Part shown: piece after piece, positions 1 to 64,000 of the stretch
How the letters are laid out: every line of letters begins with the position of its first letter
Numbering within the stretch: position 1 is the first letter of the stretch
Source: Candidatus Nomurabacteria bacterium
Lineage (GTDB): Bacteria; Patescibacteriota; Minisyncoccia; Phycocordibacterales; UBA9973
DNA length: 64,000 nucleotides
Reading direction: 5' to 3'
Assembly: GCA_026396065.1 (NCBI GenBank)
Contig: JAPLXO010000011.1
Coordinates: 10,748 to 74,747 of the forward strand
Position numbers and translations under genes: made by a program
Notes under the pieces: model-generated
Seen by the model: only the letters and a program-made list of their open reading frames with translations
What the model was told of the DNA's origin: nothing
Databases searched by the model: none

Positions 1-107
1 GAAGAGTTCTTTTCCTGAAAAAATAAAAGATATACATATAAATACTAATTACCCTAAGTAATTTTTTGACTTAAAAATTTATATTTGTTAATATTAGAGT
101 ACATCCA

Positions 108-329
108 ATGAGTGATTCAAAAAATGATAAAATTTTGACAGCAAAAGGTCAGGTGACTGAAGCGTTACCTAGTACTCTTTTTAGAGTAATGATGGATGAT
201 GAAAAAGAAATTCTTGCTTATTTAGGTGGCAAGATGAGAATGAATAGAATTAAAGTTTTGATAGGTGATCATGTTGAAGTCGTCCTCGATCCTTATGGAG
301 GAAAGGGTAGGATAACAAAAAGGTTGTAA
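108..329 (+). CDS. infA: Translation initiation factor IF-1
   Basis: GQVTEALPSTLFRV...LAYLGGKMRMNRIKVLIGDHVEV, S1-like IF-1 signature; upstream of alpha operon. Confidence 0.97.
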   Translation: MSDSKNDKILTAKGQVTEALPSTLFRVMMDDEKEILAYLGGKMRMNRIKVLIGDHVEVVLDPYGGKGRITKRL

Positions 330-430
330 TTTTTTTTGCAATAGTGTATAATGGATTTATCAAAGTTTAAATAGTAAAAAAGACCATGGAATAAGGGTTA
401 TTTCCCTTATTTTTGTCTTGTATCGAAAAT

Positions 431-541
431 ATGAAATTAAAATCAGCAGTACAAAAAATTTGTGATAATTGTAAAATCGTAAGACGTCAAAGACATCTAC
501 GAGTTATTTGTACAAACCCTAAACATAAACAAAAACAATAA
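431..541 (+). CDS. rpmJ: 50S ribosomal protein L36 (not in ORF track)
   Basis: Own translation: [36 protein letters not shown], CxxC...CxxxxH zinc form; between infA and rpsM. Confidence 0.97.
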
Positions 542-545
542 TTAT

Positions 546-926
546 ATGAGAATATTAGGTATCACAGTTCCAAATGAAAAGAGATTAGAAATTGGTTTAA
601 CATGCCTATTTGGTATTGGTATTCCAATGGCTCGTAGAATTTTAAAACAAGTTAAAATTGATGCAGGAGTTAAAGCAAAAGATCTTACTCCAGAAGAAGA
701 AAATAAAATTCGTGCAGTTATTGAAGCAATGACTATCGAAGGTAATCTAAAAAGAGAGGTTTCATCAAATATAAAAAGATTAAAAGATATAAAAAGCTAT
801 CGAGGAACTCGTCACATGAAACGCCTTCCAGTTCGCGGACAACGAACAAAGACAAATTCTAGAACAGTACGAGGTAATGTCAGAAAGACAATGGCATCAG
901 GAAGAAGAAAGGAAAGTAAGACATAA
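546..926 (+). CDS. rpsM: 30S ribosomal protein S13
   Basis: LPVRGQRTKTNSRT motif; operon position. Confidence 0.98.
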   Translation: MRILGITVPNEKRLEIGLTCLFGIGIPMARRILKQVKIDAGVKAKDLTPEEENKIRAVIEAMTIEGNLKREVSSNIKRLKDIKSYRGTRHMKRLPVRGQRTKTNSRTVRGNVRKTMASGRRKESKT

Positions 927-933
927 AATAAAA

Positions 934-1365
934 ATGGCTAAAACAACAAAAACAACAGAAGAAAAAGTAGAGACTCCAGCTGAAGTAAAATCAGCTCCTT
1001 CAAAGATTCCAAAAAAGAAATTAACTTCTGGTATTTTATACATTGATGCAACTTTTAATAACACAAAAGTAATGTTTGCAGATAAATCAGGCAATGCAAT
1101 TTTCTGGTCATCAACTGGGGCTTTAGGTTTTAAGGGTGCAAAGAAAGGTACTCCATTTGCTGCTTCAAAAGCAGGTGATGTTGTTGGAGATAAAGCACAA
1201 ACACTCGGTATAAAAGAAGCAGATGTTGTTGTCCGTGGAGTAGGTAGTGGACGTGAACCAGCAATTCGTGCATTTATGGCTCATAATATAGAAATTACTT
1301 CAATTAAAGATGCCACACCTGTTCCGCATAATGGTCCAAAAGCAAAGAAACCACGAAGAGTTTAG
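934..1365 (+). CDS. rpsK: 30S ribosomal protein S11 (start moved to ATG 934)
   Basis: ATFNNT, GFKGAKKGTPFAA, GSGRE, DATPVPHNG motifs. Confidence 0.97.
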   Translation: MAKTTKTTEEKVETPAEVKSAPSKIPKKKLTSGILYIDATFNNTKVMFADKSGNAIFWSSTGALGFKGAKKGTPFAASKAGDVVGDKAQTLGIKEADVVVRGVGSGREPAIRAFMAHNIEITSIKDATPVPHNGPKAKKPRRV

Positions 1366-1395
1366 AAGATAAAAGTTAGAAAGTTAAAAAATATT

Positions 1396-1992
1396 ATGAT
1401 TTCAAAACCAAAATTTAAGATTTGTAAAAGATTAGGAGCAGGAGTTTATGACAAGTGTCAGACTTCTAAATTTGTTACTGCACCAAAAGGTAAAAAAGGT
1501 GCTCGTCCAAAAGCTCTTTCTGAATTCGGTTCTCAGCTTATTGAAAAACAAAAAATTCGTTTTTCTTATGGTATATCAGAACGTCAACTTTCTAATTATG
1601 TAGAGAATGCAATGAAAACAAAAGGTCAAGGTACTGCCGATAAACTATACGAGAGACTTGAAGCTCGCCTAGATAATGTAGTTTACCGTATGGGTCTTGC
1701 AAATTCTAGAGCATTCGCTCGTCAGATGGTCTCCCACGGACACTTTGTAGTTAATGGACACAAAGTAACTATTCCATCCTATGAAACAAAAATAGGAGAT
1801 GCTATAAGTATCAGAGAGGGTAGTAAGGGAAAAAAATTATTTGAAGGTTTAACTGAAAGACTAAAAGAATATAACGCTCCAAAATGGGTAGCATTCTCTC
1901 CAGAAAAAGCAGAAGGAAAAGTTTTAGACAAGCCAAAAAATACTGAAACATTCCTCGATATAAACGCCGTTTTAGAATTCTACAGTCGTTAA
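1396..1992 (+). CDS. rpsD: 30S ribosomal protein S4
   Basis: LEARLDNVVYRMG, ARQMVSHGH, C-terminal EFYSR. Confidence 0.98.
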   Translation: MISKPKFKICKRLGAGVYDKCQTSKFVTAPKGKKGARPKALSEFGSQLIEKQKIRFSYGISERQLSNYVENAMKTKGQGTADKLYERLEARLDNVVYRMGLANSRAFARQMVSHGHFVVNGHKVTIPSYETKIGDAISIREGSKGKKLFEGLTERLKEYNAPKWVAFSPEKAEGKVLDKPKNTETFLDINAVLEFYSR

Positions 1993-2064
1993 TTAAATTA
2001 TTTCGTTAGCCGTTTAGTTTTACATTATTAAGTTTTAAATTTAAAAGTAATTTTTATAAAAAAC

Positions 2065-3051
2065 ATGCTTGAATACAATATAATCTTACCTTCTAAGCCA
2101 AGAGTTGTCTCAGAAGAAAATAATAAAGGAGTATATGAAATCGACGGTTTTTATCCAGGATATGGCCATACACTTGGCAATAGTCTTCGCAGGATAATTC
2201 TTTCCTCTCTTCCAGGTGCAGCTATAACATCTATTAAAATAGATGGTGTAAGTCATGAATTTTCCACAATTGATGGTATCAAAGAAGATGTTATTGTAAT
2301 GATTCTAAATTTAAAAAAGACTCGTTTTAAAATATCTTCCGATGAAGCTCAAACTGTAACTCTTTCTGTAAAAGGTCCTAAAATAGTAACAGCAGCAGAT
2401 ATCTCTACTGGTGGACAAGTCGAAATTTTAAATCCAGAACAACAAATTTGTGAAATTACCGGTAAAGTTAATTTAAATATTGAATTACATATTGAGAAAG
2501 GTCTTGGTTTTGTTCCAAAAGAAGTTATTCAAAAAGAAAAAGTAGAGATTGGCACTATAGCTGTAGATGCTATTTTTACACCTATTCGTCGTATTTCTTA
2601 TGAAGTAGAAAATATGCGCGTAGGAGATAAAACAAACCACAACCGTCTACGAATTGCAATTGAAACAAACGGTACACTTACTCCTCGTGAAGCACTTACT
2701 CGTTCTATTGAAATAATGATTGAACAATTAAAAGCAATTGTTGATTTTAAAGATCCAGTAGAAGAAGTAAAGGTTGAAAAGAAATCTGCTAAAGCTGCAG
2801 AAGAAAAGTCTACATCTTCCGAAGAAGAAAAAGGTGGTGAAGATTTTAGTGATGTATTAAAGACTCGTACAGACAACCTTGATCTTTCTACAAGAACTTT
2901 GAATGCTCTTACAAATGCAAATGTTCGCACATTAGGTGGTCTTGCACGTAAGAGAAAAGAAGATTTATTAGAAATAGAAGGTATGGGTGAAAAAGGTATT
3001 ACTGAAATAAAGAAAGTATTAAGTAAATTCGGTTTAAATTTGAAAGACTAA
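2065..3051 (+). CDS. rpoA: RNA polymerase alpha subunit
   Basis: GYGHTLGNSLRRIILSSLPG, HEFSTIDGIKEDV, alpha-CTD LSTRTLNAL. Confidence 0.98.
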   Translation: MLEYNIILPSKPRVVSEENNKGVYEIDGFYPGYGHTLGNSLRRIILSSLPGAAITSIKIDGVSHEFSTIDGIKEDVIVMILNLKKTRFKISSDEAQTVTLSVKGPKIVTAADISTGGQVEILNPEQQICEITGKVNLNIELHIEKGLGFVPKEVIQKEKVEIGTIAVDAIFTPIRRISYEVENMRVGDKTNHNRLRIAIETNGTLTPREALTRSIEIMIEQLKAIVDFKDPVEEVKVEKKSAKAAEEKSTSSEEEKGGEDFSDVLKTRTDNLDLSTRTLNALTNANVRTLGGLARKRKEDLLEIEGMGEKGITEIKKVLSKFGLNLKD

Positions 3052-3070
3052 AATAATATTATAAATTTTT

Positions 3071-3424
3071 ATGAGACACTCTAATAAAACAAAAAAATTC
3101 GGAAGAGAAAAAACACAACGTCATGCATTGATGCATTCTTTGGCATTAAATTTAATTGTTCGTGAAAAAATAAAGACAACAGAACCAAAAGCAAAAGCTC
3201 TTCGCCCATTTATTGAAAAATTAGTTACTCTAGCAAAAAAAGGAGATCTTGCTTCACGCCGTGTTGTTATTTCTCGTCTTACAAACCGAAGCAAAGAAGT
3301 TAAAAAACTTTTTGAAGTTATTGCACCAAAATACACTGATAAAAAAGGTGGATATACAAGAATTATAAAATTAGGAGCACGAAAGAGTGATGCCGCACCA
3401 ATGGCTGTCATTGAATTTGTATAA
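3071..3424 (+). CDS. rplQ: 50S ribosomal protein L17
   Basis: MRH start, IKTTEPKAK, GGYTRIIKLG..DAAPMAVIEFV. Confidence 0.98.
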   Translation: MRHSNKTKKFGREKTQRHALMHSLALNLIVREKIKTTEPKAKALRPFIEKLVTLAKKGDLASRRVVISRLTNRSKEVKKLFEVIAPKYTDKKGGYTRIIKLGARKSDAAPMAVIEFV

Positions 3425-3430
3425 AAATAT

Positions 3431-3799
3431 ATGGAAACAAAAATTACAAAAACAGAAGAAAAGACAATAGATGCATCAGGTAGAACACTCGGTAGAGTTG
3501 CTAGTGAGGCAGCTATGCATTTGATGGGTAAGACATCAGCTAAATTCCAGAGGCATGTTTTTTCTGGTCTTCCTGTAAAAGTGATAAATGCTTCAAAAAT
3601 AAAAATTACAGCAAAGAAACTTCAGGAAATTCAACATACAAGATATTCTGGATATCCAGGAGGATTAACAATTATAAAAGGTAAAGAAACTCTAGAAAAA
3701 AAAGGAATGAAAGAATTAGTGAAGCTTGCAATATACCAAATGCTTCCAGACAATAAATTACGAAGAAAAATGATGTTAGGTTTAAAGATAATAGATTAA
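3431..3799 (+). CDS. rplM: 50S ribosomal protein L13 (short form)
   Basis: IDASGRTLGRVAS, VINASKI, YSGYPGGL, MLP motifs. Confidence 0.95.
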   Translation: METKITKTEEKTIDASGRTLGRVASEAAMHLMGKTSAKFQRHVFSGLPVKVINASKIKITAKKLQEIQHTRYSGYPGGLTIIKGKETLEKKGMKELVKLAIYQMLPDNKLRRKMMLGLKIID

Positions 3800-3818
3800 T
3801 TTTAATAAGAATAAAGAA

Positions 3819-4217
3819 ATGACAAAAGAAAGATACATAGAAGCTATAGGACGAAGAAAAACATCTACTGCTAGAGTACGTATTTTTGAATCTGCAAAAC
3901 CAACTTTCATTATCAATGGTAAAGATGCAAAAGACTATTTTAAGACAGAAGTAGAAAAAGGTATCGTTATGGATGCTATTGTAAAAGGTAAACCAGCAAA
4001 GAAATTTTCTTTTGAAGTAAAAGTTTCAGGTGGAGGTACTCATTCTCAAGCTGAAGCTATCCGTCATGGTCTTACTCGTGCCCTTGTCTCTGATCAGCCA
4101 GATCTTCGTGTTTCTGTAAAGAAGCTCGGTTTCTTAAAACGTGATCCTAGAGCAAAAGAACGCCGTAAATTCGGACTCAAGAAAGCTCGTAAGGCTCCAC
4201 AGTGGAGTAAGCGTTAA
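3819..4217 (+). CDS. rpsI: 30S ribosomal protein S9
   Basis: GRRKTSTARV, RDPRAKERRKFGLKKARKAPQWSKR. Confidence 0.98.
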   Translation: MTKERYIEAIGRRKTSTARVRIFESAKPTFIINGKDAKDYFKTEVEKGIVMDAIVKGKPAKKFSFEVKVSGGGTHSQAEAIRHGLTRALVSDQPDLRVSVKKLGFLKRDPRAKERRKFGLKKARKAPQWSKR

Positions 4218-4222
4218 TTATT

Positions 4223-4250
4223 CAAAAATCCCCTTATATGGGGATTTTTG
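4223..4250 (+). terminator. Intrinsic terminator after rpsI
   Basis: caaaaatcccc-ttatat-ggggatttttg hairpin followed by T-rich tract. Confidence 0.85.
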
Positions 4251-4368
4251 TTTGACTTTATTCTTTTAATATGTTAAATTTTCTTTAATTAATTTTGGTT
4301 CTTGGAGAGTAGTTTTGTTAGTTTTCACAGGAGATTTATATCTTTTGTGAAAACTAACAAAAACTACG

Positions 4369-4713
4369 ATGAAAAAAAGAAAAAGAAAAACAAAAACAAA
4401 AAAAGAAAAATTTGAATTGTTGGAAAAACAATTTCAAAAAGATTTCAAAGAAAAAGGCAATCCTTTTTCCTGTAAAGTAATTTTTAAAAAACCAGGAGCA
4501 GTGGAATATGTATCCAAGACTTGTCTTGAAGATGCAATTCTATTTACCCAGAGTTCTAATCAACTGAACCTATGGGAAACCCTTTTAAAAAGAAGTGATT
4601 TATCAGGAGAGCAAAGAATCAAAATTTCAAAATCTTTTGAGTCTTTGAAAGAAAACGGCAATCTTTTTAATTTAAAAGCTGTTTTTACAGGTAAGTTACT
4701 TATCTACCAATGA
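4369..4713 (+). CDS. Hypothetical basic protein (ORFan-like)
   Basis: 114 aa ORF with own TTGACT/TAAATT promoter-like signal, long leader hairpin 4309-4367 and hairpin 4714-4740 downstream. Confidence 0.55.
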   Translation: MKKRKRKTKTKKEKFELLEKQFQKDFKEKGNPFSCKVIFKKPGAVEYVSKTCLEDAILFTQSSNQLNLWETLLKRSDLSGEQRIKISKSFESLKENGNLFNLKAVFTGKLLIYQ

Positions 4714-4769
4714 AAGTCCTTAATAATATAGGACTTTTTTTGTTGCTTTTTTTATGCTAAAATGACTTT

Positions 4770-5378
4770 ATGAGTGAAGAAAATGAAGAGATAGTACAAC
4801 AAAATACTCAAATTCCAGCAAAATTTCCTGATGAAGTTACAGACGATAGTGAAGTCGTCGAATTTGAATTCAATGAAGACGGGGAAGAAGATTTAAAGAA
4901 AACATTAAAGAAACTCCGAGCGGATTTGAAGCAGGCGAAGGCCGAAAAGGAAGAATACCTCACTGGCTGGCAGAAAGAGCGAGCGGGTTTTGTGAATTAT
5001 AGAAAAGAAGAGGAGGATAGAAATACTAATTTTAAAAATATTATTCAAGAAAGAATGATGGATAAGTTTCTCTCTGTAATGGATAGCTTTGATATGGCTT
5101 TTGCAAATAAAACTGCTTGGGAGAAAGTAGATGCGAATTGGCGCACTGGTGTGGAATATATTTATAATCAAATGAACAGTGTGTTCGAAGAGTACGGCGT
5201 ACAAGCCATAGGCAAAGTCGGCGAAAAGTTTAATCCAGAACTTCATCAATCAGTGGAGCATGTAGTTACTGACGATCAATCAAAAGATGACACCATCGCC
5301 ATAGTTCTACAAAAAGGCTACAAATTAAAAGATAAAGTTCTCCGCCCAGCACGAGTGAATGTGTTTGGGTTTAAATAA
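4770..5378 (+). CDS. grpE: Nucleotide exchange factor GrpE
   Basis: GWQKERAGFVNYRK, GEKFNPELHQSV, QKGYKLKDKVLRPARVNV. Confidence 0.96.
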   Translation: MSEENEEIVQQNTQIPAKFPDEVTDDSEVVEFEFNEDGEEDLKKTLKKLRADLKQAKAEKEEYLTGWQKERAGFVNYRKEEEDRNTNFKNIIQERMMDKFLSVMDSFDMAFANKTAWEKVDANWRTGVEYIYNQMNSVFEEYGVQAIGKVGEKFNPELHQSVEHVVTDDQSKDDTIAIVLQKGYKLKDKVLRPARVNVFGFK

Positions 5379-5414
5379 TTGCTTTTTTATTTAAAAATGT
5401 TATTATCTGTTTTA

Positions 5415-5616
5415 GATAAAGCAACATCGTGAAGTACGGTGCTTGCTGTTGCAAAACAGTGACGGTTCGATTCCGTCTCCTCGGTACATAATAAAAGTAT
5501 AGTTAATAGTATGGAGTCTAGGTGGGAGATTATGATGTGGCTTTCTGACAATAAGTTTGCTGAATCGTGTTTTGAGAAACCACCCTCTTTCAAGAAATTA
5601 TTGTGTATGCTTTATC
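5415..5616 (+). ncRNA. Candidate structured ncRNA (rod-like, possibly 6S-like, with extra T-loop domain)
   Basis: Promoter TTGCTT 5379 / TG-TATTAT 5401; closing stem gataaagca 5415-5423 with tgctttatc 5608-5616; second stem 5485-5494 with 5598-5607; T-loop hairpin gacggTTCGATTccgtc; terminator follows. Confidence 0.55.
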
Positions 5617-5621
5617 GCTTT

Positions 5622-5655
5622 TCGTCACTGTTTAATTACAGTGACGATTTTTTAT
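5622..5655 (+). terminator. Intrinsic terminator after ncRNA candidate
   Basis: tcgtcactgt-ttaatt-acagtgacga followed by T-run. Confidence 0.75.
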
Positions 5656-5664
5656 TTCTCAAAA

Positions 5665-5780
5665 CCCCCACCCCTGACCCCTCCCCATTTTTTATAAAAA
5701 TAGAGAGGGGAATTTGGATTTCTCCCTTCTCTAAAATCTTCAAATTTTAGAGAAGGGTTGGGGATGAGGATGGGTGAGGT
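5665..5780. repeat. Inverted pair of REP-like CCCTCTCC..GGAGAGGG-TTGGGGTGAGG palindromic elements
   Basis: Two hairpins (cccctcccc..agagagggg; cccttctctaaaat..attttagagaaggg-ttggggatgagg); related copies at 20351 and 23776. Confidence 0.7.
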
Positions 5781-5835
5781 TATTAAAATAAAAATTGTTA
5801 ACAAACTCAGCGATAGCAGAAAATGTTAACAATTT

Positions 5836-6342
5836 TTATTTTCCGAATGTTTCAAATAAAACTTTTTTAGTTTCGTCATCCACAAATTGTGTGACGATAA
5901 TCATCATCTCTGTCGTGAGGCCGAGGTCTTTTTTAATATTTATAAATAAGTGTTCGAAAGGGTAGGGAGAAATCCATGCAGAATTTTTCAGACAGACGAA
6001 TCCAGCTTTTTTGAGGAGGTATCGCAAACTCTCGCGCTCGCTTTTGCGAGCTTCAGGAAGATCGAGTAAAATAATTCTCCAAAATCCATCCCAAGAAGAT
6101 GATACGAGAGTGGTATCGCTATCGAGCTTCAAACTGTGCATTTTCTTTTTTCCTTCTTTCGTCAGGCGAGCGTAGTCATTCTGCCCACTAGAAATATGCT
6201 CCACCAGCCCTGCTTCACGTAGATTTTTTAGTGAGCGGGTGAGTGCGTATTTTTCATTTATTGGGCCGTCTACGAGGGAATTGACCGCTACAGCGCTCTT
6301 TTCGCCTAGTATTTTAATGATTTTTTTAGTATGGCTTGACAT
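5836..6342 (-). CDS. PaaX-family transcriptional regulator (wHTH plus Cas2-like ferredoxin fold)
   Basis: ARLTKEGKK wHTH wing, WDGFWRIILLDLPE..RESLRYLLKKAGF..LKNSAWISPY. Confidence 0.8.
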   Translation of the reverse strand: MSSHTKKIIKILGEKSAVAVNSLVDGPINEKYALTRSLKNLREAGLVEHISSGQNDYARLTKEGKKKMHSLKLDSDTTLVSSSWDGFWRIILLDLPEARKSERESLRYLLKKAGFVCLKNSAWISPYPFEHLFINIKKDLGLTTEMMIIVTQFVDDETKKVLFETFGK

Positions 6343-6460
6343 GCTTATAGGTTATCATATATACTCTTTTTTGCAACTATTCCGCGACCACGAAATACTT
6401 GCAAAATTATTAAGGCTTGTATATAATAGGTTTATTAGTAGTAAAAATTTTAAAAATTAT

Positions 6461-6703
6461 ATGTCAAAAGAACAAATAAAAACTACTCCTGAAAAAAAGA
6501 TTTCCAATGAAATAAAAGAAATGTTTGAAAATATAAATGAAACTCATTTTAATCAAGTTAAGACTGCATTGAAAGGAAAACCTAAACCAAATTTAGATTA
6601 TTATGATAACAGAAGAGACGAAGACGGTCAGTATGAGGCTAAATATGGAATAGATTACAAAAATGAAGATATAGAAAAAAAAGATGAAGGTTTGCTAAAT
6701 TAA
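6461..6703 (+). CDS. Small hypothetical protein (start at ATG 6461)
   Basis: MSKEQIKTTPEKK..., downstream of TTGCAA/TATAAT promoter (6399-6427); hydrophilic. Confidence 0.5.
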   Translation: MSKEQIKTTPEKKISNEIKEMFENINETHFNQVKTALKGKPKPNLDYYDNRRDEDGQYEAKYGIDYKNEDIEKKDEGLLN

Positions 6704-6741
6704 AATTATTAATCATTAACAATTAATCAAATAAAAAATAT

Positions 6742-8637
6742 ATGTCAAAAATAATAGGAATAGATTTGGGTACTACAAATAGTGCGGTTGCGATTATCGA
6801 AGGAGGACAACCAAAAATAATAGAAAATATCGAAGGAGCGAGAACAACTCCGAGTATTGTTTCTGTTGCAAAAAACGGAGATCGTCTCGTCGGCCTTCTT
6901 GCGAAGCGTCAGGCGGTGACGAATCCAGAAAATACCGTCTACGGTATCAAGCGTTTTATGGGTCACAATTTTGAAGATCCAGAAGTGCAAAAGGACTTGA
7001 AGAATGCTTCATTTAAATTGCAAAAAGGAAAAGACGGCGGAGTAGAAGTAATGATTGGCGACAAATGGATGCGCCCAGAAGAAATCTCTGCGATGATTTT
7101 AACTAAAATAAAAACAGACGTCGAAGCAAAGATCGGAGAAAAAATCACTGAAGCTGTTATTACAGTTCCAGCATATTTCAACGATGCACAAAGAAAAGCT
7201 ACAAAGGATGCAGGTATGATCGCAGGACTCGATGTAAAAAGAATCATCAACGAGCCGACAGCGGCAGCCCTCGCTTATGGTTTCAATAAAAAGAAAAATG
7301 AAAAGATCGTCGTGTATGACTTTGGAGGAGGAACTTTCGATGTATCAGTTCTCGAAATCGGTGACGATGTTATCGAAGTAAAATCAACAGATGGCGACAG
7401 TCACCTCGGAGGTCGTGATATAGATCACAAGATTATTGCTTGGATCGCAGAAGAATATAAAAAGACTTCTGGCGTAGATGTTCGTAACGACAAATTGGCC
7501 TTGCAACGCCTCGATGAAGCTGCTGAAAAGGCTAAAATCGAGCTTTCTACTGCTATTGAAAGTGAAATCAACATTCCTTTCATCACTTCTACTGCAGAAG
7601 GTCCACAGCACTTATTGCTCAAAATGACTCGTGCACAACTCGAATCAATTGCCGATGAATATATCACTCGTTCTATCGAAATCACAAAAAGAGCAATGAC
7701 TGCTTCTGGTTTCAAAATGGAAGACATGAATGAAATCATAATGGTCGGAGGACAAACAAGAATGCCAAAGATTGTCGAAGAAGTGAAAAAAGTTTTTGGA
7801 AAAATGCCAAACCTCTCTATCAATCCAGATGAAGTCGTCGCCCTCGGTGCTGCAGTGCAAGCCGGAGTATTGCAAGGTGATGTGCGTGATGTTTTACTCC
7901 TCGATGTTATTCCACTTTCACTAGGTATCGAGACACTCGGAGGTGTGGCTACAAAATTAGTCGAGAGAAATACTACTATTCCATCTAGTAAATCACAGAC
8001 ATTTTCTACGGCAGCTGACAATCAAACAAGTGTAGAAATTCACATCGTGCAGGGTGAGAGACCAATGGCTTCAGATAATAAAAGTTTAGGACGATTTATT
8101 TTGGACGGAATTCCACCAGCACCGCGTGGTATGCCACAAGTCGAAGTTTCTTTTGATGTTGATGCAAACGGAATTCTAAATGTCACTGCAAAAGATAAAG
8201 CTTCAGGTAAAACTCAAACAATTAAAATCGAAGCAAGTTCAGGATTGAAAGATGAAGACATAAAGAAGATGCAAGCTGATGCAGAAATGCATGCTGAAGA
8301 AGATGCAAAGAAAAAAGAATTGGCAGAAATTAAAAATTCTTGTGAAATGACTATTTACTCTGCAGAAAAAGCTTTGAAGGACAATGAAGCGAAAATTCCT
8401 GCAGATGTAAAAGATGGTGTGAATGCAAAAATTACAGCACTTCGCGGGTTGAAAGACGGTACAGATATGGAAGCTATCAAAAAAGCCCTCGAAGAACTTT
8501 CAGCCGAAATGTCCAAGATCGGTGAAGCTATGAGTAAAGCCGGCGAGCAAGCTCCAGCCGGAGGTGCACCCGAAGAACAAGCTACCGAAGTCAAGGGCGA
8601 AGAAGTAAAGCCAGAAGGTGAAGAGCCTAAAGCATAA
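6742..8637 (+). CDS. dnaK: Hsp70 chaperone DnaK
   Basis: [36 protein letters not shown]. Confidence 0.99.
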
Positions 8638-8644
8638 AAACTAA

Positions 8645-8675
8645 CAAAAAAAAGCTCAAAAGAGCTTTTTTTTGT
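8645..8675 (+). terminator. Terminator after dnaK
   Basis: caaaaaaaagctc-aaaa-gagcttttttttg. Confidence 0.8.
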
Positions 8676-8701
8676 TTTTAGTAACTGATATAATAAAACC
8701 T

Positions 8702-10978
8702 ATGGAAGATATTGTAATACCTGAAAATAAAGACATGACCTATCTTGGTCAGACTACTTTTCGTAACAAAAATGTTTTATTTGGAATAAAACGCAAAGAT
8801 CGTCGTCAGCACTGTTATTTGCTCGGAAAATCAGGTACTGGTAAATCTGCTCTCATGACAAATATGGTTTTGCAAAACATCATTAATGGTGATGGTGTTT
8901 GTGTTGTCGATCCACACGGAGAACTTGTAGAAAGTATTGTATCAGCTATTCCAGCTCATCGTTTAAAAGATGTTATTTATTTTAATCCTGCTGACACTGA
9001 TTATCATATTGGTTTTAACGTTTTAGAGTTATTAGATCCTCGTTACAAACATCTTGTCGCCTCAGGATTGATGGGAATTTTCACAAAAATTTGGGCGAAT
9101 GCATGGAGTGCTAGAATGGAATACATTTTAAATAATTGTATTTTGGCTTTACTCGATACACCAGGTACTACACTTCTTGGAATTCCTAGAATGCTCGTCG
9201 ACAAAGATTATCGTCAGAAAATAATTACAAATTTGAAAGATCCAGTCATTAAAGCTTTTTGGATTCATGAATATGAAGCTTGGCAAGATAAATTTCGAAA
9301 TGAAGCTATTGCTCCGATTCAAAATAAAGTCGGACAATTTCTTTCTACTTCCATTATTCGTAATGTCGTAGGGCAATCAAAAAGTACAATTGATCTTTTT
9401 CAAGTAATGAATGAAGGAAAGATTTTTTTGGTGAATGTTTCCAAGGGACGTATCGGTGAAGATAACTCTGCACTTCTCGGAGGTATGCTTATTACAAAAA
9501 TTCAGCTCGCTGCAATGGAGCGTGTGCGTATTCCAGAAGAAGAACGTAAAGACTTTTACCTGTATGTCGACGAATTCCAAAATTTCGTAACAGATGCTTT
9601 TGCTAGTATTCTTTCAGAAGCTCGTAAATATCGTTTAAATCTTACTATAGCTCACCAGTACACAGCTCAGCTTGTCACTGCCAATGGTTCCGCTGTGCGT
9701 GATGCTGTATTCGGCAACGTAGGGACTATGATTATTTTCCGTGTAGGTGCTGACGATGCTGAATTCTTAGAAAAAGAATTTGAACCAGAATTCATGGCTA
9801 CAGATATTGTGAACTTGCCAAACTATCGAATTTATTTAAAATTGATGATTGATGGTATTACGAGTAGACCTTTTTCTGCTAAGACACTTGCACCGATGAA
9901 TAAAAACAGTAAGGTAAATACTGAGGAAGAAGTGATAAAGTCTTCAAGAACTCTGTATGGAAGATCGAAAGAAGTCGTTGAATCAGAAATAAATTCTTGG
10001 AGTGGAATGTCTTTGGGAGACATAGTACCTCCAGGTGGCAATGCTGGTGCAGATGTAGAAAAATTCCCTGTAATTTGTTCAAATTGTATGAAAGAAACTA
10101 CCGTGCCATTCAAGCCAGAAGAAGGACGCGCTGTATATTGTAAAGAGTGTATTGCTAAAATGAAGACAGGCGAGTTGAAGCCTACAAAAGGATCAGCACG
10201 TCAAATAAAATACGATGAAGAAACATTTTTCAAACCTCTTGCCGATCTAGGTATTGAATTTACTTCAAAAGAAGCTCCACCAAAAGTAATACCAAAGCCA
10301 TACATGCCACCAGTATCAAAACCAGGAATTTTTGGGACTGTTAAAAAAGTCTTTCAAAATACTGTTGGAGCAAAACCTCCATCTCCAATTTCAAATATAC
10401 CAAAACCAATTTCTCCAATTACTACTACTAATGTTAATGTTCCAGTTCCACCAAAACCTCCTATAAATATTTTTAAACCACCAACTCCTTCTCTTAATAT
10501 TCCAACACCGGTAATACCAACACCTACTCCACCAGTTAAACCTATTATTTCTACTACTCCAATTGAGTCACAAAAACCTCAAACTGTAGTTGAAAAACCA
10601 AAAGAAAATACAGCACTTAAAGATTTGTTAAATAAAGCCTTGGCACCAAAGCCAATTACACCAGTAGTACCACCTATACAGCCAGTTGTTCCAGAAATAA
10701 AAAAAGTTGAACCAGAACCAATTTCTTTAGCTTCTTTAAAAAATCCAACAATTGCAACTCCTATTTCACAAAATAAAGATAGATCTGCGAGTGCTGAAAA
10801 TATGAATAAGTTAAAAGAATTTGTAGCAAAAATTGCAGAACCTCTTAAAGCAGAAGAAATAAAAAAAGAGGAACAAATTCCTACACAACCTCCAGTCACA
10901 CCTGCACCTACTCCGACGATACAAAAAACAACAAAAGAAGTTCCAGAAGATGTATTAAGGAAAATTTTAGAAGAATAA
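8702..10978 (+). CDS. VirD4/TraG/HerA-like P-loop ATPase with CxxC-x17-CxxC zinc domain and Pro-rich tail
   Basis: Walker A GKSGTGKS, DPHG, Walker B LYVDEFQNF, LSEARKY, AHQY; CSNC-x17-CKEC; about 250 aa Pro/Lys-rich C-terminus; start at ATG 8702 after TGA-TATAAT. Confidence 0.88.
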   Translation: MEDIVIPENKDMTYLGQTTFRNKNVLFGIKRKDRRQHCYLLGKSGTGKSALMTNMVLQNIINGDGVCVVDPHGELVESIVSAIPAHRLKDVIYFNPADTDYHIGFNVLELLDPRYKHLVASGLMGIFTKIWANAWSARMEYILNNCILALLDTPGTTLLGIPRMLVDKDYRQKIITNLKDPVIKAFWIHEYEAWQDKFRNEAIAPIQNKVGQFLSTSIIRNVVGQSKSTIDLFQVMNEGKIFLVNVSKGRIGEDNSALLGGMLITKIQLAAMERVRIPEEERKDFYLYVDEFQNFVTDAFASILSEARKYRLNLTIAHQYTAQLVTANGSAVRDAVFGNVGTMIIFRVGADDAEFLEKEFEPEFMATDIVNLPNYRIYLKLMIDGITSRPFSAKTLAPMNKNSKVNTEEEVIKSSRTLYGRSKEVVESEINSWSGMSLGDIVPPGGNAGADVEKFPVICSNCMKETTVPFKPEEGRAVYCKECIAKMKTGELKPTKGSARQIKYDEETFFKPLADLGIEFTSKEAPPKVIPKPYMPPVSKPGIFGTVKKVFQNTVGAKPPSPISNIPKPISPITTTNVNVPVPPKPPINIFKPPTPSLNIPTPVIPTPTPPVKPIISTTPIESQKPQTVVEKPKENTALKDLLNKALAPKPITPVVPPIQPVVPEIKKVEPEPISLASLKNPTIATPISQNKDRSASAENMNKLKEFVAKIAEPLKAEEIKKEEQIPTQPPVTPAPTPTIQKTTKEVPEDVLRKILEE

Positions 10979-11033
10979 TAAATTAAAGAATGTCGCGCTA
11001 AAAGGACTTACGCGACCTCATTTGCAAAATCAC

Positions 11034-11336
11034 ATGTTTTGGAATAAAAATACAAATATACATACAGAAAGTACAGAAGAATTTTTTGACGACGAAAGTT
11101 TTAAAGAAATAAAGATGACCTTTATTGGTCGCGTGGTTACTATTATTATTGCTTCACTTTCATTGATCGCCGCACTTGCTTGGGAGGAAACACTTCACGA
11201 TTTATTCAGAGAATTTTTCACTAGTAGTGAATCAATACAAGGTAAACTACTTTATGCAATATTGGTGACTCTGCTTACTGTCATTGTTTCTGTTTTCGTC
11301 GGCCGAAGATTCCTTAAAAAAGCACGAAGGAAATAA
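11034..11336 (+). CDS. Small 2-TM membrane protein (DUF5654-like)
   Basis: LSLIAALAWEE and YAILVTLLTV hydrophobic motifs. Confidence 0.65.
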   Translation: MFWNKNTNIHTESTEEFFDDESFKEIKMTFIGRVVTIIIASLSLIAALAWEETLHDLFREFFTSSESIQGKLLYAILVTLLTVIVSVFVGRRFLKKARRK

Positions 11337-11347
11337 ATACTTTTGCT

Positions 11348-11373
11348 GTATCAGTGTACTAGTACGATAGTAT
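11348..11373 (+). promoter_or_regulatory. Promoter of Cys-rich array with TrpR-operator-like box
   Basis: gtatcagtgtactagtac (14/18 to GTACTAGTTAACTAGTAC) directly before -10 TAGTAT, 7 nt from ATG. Confidence 0.5.
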
Positions 11374-11380
11374 AAAAAAT

Positions 11381-13135
11381 ATGAATCCAGAAATTAAAAA
11401 TTGTCAGAACTGTAAAAAAGAATTTACGATAGAAACGGAAGATTTTTCTTTTTATAAAAAAATGAAAGTTCCACCACCGACATTTTGTCCAGAGTGTAGA
11501 ATGCAAAGAAGATTGGCTTGGAGAAATGAGCGTGGACTATATCGTAGAAATAGTGATGTTCCAGGGAAAGAAAACGAACAGATAATTTCTACTTATCCAC
11601 CTACTATAAATGTAAAAGTATACGACAATGATTATTGGTGGAGTGATAATTGGGAACCTACTGATTATGCTATGGAGTATGATTTTTCACGACCTTTTTT
11701 TGAACAATTTCGGGAACTTTTGTCTAAAGTGCCATTAATAAGTTTTGCTGATAGTAAAGGAGTAAATAATCAATATTGTAATTATATTACTGAAGGTAAG
11801 AATTGTTATATGCTTTCTGCTGCATGGAGTTGTGAAGATTGTTTACTTGGAAATAGAAATTCTTTTTGCAAGGAAACTGTTGATTCTTATGTGTGTCATA
11901 AAACGGAATTTTCTTATGGAAATATTTATTGTGGAGAATCATATAAATTATTTTATAGTGAACATTCGTACAATTGTACTGATTCATATTTTCTTTACGA
12001 CTGCCGAAACTGTATTGATTGTTTTATGTGTTATGGTTTGAGAAATAAATCTTACTGTATTGAAAATGTTCAATACACACAAGAAGAATATAGAGAAAAA
12101 ATGAAAGATATAAATTTGGGTAATTATGAAACTGTTGAAAATAATAAAACTTATTTTAATAAATTTAAACAAAATGCAGTTCGTAAGTACGCCAATAATA
12201 CAAAATGTATAAATGTGACGGGAGATAATGTCGAAAATGCAAAAGATGCACAATATTGTTTTGATTTACCAGGAGGAATTGAAAATATTAAATACTGTAA
12301 TTGGGGTACGTATGGATTAAAAGATTCTTATGATACAGGGCCGGGGACAGGTGGTAAATCAGAAATGACCTATGAAGGAGTTAGTATTGGTGTAGCAAAT
12401 GCTAATTGTTCTTTTGGTGCAATTGTTTGGAATTCTAGTAATGTACAATATGCTTTTAATTGTTACTCTACGAATAATTGTTTTGGTGTCGTCAGTTTGA
12501 AAAGTAAATCTTACTGTATTTTAAATAAGCAGTATACCAAAGAAGAATATAATGAATTGCTACCGAAAGTCATTCAACATATGAATGATATGCCTTATGT
12601 AGATAAAAAAGGACGTGTGTATAAATATGGGGAGCTTTTTCCAATAGAACTTTCTCCTTATGCATACAATGGTGCAACGGTACAAGATTTTTTCCCTCTA
12701 GATAAAGCCACTGCAGTAGGAGAGGGTTTTAATTGGCAAGATGAAACGGAGAGGAATTATGAGGTTACTTTACCAGCCTCAAGTATTCCTTTAAATATTG
12801 AAGAAGTTAAAAATGATATACTGTCGCAAACTTTAGGTTGCATAAACGCTTCAGGAGATGTACAGGGTTGCACGAAGGCATTTAGGTTAGTTTCAAAAGA
12901 ATTAGATTTTTATAAAAGATTTAATATTCCTATTCCACATTTTTGTCCAAATTGTAGACACGCGGAGCGTGTCAGTAGACGCAACCCTATGAAACTTTGG
13001 CACAGACAATGCATGTGTGATAAAACAAATCATGGTCATGCAGCTAAGTGTGAAGTTGAATTTGAGACTGCATATGCTCCAGATAGACCAGAGATCGTCT
13101 ATTGTGAAAAGTGTTACCAACAGGAGATTTATTAG
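11381..13135 (+). CDS. Cys-rich zinc-ribbon repeat protein, paralog 1
   Basis: CQNC..FY...PPTFCPECR N-terminal ribbon; two CF.C..L.NK.YCI.N.QY..EEY blocks; C-terminal IVYCEKCYQQEIY. Confidence 0.9.
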   Translation: MNPEIKNCQNCKKEFTIETEDFSFYKKMKVPPPTFCPECRMQRRLAWRNERGLYRRNSDVPGKENEQIISTYPPTINVKVYDNDYWWSDNWEPTDYAMEYDFSRPFFEQFRELLSKVPLISFADSKGVNNQYCNYITEGKNCYMLSAAWSCEDCLLGNRNSFCKETVDSYVCHKTEFSYGNIYCGESYKLFYSEHSYNCTDSYFLYDCRNCIDCFMCYGLRNKSYCIENVQYTQEEYREKMKDINLGNYETVENNKTYFNKFKQNAVRKYANNTKCINVTGDNVENAKDAQYCFDLPGGIENIKYCNWGTYGLKDSYDTGPGTGGKSEMTYEGVSIGVANANCSFGAIVWNSSNVQYAFNCYSTNNCFGVVSLKSKSYCILNKQYTKEEYNELLPKVIQHMNDMPYVDKKGRVYKYGELFPIELSPYAYNGATVQDFFPLDKATAVGEGFNWQDETERNYEVTLPASSIPLNIEEVKNDILSQTLGCINASGDVQGCTKAFRLVSKELDFYKRFNIPIPHFCPNCRHAERVSRRNPMKLWHRQCMCDKTNHGHAAKCEVEFETAYAPDRPEIVYCEKCYQQEIY

Positions 13136-13137
13136 TT

Positions 13138-14886
13138 ATGGAATCAAAAACACCAAAATCAGACGTACTTATAGATGAAATCCTTGCAGGGCTTGTTCCA
13201 CATACACGTATATGTAAATGGAAAGGCGAGCATCAGCATTGTGAAGGCAAATTTGAAATTACGAATGAAGATATTTCGTTTCTTAAAATGCTTCGAGTTC
13301 CTGCTCCAAATTTCTGTCCTACTTGTAGAAGAATTAAAAGACAATCTTTTATGGGTTTCGCGCAACTTTTTAAGAGGAAATGTGATGTAGTTGGACACGA
13401 TGAATCTATCATCTCTGTTTTTTCTAAAGAATGCCCTTTCCCAGTTGTTGATTATAAGTATTTTGCTTCTGATGAATTTGATTCTTTTTTATATCGTAAA
13501 AATTATGAAGAGAATACAAGTCCAATGGAACAACTTTTTTCTCTAAGGAAAATTTTTCCAATGCCTTCATTTTTAAATCGTGATTCTTCGAGTATAAATA
13601 GTGATTATTCAAATGGAGGTAGAGATAATAAAAACTGTTATTACACTAGTGGTTGCTATACGGTAGAAAATGCTTGGTATTCAAATATGCTCGTGAAGAG
13701 CAAAGAAATAATGGATTGCCGAACTGTAAAACATTCAGATCATGTATATTCGAGTCTTTATTCAGACCATCTATATAAATCTTATTTTACTTATTTTTCC
13801 AATAGCTGTACAGATAGTATGTTTCTTTTTGATTGTAGAAATTGTATAAACTGTTTTGGTTGTGTAAATTTGCGTAATGCTAAATATTGTATTTGGAATG
13901 AACAATATAGTAAAGAAGATTATGAACAATTTATAAAATCAAATCTACCATTCTCTAGAGATTTTTTAGAAGAAAATAAGCAAAAATTTTGGCAACTTGT
14001 AAAATCACTTCCAATAAATGCTTCTAGAAATATGACTGTAAAAAACAATGTAAATGGTGTGATGAATGTGAATTCGAATAATTTATATGATGTCACAGAA
14101 TCTAGTAAAGCAGAAAATGTACGTCATGCAGATGGCGCTCTTACACATCAAAATTCTATGGATTTACTATACTCGGGCGGATCTAGTTTGCTTTACGGTA
14201 CTATAAATATCGGTTCTCAATCGAGCAACGTTCGATTTTCAGTTTCATGTAAATTTTCTACTAACTCAGAATTTATTTTTAATTCAAATAATCTAGATAA
14301 TTGTTTTATGTGTTTTGGTTTGCAGCATAAATCTTATTGTATTTTAAACAAACAATATAGCCCAGATGAATATTTTAAAATAATAGATGAAATAAAATCT
14401 GACATGATAAAAAGGGGAGAATACGACGACGGACTAAGTTTTGAATTTTCTGCCCAAGCATATAATTTTTCATTAGCCCAGATTTCTTTTCCTCTTACAG
14501 AACAAGAAATAATAAAATTAGGTGGTTATATGGCTGAAGAGCCAGAAAGTAATGCCGGAGATATGAAAATTTTATCAAAAGAAGAAGTGCCACAAACAAT
14601 AGATGAAGTATCAGATGACATTGTAGATTATGCAATTAAATGTGAGGTTACTGCTAGGCCTTTCAGGATTACTCCTTCAGAATTACAATTTTATAGAATA
14701 ATGAAATTACCACTTCCTACTATACATCCGATAGTCAGAATGAGAAAATATTATGAACTGGCACCAATCGGTAAAAGCTACCCTGCTGTTTGTTCTAAAT
14801 GTGGTAAATCATTTCGATCATTATTTGATCCTAAAGACGGTTATAAGCTATACTGTGAAGATTGTTATAAACAAGAAGTATATTAA
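13138..14886 (+). CDS. Cys-rich zinc-ribbon repeat protein, paralog 2
   Basis: Same architecture; ATG 2 nt after previous stop; ends CSKC-x17-CEDCYKQEVY. Confidence 0.88.
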   Translation: MESKTPKSDVLIDEILAGLVPHTRICKWKGEHQHCEGKFEITNEDISFLKMLRVPAPNFCPTCRRIKRQSFMGFAQLFKRKCDVVGHDESIISVFSKECPFPVVDYKYFASDEFDSFLYRKNYEENTSPMEQLFSLRKIFPMPSFLNRDSSSINSDYSNGGRDNKNCYYTSGCYTVENAWYSNMLVKSKEIMDCRTVKHSDHVYSSLYSDHLYKSYFTYFSNSCTDSMFLFDCRNCINCFGCVNLRNAKYCIWNEQYSKEDYEQFIKSNLPFSRDFLEENKQKFWQLVKSLPINASRNMTVKNNVNGVMNVNSNNLYDVTESSKAENVRHADGALTHQNSMDLLYSGGSSLLYGTINIGSQSSNVRFSVSCKFSTNSEFIFNSNNLDNCFMCFGLQHKSYCILNKQYSPDEYFKIIDEIKSDMIKRGEYDDGLSFEFSAQAYNFSLAQISFPLTEQEIIKLGGYMAEEPESNAGDMKILSKEEVPQTIDEVSDDIVDYAIKCEVTARPFRITPSELQFYRIMKLPLPTIHPIVRMRKYYELAPIGKSYPAVCSKCGKSFRSLFDPKDGYKLYCEDCYKQEVY

Positions 14887-14915
14887 TTATGGAAACAAAA
14901 AACTGTCAAAATTGT

Positions 14916-14968
14916 CCCGATTTTTTAAAAATCGAGGATCCACGATTCTAATGAATTATAATCGGGAT
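14916..14968. repeat. 53-nt palindromic insertion element (CCCGA..TCGAGGATCCACGA..TCGGGA)
   Basis: Interrupts ancestral-looking start ...AATTGT|AAAAAAGAT; second copy 22001-22053; related inverted copy in aspS. Confidence 0.7.
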
Positions 14969-14977
14969 AAAAAAGAT

Positions 14978-16684
14978 ATGGAACATCAATCAGAAAGTAA
15001 AATATGTCAGAATTGTAAGACTTCGTTTATTATAAAAGAAGAAGATTTTAATTTTTATGAAAAAATCAAAGTTCCTCCACCGACATTTTGCCCGGAGTGT
15101 AGAAACATACAACGTTTTGCTACTAGAAATTCAAAATCTTTATATAAACGTGCTTGTGATGGCTGTAAAAAAGAAGTTATATCACGATTTTCACCGCATA
15201 ATCCAGCAGTTATGTATTGCCGAGATTGTTGGTGGAGTGATAATTGGGACGCACTTTCTTTTGCAAAAGATTACGATTTTTCTAAAACTTTTTTTGAACA
15301 ATTTAAAGAACTTCTTTTCTCTGTACCACATGTATCACTTTTAAATAATAATATGCATGAAAGTGATTACTCAAACATGGAATCAGATGATAAAAGATGC
15401 TATCTAACCTTTGGAGGACATTATAATGAAGATTGTGCTTTTACTGAATATAGTCTTTGGGGACGTGAAGTATATGATTCTTATTGGTCATTAAAATCGG
15501 AACAATGTCATGGATGTTCTCTTGTTGAGCGTTGCTATCGCACTTATGGATCTGAACAATGTTATGACTGTCTCGATACACTTTTTTCTTTTGATTGTAC
15601 AAATTGTTCAAATATTATTGGTTGTATAGGGTTGAGAAATAAATCATATTGTATTTTTAATCAACAGTATTCTAAAGAAGAATTTTTTGAAATTAAAGAA
15701 AATTTAAATATTGGTTCATATAGAGCTCGAAAAGAACTAGAAGAGAAATCAAAAACATTTTGGCTTAGTTTCCCACATAAAGAGAGTTTGATAACTCATT
15801 CAAATGATTGTACTGGAAATAGTATAGTTAATTCAAAAAACTCAAAAAACATTTGGCAGGCAGATAGTGTTGAGGATTCCAAATATAGTTATATCGCAGC
15901 TTGGAATAAAAACTGTTATGACGAAACATCGGCTGGTAATGACGAGCTTTGTTATCTGTGCGCAAATGGTGGTGGTTTATATAATTCTATCGCTATATTA
16001 TATTCTTTTGGTTCAAATGTAGATAAGAAAAAACAAAGTTTTAATTGTGGTTATTCTTATACTGTTCTCAACTGCACTGATTGTTTTGGTTGTGTAGGAA
16101 TTCGTAATAAACAATATTGTATTTTGAACAAACAATATACCAAAGAAGAGTATTTTGAACTTTTAGAAAAAATTAAAAAAAGTATGTTGGAAAATCCTTT
16201 CCAATCACAAAAGACAGGACAAGTATTTAGCTATGGGGATTTCTTTCCATCAGAGCATTCACTTTTTGCTTACAATGAGACAGTAGCACAAGATTTATAT
16301 CCAAAAGATAAAGATTCTGCAGAGGCTCAAGGTTTTGTTTGGCGAGAAGAACCTGAACCACACTACGACTTTAATCATTATCAAATTCCTGATGATATAA
16401 AAGACGTAGATGATTCTATTTTGTCTCAAGTGTTAAAATGTGAAGAAAGTGGTAAGGGTTATAAAATAGCTCGATCTGAGTTAGCATTTTATCAAAAAAT
16501 GCAGATTCCAATACCTCGTATTTCGCCACTTATACGTATTCGAGACCGTGTACGTGCATTGTTACCATTTAAACTTTTTGATAGGCAATGTCAGAAATGT
16601 AATAAGGATATAAAAACTCCTTATTCTCCAGAACGCCCAGAAATTATCTACTGTGAAAAGTGTTACCAGCAGGAAGTATATTAA
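14978..16684 (+). CDS. Cys-rich zinc-ribbon repeat protein, paralog 3
   Basis: MEHQSESKICQNC...; CDGC-x17-CRDC and CQKC-x17-CEKC; ends QQEVY. Confidence 0.88.
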   Translation: MEHQSESKICQNCKTSFIIKEEDFNFYEKIKVPPPTFCPECRNIQRFATRNSKSLYKRACDGCKKEVISRFSPHNPAVMYCRDCWWSDNWDALSFAKDYDFSKTFFEQFKELLFSVPHVSLLNNNMHESDYSNMESDDKRCYLTFGGHYNEDCAFTEYSLWGREVYDSYWSLKSEQCHGCSLVERCYRTYGSEQCYDCLDTLFSFDCTNCSNIIGCIGLRNKSYCIFNQQYSKEEFFEIKENLNIGSYRARKELEEKSKTFWLSFPHKESLITHSNDCTGNSIVNSKNSKNIWQADSVEDSKYSYIAAWNKNCYDETSAGNDELCYLCANGGGLYNSIAILYSFGSNVDKKKQSFNCGYSYTVLNCTDCFGCVGIRNKQYCILNKQYTKEEYFELLEKIKKSMLENPFQSQKTGQVFSYGDFFPSEHSLFAYNETVAQDLYPKDKDSAEAQGFVWREEPEPHYDFNHYQIPDDIKDVDDSILSQVLKCEESGKGYKIARSELAFYQKMQIPIPRISPLIRIRDRVRALLPFKLFDRQCQKCNKDIKTPYSPERPEIIYCEKCYQQEVY

Positions 16685-16686
16685 TT

Positions 16687-18459
16687 ATGGAAACACGAAA
16701 TTGTCAAAATTGTAAAAAAGATTTCACTATAGAGGTGGAGGATTTTAATTTTTATCAAAAGATAAAAGTTCCACCACCGACGTGGTGCCCAGAGTGTCGA
16801 CTTATTCGTCGTCTTGCTTATCGTGAAGAACGGTCTTTTTATAAAGATGAATGTGATAAATGCGGTCATGAAATAGTAAGTTTATTTGCACCAGAATCTG
16901 ATCTTCCTGTCTTTTGTTCTCCTTGTTGGTGGAGTGATAGTTGGGATGCTACATCTTATGGAAAAGACTACGATTTTTCTCGTCCATTTTTTGAGCAATT
17001 ATATCAATTAATGAAAGTCGTACCAAATCAGGCTACAAATACACGAAATTGTACTGATTGTAAATATTCTCATGGCAATATACGTTGTAAAAATTGTACT
17101 TTTGTTTTTGCTGGTATACAGTCTATTAATTGCTATTATTGTTCAACACCGATTTTCACAAAAGATTCTTTTGATTCAAGCTTTATTATAAATGCTGATC
17201 ATGTATATGAAGGTGTACATATAGGGGGAATATATAATTCAAAATTTATTTATTTTTCTGATGAATGCTTGGACTGTTCTTTTATTTTTAATTGTGTTGG
17301 ATGTTCAGATTGTTTTGGTTGTGTAAATTTAAGAAATCAAAAATATTGTATTTTTAATATTCAATATTCTAAAGAAGAATATAAAAAAGAAATTTTAAAA
17401 TGGGATCTAGGTAGTTATGAAAATTTACAAAAAGCACGAGAACTTTTTATGAAACTTTACCATAAAACACCAAGACGTTTTGCATTAATTTCAAATTCTA
17501 CAAATTGTATTGGTGATGATATTCAAAATACTAAAAATTGTAAAATATGTTTTTCTGCTACTCATGGAGTAGAAAATTCTAAATTTATTTTTCAATGTGG
17601 ATTATTGTTGAAAGATAGTTATGATGTGACACTAGGCGGAGATACTTCTGAGCTTGCATATGAAGTAAATGGTAGCACTCAATCACAAAAAAGTTTTTTT
17701 TGTAGGGGTAGTAATAACTTAAGAGATGTTGAATATTCAGATAATATATACAATGGATCCAATCTTTTTGGTTGCGTAAAATTGAGACATAAAAAATATT
17801 GTATTTTAAATAAACAATATACAAAAGAAGAATATGAAGATTTAATACCAAAAATAAAACAGCATATGATAGATATGCCATATGTTGATAAAAAAGGACG
17901 AGTCTATAAATATGGGGAATTTTTTCCAGTAGAAATAGCTTTATTTGCTTACAATGAAACCTGGGCACATCAATATTTTCCTATTACAAAAGAAAAAGCA
18001 ATAGAACAAGGTTACAATTGGCGTGATCCGATAGAAAGGGATTATAAAATAACTATTAACATTGGGAATTTGCATAATCATATTAAAGATGTGACTGATT
18101 CTATTTTAGATGAAGTGATAGAATGTGAACATAATGGAAAAAACTGTAATCAACAGTGCACTACTGCTTTTAGAATTTTACCAAATGAATTGGGTTTTTA
18201 TAGACAAATGAATTTGGCTTTGCCTAGAATATGCCCAAACTGTCGTCATTATGAAAGATTAAAAAAAACAAATCCACCAAAATTATGGCATGGAAAATGT
18301 ATGTGCGATGGTGTAGAATCAAGTAATAAAGAATATAGAAATACTATTAAGCATTTGCATGGAGAGGAGCCTTGCCAAAATGAATTTGAAACTTCTATAA
18401 GTAGTGAAAGAAAAGAAATAGTTTATTGTGAAAAATGTTATCAGGATGAATTTATATGA
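16687..18459 (+). CDS. Cys-rich zinc-ribbon repeat protein, paralog 4
   Basis: METRNCQNC..., same architecture; ends YCEKCYQDEFI. Confidence 0.9.
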   Translation: METRNCQNCKKDFTIEVEDFNFYQKIKVPPPTWCPECRLIRRLAYREERSFYKDECDKCGHEIVSLFAPESDLPVFCSPCWWSDSWDATSYGKDYDFSRPFFEQLYQLMKVVPNQATNTRNCTDCKYSHGNIRCKNCTFVFAGIQSINCYYCSTPIFTKDSFDSSFIINADHVYEGVHIGGIYNSKFIYFSDECLDCSFIFNCVGCSDCFGCVNLRNQKYCIFNIQYSKEEYKKEILKWDLGSYENLQKARELFMKLYHKTPRRFALISNSTNCIGDDIQNTKNCKICFSATHGVENSKFIFQCGLLLKDSYDVTLGGDTSELAYEVNGSTQSQKSFFCRGSNNLRDVEYSDNIYNGSNLFGCVKLRHKKYCILNKQYTKEEYEDLIPKIKQHMIDMPYVDKKGRVYKYGEFFPVEIALFAYNETWAHQYFPITKEKAIEQGYNWRDPIERDYKITINIGNLHNHIKDVTDSILDEVIECEHNGKNCNQQCTTAFRILPNELGFYRQMNLALPRICPNCRHYERLKKTNPPKLWHGKCMCDGVESSNKEYRNTIKHLHGEEPCQNEFETSISSERKEIVYCEKCYQDEFI

Positions 18460-18563
18460 ATAAAAAAACAAAATTAAAAATAGAATCTTTAAAATATTTA
18501 ATTCCAATCTTGTTAAAAACAATTAAATTTCGAATTAAAGTTTGGCGACGTAAAAACTTTTAA
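18456..18563 (+). CDS. Possible 35 aa cationic peptide
   Basis: ATGA overlap with paralog 4 stop; MNKKTKLKIESLKYLIPILLKTIKFRIKVWRRKNF* fills the gap to paralog 5. Confidence 0.3.
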   Translation: MNKKTKLKIESLKYLIPILLKTIKFRIKVWRRKNF

Positions 18564-18572
18564 ATAAGATAT

Positions 18573-20315
18573 ATGGAAACACGAAACTGTCAAAATTGTA
18601 AAAAAGATTTCACTATAGAGGTGGAGGATTTTAATTTTTATCAAAAGATAAAAGTTCCAGCGCCGACTTTTTGCCCAGATTGTAGAACAATACGTAGACT
18701 ATGTTGGAGAAATGAAATGTCTCTTTTTAAGAGAAAATGTGATGCTCCTGGACATGAAGAAATGCTCATTACATGTTTTCCTCCAGAAGAAAAACTCACT
18801 GTATATGATTCTACATCTTGGTGGGGTGATTCTTGGGATGCAATACAATATGGAAAAGAATATGATTTTTCCAAATCATTCTTTGAACAGTGGAGAGATT
18901 TAAGAAATAGTATTCCACTTCAGGCACTTTCAAACATAAAAGCGACTAACAGTGATTATTGTAATGTGGCAGAGGGCAGTAAAGATAGCTATATGTGTTC
19001 GGGTACTTGGAAAATAGAAAGAACTCTTTACTCTAATAGAGTTTCAGAAACAAAAGATTCCTCCGACTTGTATATAGTGTATCGTTCTGAGCTTTGTTAT
19101 GAAGATGTAATATGTTCTGATTGTTACCATTTAATGTACTCTTTAGATTGTAAAAGTTGTGTTGACTCATTTTTTCTCTATGATTGTGTGGGTTGCACAG
19201 ACTGTTTTGGTTGTAGTAATTTACGCAATAAATCATATTGCATGTGGAACGAGCAATTGTCTAGAGAAGAATATTTTCGTCATTTAGCAGAATATAATTT
19301 AAAAAATCATGAGACTATATCGATTTTAAAAAATAAATTTAAAGAAATTTGTTTGCAATCTTTACATCGTTTTTCACTTCAAATAAAATCAGTAAATTCT
19401 ACTGGTGACAATTTAGAAGGTACAAAAAATTGCAAAGTGTGTTTTGATGTTTCTGGAAAAATGGAAGATTTGAAATATGTGCATTGGACAGCTATTAGTG
19501 CAAAAGACGCTTATGATTCTGGCCCTGGTATTGGACAAGTTGAACTTGCATATGAATCCTTTGACACTGGAATAGGTAATTTCCGTAGTCTTTTTACGAG
19601 TGTTGTATATAGTTGTAACGATGTTGAATATTCATTTAATTGTCATGGTTCTTCGAATTTATTTGGTTGTATTGGAATTAGAAATAAAAAATACTGTATT
19701 TTAAATAAAGAATATACAAAAGGGGAATATGAAATATTATTGCCAAAAATTAAAGAGCAAATGATGCAAGTTCCATATATAGATAAAAAAGGAATTAATT
19801 ATAGATACGGTGAATTTTTTCCAGCAGAACTTTCTACTTTTTGTTATAACGAAACACAAGCACAAGATTATTTTCCAATAGATAAGGAATATGCATCTAA
19901 AATGGGATATCGTTGGCGTGATAAAAAGATAAGTGAATATCACATCACTATTGAATCAAAAGATCTTCCAGATTCTCTTGATGACGTTACAGATTCAATC
20001 ACTAATGAAATTATTGGATGTGAAAATAAAGATAAGATGAGTAATTATTGTAGAGGAGCATATAAAATAACTATCGATGAGCTGAATTTATATCGCAAGC
20101 TTGGAGTACCATTACCAAGACTTTGTTTTCTTTGTCGGCATGAAACTAGATTAAAAATGCGTAATCCAATGAAGCTTTGGAATAGACAGTGTATGTGTGA
20201 AAAAGAAAATCATCAACATAGTGGTAAATGTGAAATTACATTTGAAACATCATACGATCCTAATAGACCAGAAATAGTATATTGTGAAAAATGCTATCAA
20301 GCCGAGGTTTATTAG
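18573..20315 (+). CDS. Cys-rich zinc-ribbon repeat protein, paralog 5
   Basis: METRNCQNC..., ends YCEKCYQAEVY. Confidence 0.9.
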   Translation: METRNCQNCKKDFTIEVEDFNFYQKIKVPAPTFCPDCRTIRRLCWRNEMSLFKRKCDAPGHEEMLITCFPPEEKLTVYDSTSWWGDSWDAIQYGKEYDFSKSFFEQWRDLRNSIPLQALSNIKATNSDYCNVAEGSKDSYMCSGTWKIERTLYSNRVSETKDSSDLYIVYRSELCYEDVICSDCYHLMYSLDCKSCVDSFFLYDCVGCTDCFGCSNLRNKSYCMWNEQLSREEYFRHLAEYNLKNHETISILKNKFKEICLQSLHRFSLQIKSVNSTGDNLEGTKNCKVCFDVSGKMEDLKYVHWTAISAKDAYDSGPGIGQVELAYESFDTGIGNFRSLFTSVVYSCNDVEYSFNCHGSSNLFGCIGIRNKKYCILNKEYTKGEYEILLPKIKEQMMQVPYIDKKGINYRYGEFFPAELSTFCYNETQAQDYFPIDKEYASKMGYRWRDKKISEYHITIESKDLPDSLDDVTDSITNEIIGCENKDKMSNYCRGAYKITIDELNLYRKLGVPLPRLCFLCRHETRLKMRNPMKLWNRQCMCEKENHQHSGKCEITFETSYDPNRPEIVYCEKCYQAEVY

Positions 20316-20350
20316 AATGAAGTCCATGATAAGGGGTTTGGGTTGTATTT

Positions 20351-20424
20351 CTCCCTCTCCTTGATAAGGAGAGGCCGTCTACAGGTGTCCATCAACTACC
20401 GGTGGACTTTGGGTGAGGTGAATT
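20351..20424 (+). repeat. REP-like element with nested hairpin insertion
   Basis: ctccctctccttgataaggagagg [~33 nt insert] tttgggtgaggtgaatt; uninterrupted copy at 23776. Confidence 0.7.
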
Positions 20425-20447
20425 ATATGCTAAAATAATAATACATT

Positions 20448-21920
20448 ATGGGAAAGCCGAATCGAGTTCAGATAATCAAATATGGTCCACCACCACCAGA
20501 GCTTCCGGTGTTTGGAAAGGTGCCTCCTGAAGAGGTTTCTTTTATTGGACGTACGAATTACGTCGCAGCACTTGAAGAAAAGAAATTTATTTTCGGAATT
20601 AAGCGCGTTGACCGCCGAAGACATTTATATATCATTGGAAAGTCTGGGGTTGGAAAAACAAAGCTTCTAGAATTGATGCTTCGCCAAGATGTGACATATG
20701 GCCACGGTCTTTGTCTTATCGATCCACACGGTGACGTTATCGATGCAATGCTCGATTATATTCCAAAAGAGCGTGTTGAAGACGTTTGTATTATTGACCC
20801 TGCTGATATTGATTTCCCAGCATCTTTCAATCCTTTGGCAAATGTCGACCCAATGTTCAAATTTCAATTGACTCAAGGGTTAATCGAAGTTTTCCAAAAA
20901 CAATTCGGTGCAAACTGGACACCACGTCTCGAGCACGTTTTTCGTTTTACTTGTCTCGCATTACTCGATTATCCGTATGCTACGATGCGCGGAATGATCT
21001 CGATGTTGACAGATAGAAATTATCGTCAGAAAGTCGTGGAATATATTACAGACGACATGGTGAAAAGATTCTTCGCTATCGAATTCGCGGACTGGTCTGA
21101 AAAATTCGATACTGACGCTATTATTCCACTTGTTAATAAACTAGGTCAATTTCTTTCTGATCCCTTGCTTCGTAATATTTTCGGACAGAAGCAAAATAAA
21201 ATAGATATTAGTAAATTGATGAATGAACAAAAAATAATTTTTATTAATTTGTCTAAAGGGCGCCTCGGTGAAGAAAATTCGTCTTTCCTTGGTTCGATGT
21301 TTTTGACTAAAATTAAACAGGCCGGAATGGAGCGCGCTAGTATTGCCGAACGTGACCGTAAAGATTTTTATATTTATGTGGACGAGTTCCAAAACGTAGT
21401 GACACAAACTTTCGAAAACATTTTGTCGGAAGCTCGAAAATACGGTTTGAACCTTACTATGGCTCATCAGTATGTCGGTCAAATTATTCCAAAAGTTCAC
21501 CAAGCTGTACTTGGTAATACAGGTAGTGTCATTTGTTTTCGTGTAGGTGGAGAAGATGCTGTAAAATTGAAACCCGAATTTGAGCCATTATTCGGAGTGA
21601 AAGACATGATCAACCTCGCCGTAGCAGAATTTTATATCAAAATGACGATTGATGGAGAGTCTTACGATCCATTTTCTGCAGAGACACTTCGTGTATTACC
21701 TCCAAATCATCCTTCATATCGACAAGAAATTATAAATGCATCACGTAGAAAATATTCAATTCCAAAAGACGATGCGCAAAAATTGATTCAAGAGGAAGAA
21801 GCTACAATTATTCGAAGTGCAGAAGAAAAAGCTATTATTTCAGGAAAAGGCAAAAATGAAGTTGACGAAAATGAAAAGTCTGCAAAACCAGTCGCTAAAG
21901 AAGCTGAACCTATGATATAA
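20448..21920 (+). CDS. Second VirD4/TraG/HerA-like P-loop ATPase
   Basis: GKSGVGKT, DPHGD, IYVDEFQN, LSEARKYG, AHQY; paralog of 8702-10978 without the tail. Confidence 0.88.
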   Translation: MGKPNRVQIIKYGPPPPELPVFGKVPPEEVSFIGRTNYVAALEEKKFIFGIKRVDRRRHLYIIGKSGVGKTKLLELMLRQDVTYGHGLCLIDPHGDVIDAMLDYIPKERVEDVCIIDPADIDFPASFNPLANVDPMFKFQLTQGLIEVFQKQFGANWTPRLEHVFRFTCLALLDYPYATMRGMISMLTDRNYRQKVVEYITDDMVKRFFAIEFADWSEKFDTDAIIPLVNKLGQFLSDPLLRNIFGQKQNKIDISKLMNEQKIIFINLSKGRLGEENSSFLGSMFLTKIKQAGMERASIAERDRKDFYIYVDEFQNVVTQTFENILSEARKYGLNLTMAHQYVGQIIPKVHQAVLGNTGSVICFRVGGEDAVKLKPEFEPLFGVKDMINLAVAEFYIKMTIDGESYDPFSAETLRVLPPNHPSYRQEIINASRRKYSIPKDDAQKLIQEEEATIIRSAEEKAIISGKGKNEVDENEKSAKPVAKEAEPMI

Positions 21921-22000
21921 ATTAAACAACATACTGACAAACTCCAGTATGTAAGGATGTTAAATTTATGAATTCTGAAACAAAAAATTGCCAAAATTGT

Positions 22001-22053
22001 CCCGATTTTTAAAAAATCGAGGATCCACGATTCTAATGAATTATAATCGGGAT
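22001..22053. repeat. Second copy of 53-nt palindromic insertion element
   Basis: One substitution relative to 14916-14968. Confidence 0.7.
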
Positions 22054-22062
22054 AAAAAAGAT

Positions 22063-23775
22063 ATGGAACATCAATCAGAAAGTAAAATATGTCAGAATTG
22101 TAAGACTTCGTTTATTATAGAACAAGAAGATTTTAATTTTTATGAAAAGATGAAAGTTCCTGCACCGACATGGTGTCCTGAATGTCGAATGGCACGTAGA
22201 TTCCTATTTATGAATACTTGGAATCTATATAGGCGAAATTGTGAAAAATGTGGGGAAAGTACACTTTCAATGTTTTCAGAAGATAAACCACATAAGGTTT
22301 TTTGTTTACCTTGTTGGTGGTCGGATGATTGGGATGGTACTGAGTATGCTATCAATTACGACCCCTCTCGTTCTTTTTTAGAACAGATGAAAGAGCTGGA
22401 ACTCAGAACACCTTGGATGGCTAATACTATGATGTATACAATGAATGTAAATAGCCCGTATTGTAATGCTACTGGTCCAGTAAAGAATTGCTACATGCTT
22501 TTTTGGGCAGATTATTGTGAAAATTCTTTTTACTCATCTTATTTGAATACTTTAAAAGATTCTATAGATTGTTATCGGGTAGCTCATAGTGAATTGTGCT
22601 ATGAAGGCACTGGTTTGAATAAATGTTACAGAACTTTCTTTTCGGAAGAGTGTGATTCTTGTACCGATACGTGGTTTTCAAGAGCTTGTTCTGGTTTAGT
22701 AAATTGTTTTGGTTGTATAAATTTAAGAAATAAAAATTATTGTATATTCAATGAACAATATTCTCAGGAAGATTATTTTAAAAAAGTAAAAGAATTTGAT
22801 CTAATATCTCATACGTCATTAGAAAAAATAAAAAAAGATGTTTTAGTGTTTTGGAGTAAATATCCAAGGCGATTTTATAACGGTAATGCGTTAAACAAAA
22901 ACGTTAGTGGTGATTATATTTATGAATCTAAAAATGCACAGAATTGTTTTATGGTTTCTGGGGCTGAAGATTGTAAATTTACTCAATTTGTAAGTATTCC
23001 AAAAGCCAAAGATTGTTATGATAATACTGGTTGGGGAGATGGTTCAGAAAGAATTTATGAGTCTACTGTTGTCGGCCTCGGAGCAAGTAATGTAAAATTT
23101 TCTAATGAATGCTGGCCTAATGCAATGAATACAGAATACTCTATCTATGCTATAGGTGGATGTAAGGATATTTTTGGATGTGTCAATTTAAAGAAAAAAC
23201 AATATTGTATTTTAAATAAACAGTATTCAAAGGAAGAATATGAAAAGTTAAAAGAAAAAATTATTAAAGATATGAATATAAATACTTTTATAGACTCAAA
23301 AAATAGAGTTTATAAATATGGTGATTCATTACCTATTGAATTGTCGCCATTTTCTTACAATGAATCAAATGCTGGTAAGTTTTTACCAATTACAAAAGAA
23401 AAAGCTTTAGAGCAAGGTTTCACTTGGTCAGAAGGAAAGGTGAATGAATATAAGATTACAGCCAAGGCGTCTGATTTACCAGATACAATCTCATATACTA
23501 CAGATGAGATACTAAACGACGTGTTTGAATGTGCTTCTTGTCAAAGAGCTTATAAATTTACTCTAGGTGAATTGAATTTAATGAGAAGACTTTCTTTACC
23601 ATTACCACATAAATGTTTTCATTGTCGTCAAGAATTTCGTTTTTCTAGATCTAATCAGGCTAGATTATACGATAGAAATTACATGAAATGCGGAGTAGAT
23701 TTAAAAACTTCTTATAATCCAGATAACACAGAAATAGTTTATTGTGAAAAATGCTATCAGCAGGAAGTATATTAG
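22063..23775 (+). CDS. Cys-rich zinc-ribbon repeat protein, paralog 6
   Basis: MEHQSESKICQNC...; CEKC-x17-CLPC; ends YCEKCYQQEVY. Confidence 0.88.
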   Translation: MEHQSESKICQNCKTSFIIEQEDFNFYEKMKVPAPTWCPECRMARRFLFMNTWNLYRRNCEKCGESTLSMFSEDKPHKVFCLPCWWSDDWDGTEYAINYDPSRSFLEQMKELELRTPWMANTMMYTMNVNSPYCNATGPVKNCYMLFWADYCENSFYSSYLNTLKDSIDCYRVAHSELCYEGTGLNKCYRTFFSEECDSCTDTWFSRACSGLVNCFGCINLRNKNYCIFNEQYSQEDYFKKVKEFDLISHTSLEKIKKDVLVFWSKYPRRFYNGNALNKNVSGDYIYESKNAQNCFMVSGAEDCKFTQFVSIPKAKDCYDNTGWGDGSERIYESTVVGLGASNVKFSNECWPNAMNTEYSIYAIGGCKDIFGCVNLKKKQYCILNKQYSKEEYEKLKEKIIKDMNINTFIDSKNRVYKYGDSLPIELSPFSYNESNAGKFLPITKEKALEQGFTWSEGKVNEYKITAKASDLPDTISYTTDEILNDVFECASCQRAYKFTLGELNLMRRLSLPLPHKCFHCRQEFRFSRSNQARLYDRNYMKCGVDLKTSYNPDNTEIVYCEKCYQQEVY

Positions 23776-23817
23776 CTCCCTCTCCTTAATAAGGAGAGGG
23801 TTGGGGTGAGGTGAATT
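23776..23817 (+). repeat. REP-like element
   Basis: ctccctctcctt-aat-aaggagaggg-ttggggtgaggtgaatt immediately after stop of paralog 6. Confidence 0.75.
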
Positions 23818-23855
23818 TTTGATTTTTAGATGATTTTTTGCTAATATAACACTCT

Positions 23856-24509
23856 ATGAGTAAAGATTACTATGAAGTTTTGGGAGTTAATAAAAGTGCT
23901 ACAAAAGACGAATTGAAAACGGCTTTTCGTAAGCTTGCGCACAAACATCATCCAGACAAGAATAAAGGGGATGATAAAAAATTTAAAGAAATAAATGAAG
24001 CGTATCAAACACTTTCAGATGACACAAAGCGTGCACAATACGATAGATTTGGTGCAGGTTATCAAAATATGGGTGGCGGACATCAACATGGTGGATTTTC
24101 TGGTGGAGGTTTTGAAGGATTTGACTTTTCTGGTTTTCAGCAAGGTGGACAAGAATTTGATTTTGGAAACTTGAATGATATATTTTCAGATTTTTTTACA
24201 GGAGGCAGAGGTGGTTTTCACACCAGAACTCCTCGTGGCCGAGACATGCAAACAGAAATTGAAATTTCTTTTATAGATGCTATTTTAGGTGTTGAAAAAA
24301 ATATTGTTATTACTGGGCATAAAGAAATAAAAATAAGTATTCCGTCTGGTATACGTGATGGCCAAACTTTAAAAATGACAGGAATGGGTGAAGTTATAAA
24401 AGATGGAAAAGCAGGAGATTTATATATAAATGTTCATGTTAAAGTTCCACACAAGATATCTAAAAAAGCTCGCGAACTTCTTGAAGAATTAAAAAAAGAG
24501 GGAATTTAG
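23856..24509 (+). CDS. dnaJ: Short DnaJ-family co-chaperone (J domain, G/F region, reduced CTD, no zinc finger)
   Basis: [12 protein letters not shown] motif, [25 protein letters not shown]; no CxxCxGxG repeats. Confidence 0.88.
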
Positions 24510-24544
24510 TGTATTTCTTTTTAGACTAGTGTTATAATAAAGGT

Positions 24545-25387
24545 ATGAAAAAGAGTAAAATAATTTTTGTATTTTTATTTATAATTTTATCTTTTGGAAT
24601 TAAATTAAATATTATTTATGGTGCTACAAATGCTGGTTTTGTTCAGGCAAATATTTGGTATTCCAAAGATCCATTTGAGGAAGGTGATCAGATAAGAATT
24701 CATACATTTGTTTTCAATCCAGACACAAGAGAACTTTCTGGAGTTATAGAATTTCTAGATAATGAAACTATTTTAGGTAAAAAAAGTTTTAAAGCACCTA
24801 CTAGTGGTATTGCTGAAGTTTCTATTCCTTGGACTGTTACAGCTGGAGATCATTTAATTTATGCAAAAATTGAAAGTGCTAAATTTACAATATCTACAGG
24901 TAAATATCAAGATGTTTTGTTGTCTGAAAATGAAACAGAAAAAAGTAAACGTTTTGTAGCTAAAAAAATTGTATTAAATACAAATATAGATTCTCAAAAT
25001 AACAAAACAGTAGCAACAAATACTGATACTAATATTGCTCTTACATCTAAAATAGATGATATTACAAATTCAATTACAGATAAAACTCCTACATCTATAA
25101 CCAAGCCAATATTATCTGTTACAAATGGGATTGAAGGTGTTCGAATAAAGACAGGAGACAGCTTGTCTAATATAGAAGATTCAGCTAAACAAGAATTACA
25201 AAAAGTGAATAAAGATATAATAAACAAGGGTGCAACGACAGATAAAATAAAAAAACCATTTATTTACGTAAAACTTTTTCTTAGTACCTTATTCTCAGCT
25301 ATTTTTAACAGCATGATACTATTTTATAGTCTTTTGTTTGTTATTATTTTCTTTTTTTCTAGATTTCTTTGGAGAAAATTCTTTTAA
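24545..25387 (+). CDS. Membrane-anchored extracellular hypothetical protein (possible Ig/CARDB-like domain)
   Basis: N-terminal signal/TM, beta-rich domain (W..TAGDH.I.A), C-terminal TM. Confidence 0.65.
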   Translation: MKKSKIIFVFLFIILSFGIKLNIIYGATNAGFVQANIWYSKDPFEEGDQIRIHTFVFNPDTRELSGVIEFLDNETILGKKSFKAPTSGIAEVSIPWTVTAGDHLIYAKIESAKFTISTGKYQDVLLSENETEKSKRFVAKKIVLNTNIDSQNNKTVATNTDTNIALTSKIDDITNSITDKTPTSITKPILSVTNGIEGVRIKTGDSLSNIEDSAKQELQKVNKDIINKGATTDKIKKPFIYVKLFLSTLFSAIFNSMILFYSLLFVIIFFFSRFLWRKFF

Positions 25388-25424
25388 AGAAGATTGTTTT
25401 TTTACTGTAAAAGTGTAATATAAG

Positions 25425-25694
25425 ATGATGCAGTTTAGAATTTTAGCTTATTTTATATTGTTATTAGCTCTTCTTTTTACTCCTTTTTGGGTATTTTTGT
25501 TATTGTTAATAATTAGTATGGCAACATTTAATTTATTTTTTGAGGCTATTTTATTCTCGCTTTTATCTGATTTATTTTATAGTGCAAAAGAAATTAGGTT
25601 TTCAGAGCACTTATTTATATTTTTTTGTGCATCAATTATAGCTTTATTACTTATTGAATTTTTAAAAAAGAAGTTAAAGTTTTATCCTAAATAA
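25425..25694 (+). CDS. Small hydrophobic membrane protein (position of mreD)
   Basis: 89 aa almost entirely hydrophobic; abuts PBP2 start. Confidence 0.6.
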   Translation: MMQFRILAYFILLLALLFTPFWVFLLLLIISMATFNLFFEAILFSLLSDLFYSAKEIRFSEHLFIFFCASIIALLLIEFLKKKLKFYPK

Positions 25695-27392
25695 ATGATA
25701 AGAAGATTTTTAAATAAAAGAAAAATAAAAAATACTGATTTTTTCACTAGCCCTGATGAAATTTTTCTGGATTCAGAAAATATTGGAAACTTTGATGTCC
25801 AACAGTTTGAAGGAAGAATTGAAAAACCAGTGAGTAAAAAATCTATATATTTTTTAGTAATAGCCTTTTTATTTTGTGCTGTAATATTTTTAGGTAGATT
25901 AAGCTATCTTCAAATTAAAAAAGGCTATATTTATTTAAAAAGAAGTGAGAATAATTCTTTAAATAGAAGTATTCTTTTTGCTGATCGTGGAATTATTTAT
26001 GATCGAAATAAGATTCAATTGGCATGGAATACAAAAAATGGCGATGGAGATTTTGCTACTCGTTCATATTCTCCTGTAGGTTTTTCTCATATTTTAGGAT
26101 ATGTTAGCTATCCTGCGGTAGACAAATCAGGGCATTATTGGCAAGATAAATTTATTGGAAAAGATGGAATTGAAAAAGAATACGATGAAGCCCTTCAGGG
26201 CCAAAATGGTGTTAAAATTACTGAAACTGATGCACAAAAACATATTTATTCAGAAAATGTTGTAAATGCACCACAGAGAGGTTCCGATTTATTTTTAACT
26301 ATTGATTCTCGTATTCAATTAGAACTTTTTAATTTAATTAAAAGTTTGTCAGCTAGTGTGTCGTTCAAAGGTGGAGCAGGAATATTAATGGATGTAACAA
26401 GTGGAGAAATAATCGCAAGTGTTTCATATCCAGAATATAGTTCTGAAATTTTATCACAAGGAAAAGATAGAGAAAGTATAAAAAGTTATTTAACAGATAA
26501 AAGAAATGTTTTTATGGATAGGACACTTTCTGGTCTGTATACACCAGGATCAATTGTAAAACCATTTGTATCAATTGCAGCATTAACTGAACAAGTAATT
26601 GATCCATATAAAAAAATTCTTTCTACTGGTTCTATTTCAATCACGAATCCATATGATAAGACAAAAGAGACAGTGTTTAAAGACTGGAAAGCTCATGGCT
26701 GGGTAGATATGAGGCAAGCTATTGCAGTATCTTCCGACGTTTATTTTTATGAAGTTGGCGGAGGATTTCATGATCAAAAAGGTTTAGGGATAGCTAATAT
26801 CGAAAAATATTCAAAACTTTTTGGTATTGGTGAAAAAACAGGTGTAGACATGCCAGATGAAGTAGCAGGATTAATTCCTAGTCCTGAATGGAAGATAAAA
26901 ACTTTTCCAAAAGACCCAATATGGAGAATTGGAGACACATATCACACAGCTATTGGACAATATGGATATCAAGTTACTCCAATCCAGATGGCTCGAGCAG
27001 ATTCAGCTATTGCAAATAAAGGCACACTTATTACTCCACATTTTATTTTAGGTGATAAAGAAAAAGAATTACAAACATCTCAAATTAATTTAAGTAAAGA
27101 TTATTTTAATACTGTTCATGAAGGAATGCGACAAGGTGTTTTATCTGGAACATCTATATCCTTAAACGTACCTTATGTACAAGTAGCATCTAAGACTGGT
27201 ACTGCTCAGCTTGGTGTAGCTAAAAACAAAGTTAACTCTTGGGTTATGGGATTTTTCCCTTATAAAAATCCAAAATATGCGTTTACTATACTAATGGAAG
27301 CTGGTCCTTCTACAAATGGAGTGGGAGGTGCATTTATCATGCGTGGGCTTTTAGATTGGATGAGCGTGAATACTCCTGAATATTTTAATTAA
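25695..27392 (+). CDS. mrdA: Class B penicillin-binding protein (PBP2-like transpeptidase)
   Basis: RGIIYDRN, GKDGIEKEYD, SxxK (GSIVK), SSD, KTGTAQ. Confidence 0.88.
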   Translation: MIRRFLNKRKIKNTDFFTSPDEIFLDSENIGNFDVQQFEGRIEKPVSKKSIYFLVIAFLFCAVIFLGRLSYLQIKKGYIYLKRSENNSLNRSILFADRGIIYDRNKIQLAWNTKNGDGDFATRSYSPVGFSHILGYVSYPAVDKSGHYWQDKFIGKDGIEKEYDEALQGQNGVKITETDAQKHIYSENVVNAPQRGSDLFLTIDSRIQLELFNLIKSLSASVSFKGGAGILMDVTSGEIIASVSYPEYSSEILSQGKDRESIKSYLTDKRNVFMDRTLSGLYTPGSIVKPFVSIAALTEQVIDPYKKILSTGSISITNPYDKTKETVFKDWKAHGWVDMRQAIAVSSDVYFYEVGGGFHDQKGLGIANIEKYSKLFGIGEKTGVDMPDEVAGLIPSPEWKIKTFPKDPIWRIGDTYHTAIGQYGYQVTPIQMARADSAIANKGTLITPHFILGDKEKELQTSQINLSKDYFNTVHEGMRQGVLSGTSISLNVPYVQVASKTGTAQLGVAKNKVNSWVMGFFPYKNPKYAFTILMEAGPSTNGVGGAFIMRGLLDWMSVNTPEYFN

Positions 27393-27393
27393 T

Positions 27394-28266
27394 CTATTTT
27401 ACGAATTTATTTGTGAGCATTGTGTAGCATAGCTGCGCTGCGCCGTATTCTGTGAGGACTGTTTCTTTTTGTGGAGAAACTTCTACTATATCAGCACCGA
27501 CGAGAGTTTTTTTGTTGATTAATTTTTCAATTAAATCTATTCCATACCACCATTCGAGTCCACCTTGGACTGCTGTGCCTGTGCCAGGCATATGCGCGGG
27601 GTCGAAACCGTCGACATCGATAGTGATGTAAACATATTTTGTCTTAAAAGCTTTTAGGATTGTTTCTATTGTTGGAATTTTTCCACGGCCCCATTCAAAA
27701 GTGGTGACATTATTTTTTTTGTTTGAAAAAAATTTATATTCATCTGTAGAATAAGTGCGAATTCCTACTTGAACTAGAGGGAAACCTAGCTCACTAGCAC
27801 GGCGCATGACACAAGAGTGCGCATAATTGGTAGGATCATCACTATAATCACTATCATCATTTCGTAAATCACAATGTGCATCTATTTGTAAAATAGTCAC
27901 ATCTTTTGGATTATATTTTTTTGCTAATGCTTTGAATGCTCCTAGAGATACTGAATGCTCTCCACCTAAAAGAAAAACGAATTTATCTTTCAAAGATTCA
28001 CATTTATCTGAAATTTTTGTTAAAACTTTTTCTGGAGATAGAGCTGCCACATTGCCCAAATCTTGATAAGCGATTTTCATAAAATCAGTCGCTTCTTTCT
28101 TTAATTTACGATCAAAGAATTCTATTTGTTTTGATAATTGACCTACTACAGCTTTTGGCCCAGCTAGGGTGCCTTTGTGTGAAGAAGCTGTCTTTTCATA
28201 ACCTACTGATAAAATCACTGCGTCTGCATTGTTAATATTTTTTTCGTTTATTATTGAATTTGCCAT
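27394..28266 (-). CDS. speB: Agmatinase (ureohydrolase family)
   Basis: GGEHS, DAHCD, TIDVDGFDP..MPGTGT...GG motifs. Confidence 0.88.
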   Translation of the reverse strand: MANSIINEKNINNADAVILSVGYEKTASSHKGTLAGPKAVVGQLSKQIEFFDRKLKKEATDFMKIAYQDLGNVAALSPEKVLTKISDKCESLKDKFVFLLGGEHSVSLGAFKALAKKYNPKDVTILQIDAHCDLRNDDSDYSDDPTNYAHSCVMRRASELGFPLVQVGIRTYSTDEYKFFSNKKNNVTTFEWGRGKIPTIETILKAFKTKYVYITIDVDGFDPAHMPGTGTAVQGGLEWWYGIDLIEKLINKKTLVGADIVEVSPQKETVLTEYGAAQLCYTMLTNKFVK

Positions 28267-28286
28267 AGATACATCTTACAAGAATC

Positions 28287-28316
28287 GCCCCGCTTTTGCA
28301 AAAGCAAAAGCGGGGC
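28287..28316. repeat. GC-rich intergenic hairpin
   Basis: gccccgcttttgc-aaaa-gcaaaagcggggc between divergent speB and Rhs promoters. Confidence 0.65.
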
Positions 28317-28328
28317 AGATATAGGTGC

Positions 28329-28356
28329 TTGACACCTTTTTCCAAAGTGCTAGACT
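28329..28356 (+). promoter_or_regulatory. Sigma70-type promoter of Rhs gene
   Basis: TTGACA-16 nt-TAGACT with TG extension, 6 nt before ATG. Confidence 0.65.
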
Positions 28357-28362
28357 TTTTGT

Positions 28363-31300
28363 ATGCAAACATTAATTAGGCATCTGTCTAGTATTTTGTT
28401 CAAAAAGCCAAATTGGCATTTTTCTTCTAAAAATTTTATATTGAAAATTAAAAAATCACTATGCATCACAGTGATTTTTTCTTTTATATTCACTCCGACT
28501 TTTTCTATTTTTGCACAAGAAATAAAAGAAATTCCAAAAATAGCTGAAGTCGCTGTAAAAGAGACAACAATTTCAAGGGAAGCATCAAGAATTTTTCCAG
28601 ATAAAGAAAACACTGATTTAATAAAACCAATTACAAATACAATTATTTCTGTTGCAGAAGATATAAAAACAGACCCTGCATTAGAAAAGTTACCACCAGA
28701 GCAAACAGCGGTCGATTCAAATTCTGATTCAAATACAGATGAAAATAGTTCACAAAATAAAACACTCGCTCCAATTCTTCCTGGTGCAATTCCAGAAAAA
28801 CCACAAGATCAAAAGAAAGATGCTATTCCACAAATGAATTCTAATACTGGTGCTTTGAGTTATTCTTATTCAATTAATTTACCAAAAGGAACTGGCGGAT
28901 ATACACCAACACTTTCTTTAAATTACAACTCACAGAATGATGATAATTTTGGAAATCTTGGTCATGGTTGGGAATTGTCTATTCCAAATATTTCACGAAA
29001 AAATACACATGGAACCCAAGAACTTTATAATAGGAAAGACTTCAATTCTTCATTGGATGGAAATTTAGTAAAAGTTGATATCCAAGGGAATTTAGAAAAA
29101 TATTTACCTGAATCACTTTCTACTGCTTATAATACTTATATTTTAGATACCTCTACAAACATTTGGACCCTTACAACAAAAGATGGACAAATTTTTATTT
29201 TTGGTGCCAATACCGATAGCCGTCAAGATGATCCAAATAATCTCGCACATATTTATAAATGGATGCTTTCGTCTCAAATGGATAATAATTCAAATACAAT
29301 CACTTATACATACACAAAAAACCAAAATGCTATTTACCCACTAAACATTCATTATGCTATTTTTGACATAAATTTTTTAACAGAATCTCGTAATGATGAT
29401 TTACAACAAAAAACAACTAGCTTTTCAGTAACGAATGCATTTAGAATTAAAAATATTCAAATTTTTGAAAATTCAATTTTGAGAAATGACTATTCCTTAG
29501 AATATATTTATAGTCCTACAAATAATAAATCGCTATTACATGGTATAAAAATAAATAATACCAATGAAACAAGCTTTGATTATCAAAATACAATAACTGG
29601 TTGGACTTACGATACACATTTATCAAATGTTTTTCCTATTCCTTTTTTAAATCCTAATAACTCTCAGCCGTATGGAATGCGAGTAGCTGATATAAATGGC
29701 GATGGACTGCTCGATGTACTTTGTAGTAATTACAATTTACCTTCAAGCGGTTGTTATAACAATACATCAAAAATTTTTTTGAATACTGGAGATGGTTGGC
29801 AAGATGTAAGTAGTACTTGGACTTTTCCAATAAAACATGATTCTGCTATTAATGGCGGTACAGAATTAGAAAGATTTGCAGACAGTTCTTATGGCTCTAA
29901 TTCTAGCTATAGTACAGGGTTACAACTTATGGATATAAATGGAGATGGTTTAAATGATTTAATTCGAGGAAATGGTCAATTAAATTATATTTATTTAAAT
30001 AATGGTTCTGGTTGGGTATACAATACACAACTATCAAATGCTTTTCCGATGAGTTTTTTTAATAATAACAATCAAGATTATGGTATGCGAGTAGCCGATA
30101 TAAATGGTGATGGACTACTCGATGTACTTTGTAGTAATGGTATTAATGGTTATGGTAGTGGTTGCGGACAAACCAATCCTAAAATTTTTTTGAATACTGG
30201 AGATGGTTGGCAAGATGTAAGTAGTACTTGGACTTTTCCATTAAATCAATACAATATTATATATAATAATTTTCCAGTAAATACTGAATCTTTTGTAGAT
30301 TATTATAATAATCCTACAGGTTTACAAATTTTAGATGTAAATGGAGACGGTTTAAATGATTTAATTCGTACTGGTAATCCATATAAATTTATTTATATAA
30401 ATAATGGTCATGGGTGGACATATGATGCTTATATATCAAACGTTTTTCCTTTGACCTTTTTAAGTGTTGCTAATAATCATTTTGATCAAGAATATGGTAT
30501 GCGAGTAGGTGATATAAATGGTGACGGGCTATCTGATATTCTTTGTCATAATACAATGACTTCTGGCGCCTTATGTAATGATACTAATCCAAAAATTTAT
30601 ATAAATAAAATTAGTTGGCAAGACGTAAGTAGTACTTGGACTTTTCCAATAAGTAATTATGATTTGATACATTCCTATGTTAGCGTAAAAGAAGCATTTG
30701 GTAGTAATTATGGAAATATTACAGGGTTACAACTTATGGATATAAATGGAGATGGTTTAAATGATTTAATTCGTAGTCGCTATGCTTTCAATGATGTTTA
30801 TTTAAATAATAATCAAACCAAAGTTAATGTTTTAACTAAAATTACATACCTAACAGGAGGAATTACAGATATTGCTTATAAATCTTCAACAAAATATTTA
30901 GATTCATCTGGTAATCTTTTAAATCCCAACTTACCTTATCCGGTTCAAGTTGTTCAAAATATAAAAAATACAGACCCAGTTCGTAATATTGCAAGTCGAC
31001 ATCAGTATGAATATTCTGGTGGAGATAAAAGATATGATGGAGCATTTGATCATAAATTTTCTGGTTTTGGAAAAGTAATAGATAAAGAAACTAATTTTGA
31101 CGGATCTACAGTATATTCACAAAAAAATATTTATTATCATCAAGGAAATGGCGATGATTTAGCTAGTGGTGAAGCTAGTGATGCTAAAGCAAAAATAGGT
31201 CAAGCATATCGTACTGATATTTTAGATAATTCTGGAAATATTTTAGATAGTTCATACTCTAATACTAGTATAGTGAATATTTATACAGAGACGGGTGCTG

Positions 31301-34300
31301 GGTGTAATTATCCAGAAGTTTGTGATAGCGTCGACATGGTAAAGAGAGACGATAATATCCATGAAGTTTTCAACCATACAACAGGTGAACAAAGTAGCTC
31401 TGCTCAAAGTTTTACTTATGATAGTAATGGAAATATGATTGAACAAATAGAATATGAAAATGTTTCAGTTGATTCTCTTTTCAATTTTACGAATATTGGT
31501 GAAACACGAAAAAATGAAATGACTTATGTGTGTGGCGCGCTGGCATATGCCAGCGCGCCTAGATGTGAAGTATCCTCTGAAACACTCAAAGATAATAATA
31601 ATCTTATAGTAAAAAACGCTCTCCATTACTATGACAATTTACCATTTGGACAAATATCTACTGGTAATGGTACAAAAGATCAAAATTTAAAAATTGGTTA
31701 TACATACTCAGAACACAATTTTACTTTTGATAATTACGGAAATCTTTTGAGTGATACAGACCCACTTGGAAATGTAACAAGTTATATCTATGATGTAAAT
31801 AATATTTTACCTATCACTGTGACAAACGCTCTGGGACAAAGTAAACATTTTAGTTATGATTTTACTTTTGATGTACCACTTACAATTATAGATGAAAATA
31901 ATTTTACTTCAGACTTTACATACGATATTTTTGGTAGAAATTTGACTAAATCAATAAACAGCATTCTTTTAGAATCTAATATTTATAATGATGTGCCAAA
32001 CAATACATCAATTATTAAAACTTTTTATCCCACCTCTAACTCCACAACTATTTCTATTTCGTATTTAGATGGGCTAGGCAGAAAAATTCAAAATAAAACC
32101 TTACGTGAAGATGGTCAGTATGATACGATAGATACGATTTATTCAGATAGGGGACTAACAGATTCAAATTCACTACCTTATATTTCGTTCAATTCTACAT
32201 TATCACCAGCCACGGTGACACAGGCATTACTCACAAATTCAAATTATGATGTCTTGGGACGAGTAATTTCTACTACAAATGCACTAGGAACTTCTACAAT
32301 GTCCTACGATTTAAATGAAATGACTACCACGGATGCAAATGGTAAACAAAAGAAAATTACCACAGATAATTTTGGCCGATTAATATCAGTTACTGAATAT
32401 TTATCTGGCATACCTTACACCACACATTATACTTATCGTGCAGATGATGTATTACTAAATATTACAGATGCACTAGGTAATGTACGTAATTTTATTTATG
32501 ATAATAAAGGCGAAAAAAATTTAGCCGAAGATTTACATAATCCTACAGACACAAACTTTGGTGTTTATAGATATGATTATGATTTAGCTGGAAATATTAC
32601 TAGATATACAAACCCTAGACATCAAATGATATATTATACTTACGACACTTTAAACCGTTTACTTACTGAAGATTCAAATTCTACTGCCACTACAGATATT
32701 TCTTACTATTATGATTCTTGCCAAAATGGAATTACAAAACTTTGTAATGTTATAAAAACAAATACCAATACAAGTTATAAATATGATAACTTTGGAAATA
32801 TTGTTACAGAAAATCAAATGATCAATACTATGGTTTTTGAAACAAACTACGCATATTATGCTTCTGGATTATTAAGAAAGATAACATATCCAGATTCTTC
32901 TATTTCAGAGGCAAATTATACTTCTATGGGACGACCAGACAATATCTTATTTCAAAGTGATATAACATCTACACCAAGTATGATAGCTAGAATTAGTAGC
33001 TATCATACTTCTGGAAAACCAGACTCAATAATTTATGGTAATGGAGTAATTACAGATTTTGTTTATGATTCTACTAAAATGTATTCTTTGCAAAATCAAA
33101 AAAGTACAGATTTAGCAGGAAATATTTTTGAAAATCGCACTTATTCTTATGATGCAGTTTTGAATCCTACAAACATTACTGATATTGGAAATAATATAAA
33201 TGCAGGAAGTTCTGTCTACACTTATGATGATTTATATAGACTAACAACTTCTGTATTTACACCATCTGCGGGTACACCTATTACTAATTCGTGGACTTAT
33301 AATATTCTAGGAAATATTTTAACTCATAATGCCAATGTGTATGCTTATACTGGTAATATTGGAACATTTTACGCAAATCCACATGCGGTGACGAGTATTG
33401 GGCATGATTATTTATCTTATGACAAGTCTGGAAATTTAGTTAATTATTTAAATAAAAATTTTAGTTACAATTATAAAAATGAAATGACAAGTTCAAACAC
33501 AGGCACAATTTCGAATTATCTTTACAACCAATTTGGTTCCAGGGTATTTTATCAAAATGGTACCCATACAATTTACACTCCAAATGATATTTATACCTTA
33601 GAAGGAGCAGATAAGATTAAACAAATTTCTCTTGGTTCATTTCATGTTGCTGATGTTAAAAATTCTCTTGTAAACGGAGGGTTTGGACATCAAGGTGCAA
33701 TTCCACAACATGTTGATACTTTAAATTTCTTCCACACTGATACACTCGGCTCCACTCGCTTCGTGACGGATGAAAATGGTATAATAGAGCAAAGCTTGGA
33801 TTACAATCCATTTGGAGATATTCGAGTAGACAATCATAGTACTTTTAATTCAAAAGAAAAATTTATCGGCGAGAGGTTTGACGATGACACAGGTTTGAAT
33901 TATCTTAATGCGAGATATTACAATTCCGCCAACGGTCAATTCGTCTCCGAAGATCCAATGTTCTGGTCTATGCCAAAAGAATACTTCACTGATCCACAAC
34001 AGTGGAATAGTTACAGCTACGCGAGAAATAATCCGATTTCTCTTAGTGATCCAAGCGGAAAGTTTTCAATTTCTGAATTAGGTAACCAAGCAAAAAGCAT
34101 CGGAAGCAAAATCGCCGATTCAGTAAAAAATTTGTTTGGAGGGAATAAGGCAACTCCTTCTATACCAAAATATCTTGAGGCACCGAAAAATAACCAAAGT
34201 AGTGTTGGACATATTAGAAGTACCTACCTTTCTGTTACGTTTACTAAAGGGGCTGATAACCTTGTAAATCCTAAAACAGTCAATGGCTATGATAAAATCT

Positions 34301-34614
34301 TTAAGGAATCGAGTAAACTTGGTGTAAATTCAGTTAATTTTTATGCAACAACGAATCACGCTTCTGATACTGGTGGTTTCTCTTGGCACGATTCTGGTTT
34401 AGCTGGTGATATTAATATGGTAAATGGAATTCATGTTTCTAAAGATAATTCCTATGCAAAGATTTTACAAGAAGTATCTAGCAATCTTTCTGAAGTTAGA
34501 GAAAACTTTGGACCCTTTATGATTACACATAGCGAAAAGACTTATACACCTGCACAGTATCTAAAATTAAGTGATGGTCACCAAGATCACATACATACTT
34601 CTTTTAATCAATAA
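28363..34614 (+). CDS. SpvB/FG-GAP/TcdB-mid/YD-repeat Rhs protein with C-terminal Zn-peptidase-like domain
   Basis: TGALSYSYSINLP..PTLSLNYNS..G.GW; six D(I/V)NGDGL.D repeats; YD repeats; Rhs core DTGLNYLNARYY...YSYARNNPISLSDPSG; tip with H-x6-D and HIH. Confidence 0.9.
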   Translation: MQTLIRHLSSILFKKPNWHFSSKNFILKIKKSLCITVIFSFIFTPTFSIFAQEIKEIPKIAEVAVKETTISREASRIFPDKENTDLIKPITNTIISVAEDIKTDPALEKLPPEQTAVDSNSDSNTDENSSQNKTLAPILPGAIPEKPQDQKKDAIPQMNSNTGALSYSYSINLPKGTGGYTPTLSLNYNSQNDDNFGNLGHGWELSIPNISRKNTHGTQELYNRKDFNSSLDGNLVKVDIQGNLEKYLPESLSTAYNTYILDTSTNIWTLTTKDGQIFIFGANTDSRQDDPNNLAHIYKWMLSSQMDNNSNTITYTYTKNQNAIYPLNIHYAIFDINFLTESRNDDLQQKTTSFSVTNAFRIKNIQIFENSILRNDYSLEYIYSPTNNKSLLHGIKINNTNETSFDYQNTITGWTYDTHLSNVFPIPFLNPNNSQPYGMRVADINGDGLLDVLCSNYNLPSSGCYNNTSKIFLNTGDGWQDVSSTWTFPIKHDSAINGGTELERFADSSYGSNSSYSTGLQLMDINGDGLNDLIRGNGQLNYIYLNNGSGWVYNTQLSNAFPMSFFNNNNQDYGMRVADINGDGLLDVLCSNGINGYGSGCGQTNPKIFLNTGDGWQDVSSTWTFPLNQYNIIYNNFPVNTESFVDYYNNPTGLQILDVNGDGLNDLIRTGNPYKFIYINNGHGWTYDAYISNVFPLTFLSVANNHFDQEYGMRVGDINGDGLSDILCHNTMTSGALCNDTNPKIYINKISWQDVSSTWTFPISNYDLIHSYVSVKEAFGSNYGNITGLQLMDINGDGLNDLIRSRYAFNDVYLNNNQTKVNVLTKITYLTGGITDIAYKSSTKYLDSSGNLLNPNLPYPVQVVQNIKNTDPVRNIASRHQYEYSGGDKRYDGAFDHKFSGFGKVIDKETNFDGSTVYSQKNIYYHQGNGDDLASGEASDAKAKIGQAYRTDILDNSGNILDSSYSNTSIVNIYTETGAGCNYPEVCDSVDMVKRDDNIHEVFNHTTGEQSSSAQSFTYDSNGNMIEQIEYENVSVDSLFNFTNIGETRKNEMTYVCGALAYASAPRCEVSSETLKDNNNLIVKNALHYYDNLPFGQISTGNGTKDQNLKIGYTYSEHNFTFDNYGNLLSDTDPLGNVTSYIYDVNNILPITVTNALGQSKHFSYDFTFDVPLTIIDENNFTSDFTYDIFGRNLTKSINSILLESNIYNDVPNNTSIIKTFYPTSNSTTISISYLDGLGRKIQNKTLREDGQYDTIDTIYSDRGLTDSNSLPYISFNSTLSPATVTQALLTNSNYDVLGRVISTTNALGTSTMSYDLNEMTTTDANGKQKKITTDNFGRLISVTEYLSGIPYTTHYTYRADDVLLNITDALGNVRNFIYDNKGEKNLAEDLHNPTDTNFGVYRYDYDLAGNITRYTNPRHQMIYYTYDTLNRLLTEDSNSTATTDISYYYDSCQNGITKLCNVIKTNTNTSYKYDNFGNIVTENQMINTMVFETNYAYYASGLLRKITYPDSSISEANYTSMGRPDNILFQSDITSTPSMIARISSYHTSGKPDSIIYGNGVITDFVYDSTKMYSLQNQKSTDLAGNIFENRTYSYDAVLNPTNITDIGNNINAGSSVYTYDDLYRLTTSVFTPSAGTPITNSWTYNILGNILTHNANVYAYTGNIGTFYANPHAVTSIGHDYLSYDKSGNLVNYLNKNFSYNYKNEMTSSNTGTISNYLYNQFGSRVFYQNGTHTIYTPNDIYTLEGADKIKQISLGSFHVADVKNSLVNGGFGHQGAIPQHVDTLNFFHTDTLGSTRFVTDENGIIEQSLDYNPFGDIRVDNHSTFNSKEKFIGERFDDDTGLNYLNARYYNSANGQFVSEDPMFWSMPKEYFTDPQQWNSYSYARNNPISLSDPSGKFSISELGNQAKSIGSKIADSVKNLFGGNKATPSIPKYLEAPKNNQSSVGHIRSTYLSVTFTKGADNLVNPKTVNGYDKIFKESSKLGVNSVNFYATTNHASDTGGFSWHDSGLAGDINMVNGIHVSKDNSYAKILQEVSSNLSEVRENFGPFMITHSEKTYTPAQYLKLSDGHQDHIHTSFNQ
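29599..30810 (+). repeat. Three tandem ~410 bp intragenic FG-GAP/VCBS units
   Basis: 60 bp identical at 29770-29829 and 30181-30240; acagggttacaacttatggatataaatggagatggtttaaatgatttaattcg at 29914 and 30721. Confidence 0.85.
31534..31559. repeat. Perfect 26 bp GC-rich palindrome inside Rhs coding sequence
   Basis: ggcgcgctggcatatgccagcgcgcc equals its own reverse complement. Confidence 0.85.
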
Positions 34615-34616
34615 CA

Positions 34617-35063
34617 ATGAAAGACAATATAAATAAAATAAATATAGTGGAAAAGATTTGTATTTTGGTACTTTTTATTTTAATTTTCTATTTTATAAAT
34701 ATTTATTTTTTTAAAAAACCTAAAATTACCTTGGGAACTTTCACTGAAATCCCCAAAGATTTAATGGACTCAGGATGTACTTTCTACTGGAATCAAAGTG
34801 ACTTGGATAAAAAAGAAATAGCATTAATTGACACGTTCGGTTCTGGTGCTTTAATAGTTATTAACGGTAATTCTGAAAAATTAAAAGAGGTTCGTAATGG
34901 GGATCTTCTAAATTTTTCAAATGATAAATTTGAGGTAAAAATAAATATTATTAAAAGTACCTTAAATAATAACGAAGGTACTTACGAAGAAGGTATTTTA
35001 ACTGTTATTGGCAAAGATGGTGAAAGTACTTCAAAAAATGTTTTGGGTTATTGTGGATCATGA
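34617..35063 (+). CDS. Putative immunity protein (single TM anchor plus small extracellular domain)
   Basis: Starts 2 nt after Rhs stop; N-terminal TM; two Cys. Confidence 0.6.
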   Translation: MKDNINKINIVEKICILVLFILIFYFINIYFFKKPKITLGTFTEIPKDLMDSGCTFYWNQSDLDKKEIALIDTFGSGALIVINGNSEKLKEVRNGDLLNFSNDKFEVKINIIKSTLNNNEGTYEEGILTVIGKDGESTSKNVLGYCGS

Positions 35064-35131
35064 TAATACATTGCTTTTATTACGAATAGTTGTATCATTA
35101 AAGTATTATTATTATTAAATACACTTTATAT

Positions 35132-35377
35132 ATGAAAAAATTAGTTATCTCGTCTTTTTTAGTTTTATCTTTGTTTGGTTTCATGGCTATTAGCTTAAAT
35201 ACAGCTGACGCTTCTGTCCGTGTACGTGGTTATACTACAAAACGTGGTACATATGTTGCTCCTTCATATCGTTCAAATCCAGATAGTTCTAGATATAATA
35301 ACTATTCAACAAAAGGCAATTACAATCCTTATACTGGTAAAAAAGGTTACACAGACCCTTACAAATATAATTGGTAA
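35132..35377 (+). CDS. Small secreted basic protein
   Basis: Signal peptide then VRGYTTKRGTYVAPSYRS...NYSTKGNYNPYTGKKG, a motif I recognise from mobile-element-associated small proteins. Confidence 0.75.
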   Translation: MKKLVISSFLVLSLFGFMAISLNTADASVRVRGYTTKRGTYVAPSYRSNPDSSRYNNYSTKGNYNPYTGKKGYTDPYKYNW

Positions 35378-35382
35378 AAATT

Positions 35383-35757
35383 ATGGACAAAATAAATAAA
35401 TTATCTTTGCCCGCATCGATTTTAATAGCTAGTATTGTATTTGGTGGTTTTTATTACTTTAGCCAACTTAATAAACAAAAATCTATAGAACGAATGCAGG
35501 AAACTGCATTAGCCCAAGAAAAAAAATCAGAAAATAGTAGTGTTGAAAAACAAATTCAAGATGAATATAGAAAAGAATGTGAGGCATCACAAAATAAAAC
35601 AATAGAACAGCTAAATGATTTTTTAGATACTTGTTCAAAGTACAACTCAGAAAGTTATTGTTTAAACTCTGAAGCTGGTAAATTGTATCAAGGGGAACTA
35701 ACTCCAGAATCTATTCAAGCGTGTATTAACAATAAAAAGCTTAAGTATTCTCAATAG
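35383..35757 (+). CDS. Hypothetical single-TM protein
   Basis: LSLPASILIASIVFGGFYY anchor, four Cys in soluble part. Confidence 0.65.
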   Translation: MDKINKLSLPASILIASIVFGGFYYFSQLNKQKSIERMQETALAQEKKSENSSVEKQIQDEYRKECEASQNKTIEQLNDFLDTCSKYNSESYCLNSEAGKLYQGELTPESIQACINNKKLKYSQ

Positions 35758-35796
35758 GTTAAGTTGTGGAAATACTTTTAATAGAATTATATTAAT

Positions 35797-36030
35797 ATGG
35801 ATAATCTCAACTTTGGTAAACCACTACAAGATCATTCTCAAGAAGAATTGTTCTTTTTAATGAATAATAGTAGTTCAGAATTTGGTCTTCAAGCCCAATA
35901 CGAGCTTATGCGTAAATTATCGCTAGAAGATTCAAGGTCATCTAAGAGGTTCGGAAGATGGTCTCTTTTTATAGCCACCATTTCAATTTTTATTTCTATA
36001 ACTCTTAGCATTATTCAAATTTACCACTGA
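35797..36030 (+). CDS. Hypothetical protein with C-terminal TM
   Basis: 77 aa ORF co-oriented in island. Confidence 0.5.
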   Translation: MDNLNFGKPLQDHSQEELFFLMNNSSSEFGLQAQYELMRKLSLEDSRSSKRFGRWSLFIATISIFISITLSIIQIYH

Positions 36031-36108
36031 ACTTTTCACTTGAACTCACAAGAGTGGAGTGATTTTAAACTTTACCCAACTAAAGTTTAATTGTTTAAAA
36101 TTCTAAAC

Positions 36109-36564
36109 TTAAAAATTCAAAAATTTAGGGTAGTTTTTGGAGATTGAGAGGAGGGAATTGGACTTGAAGTTGGAGAGGATTTGGGGTGGGAGAAGTTTTA
36201 TGTCATCGTGGAGATTTATCCAGCGGATTTCGGAAAGTTCGTGGCTGTGCGTACCTTTTAATTTTTTAATATCTAGATAATCTCGTGAATTTGTAATTTC
36301 GAAAAAGAATTCGATGGATTGCTTGGTTTCTTTTTCGATAAAATTATGAATATAAAGGAGCCTGCCAATTTGTGGCTCGATGCCAAATTCTTCAAAAATT
36401 TCTCTTTTCATCGCATCTTCGATATTTTCACCCCATTCCATATGCCCACCCGGCAAAGCATAAAAATCTAAACCGTGATTGTGCTTCACCACCAAAAGTT
36501 TACCTTCGTGTACTATCACAGCCCTGCACCGTACCGCAAATTTTTTTTCTTCTGTATTTTTCAT
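36109..36564 (-). CDS. NUDIX hydrolase
   Basis: LPGGHMEWGENIEDAMKREIFEEFG Nudix box; start set at ATG 36564, 6 nt after TG-TATAAT. Confidence 0.92.
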   Translation of the reverse strand: MKNTEEKKFAVRCRAVIVHEGKLLVVKHNHGLDFYALPGGHMEWGENIEDAMKREIFEEFGIEPQIGRLLYIHNFIEKETKQSIEFFFEITNSRDYLDIKKLKGTHSHELSEIRWINLHDDIKLLPPQILSNFKSNSLLSISKNYPKFLNF

Positions 36565-36602
36565 ATTTAGATTATAGCATTTCATGTTATAATAAAACCA
36601 TT

Positions 36603-37505
36603 ATGCACTGGCTTTTAATTGCAATATGGGCGCCGTTACTTTGGGCATTATCGAATCATATCGATAAATATTTGATTACGCGTTTTGGAGAAGGCATTGG
36701 CATACGAGGGTTGATTACTTTTTCTGCACTCATGTCTGGGCTTATCATTATTATTTCATATGTTGTCGATCCGAATGTTTTTTCTATTCTTTCAGCTGAT
36801 CGATTTATTTTAATGATTTCGGGAGTTTTATATACACTGGCAATTTTGCTATATCTCTATGCGCTTTCGCATGATGAAGCTTCCGTAGTGACGCCTACAT
36901 TTCAGCTAATTCCTGTATTTGCATTTTTCCTCGGTTTTATTTTCTTAAATGAAATGATGACAGGCAGGCAAATGCTAGGTGGGCTAGTGGTAATCCTGGG
37001 AGCGATAATAATTTCGACAAATTTTACTACTTTCAAATTTCGTAAAAAAGTTTTTTGGTTGATGATTTCTTCATCTCTGGCTTTTGCTATTTATAATATT
37101 TTATTTAAAGTCGGAGCAGGTGAGACTTTTTGGACTGCAATTTTTTGGCAATCAATAGGTACTTTTATTTCAGGAATTTTTATGTTCTGCTTGCCTAGCT
37201 TCCGCAGAGACTTTCTATCAATCTTTAAAAAAGATTCCGTCGCAATCGTAGGCTTCTCGTCACTCGTCGAGATTACCACTGTGGCAGGGAATATGCTCAT
37301 CTCAAAGGCTGTGATATTGGCCCCTGTGGTGGCTATGGTGCTGATGGTGGAGTCTTTTCAACCAATATTCGTATTTGTGTTAGGAATCATAATAACAGTC
37401 TTTATACCAGTATTTGGTAAAGAAGATTTGAGTCGTAAAATGATCATCCAAAAAATCTGCGCTATCGCCATAATCCTCGCCGGTAGCTTTTTGTTATATT
37501 TTTAA
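36603..37505 (+). CDS. EamA/DMT-family transporter
   Basis: About 10 TM, two EamA halves, NHIDKYL, LGFIFLNE; start at ATG 36603. Confidence 0.85.
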   Translation: MHWLLIAIWAPLLWALSNHIDKYLITRFGEGIGIRGLITFSALMSGLIIIISYVVDPNVFSILSADRFILMISGVLYTLAILLYLYALSHDEASVVTPTFQLIPVFAFFLGFIFLNEMMTGRQMLGGLVVILGAIIISTNFTTFKFRKKVFWLMISSSLAFAIYNILFKVGAGETFWTAIFWQSIGTFISGIFMFCLPSFRRDFLSIFKKDSVAIVGFSSLVEITTVAGNMLISKAVILAPVVAMVLMVESFQPIFVFVLGIIITVFIPVFGKEDLSRKMIIQKICAIAIILAGSFLLYF

Positions 37506-37528
37506 TGTTTTTATGCTAAAATATCCCT

Positions 37529-37918
37529 ATGCCTGAAGATATAAAAAAACCATACAATATATTTTTATACACATTACTCACTAGTTGCGCTGTCGTAATT
37601 ATAATTTCTTTTTACAGCTTTTTCTTTCAAAAAAATTACGATTTTATTGTAGAAACAAAATGTGACAATACTATGGAGACTTGTTTTTATCGTGATTGTT
37701 CTGTGGAAGGCGACTGCCCGCCAAATAATCTTTCTTATTACAAAGTGTACACACTAAAAGCTAGAGATTTTTCAAAATGTACGAATGAAGATTGTACCGA
37801 TTTTTGTAATCAAAATAACGGAATCTGTATACAAACAGAATGCACTGATTCTGATATAACAGATGGCACTTGTGTCGTGTCTACACCTATGAGTGACGTT
37901 CCTAATACTACAAACTAA
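37529..37918 (+). CDS. Membrane-anchored Cys-rich hypothetical protein
   Basis: N-terminal TM, ten Cys in the soluble part. Confidence 0.7.
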   Translation: MPEDIKKPYNIFLYTLLTSCAVVIIISFYSFFFQKNYDFIVETKCDNTMETCFYRDCSVEGDCPPNNLSYYKVYTLKARDFSKCTNEDCTDFCNQNNGICIQTECTDSDITDGTCVVSTPMSDVPNTTN

Positions 37919-37919
37919 A

Positions 37920-38732
37920 ATGACAATTTCAATCGGGGATTACAATACAATAATGGATGATAGAAATATTTTTAATCAGATTGTGTATACACCACTTTCC
38001 GAAGCTCTTCGTTTACTCGAAGAACGACAAAAAGATCCCGTTCTTATGGCAAAAGTAAACGAATTATTGAAAGGAGATATTCCAGAGGTTTTGAAAAATA
38101 AAAAATGTGGAGTTTTGTGTAGACAAATTGCAACTCCAAATAATGAAACAAGAATGTTTCTATCTATAGCTAAAGACAATAACTTTTCTCCTGTGTTATT
38201 AGAATTCCAAGATGACAAATTTACTTCTAACAACAAGTATAAACATTCTTTAGGGAAACTTTTTATAAAAAATGACGATAACCTAGGATTAGATTCTTTT
38301 ATAGATGAAATAAATATAATAGATTTTACTAAACATGATGGAAAAAAATTACGTGACATAGTAACATTATGGGAGGAACCTTTAGTTGATTTTCATAGAA
38401 GATTATTTGTTTTGCATGATTATAATACTACTGACTTTGATTTTCACGATGTTTCTTTATGGTTAAAAAATAATGGAGATACTGCTTTAAATTATTACAC
38501 TAATTTACTTACTTTATTCACTTGTTATGGAATTTTGTTTGAAAATTTTTTAATATCTAAAGATTCTGAAGGTGATTTTACAGAAAAAATAGTATTACCA
38601 GCAATTGAAAAAGTAATTAATCTAACAGGAGTAAAACCATTAATAGTTCCAATAGAACCCATGGATTTAGAAACAGAAAATTTTTGGCTACATCATTTAT
38701 CAAAAGTAAAAACCTTAATTCCTAAAAAATAA
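37920..38732 (+). CDS. Hypothetical cytoplasmic protein
   Basis: Long ORF tightly packed between 37529 gene and histidine kinase; alternative start 37953. Confidence 0.75.
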   Translation: MTISIGDYNTIMDDRNIFNQIVYTPLSEALRLLEERQKDPVLMAKVNELLKGDIPEVLKNKKCGVLCRQIATPNNETRMFLSIAKDNNFSPVLLEFQDDKFTSNNKYKHSLGKLFIKNDDNLGLDSFIDEINIIDFTKHDGKKLRDIVTLWEEPLVDFHRRLFVLHDYNTTDFDFHDVSLWLKNNGDTALNYYTNLLTLFTCYGILFENFLISKDSEGDFTEKIVLPAIEKVINLTGVKPLIVPIEPMDLETENFWLHHLSKVKTLIPKK

Positions 38733-38734
38733 CT

Positions 38735-40429
38735 ATGGTTGATATAAATACAATAATAAAAACATGTGACCAGTCAACAAATACAGTGAGAACCATTGTT
38801 TTTTACTCACATTTAATACCTATATTTTTGTCATTGACATTAGGTATTTTTGTATTTATTAAGGCAAAATTTAACCTTTACTCTAAAATATTTTTAGCTT
38901 TTGTTATTTCTTTTTGTATTTGGCTTGTTTGTGATTTGATGGCTTGGAATGCAAATGATTATCGTCTTATATACACAATGTGGGGTTTTCTTGATTTCAT
39001 TGAAATCGTATTTTATATTCTAGGTTTATATTTTATTATAACATTCGTTCAAGAACGAGATACAAAATGGTATACAAAATTATTTTTTACAAGTTTACTG
39101 GTAATTCCTTTTTATATCACTATTACAGGTCAATCTGTGACAGGATTTAATCAATCAGTTTGTGAGGCTAATAATAATGGTTTTATTTCAGATTATAAAC
39201 TTGTCGTAGAATCTTTTATTGGTATCGCTATTATATTCTATATTGTCCGAGCATTTATAGTAGAAAAAAATAAGCAACGCCGAAAAGCTGACATTATAGT
39301 GCTCGGTTCGATTCTTTCCTTTTTGGCAGTTTTTGGGATTACAGAATACTACGCTTCCATAACAGGGATTTATGAATACAATCTTTATAGTTTGTTTATT
39401 TTGCCGATATTTCTAGTAGCGATTATTTACGCAGTTTTTGAGCTCGATATTTTTAATTTTCATATACTCGGAACGCATTATATCGTGGCTGGGCTCGTGA
39501 TATTGATGGGTGGCCAACTTTTCTTCGTAAACGGTGCCGCCGATCAATTGCTTACTGTTATTACAGTTGTTCTTTCTATAGCTTTGAGTATTATTTTGTA
39601 TAGAAACTTGAAACGTGAATCATATCAGCGTATGCGCATTGAGAAGCTTTCTGTAGACTTGAACGAATCAAAGATGCGACTTGAAGATACAAATATGAAG
39701 CTCGAAGGTGCGAATGATAAATTGAAGTCACTCGATAAACTGAAAACAGAGTTCCTTTCACTCGCTTCACATCAACTTCGCAGTCCACTCACTGCTATCA
39801 AGGGATATACTTCGATGTTGCTCGAAGGAGATTATGGAGCATTGAATGCCAAAGCTCGCGAAGCGGTGGATCGTGTATTCCAATCTAGTAATTCACTCGT
39901 GCTCGTGGTGGAAGATTTACTCAACGTGACAAAAATAGAAAGTGGTGGAATGGTTTACACAATGACAAAATTCGACATTGCTGAAACTGCAAAAAGTATG
40001 GAAAAAAATCTTTCGATTGTCGCTGAGAAGAAAGGTTTGAAATTAACTTTTGAGAACGATAAGAAACCACCATATATGGTAAATGGTGATATCGAAAAGA
40101 TAAAACAAGTAATGCTAAACTTTATAGACAACTCTATCAAATATACACCGGACGGGAGCATTAAGGTTATTATTTCTAAAGATGACACTACAAAGAAGAT
40201 CCGTCTTTCAATAAAAGATACAGGAATGGGAATGACACCAGAAATCAAAGCTGGATTATTCAAAAAATTCGCTCGTGGTGAAGGAGCAAAAGTAAATGCT
40301 GGAGGTTCTGGGCTCGGCTTATATCTCGCTAAAAAGATTATTGAAGAAGGGCACCATGGCCTCGTCGGTGTCGATTCTGAAGGTACAGGAAAAGGTTCTA
40401 CATTTTGGATGGAGCTAGACTCTATTTAA
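38735..40429 (+). CDS. Multi-TM sensor histidine kinase
   Basis: H box ASHQLRSPLT, N box NFIDNSIKYT, G1 DTGMG, G2 GSGLGL. Confidence 0.95.
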   Translation: MVDINTIIKTCDQSTNTVRTIVFYSHLIPIFLSLTLGIFVFIKAKFNLYSKIFLAFVISFCIWLVCDLMAWNANDYRLIYTMWGFLDFIEIVFYILGLYFIITFVQERDTKWYTKLFFTSLLVIPFYITITGQSVTGFNQSVCEANNNGFISDYKLVVESFIGIAIIFYIVRAFIVEKNKQRRKADIIVLGSILSFLAVFGITEYYASITGIYEYNLYSLFILPIFLVAIIYAVFELDIFNFHILGTHYIVAGLVILMGGQLFFVNGAADQLLTVITVVLSIALSIILYRNLKRESYQRMRIEKLSVDLNESKMRLEDTNMKLEGANDKLKSLDKLKTEFLSLASHQLRSPLTAIKGYTSMLLEGDYGALNAKAREAVDRVFQSSNSLVLVVEDLLNVTKIESGGMVYTMTKFDIAETAKSMEKNLSIVAEKKGLKLTFENDKKPPYMVNGDIEKIKQVMLNFIDNSIKYTPDGSIKVIISKDDTTKKIRLSIKDTGMGMTPEIKAGLFKKFARGEGAKVNAGGSGLGLYLAKKIIEEGHHGLVGVDSEGTGKGSTFWMELDSI

Positions 40430-41812
40430 TTAAAGTTTTGAGATTTTAAAACCATTTGGTAGATCTTTTACTTCATAACCTAATGAGTTTATTTCTGCAC
40501 GCAATTCATCTGATTTTCTGAATTCTTTATTATCACGTGCGAGTTTTCTTTCTTCTGCTATAGCCAAGACTTGCTCTGGGATTATTTCATCAGAAAGTTT
40601 TTTTACTTTATCTAAACCAAAACCAAATACTTTATCAAAATCTAAAAGAGTAGATTTTTTTTCAGAATCAGATACAGAAACATCAGCAATTAACTGCCAA
40701 AGAAGGGCAATAGCTTTTGGAGTATTTAGATCATCATCCATACATTCTATAAATTCCTTTTTATATTCTTGGTTAATGATTCCATTTGTTACATCCATTA
40801 ACGGCATAAATGCTTTTATTAGACGTTCCAAGGCTATTTGAGCACCTTTCACAGACTCGAGAGTAAAATTTACCTTTGTTCTATAATGCCCAGTATAAAG
40901 CCAATAACGGAATGCAATTGGATTTATACCTTTTTCAATAAGATCACGAAGTGTGTAGAAATTACCAGCAGATTTTGACATTTTTTTCCCATTAACCATG
41001 AGATGCTCGTTGTGCAACCAATATTTAACAAATTTTTTACCAGTAGCACATTCGGATTGCGCAATTTCATTTTCATGATGAGGAAAAATAAGATCTACTC
41101 CACCAGTATGAATATCAAATGTTTCCCCGAGATTTTTAATACTCATAGCAGAGCATTCTATATGCCAACCAGGGCGTCCTTTGCCCAAGCTTGTATCCCA
41201 AAATACATCACCATCGTTTGCATCCCAAGCTTTCCATAAAGCAAAATCTTGAGCATTTTCTTTTTCGTATTCATCATTTTTTAGACGACCCTGTGCATTA
41301 TTTTTTAAATCTTCAAGTTTAAAATGTGATAATTTTCCATAATTTGGATCTTTTTTTATATTAAAATAAATAGAGCCATCATCACCTTTATAGGCATAAC
41401 CTTTATCTAAAAGAATTTCTATCATTTGTACCATTTCTTCTATATGATTTGTGGCTTTTGTATAAATATCTGCCTGTTCTATATTTAAGCTCTCTCTATC
41501 TTTAAAAAATTCTAATGTATAAAACTCAGTAAATTCTTTTAAAGATTTTTTTTGTGCAATAGAGTCACGAATCGTTTTATCATCAACATCGGTAATGTTC
41601 ATTACATGCTTCACATTATAATCAGAATATTTTAAATAACGTTTTAGTATATCTGTAAAAATATAAGCTCTATAATTACCGATATGTGGATAATTATAAA
41701 CAGTCGGTCCGCAGGTATACATGCGGACTTCTTCCAAATGCATTGGTAAAAAATCTTCTTTTTCCCTAGATAGAGTGTTATATAACTTTATTTTTTTATC
41801 ATTTAAAGCCAT
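40430..41812 (-). CDS. cysS: Cysteine--tRNA ligase
   Basis: CGPTVY, HIGN, GRPGWHIECSAM, KMSKS. Confidence 0.98.
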   Translation of the reverse strand: MALNDKKIKLYNTLSREKEDFLPMHLEEVRMYTCGPTVYNYPHIGNYRAYIFTDILKRYLKYSDYNVKHVMNITDVDDKTIRDSIAQKKSLKEFTEFYTLEFFKDRESLNIEQADIYTKATNHIEEMVQMIEILLDKGYAYKGDDGSIYFNIKKDPNYGKLSHFKLEDLKNNAQGRLKNDEYEKENAQDFALWKAWDANDGDVFWDTSLGKGRPGWHIECSAMSIKNLGETFDIHTGGVDLIFPHHENEIAQSECATGKKFVKYWLHNEHLMVNGKKMSKSAGNFYTLRDLIEKGINPIAFRYWLYTGHYRTKVNFTLESVKGAQIALERLIKAFMPLMDVTNGIINQEYKKEFIECMDDDLNTPKAIALLWQLIADVSVSDSEKKSTLLDFDKVFGFGLDKVKKLSDEIIPEQVLAIAEERKLARDNKEFRKSDELRAEINSLGYEVKDLPNGFKISKL

Positions 41813-42714
41813 TTTTTATGTTTAAAGAAAAGGAAAGTAATTAAACCTGTTAAAAACATTGCTACTACTACTAAGTAAAAATCAAATGGGCCATGAAGAA
41901 CTGCAAAATCTGAATTCATCATAAAAATCAAGGGAATAATTGATGCCGGTGAAATCATGAAAGTAAACATGGTTAAAATTTTCATTGTTTCGTTTGTCTT
42001 ACTAGAAAGTAATGAATCATTTGTATCACGTAAGTCCGTCACTGTTTCTTTATGAGCATCGAGAGCATTTTTTATTTTATTATATTCACCAATAATAGCT
42101 TCTAGGAAAAAAGAAAATTCAGGACCAAAAAATTTTTTACCAGCTGATTCAAAAGACTTCAATGCTTCAAAATGAAAACGCATTGCTTGTTTAAAATTAA
42201 GTAATTTTCTATTAACATCTGAAATAATTTTAACAGTTTCTTTTTCTTTTCCTTCAAAGATACCACGATCAATTTTCTTTATCTCTGGATTAATCATCTC
42301 CAAATCAGTCATCACATTTTTATAAAGTTCTTTTATGACATGGTAGAATAAATATCCGGCGTGTTCATTTTTGTCTTTCTTTTCTAGTAGAGCATGTACT
42401 TCAAATTTTTTAAAAAATTCATGTAGTGGATTTACTAATTCATAGTGAATAGTAATAAGAAAATTTTTACCAACAACAAAATCCACTTCTTGTTCGGCTT
42501 TTTTCTCTTTATTTTGATGACTGACAGGGAAGTGCAGAACTAAATAAATTAAATTATCATAAAGATCGACTTTTGAACGCACTGTCTCAGTAATAAATTC
42601 TTCAGCTACTAGTGGTGGTATATTAAACTCTTCAACCAAACTAAAAACTTCTTCAGTGGTCGGAGATTGTAAATCTACCCAAACGACACCATTATATGTA
42701 TATTTTGAAATCAT
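41803..42714 (-). CDS. corA: CorA-family divalent cation transporter
   Basis: WVDLQSPT, TNETMKILT, two C-terminal TM, FKHKKWL; GMN replaced by MMN. Confidence 0.85.
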   Translation of the reverse strand: MISKYTYNGVVWVDLQSPTTEEVFSLVEEFNIPPLVAEEFITETVRSKVDLYDNLIYLVLHFPVSHQNKEKKAEQEVDFVVGKNFLITIHYELVNPLHEFFKKFEVHALLEKKDKNEHAGYLFYHVIKELYKNVMTDLEMINPEIKKIDRGIFEGKEKETVKIISDVNRKLLNFKQAMRFHFEALKSFESAGKKFFGPEFSFFLEAIIGEYNKIKNALDAHKETVTDLRDTNDSLLSSKTNETMKILTMFTFMISPASIIPLIFMMNSDFAVLHGPFDFYLVVVAMFLTGLITFLFFKHKKWL

Positions 42715-42787
42715 GCTTATATTATATCAGAGCATTATTTTATATCCAACTTGCTTTTTTCTTAATATTCATATAATATAGAGCCAT

Positions 42788-43114
42788 ATGAGTAAAGACG
42801 AATTTGCAGTAATATTTACAGGTGGAAAACAATACAAAGTTGCCGTTGGCGAGGTTGTTTCTATTGAGAAAATAAAAGGGGAATACATAAAGGGCGACAA
42901 GCTTTCTTTTGACAAGGTTTTATTGGTTGATAATGGAAAGGATACGACTATCGGAATGCCTTTTATTGAAGGAGCAAAAGTAGATGCTGAAATTGTTGAA
43001 ATAGGCCGTGCACGCAAGGTTATGGTCATAAAATACAAGCAAAAGTCCCGCTATCTTAAGAGAAATGGTCACCGTCAACCATTCTTCAAAGTTAAAATAA
43101 CTTCTATAAAATAG
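42788..43114 (+). CDS. rplU: 50S ribosomal protein L21
   Basis: TGGKQYKV, GHRQPF. Confidence 0.97.
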   Translation: MSKDEFAVIFTGGKQYKVAVGEVVSIEKIKGEYIKGDKLSFDKVLLVDNGKDTTIGMPFIEGAKVDAEIVEIGRARKVMVIKYKQKSRYLKRNGHRQPFFKVKITSIK

Positions 43115-43121
43115 TCTTTTG

Positions 43122-43150
43122 AAAAAATCCCTCAATGTGAGGGATTTTTT
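43122..43150. terminator. Bidirectional terminator between rplU and recR
   Basis: aaaaaatccctca-atg-tgagggatttttt. Confidence 0.85.
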
Positions 43151-43760
43151 ATTGTCTATTTTTTAATGCGTTTTTGATGGTTTCATTGTCTGAATATTCC
43201 AGCTCTGTACCAGTAGAAAGTCCACGGCCGAGAGATGATACTTTTATTTTTAAAGATTCTGCTAACTCAGTAAGCTGACCTTTTAAATACATATCAGTAT
43301 GATCACCTTGTGGAGAAAGAGAAAAAGCTAAAATAATTTCTTTTAGATTTTTTTTATTTTTTATTTTATCTTTTAGCTCGTTTAGACGAATTCTACTCGG
43401 TGTACTTTTTTCTACTATTGGTACTAGTCCTCCTAGGACAAAATATTTTCCATTATAAAAACGACTTTTCTTTACACTTTCTAAATCAGAATCTTTTTCT
43501 ACAATCATCAACATCGATTCATCAAATCGTGAATCAGAACAAATATCACAAGTATTTTCTTTTCTCATTCCAATATTAAAAAATCTAAAACATTCTTTGC
43601 ACTGCGAAATTTCTTTCTTTAAATCTAAAATTAGCTTTGCAAGATTTTCTGAATAATTTGGATTTTTTGCCATTAAAAAATACACAAATCTTTTTGCTTG
43701 TCTTTCACCAATACCAGGGAATTCTTTAAAATGTTCTGTTAATTTTTCTATGCTATCCAT
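43149..43760 (-). CDS. recR: Recombination protein RecR
   Basis: FPGIGERQAKR HhH, C4 zinc finger, TOPRIM, GTELEYSD. Confidence 0.95.
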   Translation of the reverse strand: MDSIEKLTEHFKEFPGIGERQAKRFVYFLMAKNPNYSENLAKLILDLKKEISQCKECFRFFNIGMRKENTCDICSDSRFDESMLMIVEKDSDLESVKKSRFYNGKYFVLGGLVPIVEKSTPSRIRLNELKDKIKNKKNLKEIILAFSLSPQGDHTDMYLKGQLTELAESLKIKVSSLGRGLSTGTELEYSDNETIKNALKNRQ

Positions 43761-43766
43761 ATTATT

Positions 43767-45158
43767 TTAAAATTCATCTAAACCGTCACTAATTTTATTT
43801 GATGAAAATTCACTGAGATTACTCTTTTCAAGATTAAGGAATGAGGTAGTCTTTTCATCAAAATATAAATCAATTTTTCCGACTGGGCCATTTCTATGTT
43901 TTTCAACTAATATTTCAACTATATTTGTCTTTTCTGATTCATCTTTACCTCTATCCTCACGATGAATAAACATTACGACATCGGCATCCTGTTCGATAGA
44001 TCCAGAGTCGCGCAAGTCAGAAAGGCGAGGTCTACCACCACGAGACTCGACTGCACGAGAAAGCTGTGAAAGTGCAAGCACAGGAACATCTAGCTCTTTA
44101 GCCAAGCTTTTTAATGAACGAGAAATTTCTGTTACTTGATTTACCATATTGTCATAATTTTTACTAGTAGACATAAGCTGTAAGTAATCAACAATAATTA
44201 AATCCAAGCCTTTTTCAGCCTTTAACCGGCGAGAAATAGCTTTCATGCGAACAATTGAGTTACCAGCCTGATCATCAATATAGATAGGTGCCTTAGAAAG
44301 CTTATCTAAAGAATCACGAAGTAAAGAAAAATCTCTATCTGTATTGAGTTGACCTGTGCGAAGTTTCCATGCATTCACTTTTGATTCAGCAGAAAGCATT
44401 CTATCTACAAGTTGCTGTGAAGACATTTCCAAAGAAAATATTGCGACAGCTTTATTGTGCATTGTTGCTGTTATGCGAGCTATATCAAGAGCAAATGTTG
44501 TCTTACCCATACTTGGTCGCGCTGCAAGGATTATCAAGTCTGATCTTTGCAATCCTGAAAGTAAATTATCTAAATCTTTAAAACCAGTTGGAAGTCCACG
44601 AAGTGCACCTTTTGTTTCACTTAATTTAGAAAGTCTTTCAAAAGCTTCTGGAAGTGCATCTTTCATGCTCACAATTTTTTGGTTTTTTGGAGAAGAGACT
44701 ACACCAAAAATTCTTTTTTCAGCTAAATCTAAAATATCATCCATACGATCATCACCCTCTTCAAAAGCTAATTCTGAAACGTAATCAGCTGCATCTATCA
44801 AAGATCTTAAAACATATTTTTTCTGTACAATATCTGCATAATGTCTAACATTTGTAGAAGATGGAACAACGTTTACAATTTCTGCAAGATATTGATTTCC
44901 ACCGATTGCTTCTAGTAGCTTTTGTTCTTTTAATTTAGTAGAAAGCGAAAGCATATCGATCGGTTCATTTTTTAAAAACAAATCCATCATTGCTTGAAAA
45001 ATTATTTTATGTTTTTCAACATAAAAAGAATCCGCATTTACAACATCTTCAATTTCATGTAATGCGTCTTTGCGAAGCATTATTGACCCTAGAACAGCTT
45101 TTTCTGAATCAATACTTTGTGGTGGAATTCTAATTTCATTTTTTCTTTTTATTACCAT
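43767..45158 (-). CDS. dnaB: Replicative DNA helicase
   Basis: AARPSMGKT, FSLEMS, VDYLQL, LSQLSR, DLRDSGSIEQDAD, KHRNGP. Confidence 0.98.
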   Translation of the reverse strand: MVIKRKNEIRIPPQSIDSEKAVLGSIMLRKDALHEIEDVVNADSFYVEKHKIIFQAMMDLFLKNEPIDMLSLSTKLKEQKLLEAIGGNQYLAEIVNVVPSSTNVRHYADIVQKKYVLRSLIDAADYVSELAFEEGDDRMDDILDLAEKRIFGVVSSPKNQKIVSMKDALPEAFERLSKLSETKGALRGLPTGFKDLDNLLSGLQRSDLIILAARPSMGKTTFALDIARITATMHNKAVAIFSLEMSSQQLVDRMLSAESKVNAWKLRTGQLNTDRDFSLLRDSLDKLSKAPIYIDDQAGNSIVRMKAISRRLKAEKGLDLIIVDYLQLMSTSKNYDNMVNQVTEISRSLKSLAKELDVPVLALSQLSRAVESRGGRPRLSDLRDSGSIEQDADVVMFIHREDRGKDESEKTNIVEILVEKHRNGPVGKIDLYFDEKTTSFLNLEKSNLSEFSSNKISDGLDEF

Positions 45159-45251
45159 GAGTCCATTCTATGAGAGTTCGCGAAAAAAGTACATAGTGCC
45201 AAATGTAGATAACCTGTTATTAAACAGGAAAAAATATGATATTATAAGAAT

Positions 45252-46265
45252 ATGGAAAAAAATAATATAAAAAAGACAGTTTTAACAGGTGATAGACCTA
45301 CTGGCAAGCTCCATCTTGGGCATTTTGTAGGTTCTATACAAAATAGATTAAAACTTCAAAATGAAGCGGAAAAATCATTTTATATGGTTGCAGATATGCA
45401 AGCACTCACTGATAATGCTGAAAATCCAGAAAAAATTCGTATAAACACACTCGAAGTGGCTATCGACAATCTTGCTTGTGGTCTAGACCCACAAAAAACC
45501 ACAATGTTTATCCAATCTCAAATTCCTGAAATTGCTGAACTAGCACTATTGTTTATGAATTTGGTGACACTTGCACGTTTAAAAAGAAATCCCACAGTTA
45601 AATCTGAAATGAAACAAAAAGGTTTTGGTGAAGATGTCCCTGCTGGATTTTTAATATATCCAGTTTCTCAAGCTGCGGATATTTTGTTTGCAAAAGCAAA
45701 TTTGATTCCAGTTGGTGAAGACCAGAAGCCAATGATTGAGCAAACGAATGAAATCGTGGATAGTTTTAATCGTATTTATGGAGAAACTTTTGGACACGTA
45801 TCACACCTAGTCGGTGAAACACCTCGCCTCGTCGGCACAGATGGTAATTCAAAAATGTCTAAATCTTTAAATAATGGTATTTATCTTTCCGACTCTGATG
45901 AGGTTATAGAAAAAAAAGTAATGGAAATGTACACTGATCCAAATCATATACATGTAGAAGATTCAGGAAAAGTAGAAGGTAACGTAGTGTTTATGTATCT
46001 AGATATTTTTGATTCTAATAAAGAAGAAATTATAGAATTAAAAAAGCAATATCAAAAAGGTGGGCTCGGCGATGTCGTTCTTAAAAAACGTTTAGCGAAA
46101 GTTCTTTCTGAATTAATTACCCCAATCCGTGAGAGACGAGAAAAAATTGCCGAAAATCCAAAAGCCGTAATGGATATTTTACAAGAAGGTACAAAAAAGG
46201 CTCGTGAAGAAGCTATTAAAACATTAAATGAGGTTCGCCAAGCAATGAAGATAGATTTCTTTTAA
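45252..46265 (+). CDS. trpS: Tryptophan--tRNA ligase
   Basis: TGDRPTGKLHLGH, YPVSQAADI, VGEDQ, KMSKS. Confidence 0.97.
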   Translation: MEKNNIKKTVLTGDRPTGKLHLGHFVGSIQNRLKLQNEAEKSFYMVADMQALTDNAENPEKIRINTLEVAIDNLACGLDPQKTTMFIQSQIPEIAELALLFMNLVTLARLKRNPTVKSEMKQKGFGEDVPAGFLIYPVSQAADILFAKANLIPVGEDQKPMIEQTNEIVDSFNRIYGETFGHVSHLVGETPRLVGTDGNSKMSKSLNNGIYLSDSDEVIEKKVMEMYTDPNHIHVEDSGKVEGNVVFMYLDIFDSNKEEIIELKKQYQKGGLGDVVLKKRLAKVLSELITPIRERREKIAENPKAVMDILQEGTKKAREEAIKTLNEVRQAMKIDFF

Positions 46266-46282
46266 TAATTAATTATGAATAT

Positions 46283-46573
46283 ATGAAAAATAATTCAGAA
46301 CAATACAAAAAGGAAGTATTAGATATTATTTATAAAATAGCAAAAGATAAAAATTTACTAGAATCTTTTATGCAGGATATTCTCACGCCAAAAGAATATG
46401 ATAATGTAGGTGTCCGCTGGCAAATAGTGAAGAAGCTAGCAAAAGGGGAGAAGCATGAATATATTGCGAGTGATCTCAAGCTGGGTGTAGCTACAGTAAC
46501 CCGCGGATCTCGAGAAATGCGTAATAAAGACGGTGGTTTTCAGAAAGTACTAAAGTTTCTTAAACTCAAATAA
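46283..46573 (+). CDS. trpR: Trp repressor family protein
   Basis: ILTPKE...RWQIVK.L..G.....IA..L..GVATVTRGS. Confidence 0.9.
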   Translation: MKNNSEQYKKEVLDIIYKIAKDKNLLESFMQDILTPKEYDNVGVRWQIVKKLAKGEKHEYIASDLKLGVATVTRGSREMRNKDGGFQKVLKFLKLK

Positions 46574-46632
46574 ATAACTAGTAAAATTTATTTTTTAAAC
46601 CTACATATTAGAAAAGGTTCTTTACTTATATG

Positions 46633-46641
46633 TTATCCACA
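46633..46641 (+). promoter_or_regulatory. Perfect DnaA box
   Basis: TTATCCACA; single copy, function unproven. Confidence 0.4.
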
Positions 46642-46670
46642 GCTCAATTTATTTGAGTGCTTGTTTTTTA

Positions 46671-46690
46671 CATACTAGTATACTAGTATG
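46671..46690. promoter_or_regulatory. TrpR-operator-like perfect palindrome
   Basis: catactagtatactagtatg: ACTAGT-NN-ACTAGT as in the E. coli trp operator; abuts -10 TAGTAT 46692; 100 bp downstream of trpR. Confidence 0.65.
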
Positions 46691-46749
46691 ATAGTATAAA
46701 GAAAAATTAGTTATTTAATAAATTGTAAAAACAATAAAAAAAGATAAGT

Positions 46750-46989
46750 ATGCTATTAGATTCAGAAAAAAACAAAATGGAGGAGCTCCCTTCATTACCA
46801 AAAGAGCCAAAATTTTGTAAGTTAATTAAACAAGACCGTGAGAAAATGGTTATCACTGTACTTTTTTACAAAGAACAGCAACCTATTACATATCACGTAA
46901 AAAAGTTTAATGAAACAGAAAATTACACCGTAGGTAATGAATATTACCTAATGAGCTACGAAAACGATGTGGTGACGTTATCACCATAA
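46750..46989 (+). CDS. Small hypothetical protein
   Basis: 79 aa ORF with upstream promoter and downstream hairpin (cagtgggc..gtccactg). Confidence 0.5.
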   Translation: MLLDSEKNKMEELPSLPKEPKFCKLIKQDREKMVITVLFYKEQQPITYHVKKFNETENYTVGNEYYLMSYENDVVTLSP

Positions 46990-47064
46990 AAAACCAGTGG
47001 GCAAAGTATTTTTTACTTAGTCCACTGTTTTGTTTTTAATTCTTTTTTATGTTAAATTTATATT

Positions 47065-48480
47065 ATGCAAAATAGAACATATATAAAGGATTTAAATAGT
47101 AAAAAAGGGGAAGAAGCTATCATCGCTGGGTGGGTAGATATTCGTCGCGACCAAGGTAAAATGGTCTTTTTCGATATGCGTGATATGACTGGAAAAATAC
47201 AATGTGTGGTGCTTCCTCAAAAGGCAGAAGTCCCGACTGAAAGTCGTGGATCCTCGGCAATAGAAATTGCCGGGAAAATTCGCCCTGAATGGGTTTTGAA
47301 AATTACTGGAAAAGTAAATGCTCGCCCAGAAAAAAATGTAAATAAAGATCAACAAAATGGTGATGTGGAACTCGAAGTATTAACTATCGAAGTTTTAAAC
47401 GAAGCAAAGACTCCGCCATTTCAAGTAAATGAAAATACAAGTGGGATTAATGAAGATTTAAGAATGAAATACAAATATTTAGATTTGCGTACAGAAAGAA
47501 TGCAAAAAAATATTCGTATGCGTGACAAGATCGTGACTTTCTTCCGCCAATATATGCATGACAATGGTTTTCTAGATGTAGAAACTCCAATAATGACAAA
47601 AGGAACACCAGAGGGAAGTCGTGAATATCTCGTGCCATCTCGATTGGAACCGGGCAATTTTTATGTGCTTCCACAATCACCACAACAATTCAAACAGCTT
47701 TGTATGGTAGGAGGAGTTGAAAAATATTTCCAAATTGCAAAATGTATGCGTGATGAGGACACTCGTGGTGACCGTCAGCCAGAATTTACTCAGCTTGATT
47801 ACGAAATGTCTTTTGTGACACAAGAAGAAATTATTACTTATACAGAAGATATGTTTATTAAAATGGTGCAAACTGTTTACCCTGAGAAAAAAATCCAACA
47901 AATTCCATTTCCAAGACTTACATATGCAGAATCAATGGAAAAATATAGCAATGATAAACCAGACCTTCGTGAAAATAAAGAAGATCCAAACTTGCTCGCA
48001 TTTTGCTGGGTAGTAGATTTTCCAATGTTTGAAAAAGATTCTGAAGGCGGAGTGCAAGCTGTGCACCATCCATTTACTTCACCAAAAACTGAAGACGCAC
48101 ACCTGCTCGACACTGATCCTCTTTCTGCTCGCGCAAATGCATATGATATCGTGCTCAACGGCTATGAACTCGGTGGAGGAAGTATTCGTATTCACAAAAG
48201 AGAATTACAAAATAAAATTTTCGAATTACTTGGCCTTTCAAAAGAACTCATCGAAGCTCGTTTCGGACATATGCTCGAAGCTTTTGAATATGGTGCTCCG
48301 CCACACGGAGGTTGTGCGCAAGGTATCGACCGTATCGTAATGCTAATGCAAAATGAGCCAAACATCCGCGAAGTTATTGCTTTTCCAAAAACTGGTGAAG
48401 GCAAAGATCTGATGATGGGCGCTCCTTCGACAGCTTCTGATAAACAACTAAAAGAACTCGGTATTCAACTGAAAAAATAA
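47065..48480 (+). CDS. aspS: Aspartate--tRNA ligase, short form without GAD domain
   Basis: [42 protein letters not shown]. Confidence 0.97.
47230..47256. repeat. In-frame 27 nt palindromic insertion in aspS
   Basis: gtcccgactgaaagtcgtggatcctcg (VPTESRGSS); shares cgaggatccacga..tcggga with 14916 element on opposite strand. Confidence 0.6.
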
Positions 48481-48837
48481 ATGATTATCTCGGGCAAAGT
48501 GATAAAAGGTGACAAGTATGGTAGGGAACTAGGATTTCCTACGGTTAATTTGGACAGAAAAAACTTTTTAAATTTAGAAAAGAAACCGAAATTTGGAATT
48601 TGGAAGGGAGTTGCTATACTTAATCGCAAGTCTTACAAAGCAGGAATAGTTATCGGTCCACTTGATAAAAAAGGTTTACCAAAAATCGAAGCATACTTAT
48701 TAGATTTTTCTAAAAATATTTATGGCGAGAAATTGATTATAGAATTAGAAAAATTTATCAGACCATTTAAAAAATTTAAAATTGAAGCTGACCTTATCAA
48801 TCAAATTAAAAAAGATATAGAAATATGCAAGAAATAA
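48481..48837 (+). CDS. Stand-alone riboflavin kinase
   Basis: GKVIKG..GRELGFPTVN, IEAYLLDF..NIYG, IRP..KF, LINQIKKD; no FAD synthetase domain. Confidence 0.9.
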   Translation: MIISGKVIKGDKYGRELGFPTVNLDRKNFLNLEKKPKFGIWKGVAILNRKSYKAGIVIGPLDKKGLPKIEAYLLDFSKNIYGEKLIIELEKFIRPFKKFKIEADLINQIKKDIEICKK

Positions 48838-49751
48838 AAGTAGAAGAAAAAAAGTCATATGTTGGGCCAGTGCTGATAATTATTGCAGCATTACTTTGGG
48901 CTGTGGACGGAGTAATTCGTCGCAATCTTTATACCTTGCCACCAATTACAATAATATTTTTTGAACACTTAATCGGTTTTGGAATCTTGCTTCCTTTCGC
49001 TTGGAAATATGTCGTCAAAGCAGAGCTCACAAAAAGAGAATGGATTCTAACTATCGTAGTAGCGACATTGAGTGGACTGCTAGGAACACTTTGGTTCACG
49101 ACTGCGCTCCTGAAAGTGCATTTTATTTCTTTCTCTGTAGTTTTTTTATTACAAAAATTACAACCACTTTTCGCTATTGGAACTGCTTCAATTTTCTTGA
49201 AAGAAAAAATGGATAAAAGATATATTATCTGGGCATTGCTTGCCATTGCTTCTGCATATTTCGTCACATTTCCAAATGGCGTCGTGAATTTTTCGACAGG
49301 TGAGGGTACGATCATCGCCGCAGTTTACGCTCTCGGTGCAGCTATTGCATGGGGAAGCTCTACTACATTTTCTAAAATGCTCCTAGGCAAAGTCCGTGCT
49401 GAAGTCAGCACTTTTTATCGTTTTCTTTTTACAATGTGTTTAGCTTTTCCTATTATTTTAATCACTGGAAATAAAGCCTCGCTAACTGCTATAAATATCA
49501 ATCAATTAGGCTTATTTGCGCTTATAGCGGTGTCTACTGGTATGGTAGCACTCCTCATCTATTACAAAGGCCTCGCGAAAACTCCTGTGCATATTTCTAC
49601 AATCCTTGAACTCACATTTCCATTTATCGCAATTTTCATCGATATGAAGCTCTATCACACAGTCCTCACTCCAATGCAATGGATTATGTCCCTCGTTCTC
49701 GTATTTAGTATCTACAAAATCGCCCGGTTGAGAGAAAGTATTGTAGCCTAA
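48825..49751 (+). CDS. EamA/DMT-family transporter
   Basis: About 10 TM, LQPLF...IFLKEK; overlaps kinase stop. Confidence 0.88.
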   Translation: MQEIKVEEKKSYVGPVLIIIAALLWAVDGVIRRNLYTLPPITIIFFEHLIGFGILLPFAWKYVVKAELTKREWILTIVVATLSGLLGTLWFTTALLKVHFISFSVVFLLQKLQPLFAIGTASIFLKEKMDKRYIIWALLAIASAYFVTFPNGVVNFSTGEGTIIAAVYALGAAIAWGSSTTFSKMLLGKVRAEVSTFYRFLFTMCLAFPIILITGNKASLTAININQLGLFALIAVSTGMVALLIYYKGLAKTPVHISTILELTFPFIAIFIDMKLYHTVLTPMQWIMSLVLVFSIYKIARLRESIVA

Positions 49752-49909
49752 TAGCTGTTGACTTCTTCTAATTAAATATGGTAATGTAAAACTAATTTCG
49801 TACTTTGAAAATAGGTTTTTTGTTATAGATTTTTGTGTTCTCCCTGTTTCTTTATGGAGATGGAGAGAACATTAAAATAATAATAATCTATCTTAAATAA
49901 AAATTCAAA

Positions 49910-50167
49910 ATGAAAAAATTAAAACAAAACAAAAAAGAAACCACGGACGTTGTTTCTTTAAAAAACCAAATTACAGCTACTGCTTCTTTTGGACCAACTG
50001 AAGGTGGGAAAGGTACCACAATAAGTTTAGAATTTACTTTCCCCGAAAAGTGGTCTAATAAAAAAATAGAGAAAGAGACTAAAAAAATAAATTCTAGACT
50101 TCGGAGTTTAATAGGAGAAACTATTAATGGAAGTAAGATTTTAGACGTAATAACACCTTTAAACTAA
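49910..50167 (+). CDS. Small hypothetical protein
   Basis: 85 aa ORF with TTGACT/TAATGT promoter, leader hairpin and terminator taaaaccc..gggtttta. Confidence 0.5.
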   Translation: MKKLKQNKKETTDVVSLKNQITATASFGPTEGGKGTTISLEFTFPEKWSNKKIEKETKKINSRLRSLIGETINGSKILDVITPLN

Positions 50168-50250
50168 TTTTTTTATTTTATAATTCTTCTTAAAACCCGG
50201 TATTCAATTACAGGGTTTTAAATTTACCATTTTTCTGTTAAAATGCACTA

Positions 50251-52827
50251 ATGCAAAAGAAAACAACTAAGAAAATAAATGTTCGATTGGCGACACATAT
50301 AATGCCTATTCATTATGAAATAACCTTGAGGCCAGATCTCGAAGCGCATGTTTTCAGTGGTGAAGAAATAATTACGATAAGTACAGACAAGGCTGTGAGT
50401 GAAATAACTCTACACTCAAAAGAATTACATATAGAAAGTGCAGAAGTGGTACTCGGTAAAGAAAAAATTCAAACTAAAAAAATTACTTATAATGAAAAAT
50501 TAGAAACTGCGACTTTTATTTTTCCAAAACAAATTAAAAAAGGGAAACTGAAACTCCATATTATTTTCCGTGGAATTTTGGCCGATAATATGCGAGGATT
50601 TTACAAGAGTAAATATGTCGTTGATGGAAAAGAGAGATTTATGGCGACAACGCAATTTGAAGCCACAGATGCCCGCCGATGTATTCCATGTTTTGATGAG
50701 CCGACACATAAAGCGGTTTTCCTAGTGCACTTGATAATACCAAGTGACAAGACTGCAATTTCAAATACTTTGCCAGCAATAGTAAAAGAGCATAGCGCTG
50801 GTTTCAAAATTGTTTCTTTTGATGAAACTCCAAAAATGTCTACATACCTCCTCGCTTTTATCGTCGGAGATTTCGAATGGTTAGAAAAGAAAACAAGGAC
50901 AGGAGTAAAAGTTCGAGTAATGACTGTCCCTGGTAAAAAAGAACAAGGGACTTTTGCATTAGATGTGACAGTGAAATGTCTCGAATTTTATGAAAAATAT
51001 TTTGATATAAAATATCCACTCGATACTTTGGACATGCTCGCAATTCCAGACTTTGCTTCCGGTGCGATGGAAAACTGGGGCGCAGTGACTTTCCGAGAAA
51101 CTTGCCTACTCGTAGATGAGAAAAATACTTCAACAGCTACAAAAGAATATGTGGCTATCGTCGTGGCGCACGAGCTCGCACACCAATGGTTCGGCAACCT
51201 CGTCACGATGGAATGGTGGACACATTTATGGCTCAACGAAGGCTTTGCTTCTTATATTCCATATCTTGCTATCGATGAATTTTTCCCTAGCTGGAAAATA
51301 TGGGATAAATTTGCGACAGACGACCTAGCAATAGCACTGAAGCTCGACGCACTCAGCAATACACATCCGATAGAAGTAGATGTTCACAATCCAAATCAAA
51401 TCGGAGAAATTTTTGATGCAGTGTCATATAGTAAAGGTGCGACAGTCATCCGCATGCTCGCAGAATATATCGGCGAGAAAAATTTCCGTGACGGACTAAG
51501 ATATTATTTAAAGAAACATAGCTATAAAAATGCTTCGACGATACACCTCTGGGATGCATTTGAAAAAGTCTCAAAAAAACCTATTAAAAAAATGATGGCT
51601 ATTTGGACAGGGAAGTCTGGCTACCCAGTAATTTCAATAAAAGAAAAAGGTAACAAATTGGAAATTTCTCAACAGAGACATTATTCTAGTGAGACGAGTA
51701 GGAAAGAAAATAAAGATAAAACCGTGTGGCCAATACCACTTTCTTTTATTACAAAAAGAGATACAAATAAGTTTCCATTAATGACTTCAAAGAAAATCTC
51801 TATTATGAAGCCAGCCGATACATGGTTTAAAGCTAATTCAAATGAGACAGGATTATATAGAACAAATTACGATAAAAAATTCTTGATAGATTTGATCACA
51901 CCCATAGAAAATAAAGCTCTATCATCAGTAGATCGTTTAGGAATAATCCGTGATCAATTCTCTCTTTCTGAATCAGGAATAATTTCTACGACAGATGCAC
52001 TGGAAACTTGTTTACTGTATAAAAAAGAAGATACTTTGATCGTTTGGACTGAAGTAATCTCTGGACTTCGTTATATTGCAAATATTTTAGCCGGCACAAA
52101 AGCTGAAGAAAATTTTAGAGTGTATGCCAGAGAAATTTTAAAAGAAATTGTTTTAGAAGTTGGCTTTGAAAGTATTGAAAGTGAAGGGCACAATGAGTCA
52201 TTGCTTCGTCCGCTCGTACTAGGCGCATCATCATATTTTGGTGATACTGACACTATTTCAAAAATGAAAATAATTTTTGAAAATAGAAAAAATAAAATTA
52301 TCAATCCAGATATTCGTAGTATTATTTATGGCACAATAGTGCGTGAAGGTGGCGAAAAAGAATACAACGAAATTCTAGAAATGTTTAATACTGAAACAAT
52401 GCACGAGGAGAAGAATCGTTTGCTCGGTGCACTGGGAGCAACACGTAATAAAAAATTGTTACAAAAAACATTAGACTTCATAATGACAGACAAAGTGCGC
52501 TTGCAAGACAGAAATAGTGCTTTTGCTAGTGTCCTAGTAAATACTCATGGACGAGAAATCGGCTGGGAATTCTTGAAAAGGAATTGGGATAAAATAGGAA
52601 AAGCATATGGTGATGGAAATCATTTACTGGCTAGACTCGTATCAGTCTTAAATCGTAATACCACAAAAGAGGCTTTGAATGATATCAAAAAATTCTTTAA
52701 AACCCACAGTGCACCTTCTGCAGAAAGAACAATACTCCAAACCCTTGAACATATCGATTCAAATATAAAATGGCTAAAAAGAGATGAAAAAAATATTGAA
52801 AACTGGTTAATGAATATTAAATATTAA
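50251..52827 (+). CDS. pepN: M1 family aminopeptidase
   Basis: GAMENWG, HELAH-x18-E, YSKG; ERAP1-like C-terminus. Confidence 0.95.
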   Translation: MQKKTTKKINVRLATHIMPIHYEITLRPDLEAHVFSGEEIITISTDKAVSEITLHSKELHIESAEVVLGKEKIQTKKITYNEKLETATFIFPKQIKKGKLKLHIIFRGILADNMRGFYKSKYVVDGKERFMATTQFEATDARRCIPCFDEPTHKAVFLVHLIIPSDKTAISNTLPAIVKEHSAGFKIVSFDETPKMSTYLLAFIVGDFEWLEKKTRTGVKVRVMTVPGKKEQGTFALDVTVKCLEFYEKYFDIKYPLDTLDMLAIPDFASGAMENWGAVTFRETCLLVDEKNTSTATKEYVAIVVAHELAHQWFGNLVTMEWWTHLWLNEGFASYIPYLAIDEFFPSWKIWDKFATDDLAIALKLDALSNTHPIEVDVHNPNQIGEIFDAVSYSKGATVIRMLAEYIGEKNFRDGLRYYLKKHSYKNASTIHLWDAFEKVSKKPIKKMMAIWTGKSGYPVISIKEKGNKLEISQQRHYSSETSRKENKDKTVWPIPLSFITKRDTNKFPLMTSKKISIMKPADTWFKANSNETGLYRTNYDKKFLIDLITPIENKALSSVDRLGIIRDQFSLSESGIISTTDALETCLLYKKEDTLIVWTEVISGLRYIANILAGTKAEENFRVYAREILKEIVLEVGFESIESEGHNESLLRPLVLGASSYFGDTDTISKMKIIFENRKNKIINPDIRSIIYGTIVREGGEKEYNEILEMFNTETMHEEKNRLLGALGATRNKKLLQKTLDFIMTDKVRLQDRNSAFASVLVNTHGREIGWEFLKRNWDKIGKAYGDGNHLLARLVSVLNRNTTKEALNDIKKFFKTHSAPSAERTILQTLEHIDSNIKWLKRDEKNIENWLMNIKY

Positions 52828-52831
52828 TTTT

Positions 52832-53686
52832 ATGTGGCTACCTTTTGCAATTCTTGCAGCAATTATTTCAGGATCAAGAAGAGTTTACGATAAGCATTTA
52901 ACAAAAAGCTTTGGTAATTTTTCTGTTGGTTTTATTGTTCAAGCTTTTTCACTTTTACCAACACTAATATTATTTTTATTTTTTCCAATTCCAAAAGATA
53001 TCTTACATTTACCTTGGCAATTTTGGTGGCCACTTTTAATTATCTGGTTGATTCTTTATCCTGTTCAGACATATTTTATGTATCGTTCAATGAGAGAAGG
53101 GGAGCTTTCTTCTGTAACACCTATCCTGGCTTTAATTCCAGCATTTAATATAATTTCTTCATTCTTTTTAATTCATGAAATACCTTCAATTTTAGGTATT
53201 TTAGGTATTATTCTTATAATAGCTGGTGTCTATCTTTTACTAAAAAAGAGGGGTGAACATATGAAAAGCAAACCAGAATTATGGATGATAATCACGACTA
53301 TTGGTATTGCGATTGGATCTACTTTAGATAAAATTTCTGTCTCGGCTTCCACACCAGTTTTTTATAGTTTTATGAATACCTTAGGTGCAAGTATCGTATT
53401 TATAATACTAATGAGAATATACAAACAACACGGTGAACTAAAAAAAATGAAAGGGAACTTATTTTGGCAATTTATGCTTGTCGGAATCTTCCAAGCTATT
53501 TCTTATACAGCCAGCATGTTCGCTTTTGCTAAAGGCCCGACTTCTTATGTCTTAGCAATTAGAGGTGGAGGATATATAATAGCTGCTTTATGGGGTCTGA
53601 TTGTTTTAAGAGAGAATTTTTCTAATCGTAAACGTTTTGCCTTTTTATTTTTTTTATTAGGTGTAATTTTATTAGCATTCTCATAA
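52832..53686 (+). CDS. EamA/DMT-family transporter
   Basis: About 10 TM, two EamA halves. Confidence 0.85.
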   Translation: MWLPFAILAAIISGSRRVYDKHLTKSFGNFSVGFIVQAFSLLPTLILFLFFPIPKDILHLPWQFWWPLLIIWLILYPVQTYFMYRSMREGELSSVTPILALIPAFNIISSFFLIHEIPSILGILGIILIIAGVYLLLKKRGEHMKSKPELWMIITTIGIAIGSTLDKISVSASTPVFYSFMNTLGASIVFIILMRIYKQHGELKKMKGNLFWQFMLVGIFQAISYTASMFAFAKGPTSYVLAIRGGGYIIAALWGLIVLRENFSNRKRFAFLFFLLGVILLAFS

Positions 53687-53727
53687 CGTTTTAATTAAGT
53701 TTTAAAAATGTTAAACTATTGAATAAT

Positions 53728-54489
53728 ATGGAAAATGACACTTTAGAAAATTCATATAAGGTCAAAACCGTCAATTTTGAAGGACCTTTTGGTTTGCTTT
53801 TAAATTTAATAGAAGCTAGAAAACTTTTCATAAATGAAATCTCTTTGGCACAAGTGACAGAGGATTATATAAATTATGTAAATAATTTAGGAGGGTTGAG
53901 CTCGGCGGAAATTTCTAGTTTTATTGTCGTCGCAGCGACGCTGATTTTAATTAAATCAAAATCTTTACTTCCAAATTTAAATCTGACAAATGAAGAAGAA
54001 GGGGAGATTGTAAATCTTGAAGAACGCTTAAAACTTTTTGAATTATATTCAAAACTTGGATTAAACATAAAAAGAGATTTTGGTAAGAAAATAATTTTTG
54101 CACCACTAGAACGAAAAAATGATACTTTGATTTTCTTGCCTGATGATCAAATAACTCGAGAGAGTATGATGACTTTTGCAAATGATGTTATAAATAAAAT
54201 TCCTAAAAAAATAATATTACCGGAAGTAGAAGTGAGAAAAGTGATCAGTATCGAAGAAATGATAGATAAACTCGCAGAGAGAATGCAAACAGCTATAAAA
54301 ATGAATTTTAAAGAATTTACAGGTAAAGGTGTGACGAAAGAAGAGCGTGTAGTTGTAATTGTTGGATTTCTTGCTATGCTAGAGTTAGTCCGCCAAGGTA
54401 TAGTGAACGTTGTTCAAGAAAACAATTTTCAAGATATAATTATAGAACAACATTCTTCAGATGAAGTAGTGTCATTAGCCATAGAATAA
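53728..54489 (+). CDS. scpA: Segregation and condensation protein A
   Basis: FEGPFGLLLNLI, AATLILIKSKSLLP, FLAMLELVRQG. Confidence 0.95.
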   Translation: MENDTLENSYKVKTVNFEGPFGLLLNLIEARKLFINEISLAQVTEDYINYVNNLGGLSSAEISSFIVVAATLILIKSKSLLPNLNLTNEEEGEIVNLEERLKLFELYSKLGLNIKRDFGKKIIFAPLERKNDTLIFLPDDQITRESMMTFANDVINKIPKKIILPEVEVRKVISIEEMIDKLAERMQTAIKMNFKEFTGKGVTKEERVVVIVGFLAMLELVRQGIVNVVQENNFQDIIIEQHSSDEVVSLAIE

Positions 54490-54490
54490 T

Positions 54491-55051
54491 ATGAATTTAG
54501 AACAAAAAATAGAATCAGTCTTATTTTGGAAAGGGGAACCAGTCTCGATGAGAAAATTGCGAGATATTTTAAAAGTGGAAGAAAATGAAATTACTGAAGG
54601 TGTAATTCGACTTAAGGAAAATTTGGCTAATAGAGGGATAGTTTTAGTTGAAAAGAATGATGAGATAATGCTCGGCACTGCACCAGAACTTTCAAAACTT
54701 TTTGAAGACTTACAAAAAGAAGAATTAAATAAAGAGCTTTCAAAATCAAGCCTCGAAACACTTTCTATTGTACTTTACAAAAATGGCGTTGCCCGTTCTG
54801 AAATTGATTATATTCGTGGAGTAAATTCTAGTTTTATTCTTCGTGCACTATCTATACGTGGACTAGTAGAAAAAATCACTGACCCAGAAGATTCACGTAG
54901 ATATATCTACAAACCAACTTTTGAATTACTTTCATTTATGGGAATAAAAAATGTAGAAGAATTACCTGATTATGCTGAAGTAAATAATTCTATTAAAACA
55001 GAAATTGTAAGACTAAATGAAGAAATAAAGAAAGAAAATGAAGGCAACTAA
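54491..55051 (+). CDS. scpB: Segregation and condensation protein B
   Basis: IESVLF, LSKSSLETLSIVLY, RSEIDYIRGVNS, LEELP-like end. Confidence 0.95.
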   Translation: MNLEQKIESVLFWKGEPVSMRKLRDILKVEENEITEGVIRLKENLANRGIVLVEKNDEIMLGTAPELSKLFEDLQKEELNKELSKSSLETLSIVLYKNGVARSEIDYIRGVNSSFILRALSIRGLVEKITDPEDSRRYIYKPTFELLSFMGIKNVEELPDYAEVNNSIKTEIVRLNEEIKKENEGN

Positions 55052-55925
55052 AGAACAAAAATTATTACTTTTTGTTCTTATTCTCCTTCTTTTGGAAGGA
55101 GTTTTCTTTAGTTTAAGTAAATATCAAATAAATAAAAAAGAAGAAATTGAAAATGAAATTATTCTGAATGAAAAAAAACTAATAAATCAAAAATTATCAA
55201 ATTTACAAATGGAAGCAAAAGCTGTATCTATTTACGACTTAGATAAAAATGAATTTATTTACGGGAAAAATGATACTATTCCAATGCCTCTGGCTTCATT
55301 GGTAAAAACAATGACAGTATTGATCGCCACACAAAACAACTTTGATAAAATCATAATTTCAAAAGAATCAATAAATCAAGCAGAGGATAATGGTCTTTAT
55401 GCAGGTGAAATATGGAATATTAATGATTTGGCAAAGTTTAGTTTAATTGCTTCTTCAAATGATGGAGCTTATGCTTTGAGTGAAGGAATAGATAATTTTA
55501 TTTTTAAAATGAATGAGGAAGCAAAAAAAATTGGTATGGAACACACAATTTTTTATAACCAAACAGGATTAGATATTGACGACAAAAATGCTGGAGCCTA
55601 TGGAAATGCAAACGACATGAACACTCTAGCTGTATTTGCATATCGTTTTAATAAAAGTTTATTTGAAGCCACACAAAATAAAGAATTAAATTTTAACATA
55701 ACTAGTGGCAACAAAATTTTCTCACATACAGCACAAAATACTAACAATTTAATAGGAAAAATACCAAATATTCTTTTTTCAAAAACTGGTCATACAGAAC
55801 TCGCAGGAGGAAATTTGACTATAATTTGGGAAAACAACAAAGGTAAACAGTATGCTATCACAGTACTAGGTTCGTCTGTAGATGGACGTTTTTCTGATAT
55901 GGAAAAGATTATAAGTGTATTATAA
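55038..55925 (+). CDS. D-alanyl-D-alanine carboxypeptidase (S11)
   Basis: ASLVKTMT (SxxK), SSND (SxN), KTG; N-terminal TM. Confidence 0.9.
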   Translation: MKATKEQKLLLFVLILLLLEGVFFSLSKYQINKKEEIENEIILNEKKLINQKLSNLQMEAKAVSIYDLDKNEFIYGKNDTIPMPLASLVKTMTVLIATQNNFDKIIISKESINQAEDNGLYAGEIWNINDLAKFSLIASSNDGAYALSEGIDNFIFKMNEEAKKIGMEHTIFYNQTGLDIDDKNAGAYGNANDMNTLAVFAYRFNKSLFEATQNKELNFNITSGNKIFSHTAQNTNNLIGKIPNILFSKTGHTELAGGNLTIIWENNKGKQYAITVLGSSVDGRFSDMEKIISVL

Positions 55926-55933
55926 TTAAGCTT

Positions 55934-57691
55934 ATGGAAGCTGAGACAAGAAATTGCCAAAATTGTAAAAAAAACTTCTTAATAGAAGCAGAAGATTTTG
56001 ACTTCTACCAAAAAATGAAAGTTCCTCCTCCGACTTTTTGTCCAGATTGTAGATATAAACGTAGAGCTATATGGCGCAACGCCCGCCATTTATTTCGAGG
56101 TAAAGATTATATTACGGGCAAAGAATTATTTACCGGAATCCCTCCACAATCTGGATTATCTATATATGAACAAGAATACTGGAACAGTGATAAATGGGAT
56201 TCTTTAGAATATGGTATAGAGTATGATTTTTCTACTGCATTCTTTAAGCAGTTTAATCAACTTTTCCGTTCAGTCCCATATCCTGCAAAATCAATGCAGC
56301 GTTGTATAAATTGTGATTATTCAAACATGTGTGATGATATGAAAAATTGCTATTTGTGTTTCAACGCAACTTTTATGGAAGATTCTGCTTATTGTTGTAA
56401 TGGAAGTGTTTTAAAAAATTGTTTTGATTTAACTAGTTGCTATAATAGTGAATTTTGTTACGACAATGTTCGTGTAGATAAAAGCTATCACACTATTGGC
56501 TCAGTAAATTCAGAAAGTTGTGTTGACGTGTGGTTTTCAAAAAATTGTGTTGGTTGCACCGATTGTTTTGGTTGTGTAAATTTACGCAATGCTAAGTATT
56601 TCATTTTTAACAAACAATTTTCAAAAGAAGAATATTTTAATGCACTCAAATTAATGAATCTTGGTACATGGGATGGTTTTTATAAAGCTAAAATAGAGTC
56701 ACAAAATTTTTGGGAAAAATTCCCTATCAAATATATGCTAGGGTTTAGAAATCATGATGTACTAGGTGAAGATATAAAAGATAGTAAAAATGTAAAATAT
56801 AGTTATATCGTTCAACAAGGAGAAAATTTAAAGTATGTGCAAGATGTTCCGTTTGGCGGTGCTAGTAACTCATACGATTACACCTGTTGGGGAGTTAGTG
56901 CTTCACAAATATATGAATGTATGATTGTTGGAGAACAAGTGGACAATATGAAATTTTGTTTTGAATGCTGGCCGGTGTGTCAGGAATTAGAATATTGTAT
57001 AAATATGAGACGTTCAAAAAACTGCTTTGGATGTGTCGGCATGAAGGACGCTCAATATTGCATTTTAAATAAAAAATACTCAAAAGAAGATTATTTTGAA
57101 CTTGTAGAAAAAATCAAAAAGCATATGGATGAAATGCCTTATATAGATAAAAGAGGAAATTTATATAAATATGGTGAATTTTTTCCTGTGGAATTATCCC
57201 ATTTAGCATATAACGAAACATTACTTAATGATCAGTTTCCTTTAGATAAGGAAACTGTCGAAAAGTTAGGTTTTATTTGGCATGATATAAATAGAAAAGA
57301 ATACGAGGTCACTATACTTACGAAGGATTTACCTCAAATCATTTCAGAAACTCACGAAGCTGTAACTAAAGAAATAATCGAATGTATTGATTGTAAAAAA
57401 GCTTATAGAATTATTTTAAATGAATTTAATTTTTTAAAGAATTTTAACTTACCACTACCTAGAAATTGTGTTGATTGTAGATTCTCTCAAAGACAAAGGT
57501 TTATGGTACCGCCAGTTTTAAAATTTATTGAGTGTATGTGTTCTGGTTATAAATCTTCAAATTCAATTTATAAGAATAATCAAAAACACACTTCACACGA
57601 AGGTAAATGCCAAAATACTTTTCAAACTGCATACAATATAGAAAAAGAAATTATCTATTGTGAGAAGTGCTATCAATCAGAAGTTTATTAA
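55934..57691 (+). CDS. Cys-rich zinc-ribbon repeat protein, paralog 7
   Basis: MEAETRNCQNC..PPTFCPDCR; DCFGCVNLRNAKY; ends YCEKCYQSEVY. Confidence 0.9.
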   Translation: MEAETRNCQNCKKNFLIEAEDFDFYQKMKVPPPTFCPDCRYKRRAIWRNARHLFRGKDYITGKELFTGIPPQSGLSIYEQEYWNSDKWDSLEYGIEYDFSTAFFKQFNQLFRSVPYPAKSMQRCINCDYSNMCDDMKNCYLCFNATFMEDSAYCCNGSVLKNCFDLTSCYNSEFCYDNVRVDKSYHTIGSVNSESCVDVWFSKNCVGCTDCFGCVNLRNAKYFIFNKQFSKEEYFNALKLMNLGTWDGFYKAKIESQNFWEKFPIKYMLGFRNHDVLGEDIKDSKNVKYSYIVQQGENLKYVQDVPFGGASNSYDYTCWGVSASQIYECMIVGEQVDNMKFCFECWPVCQELEYCINMRRSKNCFGCVGMKDAQYCILNKKYSKEDYFELVEKIKKHMDEMPYIDKRGNLYKYGEFFPVELSHLAYNETLLNDQFPLDKETVEKLGFIWHDINRKEYEVTILTKDLPQIISETHEAVTKEIIECIDCKKAYRIILNEFNFLKNFNLPLPRNCVDCRFSQRQRFMVPPVLKFIECMCSGYKSSNSIYKNNQKHTSHEGKCQNTFQTAYNIEKEIIYCEKCYQSEVY

Positions 57692-57736
57692 TCTAAAACC
57701 GAGACATACTAACAAAAAACTGATATAATATCGTCT

Positions 57737-58786
57737 ATGCTTATAAATTTGATTAAAATATTCTTACCAGCCACAGTTGCTTTCTTTTTAGGTATTTTAA
57801 TAACCCCTATTGCTACACATTTTTTTTATAAACATAAAATGTGGAAGAAATATGTACGAACTGAGGATTCTAAAAATGAAGACTTCAAAAAAATACACAA
57901 CACGACCGGGGAATTGGGGACACCTAGAGTAGGAGGAATAATTGTTTGGGTTTCTGTCTTAGGAACAACACTTATTTTTTATTTACTATCTATTTTATTT
58001 CCTTCTGATACTACTACAAAAATGAATTTTTTAAGTAGAAATCAAACTATTATCCCTTTTTTTACTTTATTATTTGGGTCATTACTTGGACTTATTGATG
58101 ATCTTATTCAAATATATGGTAAAGGAAAGATAGCTCACGACGATAAATCTTGGGGTAAAATAAAAGTATTTCTTATTGGGGGAATTTCTCTTTTAGTTGG
58201 AATTTGGTTTTTTTATAAACTTGGTATGCACTCTATTCACATCCCATTTGATGGTTCATGGGAACTGGGTCTTTTATTTATACCATTTTTTGTAATAATT
58301 TCTTTAGCTACATTTTCTGGTGGGGTTATAGATGGTATTGATGGTCTTTCTGGTGGGGTACTCACAGCTATTTTCGCATCTTACTCAATAATAGCGTTTA
58401 CACAAAACAAAATAGATATTTCAGCATTTTGTGCTGTTTTGACTGGAGGAACATTGGCCTTCCTTTGGTTTAATATACCTCCAGCAAGATTTTACATGGG
58501 GGAGACAGGTATGATGGGTTTAACAATAACTCTCGCCACAATAGCATTTATTACAGATACTGTTTTAATTTTACCAATAATTGCTTTTATATTAGTTATT
58601 TCTTCTTTATCAAGTATTATACAAATGTCATCAAAAAGATTTTTTAATAAGAAGATTTTTTTAGTTGCTCCATTACACCACCATTTACAAGCTCTTGGTT
58701 GGCCGAGCTATAAAATTACAATGCGTTTTTGGATTTTATCTGTAATCTTTGCAATTATTGGAGCAATCTTAGCTATAGTAAGTTAA
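57737..58786 (+). CDS. mraY: Phospho-N-acetylmuramoyl-pentapeptide transferase
   Basis: TPRVGG, GLIDD, DGIDGL, FYMGETG, APLHHH. Confidence 0.93.
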   Translation: MLINLIKIFLPATVAFFLGILITPIATHFFYKHKMWKKYVRTEDSKNEDFKKIHNTTGELGTPRVGGIIVWVSVLGTTLIFYLLSILFPSDTTTKMNFLSRNQTIIPFFTLLFGSLLGLIDDLIQIYGKGKIAHDDKSWGKIKVFLIGGISLLVGIWFFYKLGMHSIHIPFDGSWELGLLFIPFFVIISLATFSGGVIDGIDGLSGGVLTAIFASYSIIAFTQNKIDISAFCAVLTGGTLAFLWFNIPPARFYMGETGMMGLTITLATIAFITDTVLILPIIAFILVISSLSSIIQMSSKRFFNKKIFLVAPLHHHLQALGWPSYKITMRFWILSVIFAIIGAILAIVS

Positions 58787-58801
58787 TAAATTTCTAATTT
58801 A

Positions 58802-59914
58802 ATGAAAGAAAAAAAAATAGATAAATTTTTTTTAGGTATAATTATTTTCCTCTTAGGAATAGGTGTAGCTATGTTTGTTTCAGCATCTTTGGGTATTTTA
58901 GTAAGAAGCGAGAAAACTTTTTATTCTGTATTGATAAGTCAATTAATTTTAGGTCTTGGTTTTGGTATTTTAGGTATGATTTTTTGCTTAAAAGTTAATT
59001 ATAAATTTTGGCGTAAACATGCATTTTTTATTTTTATTGGTTCAATCCTTTTAACTGCTGCAGTATTTATTCCTCACTTGGGTTTTACTCATGGTGGAGC
59101 AAGAAGATGGATAACACTTGGCTTTGTTTCTTTTCAACCTAGTGAAATTTTAAAATTTGGTTTTGTTATTTATTTTGCAGCATGGCTTTCTTGGGCAAAA
59201 AATAAAGTACGTAACTTTAAATTTGGAATATTACCGCTAGCTGTTATGTTAGCAATAATTGCTGGAATTCTTTTTAAACAACCAGATACAAAAAGTTTTA
59301 TTTTAATAACATTAACAGGTATTGCAATGCTTTTTATTTCTGGTGTACCTATCAAATATATTATAGGAATAGGACTATCTTTAGTTTTAGTTTTAGGAAT
59401 ATTGGTAACTTTCACCCCCTATTTAAAAGCTAGGGTAAATACTTTTATACATCCAGCAGAAGATTCTCAAGGTTCCTCTTATCAACTTCAACAATCATTG
59501 ATAGCCATGGGTTCAGGTGGAATTTTTGGAAGAGGATATGGGCAAAGTATACAAAAATTTAGCTATTTGCCAGAACCACAAGGAGATTCAATTTTTGCTG
59601 TTATAGGGGAAGAATTAGGATTTATTGGTTGTATATCAATAATATTTTTATATGTATTATTTGCTTTAAGAGGTCTAAGAATAGCAAACCGTTCCCCAGA
59701 TTTATTTAGTAGACTTCTTGTTTCCGGAATTGTTATACTAGTTACAGCACAATCATTTATGAATATTGCATCAATTACTGGGGTTTTTCCTTTAACCGGT
59801 GTACCACTTGTTTTTATGAGTCAGGGAGGCACATCGTTTATGATAGACTTAATGGTAATAGGTATTGTGCTTCAAATATCAAAATTCCAAAGGGAGAATT
59901 CGCAATTAACATAA
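58802..59914 (+). CDS. ftsW: SEDS peptidoglycan polymerase FtsW
   Basis: GARRWI, FQPSEILK, QPD, YLPE..DSIFAVIGEELG, PLTGVPL.F.S.GG; between mraY and murG. Confidence 0.93.
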   Translation: MKEKKIDKFFLGIIIFLLGIGVAMFVSASLGILVRSEKTFYSVLISQLILGLGFGILGMIFCLKVNYKFWRKHAFFIFIGSILLTAAVFIPHLGFTHGGARRWITLGFVSFQPSEILKFGFVIYFAAWLSWAKNKVRNFKFGILPLAVMLAIIAGILFKQPDTKSFILITLTGIAMLFISGVPIKYIIGIGLSLVLVLGILVTFTPYLKARVNTFIHPAEDSQGSSYQLQQSLIAMGSGGIFGRGYGQSIQKFSYLPEPQGDSIFAVIGEELGFIGCISIIFLYVLFALRGLRIANRSPDLFSRLLVSGIVILVTAQSFMNIASITGVFPLTGVPLVFMSQGGTSFMIDLMVIGIVLQISKFQRENSQLT

Positions 59915-59932
59915 TTAAAATAAAAAAATAAA

Positions 59933-61063
59933 ATGAAAATTGTTTTTACTGGTGGTGGTACAGGTGGACACTTTTATCCAATCATCGCAATAGCACAAAG
60001 AGTCAACCAAATAGTAAGTAAAGAAAAAATACTACAAGTAAAATTGTATTATATTTCAGATAGCCCTTATGATAAGGCTGCACTTTTTGAAAATTCTTTA
60101 ATATATGAAGAAGTAAATGCTGGAAAATTAAGAACTTATTTTTCAATAAAAAATTTTTTTGATGTTTTTAAAACAATACTAGGAATATTGAAGGCGATTA
60201 TCAAACTTTATTTAATTTATCCAGATGTAGTTTTTGGTAAAGGTGGTTATGCATCTTTTCCTACACTTTTTGCAGCAAGACTTTTAAGAATACCTGTAAT
60301 TATTCATGATTCTGATTCTGCTCCAGGAAGAGTAAATCAATGGGCTGGAAAATTTGCAAAAAAAATAGCAATTTCTTTTCCTGAAGCAGGAAGTTATTTT
60401 CCAAAAGAAAAAACAGCATGGACTGGCCAACCAATTCGTTTAGAAATAGAAAAACCAGCACCTAAAGATGAATCATTGCGATATTGGAAATTAGAATCAA
60501 GCCTTCCTGTTATTTTTATAATTGGTGGATCTCAAGGAGCAGAGTTAATAAACAGTGTTATTCTAGATGCATTGCCAAGATTATTAGAAAACTTTCAAAT
60601 AATTCACCAAACTGGTGTATTAAATTTTAAAATGGTTTCAGAAAGAGCTAGTATTGTTTTAGCTAATAATCCAAATAAATCTAGATACCAAACAATAGAT
60701 TTTCTTAATCCTCTGCAATTAAAAACAGCTGCTGGTGCTGCTAGTATTATTATCTCTAGGGCTGGGTCTGGATTATTTGAAATTGCTGGATGGGGAGTAC
60801 CATCAATCTTAATTCCTTTTACAAATTCAAACGAAGATCACGCAAAGAAAAATGCATTTAATTATGCTCGAGCAGGGGCTTGCAGTGTAATAGAAGAAAT
60901 GAACATGACTGCAAATATTATGATTGCTGAAATAGATAGAATAATGGAAGACAAAATGACTTATGCTAGAATGTCTCAAAGTGCTAAAAATTTTAATAAA
61001 ATAGGTGCAGCTGAAAAAATAGCTCAAGCTTTAATTGATATTGCCCTTGGGCATGAAGAATAA
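59933..61063 (+). CDS. murG: UDP-GlcNAc lipid I transferase MurG
   Basis: GGGTGGHFYP, GKGGY, GGSQGA, SRAG. Confidence 0.96.
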   Translation: MKIVFTGGGTGGHFYPIIAIAQRVNQIVSKEKILQVKLYYISDSPYDKAALFENSLIYEEVNAGKLRTYFSIKNFFDVFKTILGILKAIIKLYLIYPDVVFGKGGYASFPTLFAARLLRIPVIIHDSDSAPGRVNQWAGKFAKKIAISFPEAGSYFPKEKTAWTGQPIRLEIEKPAPKDESLRYWKLESSLPVIFIIGGSQGAELINSVILDALPRLLENFQIIHQTGVLNFKMVSERASIVLANNPNKSRYQTIDFLNPLQLKTAAGAASIIISRAGSGLFEIAGWGVPSILIPFTNSNEDHAKKNAFNYARAGACSVIEEMNMTANIMIAEIDRIMEDKMTYARMSQSAKNFNKIGAAEKIAQALIDIALGHEE

Positions 61064-61129
61064 AGGTATTTTCAACTGATATTGACTTTTTATCAAAAAG
61101 GGTATATAATATAATACGGATTAGCTCAT

Positions 61130-61426
61130 ATGCGTCCGATATGTATTTTGATAACAGAAGAAGATTATATTGAAAGCATACTTTCAATAATTAAACCTGA
61201 AGAAAATCTTTTACAAGCAGTGTTTGAATCTGCTAAGAAGAAAAAAGTTGTTTTTTTATTTGATGAAAGAGTATCAACTACTCCTAGTAAAATAAAAAAA
61301 GGTGTTACAAAAGTTTCTAAAGATATCAATTTATCAGAGGAAACAATTTATGACTTAATTACAGACATGGTATTGAGAGTAAAAAATTACACTCAATCCA
61401 CCATAGTACCTGGTAATTTTGATTAA
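61130..61426 (+). CDS. Small hypothetical protein
   Basis: 98 aa ORF after TTGACT..TATAAT; hairpin aagccc..gggcttt at 61475-61503. Confidence 0.5.
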   Translation: MRPICILITEEDYIESILSIIKPEENLLQAVFESAKKKKVVFLFDERVSTTPSKIKKGVTKVSKDINLSEETIYDLITDMVLRVKNYTQSTIVPGNFD

Positions 61427-61552
61427 AAAATCCATGGCGGATTGAATCATCTAGATTCACAAAAGATTAACACAAGCCCCATCAGAAATACTGAAGGGGC
61501 TTTGTTTATTTTTATGCCTTTTAAAAAATTAGAAAAATGATATAATAGAAAA

Positions 61553-62971
61553 ATGTCTGATAAAAAAGTAATTACAAGATTTGCGCCAAGTCCTACAGGT
61601 TTTATGCATGTTGGTGGTGTTCGCACTGCACTCTATGCGTGGCTTTGGGCAAAAAAAAATAATGGGGCTTTTATTTTAAGAATTGAAGACACAGATAAAG
61701 AACGAGAGGTTGAAGGTTCAATTGCACACATTATGGAGTCATTAAAATGGCTCGGTATACAATGGGATCAGGGACCTGATATAGGTGGCCCATATGGATC
61801 ATATATTCAATCAGAAAGATTAGAACTTTATAAAAAATATGCATTAAAACTTATTGAAAAAGGAGATGCTTACCCTGATCCATATACAAAAGAACAGCTT
61901 GATGAATTTAGGAAAAAAGCTGACGATGAAAAAAGACCATTCTTATATAGAGAACATAGGCCAGAGAATTTTGGTATATGGGATGGTACACAAGCTCTTC
62001 GTTTTAAAACTCCAGAAATAAAAAGTTATAAATGGCATGATGCTGTACGCGGAGATTTGAGTGCAGGAGAAGAAGCACTAGATGATTTTATTTTAATAAA
62101 AACTGATGGTTACCCTACATATAATTTTGCACACATTATTGATGACTTACAAATGGAAGTGACACATATAATGAGAGCTGATGAATTTATTTCGTCTACT
62201 CCGAAGTTTCTATCATTATATGATGCACTTGGAATAACACCACCAATTTTTGCAACGTTACCTCCGATTCTAGTAGAAGGAGGACATAAAAAACTGGGCA
62301 AACGTGATGGAGCAAAAGATATTTTAGAATACAAAAAAGAAGGGTACCTAAAAGAAACTATGATAAATTTCTTAGCACTTTTGGGCTGGAATCCAGGAGG
62401 AGAAAAAGAAATATATACAGTAGATGAATTAATAGAAGCTTTTACTCTAGAGAGAATTCAAATTTCTGGTGCACAAATGAACCTAGAGAAGCTTGATTGG
62501 ATGAATAAAGAACATATAAAAAAAATGAATCTGGAAGATTTAAAAAATAAAATTTTTGGATTTTTACCCAAAGAATATCAAAACGAAAAAATTATTCCTG
62601 TGATAGCTGAAAGAATTGCAAAATTTTCTGACATAACAGAAATGCTAGAGAAGGCTGAATTAAATTTCTTTTTTAAAGAACCAATTTATGATAAAACCAA
62701 ACTTATTTATAAAACTTCTACAAAAGAACAAACCGATATAAATATAAATAATGCCATAAAATCTTTGGAAGATTTAAACGAAAGTCAGTTTACAAAAGAA
62801 AATGTAAAAGAAGCTTTAATGCAACTTGCAAATGCTCTACCTAGCCGTGGAGAAATTTTGCATCCAATTCGTTTTGCTCTATCTGGACTAGACAAATCAC
62901 CAGATCCTTTTATTATTGCTGAAATTTTAGGAAAAAATGAAACTATTTCAAGATTACAAAAAGCGCTTTAA
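61553..62971 (+). CDS. gltX: Glutamate--tRNA ligase
   Basis: RFAPSPTGFMHVG, LRIEDTD, YIQSER, KLGKR. Confidence 0.97.
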   Translation: MSDKKVITRFAPSPTGFMHVGGVRTALYAWLWAKKNNGAFILRIEDTDKEREVEGSIAHIMESLKWLGIQWDQGPDIGGPYGSYIQSERLELYKKYALKLIEKGDAYPDPYTKEQLDEFRKKADDEKRPFLYREHRPENFGIWDGTQALRFKTPEIKSYKWHDAVRGDLSAGEEALDDFILIKTDGYPTYNFAHIIDDLQMEVTHIMRADEFISSTPKFLSLYDALGITPPIFATLPPILVEGGHKKLGKRDGAKDILEYKKEGYLKETMINFLALLGWNPGGEKEIYTVDELIEAFTLERIQISGAQMNLEKLDWMNKEHIKKMNLEDLKNKIFGFLPKEYQNEKIIPVIAERIAKFSDITEMLEKAELNFFFKEPIYDKTKLIYKTSTKEQTDININNAIKSLEDLNESQFTKENVKEALMQLANALPSRGEILHPIRFALSGLDKSPDPFIIAEILGKNETISRLQKAL

Positions 62972-64000
62972 TTTAATAACTTTTATAGTTTTAGGATTTG
63001 TAATAATAACTCCTATATATTTTTTACATGCACAAAGTGCAGAAGAAATTAACCAAAAGATATCACAGAGAAATTTAGATATAGATTATTTAGAAAAAGA
63101 AATTGCTCAATATCAAAACCAGCTAGACGATATTGGAAAACAAAAAAATTCTTTAAATAGTTCACTAAAGGAATTGGATATAAATAGTAAAAAATTAAAT
63201 GCAAACATAAAAGTAACTGAGCGTAAAATTGAAAACAAAAATTCTGAAATAAAAGATCTTGGTTTACAAATAAATGAAAAAGTTAATACAATAGACAACA
63301 ATAAGAATGCTATAGCTTTGGAAATAAAACAAACCAATGAATTTGAAAATAATACGATTTTAGAAAGTATTTTAAGTAAAAATAAAATTTCAAATATTTG
63401 GAAAGATATAGACACAATGTCTACCGTGCAAAATCAGATTAGGGAAAAAATTATTGAAATAAAAAATATCAAAACTAAATTAGAAAATACAAAAAATATC
63501 ACAGAGAAAGCAAGAAGTGAATTGATTTCTTTAAAATCAGATTTAGCAGATCAAAAAAAAATAGTTGACCAGAATACAAAAGATAAAAAAAAGTTATTGG
63601 CTCAAACAAAAAACAACGAAGCCTCTTATCAAAAACTTCTAAAAGATAAATTAGCAAAAAAAGAAGCATTTGAAAATGAGTTGCGAAATTATGAGTCACA
63701 ATTAAAATTTATTCTTGATCCTTCAAAACTACCAAATGGTGGAGTTCTTTCTTGGCCACTTGATAAAATTTATATGACTCAACTTTTTGGTAAAACAGAA
63801 GCAGGGAAGCGTTTATATGCAAATGGTACACATAATGGGGTAGACTTTCGTGCATCAGTCGGTACACCAGTAAAAGCTATGGCAAATGGAACAGTGATGG
63901 GTACAGGTGATACAGATCTTACTTGTTCTAGTGCTTCTTTTGGACGTTTTGTGTTTATTAAATATGATAATGGACTTTCTAGTACTTATGGTCATCTTTC
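62937..64000 (+). CDS. Coiled-coil M23 peptidase (EnvC/CwlO-like), 3' partial, not in ORF track
   Basis: Own translation MKLFQDYKKRFNLITFIVLGFVII... signal/TM, long coiled coil, WPL, HNGVDFRASVGTPVKA, YGHL; open to window end. Confidence 0.9.
   Translation, partial: MKLFQDYKKRFNLITFIVLGFVIITPIYFLHAQSAEEINQKISQRNLDIDYLEKEIAQYQNQLDDIGKQKNSLNSSLKELDINSKKLNANIKVTERKIENKNSEIKDLGLQINEKVNTIDNNKNAIALEIKQTNEFENNTILESILSKNKISNIWKDIDTMSTVQNQIREKIIEIKNIKTKLENTKNITEKARSELISLKSDLADQKKIVDQNTKDKKKLLAQTKNNEASYQKLLKDKLAKKEAFENELRNYESQLKFILDPSKLPNGGVLSWPLDKIYMTQLFGKTEAGKRLYANGTHNGVDFRASVGTPVKAMANGTVMGTGDTDLTCSSASFGRFVFIKYDNGLSSTYGHL

Follow-up and report, generated by a model that had tools for sequence, protein, structure and literature searches.

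Patescibacteria possess an essential type IV secretion system (T4SS) and thousands of orphan coupling-protein homologues, whose cargo is not known (PMC12102498, PMC12857230). The former counts 5,713 VirD4-type homologues in 2,918 genomes, 148 of them near virB4, and leaves their function open (PMC12102498). In a Saccharibacterium, one VirD4 homologue is non-essential while other T4SS genes are essential (PMC12102498). The tails of coupling proteins recruit auxiliary proteins, as seen in TrwB-TrwA, the DotL complex and TraD-TraM (PMC12857230). We describe a locus from the genome of a Nomurabacteria-like, ultra-small symbiont, within a window of 64,000 nucleotides (the whole stretch of DNA analysed), where two orphan VirD4-type homologues of this Patescibacteria kind, ATPases A and B, lie far from virB4 and among Cys-rich proteins that may act as adaptors of motor B.

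The region 8702-23775 and its flanks hold, in one orientation, dnaK, ATPase A, a DUF5654 membrane protein, paralogs 1-5 of the Cys-rich family, ATPase B, paralog 6 and dnaJ, and the open reading frame coordinates (Table 1) bear out the order and co-orientation given by an earlier, sequence-only reading. That reading had also joined paralogs 1-4 by 2-nt stop-start gaps, which holds for paralogs 1-2 and 3-4 but not after paralog 2, where the reading frame from the ATG at 14889 is only a 20-codon stub, out of frame, with a palindromic element behind it. The six-gene array is real, but holds only part of the family: the window contains a seventh copy, and the genome has 16 on four contigs, occupying 3.5% of its 800 kb. 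A sigma-70 promoter scan was equal to chance (79 vs 81). The DUF5654 protein had no match at the equivalent place in congeneric loci, nor in 77 further loci, and was rejected as a module component because it is not conserved at the locus.

Table 1. Features of the locus and related features elsewhere in the window (positions are those of the window).
Feature	Position	Strand	Remark
dnaK	6742..8637	+	ORF; neighbour, outside module
Terminator-like hairpin, dnaK/ATPase A gap	8643..8676	.	z -4.88, 0/200 shuffles
ATPase A	8702..10978	+	Pfam TrwB_AAD_bind 49.5 bits, zf_Tbcl_2 48.9 bits, TIGR04272 above cut-off
DUF5654 small membrane protein	11034..11336	+	Passenger
Paralog 1, Cys-rich solenoid, 584 aa	11381..13135	+	
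Paralog 2, 582 aa	13138..14886	+	Most divergent subtype (tree)
Stub ORF, former 5′ end of paralog 3	14889..14951	+	Cut by insertion, out of frame with paralog 3
Twin-hairpin palindromic element	14915..14967	.	
Paralog 3, 568 aa from element-supplied start	14978..16684	+	Alternative ATG 14951
Paralog 4, 590 aa	16687..18459	+	
Paralog 5, 580 aa	18573..20315	+	AlphaFold-modelled member
Second palindromic repeat, genome-wide	20355..20373	.	15 exact-pattern genome copies
ATPase B, soluble VirD4-like NTPase, conserved C-terminal tail	20448..21920	+	
Stub ORF 21968-22012 and palindromic element 22000-22052, 5′ of paralog 6	21968..22052	+	
Paralog 6, 570 aa	22063..23775	+	
Second palindromic repeat family, copy 3′ of paralog 6	23780..23798	.	
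dnaJ short form, 217 aa, without zinc-finger region	23856..24509	+	Neighbour
Seventh family member	55934..57691	+	D-Ala-D-Ala carboxypeptidase-like gene on one side, mraY-like gene on the other

Both ATPases contain a TrwB-like NTPase domain with Walker A and B motifs (PF10412, PF02534 and PF12696 over cut-off), and GKSGxGK and YVDEF are invariant. In ATPase A, the soluble VirD4/TrwB-like NTPase domain (residues ∼10-440) is followed by a CxxC-x17-CxxC finger (454-488) and a Pro-rich tail. Neither chain bears a transmembrane anchor (maximum hydropathy 1.13 in A, 1.0 in B and 0.56-1.35 in 13 long B forms); a separate 418-residue homologue of the coupling-protein N-terminal half has one hydrophobic segment. 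The cut-offs for full-length VirD4/TraG/TrwB equivalogs were not reached (NF045973, 52.8 of 250; TIGR03743, 53 of 366), and the B alignment had no sequence match in the PDB up to E 0.001, while a single B sequence matched TrwB weakly (E 0.054). ATPase B is 84-93% conserved within the genus, and among distant orthologues identity falls to about 50%. Its C-terminal tail is conserved and acidic-hydrophobic, with the motif present in 30/30 aligned B sequences and 22/23 further loci. PADLOC gave generic ATPase matches only, with both ATPases matching mad8/HerA models (E 1e-13 to 1e-15), and nothing for the two paralogs tested or the membrane protein.

The Cys-rich family has the shared internal plan proposed earlier, as borne out by self-alignments of paralog 5: residues 1-115 match the C-terminal module at E 1e-11 and one repeat block matches the other at E 4e-12, giving a zinc-finger pair, two solenoids (∼120-225 and ∼265-375) and a second zinc-finger pair. 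AlphaFold predicts the anticipated architecture (pLDDT 93.6, pTM 0.91), with two beta-solenoids flanked by zinc-finger pairs; a first model, built from seven sequences, had low confidence in the solenoids (pLDDT 70.7). Conservation autocorrelation is 0.40 at lag 12 in solenoid 1 and 0.23/0.35 at lags 12/13 in solenoid 2. The fold may be new: Foldseek found no PDB match to either model at E up to 0.001, VIA-align gave a best Z of 5.7 for the paralog model, with the terminal modules scarcely queried alone, and ESM Atlas returned unnamed clusters only. No Pfam, NCBIfam or PADLOC family covers the solenoid body.

The terminal modules, like the finger of ATPase A, match the treble-clef models PF13451, PF23477 and TIGR04272, although these matches span <15% of a family protein. 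For the PF23477/TIGR04272 finger, ATPase A lies above cut-off (48.9/27; 52.7/36), as does paralog 2 (28.1/27), with the other five array paralogs below; the third finger is short of some Cys in paralogs 1, 2 and 5. Zinc binding is documented, by ICP-MS, only for two Methanosarcina members of the treble-clef family, homologues from M. mazei (PMC12704099). The finger at the C-terminal end is similar to LIM interaction fingers (E 3e-4). Conservation falls on frame residues of the two symmetric ends (Cys, aromatic, Arg/Lys), among which no catalytic set is evident, and the extreme C-terminus is strongly conserved (YCExCYxxEVY-type). Family members have no signal peptide, and the lack of transmembrane segments claimed for the paralogs is correct and extends to both ATPases (maximum 19-residue hydropathy 0.8-1.3). 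Profile searches and the model revealed no toxin or enzyme domain. The family is large, forming 2,557 clusters at 50% identity (E up to 1e-30), paralog 5 has >100 orthologues at 57-80% identity, and the family is annotated only as hypothetical among the names returned. A search for shorter homologues gave mostly contig-end fragments. The GenBank label ‘CaiB/BaiF family protein’, a conceivable annotation of such proteins, was absent from the homologue names and papers searched.

The sequence-only reading contrasted a conserved frame with divergent repeats, and variation is indeed concentrated in the solenoids, where mean identity among the six paralogs is 31-33%, compared to 42-48% in the zinc-finger ends, and where 39 of 47 subtype-fixed sites fall within 210 of 580 residues. 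Its description of the family as hypervariable is not supported: dN/dS of about 0.1-0.2 in orthologue pairs indicates purifying selection, and pN is far below pS in 16/16 pairs. Solenoid dN/dS is 0.07-0.24 where computable, with synonymous sites near saturation, which limits the site level and leaves room for episodic selection there. The first ∼90 nt of paralog 4 are nearly identical to paralog 5, and 213 nt around the start of paralog 6 are 93% identical to paralog 3. Copies would spread through local duplication and 5′-end recombination, so that repertoires (0-26 copies) differ between genomes.

A GIY-YIG-linked palindromic element, missed by the earlier reading, is inserted into paralogs 3 and 6 at their 5′ ends. 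Paralog 3 starts at 14951 or 14978, 3′ of a stub and the element, and paralog 6 is arranged alike. The orthologue of paralog 3 in genome G007 (79% identical) begins with the stub sequence and has no element, so the stub is the original 5′ end of paralog 3. Five copies of the element are known, three without nuclease; in two copies outside the window the first hairpin encloses a gene for an 80-residue GIY-YIG protein (PF01541, 56.9 and 57.6 bits), which the two window copies lack. The element occurs in only 4/16 family copies of the source genome and was not seen in the relatives' loci examined, and its 15-nt pattern in metagenomes is mostly chance (1/119 loci a family gene). A literature search found no description of it.

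Of 301 Patescibacteria genomes, the family occurs in 17, the B clade in 17 and both in 16, and joint presence spans 11 GTDB families. The B clade (32 rows) has an SH-aLRT of 100 in a tree of the best 30 ATPase matches of the census only. In distant lineages, a family copy lies ≤5 kb from B in 10/14 genomes, compared to 2/37 for other ATPase paralogs and 1/15 genomes for dnaK; Fisher p values for this adjacency overstate it, as kin are not independent. The link to VirD4-like ATPases read from the sequence holds specifically for the B clade phylum-wide and for the A and B pair within Paceibacteria, and is narrower and stronger than was proposed. A one-contig genome has just two family copies, one on each side of B, and among 23 loci chosen for mapping, 7 combine the membrane half, the family and A and/or B in the absence of chaperone genes; two (L205 and L211) have the order membrane half, A, array, B. 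The family adjoins B and is co-present or co-absent with it across distant lineages, which makes a motor with interchangeable cargo-selecting adaptors plausible.

We tentatively favor the Cys-rich proteins as interchangeable cytoplasmic adaptors of motor B and its predicted partners in a split VirD4-like coupling complex, a proposal that is quite possible but falls short of probable. It draws on the linkage and co-distribution, the soluble ATPases with a separate membrane-anchored N-terminal half, the B tail and purifying selection plus subtype-fixed residues in the solenoids, together with the predicted fold. The membrane half, A and B would assemble the complex, the B tail or its all-alpha domain would bind the Arg-rich zinc-finger ends, and the conserved zinc-finger frame would dock on the motor, leaving subtype-specific beta-solenoids to choose cargo. 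Each subtype may bind a different cargo, delivering it to the chromosome-encoded VirB4 secretion system of epibiotic life. The reported absence of VirB genes from the window is right for VirB4; the genome has VirB4 over cut-off on an unlinked contig. VirB4 is also found in 27/27 other genomes tested, family-negative ones included, and is therefore not a discriminating feature. In mapped loci the module has no VirB gene beside it. Against adaptors, B persists at ∼90% identity in two genomes of the same genus that have no intact family gene (none in G294, a 27-codon remnant in G018), most copies lie elsewhere, either >30 kb from B or on a different contig (10/16 here, 72/112 in distant genomes), and the VirD4 homologue of the Saccharibacterium was dispensable.

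The conserved C-terminus invites another, somewhat unlikely reading, in which family members are the cargo: B would read the finger and EVY-type end that are invariant at the C-terminus, unfold the effector and feed it to the T4SS, with the solenoids binding host targets. The same linkage data would serve this reading, as would the absence of signal peptides and transmembrane segments and the large, variable repertoire, whose share of the genome recalls effector arrays. However, these are full-length-homologous, rigid multi-zinc proteins that have no toxin or enzyme domain and show purifying selection, not the signature of an arms race, and the conserved B tail points to a stable partner. It is unlikely that the module acts apart from secretion, with solenoids sensing macromolecules that are foreign or damaged, such as phage proteins or nucleic acid, and switching on a HerA/FtsK-type ATPase B. 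In its favor, patchy presence (17/301) and a variable repertoire are what defence systems typically show, the two ATPases match mad8/HerA models, long B forms lack a transmembrane segment and the module is never beside virB genes in mapped loci. Against it, the family has no PADLOC match, no nuclease or other effector gene consistently adjoins the module in those loci, the genes lie among core housekeeping genes and not in defence islands, and B is highly conserved in the genus.

We consider it very unlikely that there is no partnership, and that a self-amplifying family travelled horizontally with an ATPase gene and keeps inserting nearby. Copies do fill any intergenic slot and differ among congeners, 5/12 of those with A and B on one stretch having none between, and 5′-end gene conversion and the GIY-YIG element act on the family. 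Nevertheless, the frames are intact under purifying selection, the linkage persists though B has diverged and all other neighbours have changed, and joint presence and absence is near-exact, including within family f27 (3/7 genomes positive for both); the element is restricted in its occurrence, and viral contigs gave one partial match only. A role for DnaK and DnaJ in handling the family, as suggested earlier, is scarcely credible. The genus backbone grpE-paaX-dnaK-A-B-dnaJ is conserved, family copies also flank grpE and dnaJ there, and 3/15 distant genomes have a copy ≤10 kb from dnaK, but a strong hairpin splits dnaK from ATPase A, and other Paceibacteria (Staskawiczbacteria-type loci carry the module without chaperones) and all distant classes keep B and the family elsewhere. 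The chaperones were rejected as components and are lineage-specific neighbours.

One clade of orphan motors now has a candidate family of partners, a candidate tail for docking and a minimal locus with two copies, making the question of what these motors transport directly testable. A VirD4-like motor with ≤26 zinc-capped solenoid proteins could quite possibly form a substrate-selection stage of the T4SS, or the proteins its first identified cargo family, a host-range ‘toolkit’ of new fold remodelled by a homing element that targets the family's own 5′ end. Our literature search found no description of the family, which supplements may list as an unnamed cluster, and the parts of bioRxiv 10.1101/335083 and PMC12455944 covered hold nothing on it. 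The B clade, split membrane half, tail and linked protein family go beyond the passages of PMC12102498 considered.

Free-standing GIY-YIG homing endonucleases and REP-like palindromes are known kinds of element, which the palindromic element resembles in its GIY-YIG gene within a palindrome, fixed target and co-converted flanking DNA; here the element targets a multigene family at its conserved 5′ end and supplies a new start. Beetle antifreeze-type beta-helices have a regular Thr-x-Thr ice-binding face; the family has their 12-residue Cys-ladder coil, and its alignments contain no Thr-x-Thr array. The small beta-solenoids of beetle antifreeze (1EZG), ryegrass ice-binding protein (3ULT) and phi29 gp12 (3GQ7) share the 12-13 residue periodicity, and their structural likeness (Z 3.9, 4.8 and 5.7 over 81-110 residues at 4-7% identity; for 1EZG against the whole-chain model, rmsd 8.1 over 81 aligned) denotes a common arrangement only, as Z is <8. 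Unlike these, the family is presumably cytoplasmic and is zinc-finger capped, with two solenoids per chain. In design the module resembles TrwB-TrwA, TraD-TraM, DotL-IcmSW and Cag-beta-CagF, where a VirD4-like motor has a C-terminal tail proposed to recruit substrate-selecting partners (PMC12857230). In contrast to those complexes, A and B have no transmembrane anchor and neither relaxase nor virB genes beside them, and where those motors have one or a few auxiliary proteins, here there are ≤26 full-length paralogous putative partners of unrelated fold.

Pfam and NCBIfam searches identify A and B, the two VirD4-like ATPase genes of the window, as TrwB/VirD4-like NTPases, and the small gene of the array as DUF5654; in the six Cys-rich paralogs between dnaK and dnaJ (p1-p6), the sole identification was of treble-clef fingers, at their ends only. 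Gene order and open reading frames are as the sequence-only reading described them, with one correction to its 2-nt stop-start gaps: stop-TT-ATG forms the p1-p2 and p3-p4 junctions, but a stub of 20 codons, in a different frame from p3, begins at the ATG that follows p2. The paralogs are 31-46% identical pairwise, with means of 42-48% in the zinc-finger ends versus 31-33% in the repeat blocks. A seventh copy lies in the window beyond the six-gene array, and in the whole 800-kb genome (G000) there are three ATPases of this kind and 16 full-length family copies, which are spread over 4 contigs. The dnaJ of the window is a short form (∼360 aa in most congeners, the same-genus genomes), and the PaaX-like gene is a possible regulator of the chaperone locus. 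The 2083-aa protein and the ORF behind it look like an RHS polymorphic toxin and a candidate immunity gene.

Features with their coordinates; C3 and C6 are other contigs of the same genome, and L100 and L101 are mapped loci
Feature	Location	Remarks
PaaX-like regulator	window 5836-6342 (-)	divergent from dnaK; genus-conserved
dnaJ	window 23856-24509	217-aa short form; also in G006, G007, G011
2083-aa protein	window 28363-34614	SpvB, TcdB mid, FG-GAP, RHS repeats
148-aa ORF	window 34617-35063	starts 2 nt after the 2083-aa protein gene
Palindromic element	window 14915-14967, 22000-22052; C3:131841-132083, C6:20446-20721	5′ end of family genes
Second REP-like palindrome	window 20355-20373, 23780-23798	conserved G-rich motif downstream
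Membrane half	C3:122222-123478	stand-alone, membrane-anchored; ∼5 kb from three-copy family cluster
Apparent split forms	L100:10919-13861, L101:3407-4149 (G057, G148)	adjoin ATPase B

Linkage, the ATPase tree and locus maps, together with a hairpin 3′ of dnaK in the window, show that the module is B plus the family; A and the membrane half (a separately encoded N-terminal half of the ATPases) join in Paceibacteria, and the chaperones are local neighbours. Within the genus the order grpE-paaX-dnaK-A-B-dnaJ does not vary, and any slot in it can be taken by family genes, in differing numbers: of the 12 congeners in which a single retrieved stretch carries both A and B, 7 have copies between the two and 5 do not. 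When 301 phylum genomes were searched with B, the best 16 hits came from 15 family-positive genomes and one family-less congener, and a 17th genome (G171) has a truncated B. All of these fall in one clade of 32 entries (SH-aLRT 100), separate from A and A-like proteins, in a tree of 77 domains made by a quick method from the best 30 hits of that search and the loci in hand. B occurs in 16 of the 17 family-positive genomes and the family in 16 of the 17 B genomes, the exceptions being G321 (250 contigs, ATPase hit only partial) and G294.

Across 15 distant genomes, 10/14 B genes have a family copy no more than 5 kb away, against 2/37 of the other ATPase paralogs; the proposed link to VirD4-like ATPases is supported phylum-wide for the B clade and, within Paceibacteria, for the A+B pair. 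Of the 112 copies in distant genomes, 40 are within 30 kb of B. Up to 10 kb around family genes, 77 loci, many of them short or from Nomurabacteria, contained B in 23, A in 19, C (a third ATPase type) in 3, dnaK in 13 and dnaJ in 14. A chaperone partnership, in which DnaK and DnaJ would be members of the system as once proposed, is very improbable, since only 1/15 distant genomes has a family copy 5 kb or less from dnaK (3/15 within 10 kb), and chaperone genes were not found in L205 or L211, two of 23 selected mapped loci, where the order is membrane half, finger-bearing A, four or five family genes, then B. The apparent split forms are a double zinc-finger gene of 88-144 aa and a solenoid gene of ∼320 aa, each standing alone. 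A divergent gene of ∼250-270 aa recurs amid family genes in distant arrays (L104, L106, L186, L195), and similar ORFs flank the family copy on contig C4 of G000; we take it to resemble a TrmB-like winged-helix transcription regulator.

A p5 query matched all 18 congeners (1-26 matches each, one of these a 27-codon remnant) and 0/12 genomes from other families of the same order. Family-positive genomes number 17/301 across the phylum, spread over 11 GTDB families, and every name returned for close homologues was "hypothetical protein", as had been expected for other CPR genomes. Judged by the names of these homologues, the organism belongs with Nomurabacteria-like Patescibacteria. Named loci include Staskawiczbacteria, Giovannonibacteria, Peribacteria and Abawacabacteria; Gracilibacteria yielded one family protein, a profile search 2,557 clusters with E up to 1e-30, and viral contigs a single partial match.

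An AlphaFold model of a family protein, built with 150 sequences (pLDDT 93.6, pTM 0.91), predicts short-stranded solenoids (∼120-225 and ∼265-375) along with helical linkers and, at each end, a pair of fingers, in agreement with the suggested beta-solenoid and zinc-finger architecture. A Foldseek search with the model gave no match, the best VIA match was to generic beta-helices (Z 5.7), and the final finger is similar to those of LIM type (E 3e-4). Conservation falls on Cys, on aromatic residues and on the symmetric Arg clusters R38/R42 and R522/R526. In the tree, the six window paralogs are different subtypes, five with close congener orthologues. Among 16 orthologue pairs (68-79% identical), pN was 0.13-0.21 and pS 0.56-0.98, with dN/dS of 0.07-0.21 in the five pairs where it was computable, which does not support the hypervariability originally envisaged. 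Of 47 sites at least 90% conserved among 107 p5 orthologues yet less than 40% conserved family-wide, the solenoids hold 39. Solenoid specificities are old and stabilised, not hypervariable loops.

Four of the 16 family copies start as a stub (a short ORF of the cut original 5′ end), a twin hairpin and a new start; they have ten codons of identical DNA, and bodies only about 40% alike. The G007 orthologue of p3 lacks the element and its true start is the stub sequence, which marks the element as an insertion that repairs its target: it enters, and restores, the 5′ end of family members. In two of the four, an 80-aa GIY-YIG gene sits inside the first hairpin, suggesting GIY-YIG-linked homing, and the same stub-element arrangement occurs on one metagenomic contig (L295). 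The first 60-90 coding bases are 80-100% common to p3/p6 and to p4/p5, which shows 5′-end conversion. The second REP-like palindrome has 15 exact-pattern copies across the genome.

Neither A nor B has a TM segment, and because both fail the TM-anchor and equivalog tests they are classed as VirD4-like, not canonical. Distant B forms carry an extra soluble N-terminal domain of 280 residues, whose homologue in G000, the membrane half, is encoded on its own by a 418-aa gene and has a single hydrophobic segment; a Pfam search with it gave no match. VirB4 is present on contig C4 of G000 and in 27/27 genomes tested, family-negative ones included. The CxxC-x17-CxxC finger is common to genus ATPase A and the family and absent from nine A-like proteins of family-negative relatives; five distant A-like proteins of family-negative genomes have it, so it is no marker of the module. 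After a variable linker, a tail of the E-x-P-hydrophobic-hydrophobic type ends all 30 aligned B proteins and 22/23 additional ones, the other being cut by the locus end. Tails of coupling proteins are described as recruiting auxiliary proteins (PMC12857230).

By homology, A and B may work like coupling proteins. We tentatively propose, at somewhat short of an even chance, a split coupling complex: B would dock family members via their constant ends, and the solenoids would pick cargo. Two observations count against this adaptor reading: two congeners have a conserved B and no intact family gene, and the majority of family copies are dispersed. Family members that are themselves exported effectors are an unlikely alternative to such adaptors, an intracellular sensor-motor is a little less likely again, and simple hitchhiking is improbable.

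Orphan coupling-protein homologues of this kind are reported in the thousands, with their function left open (PMC12102498). The motor type is already known, and its orphan state has been published. A literature search did not find the B clade, its partner family or the insertion element described; new here are the phylum-wide joint profile of B and the family, the B tail and the insertion element.
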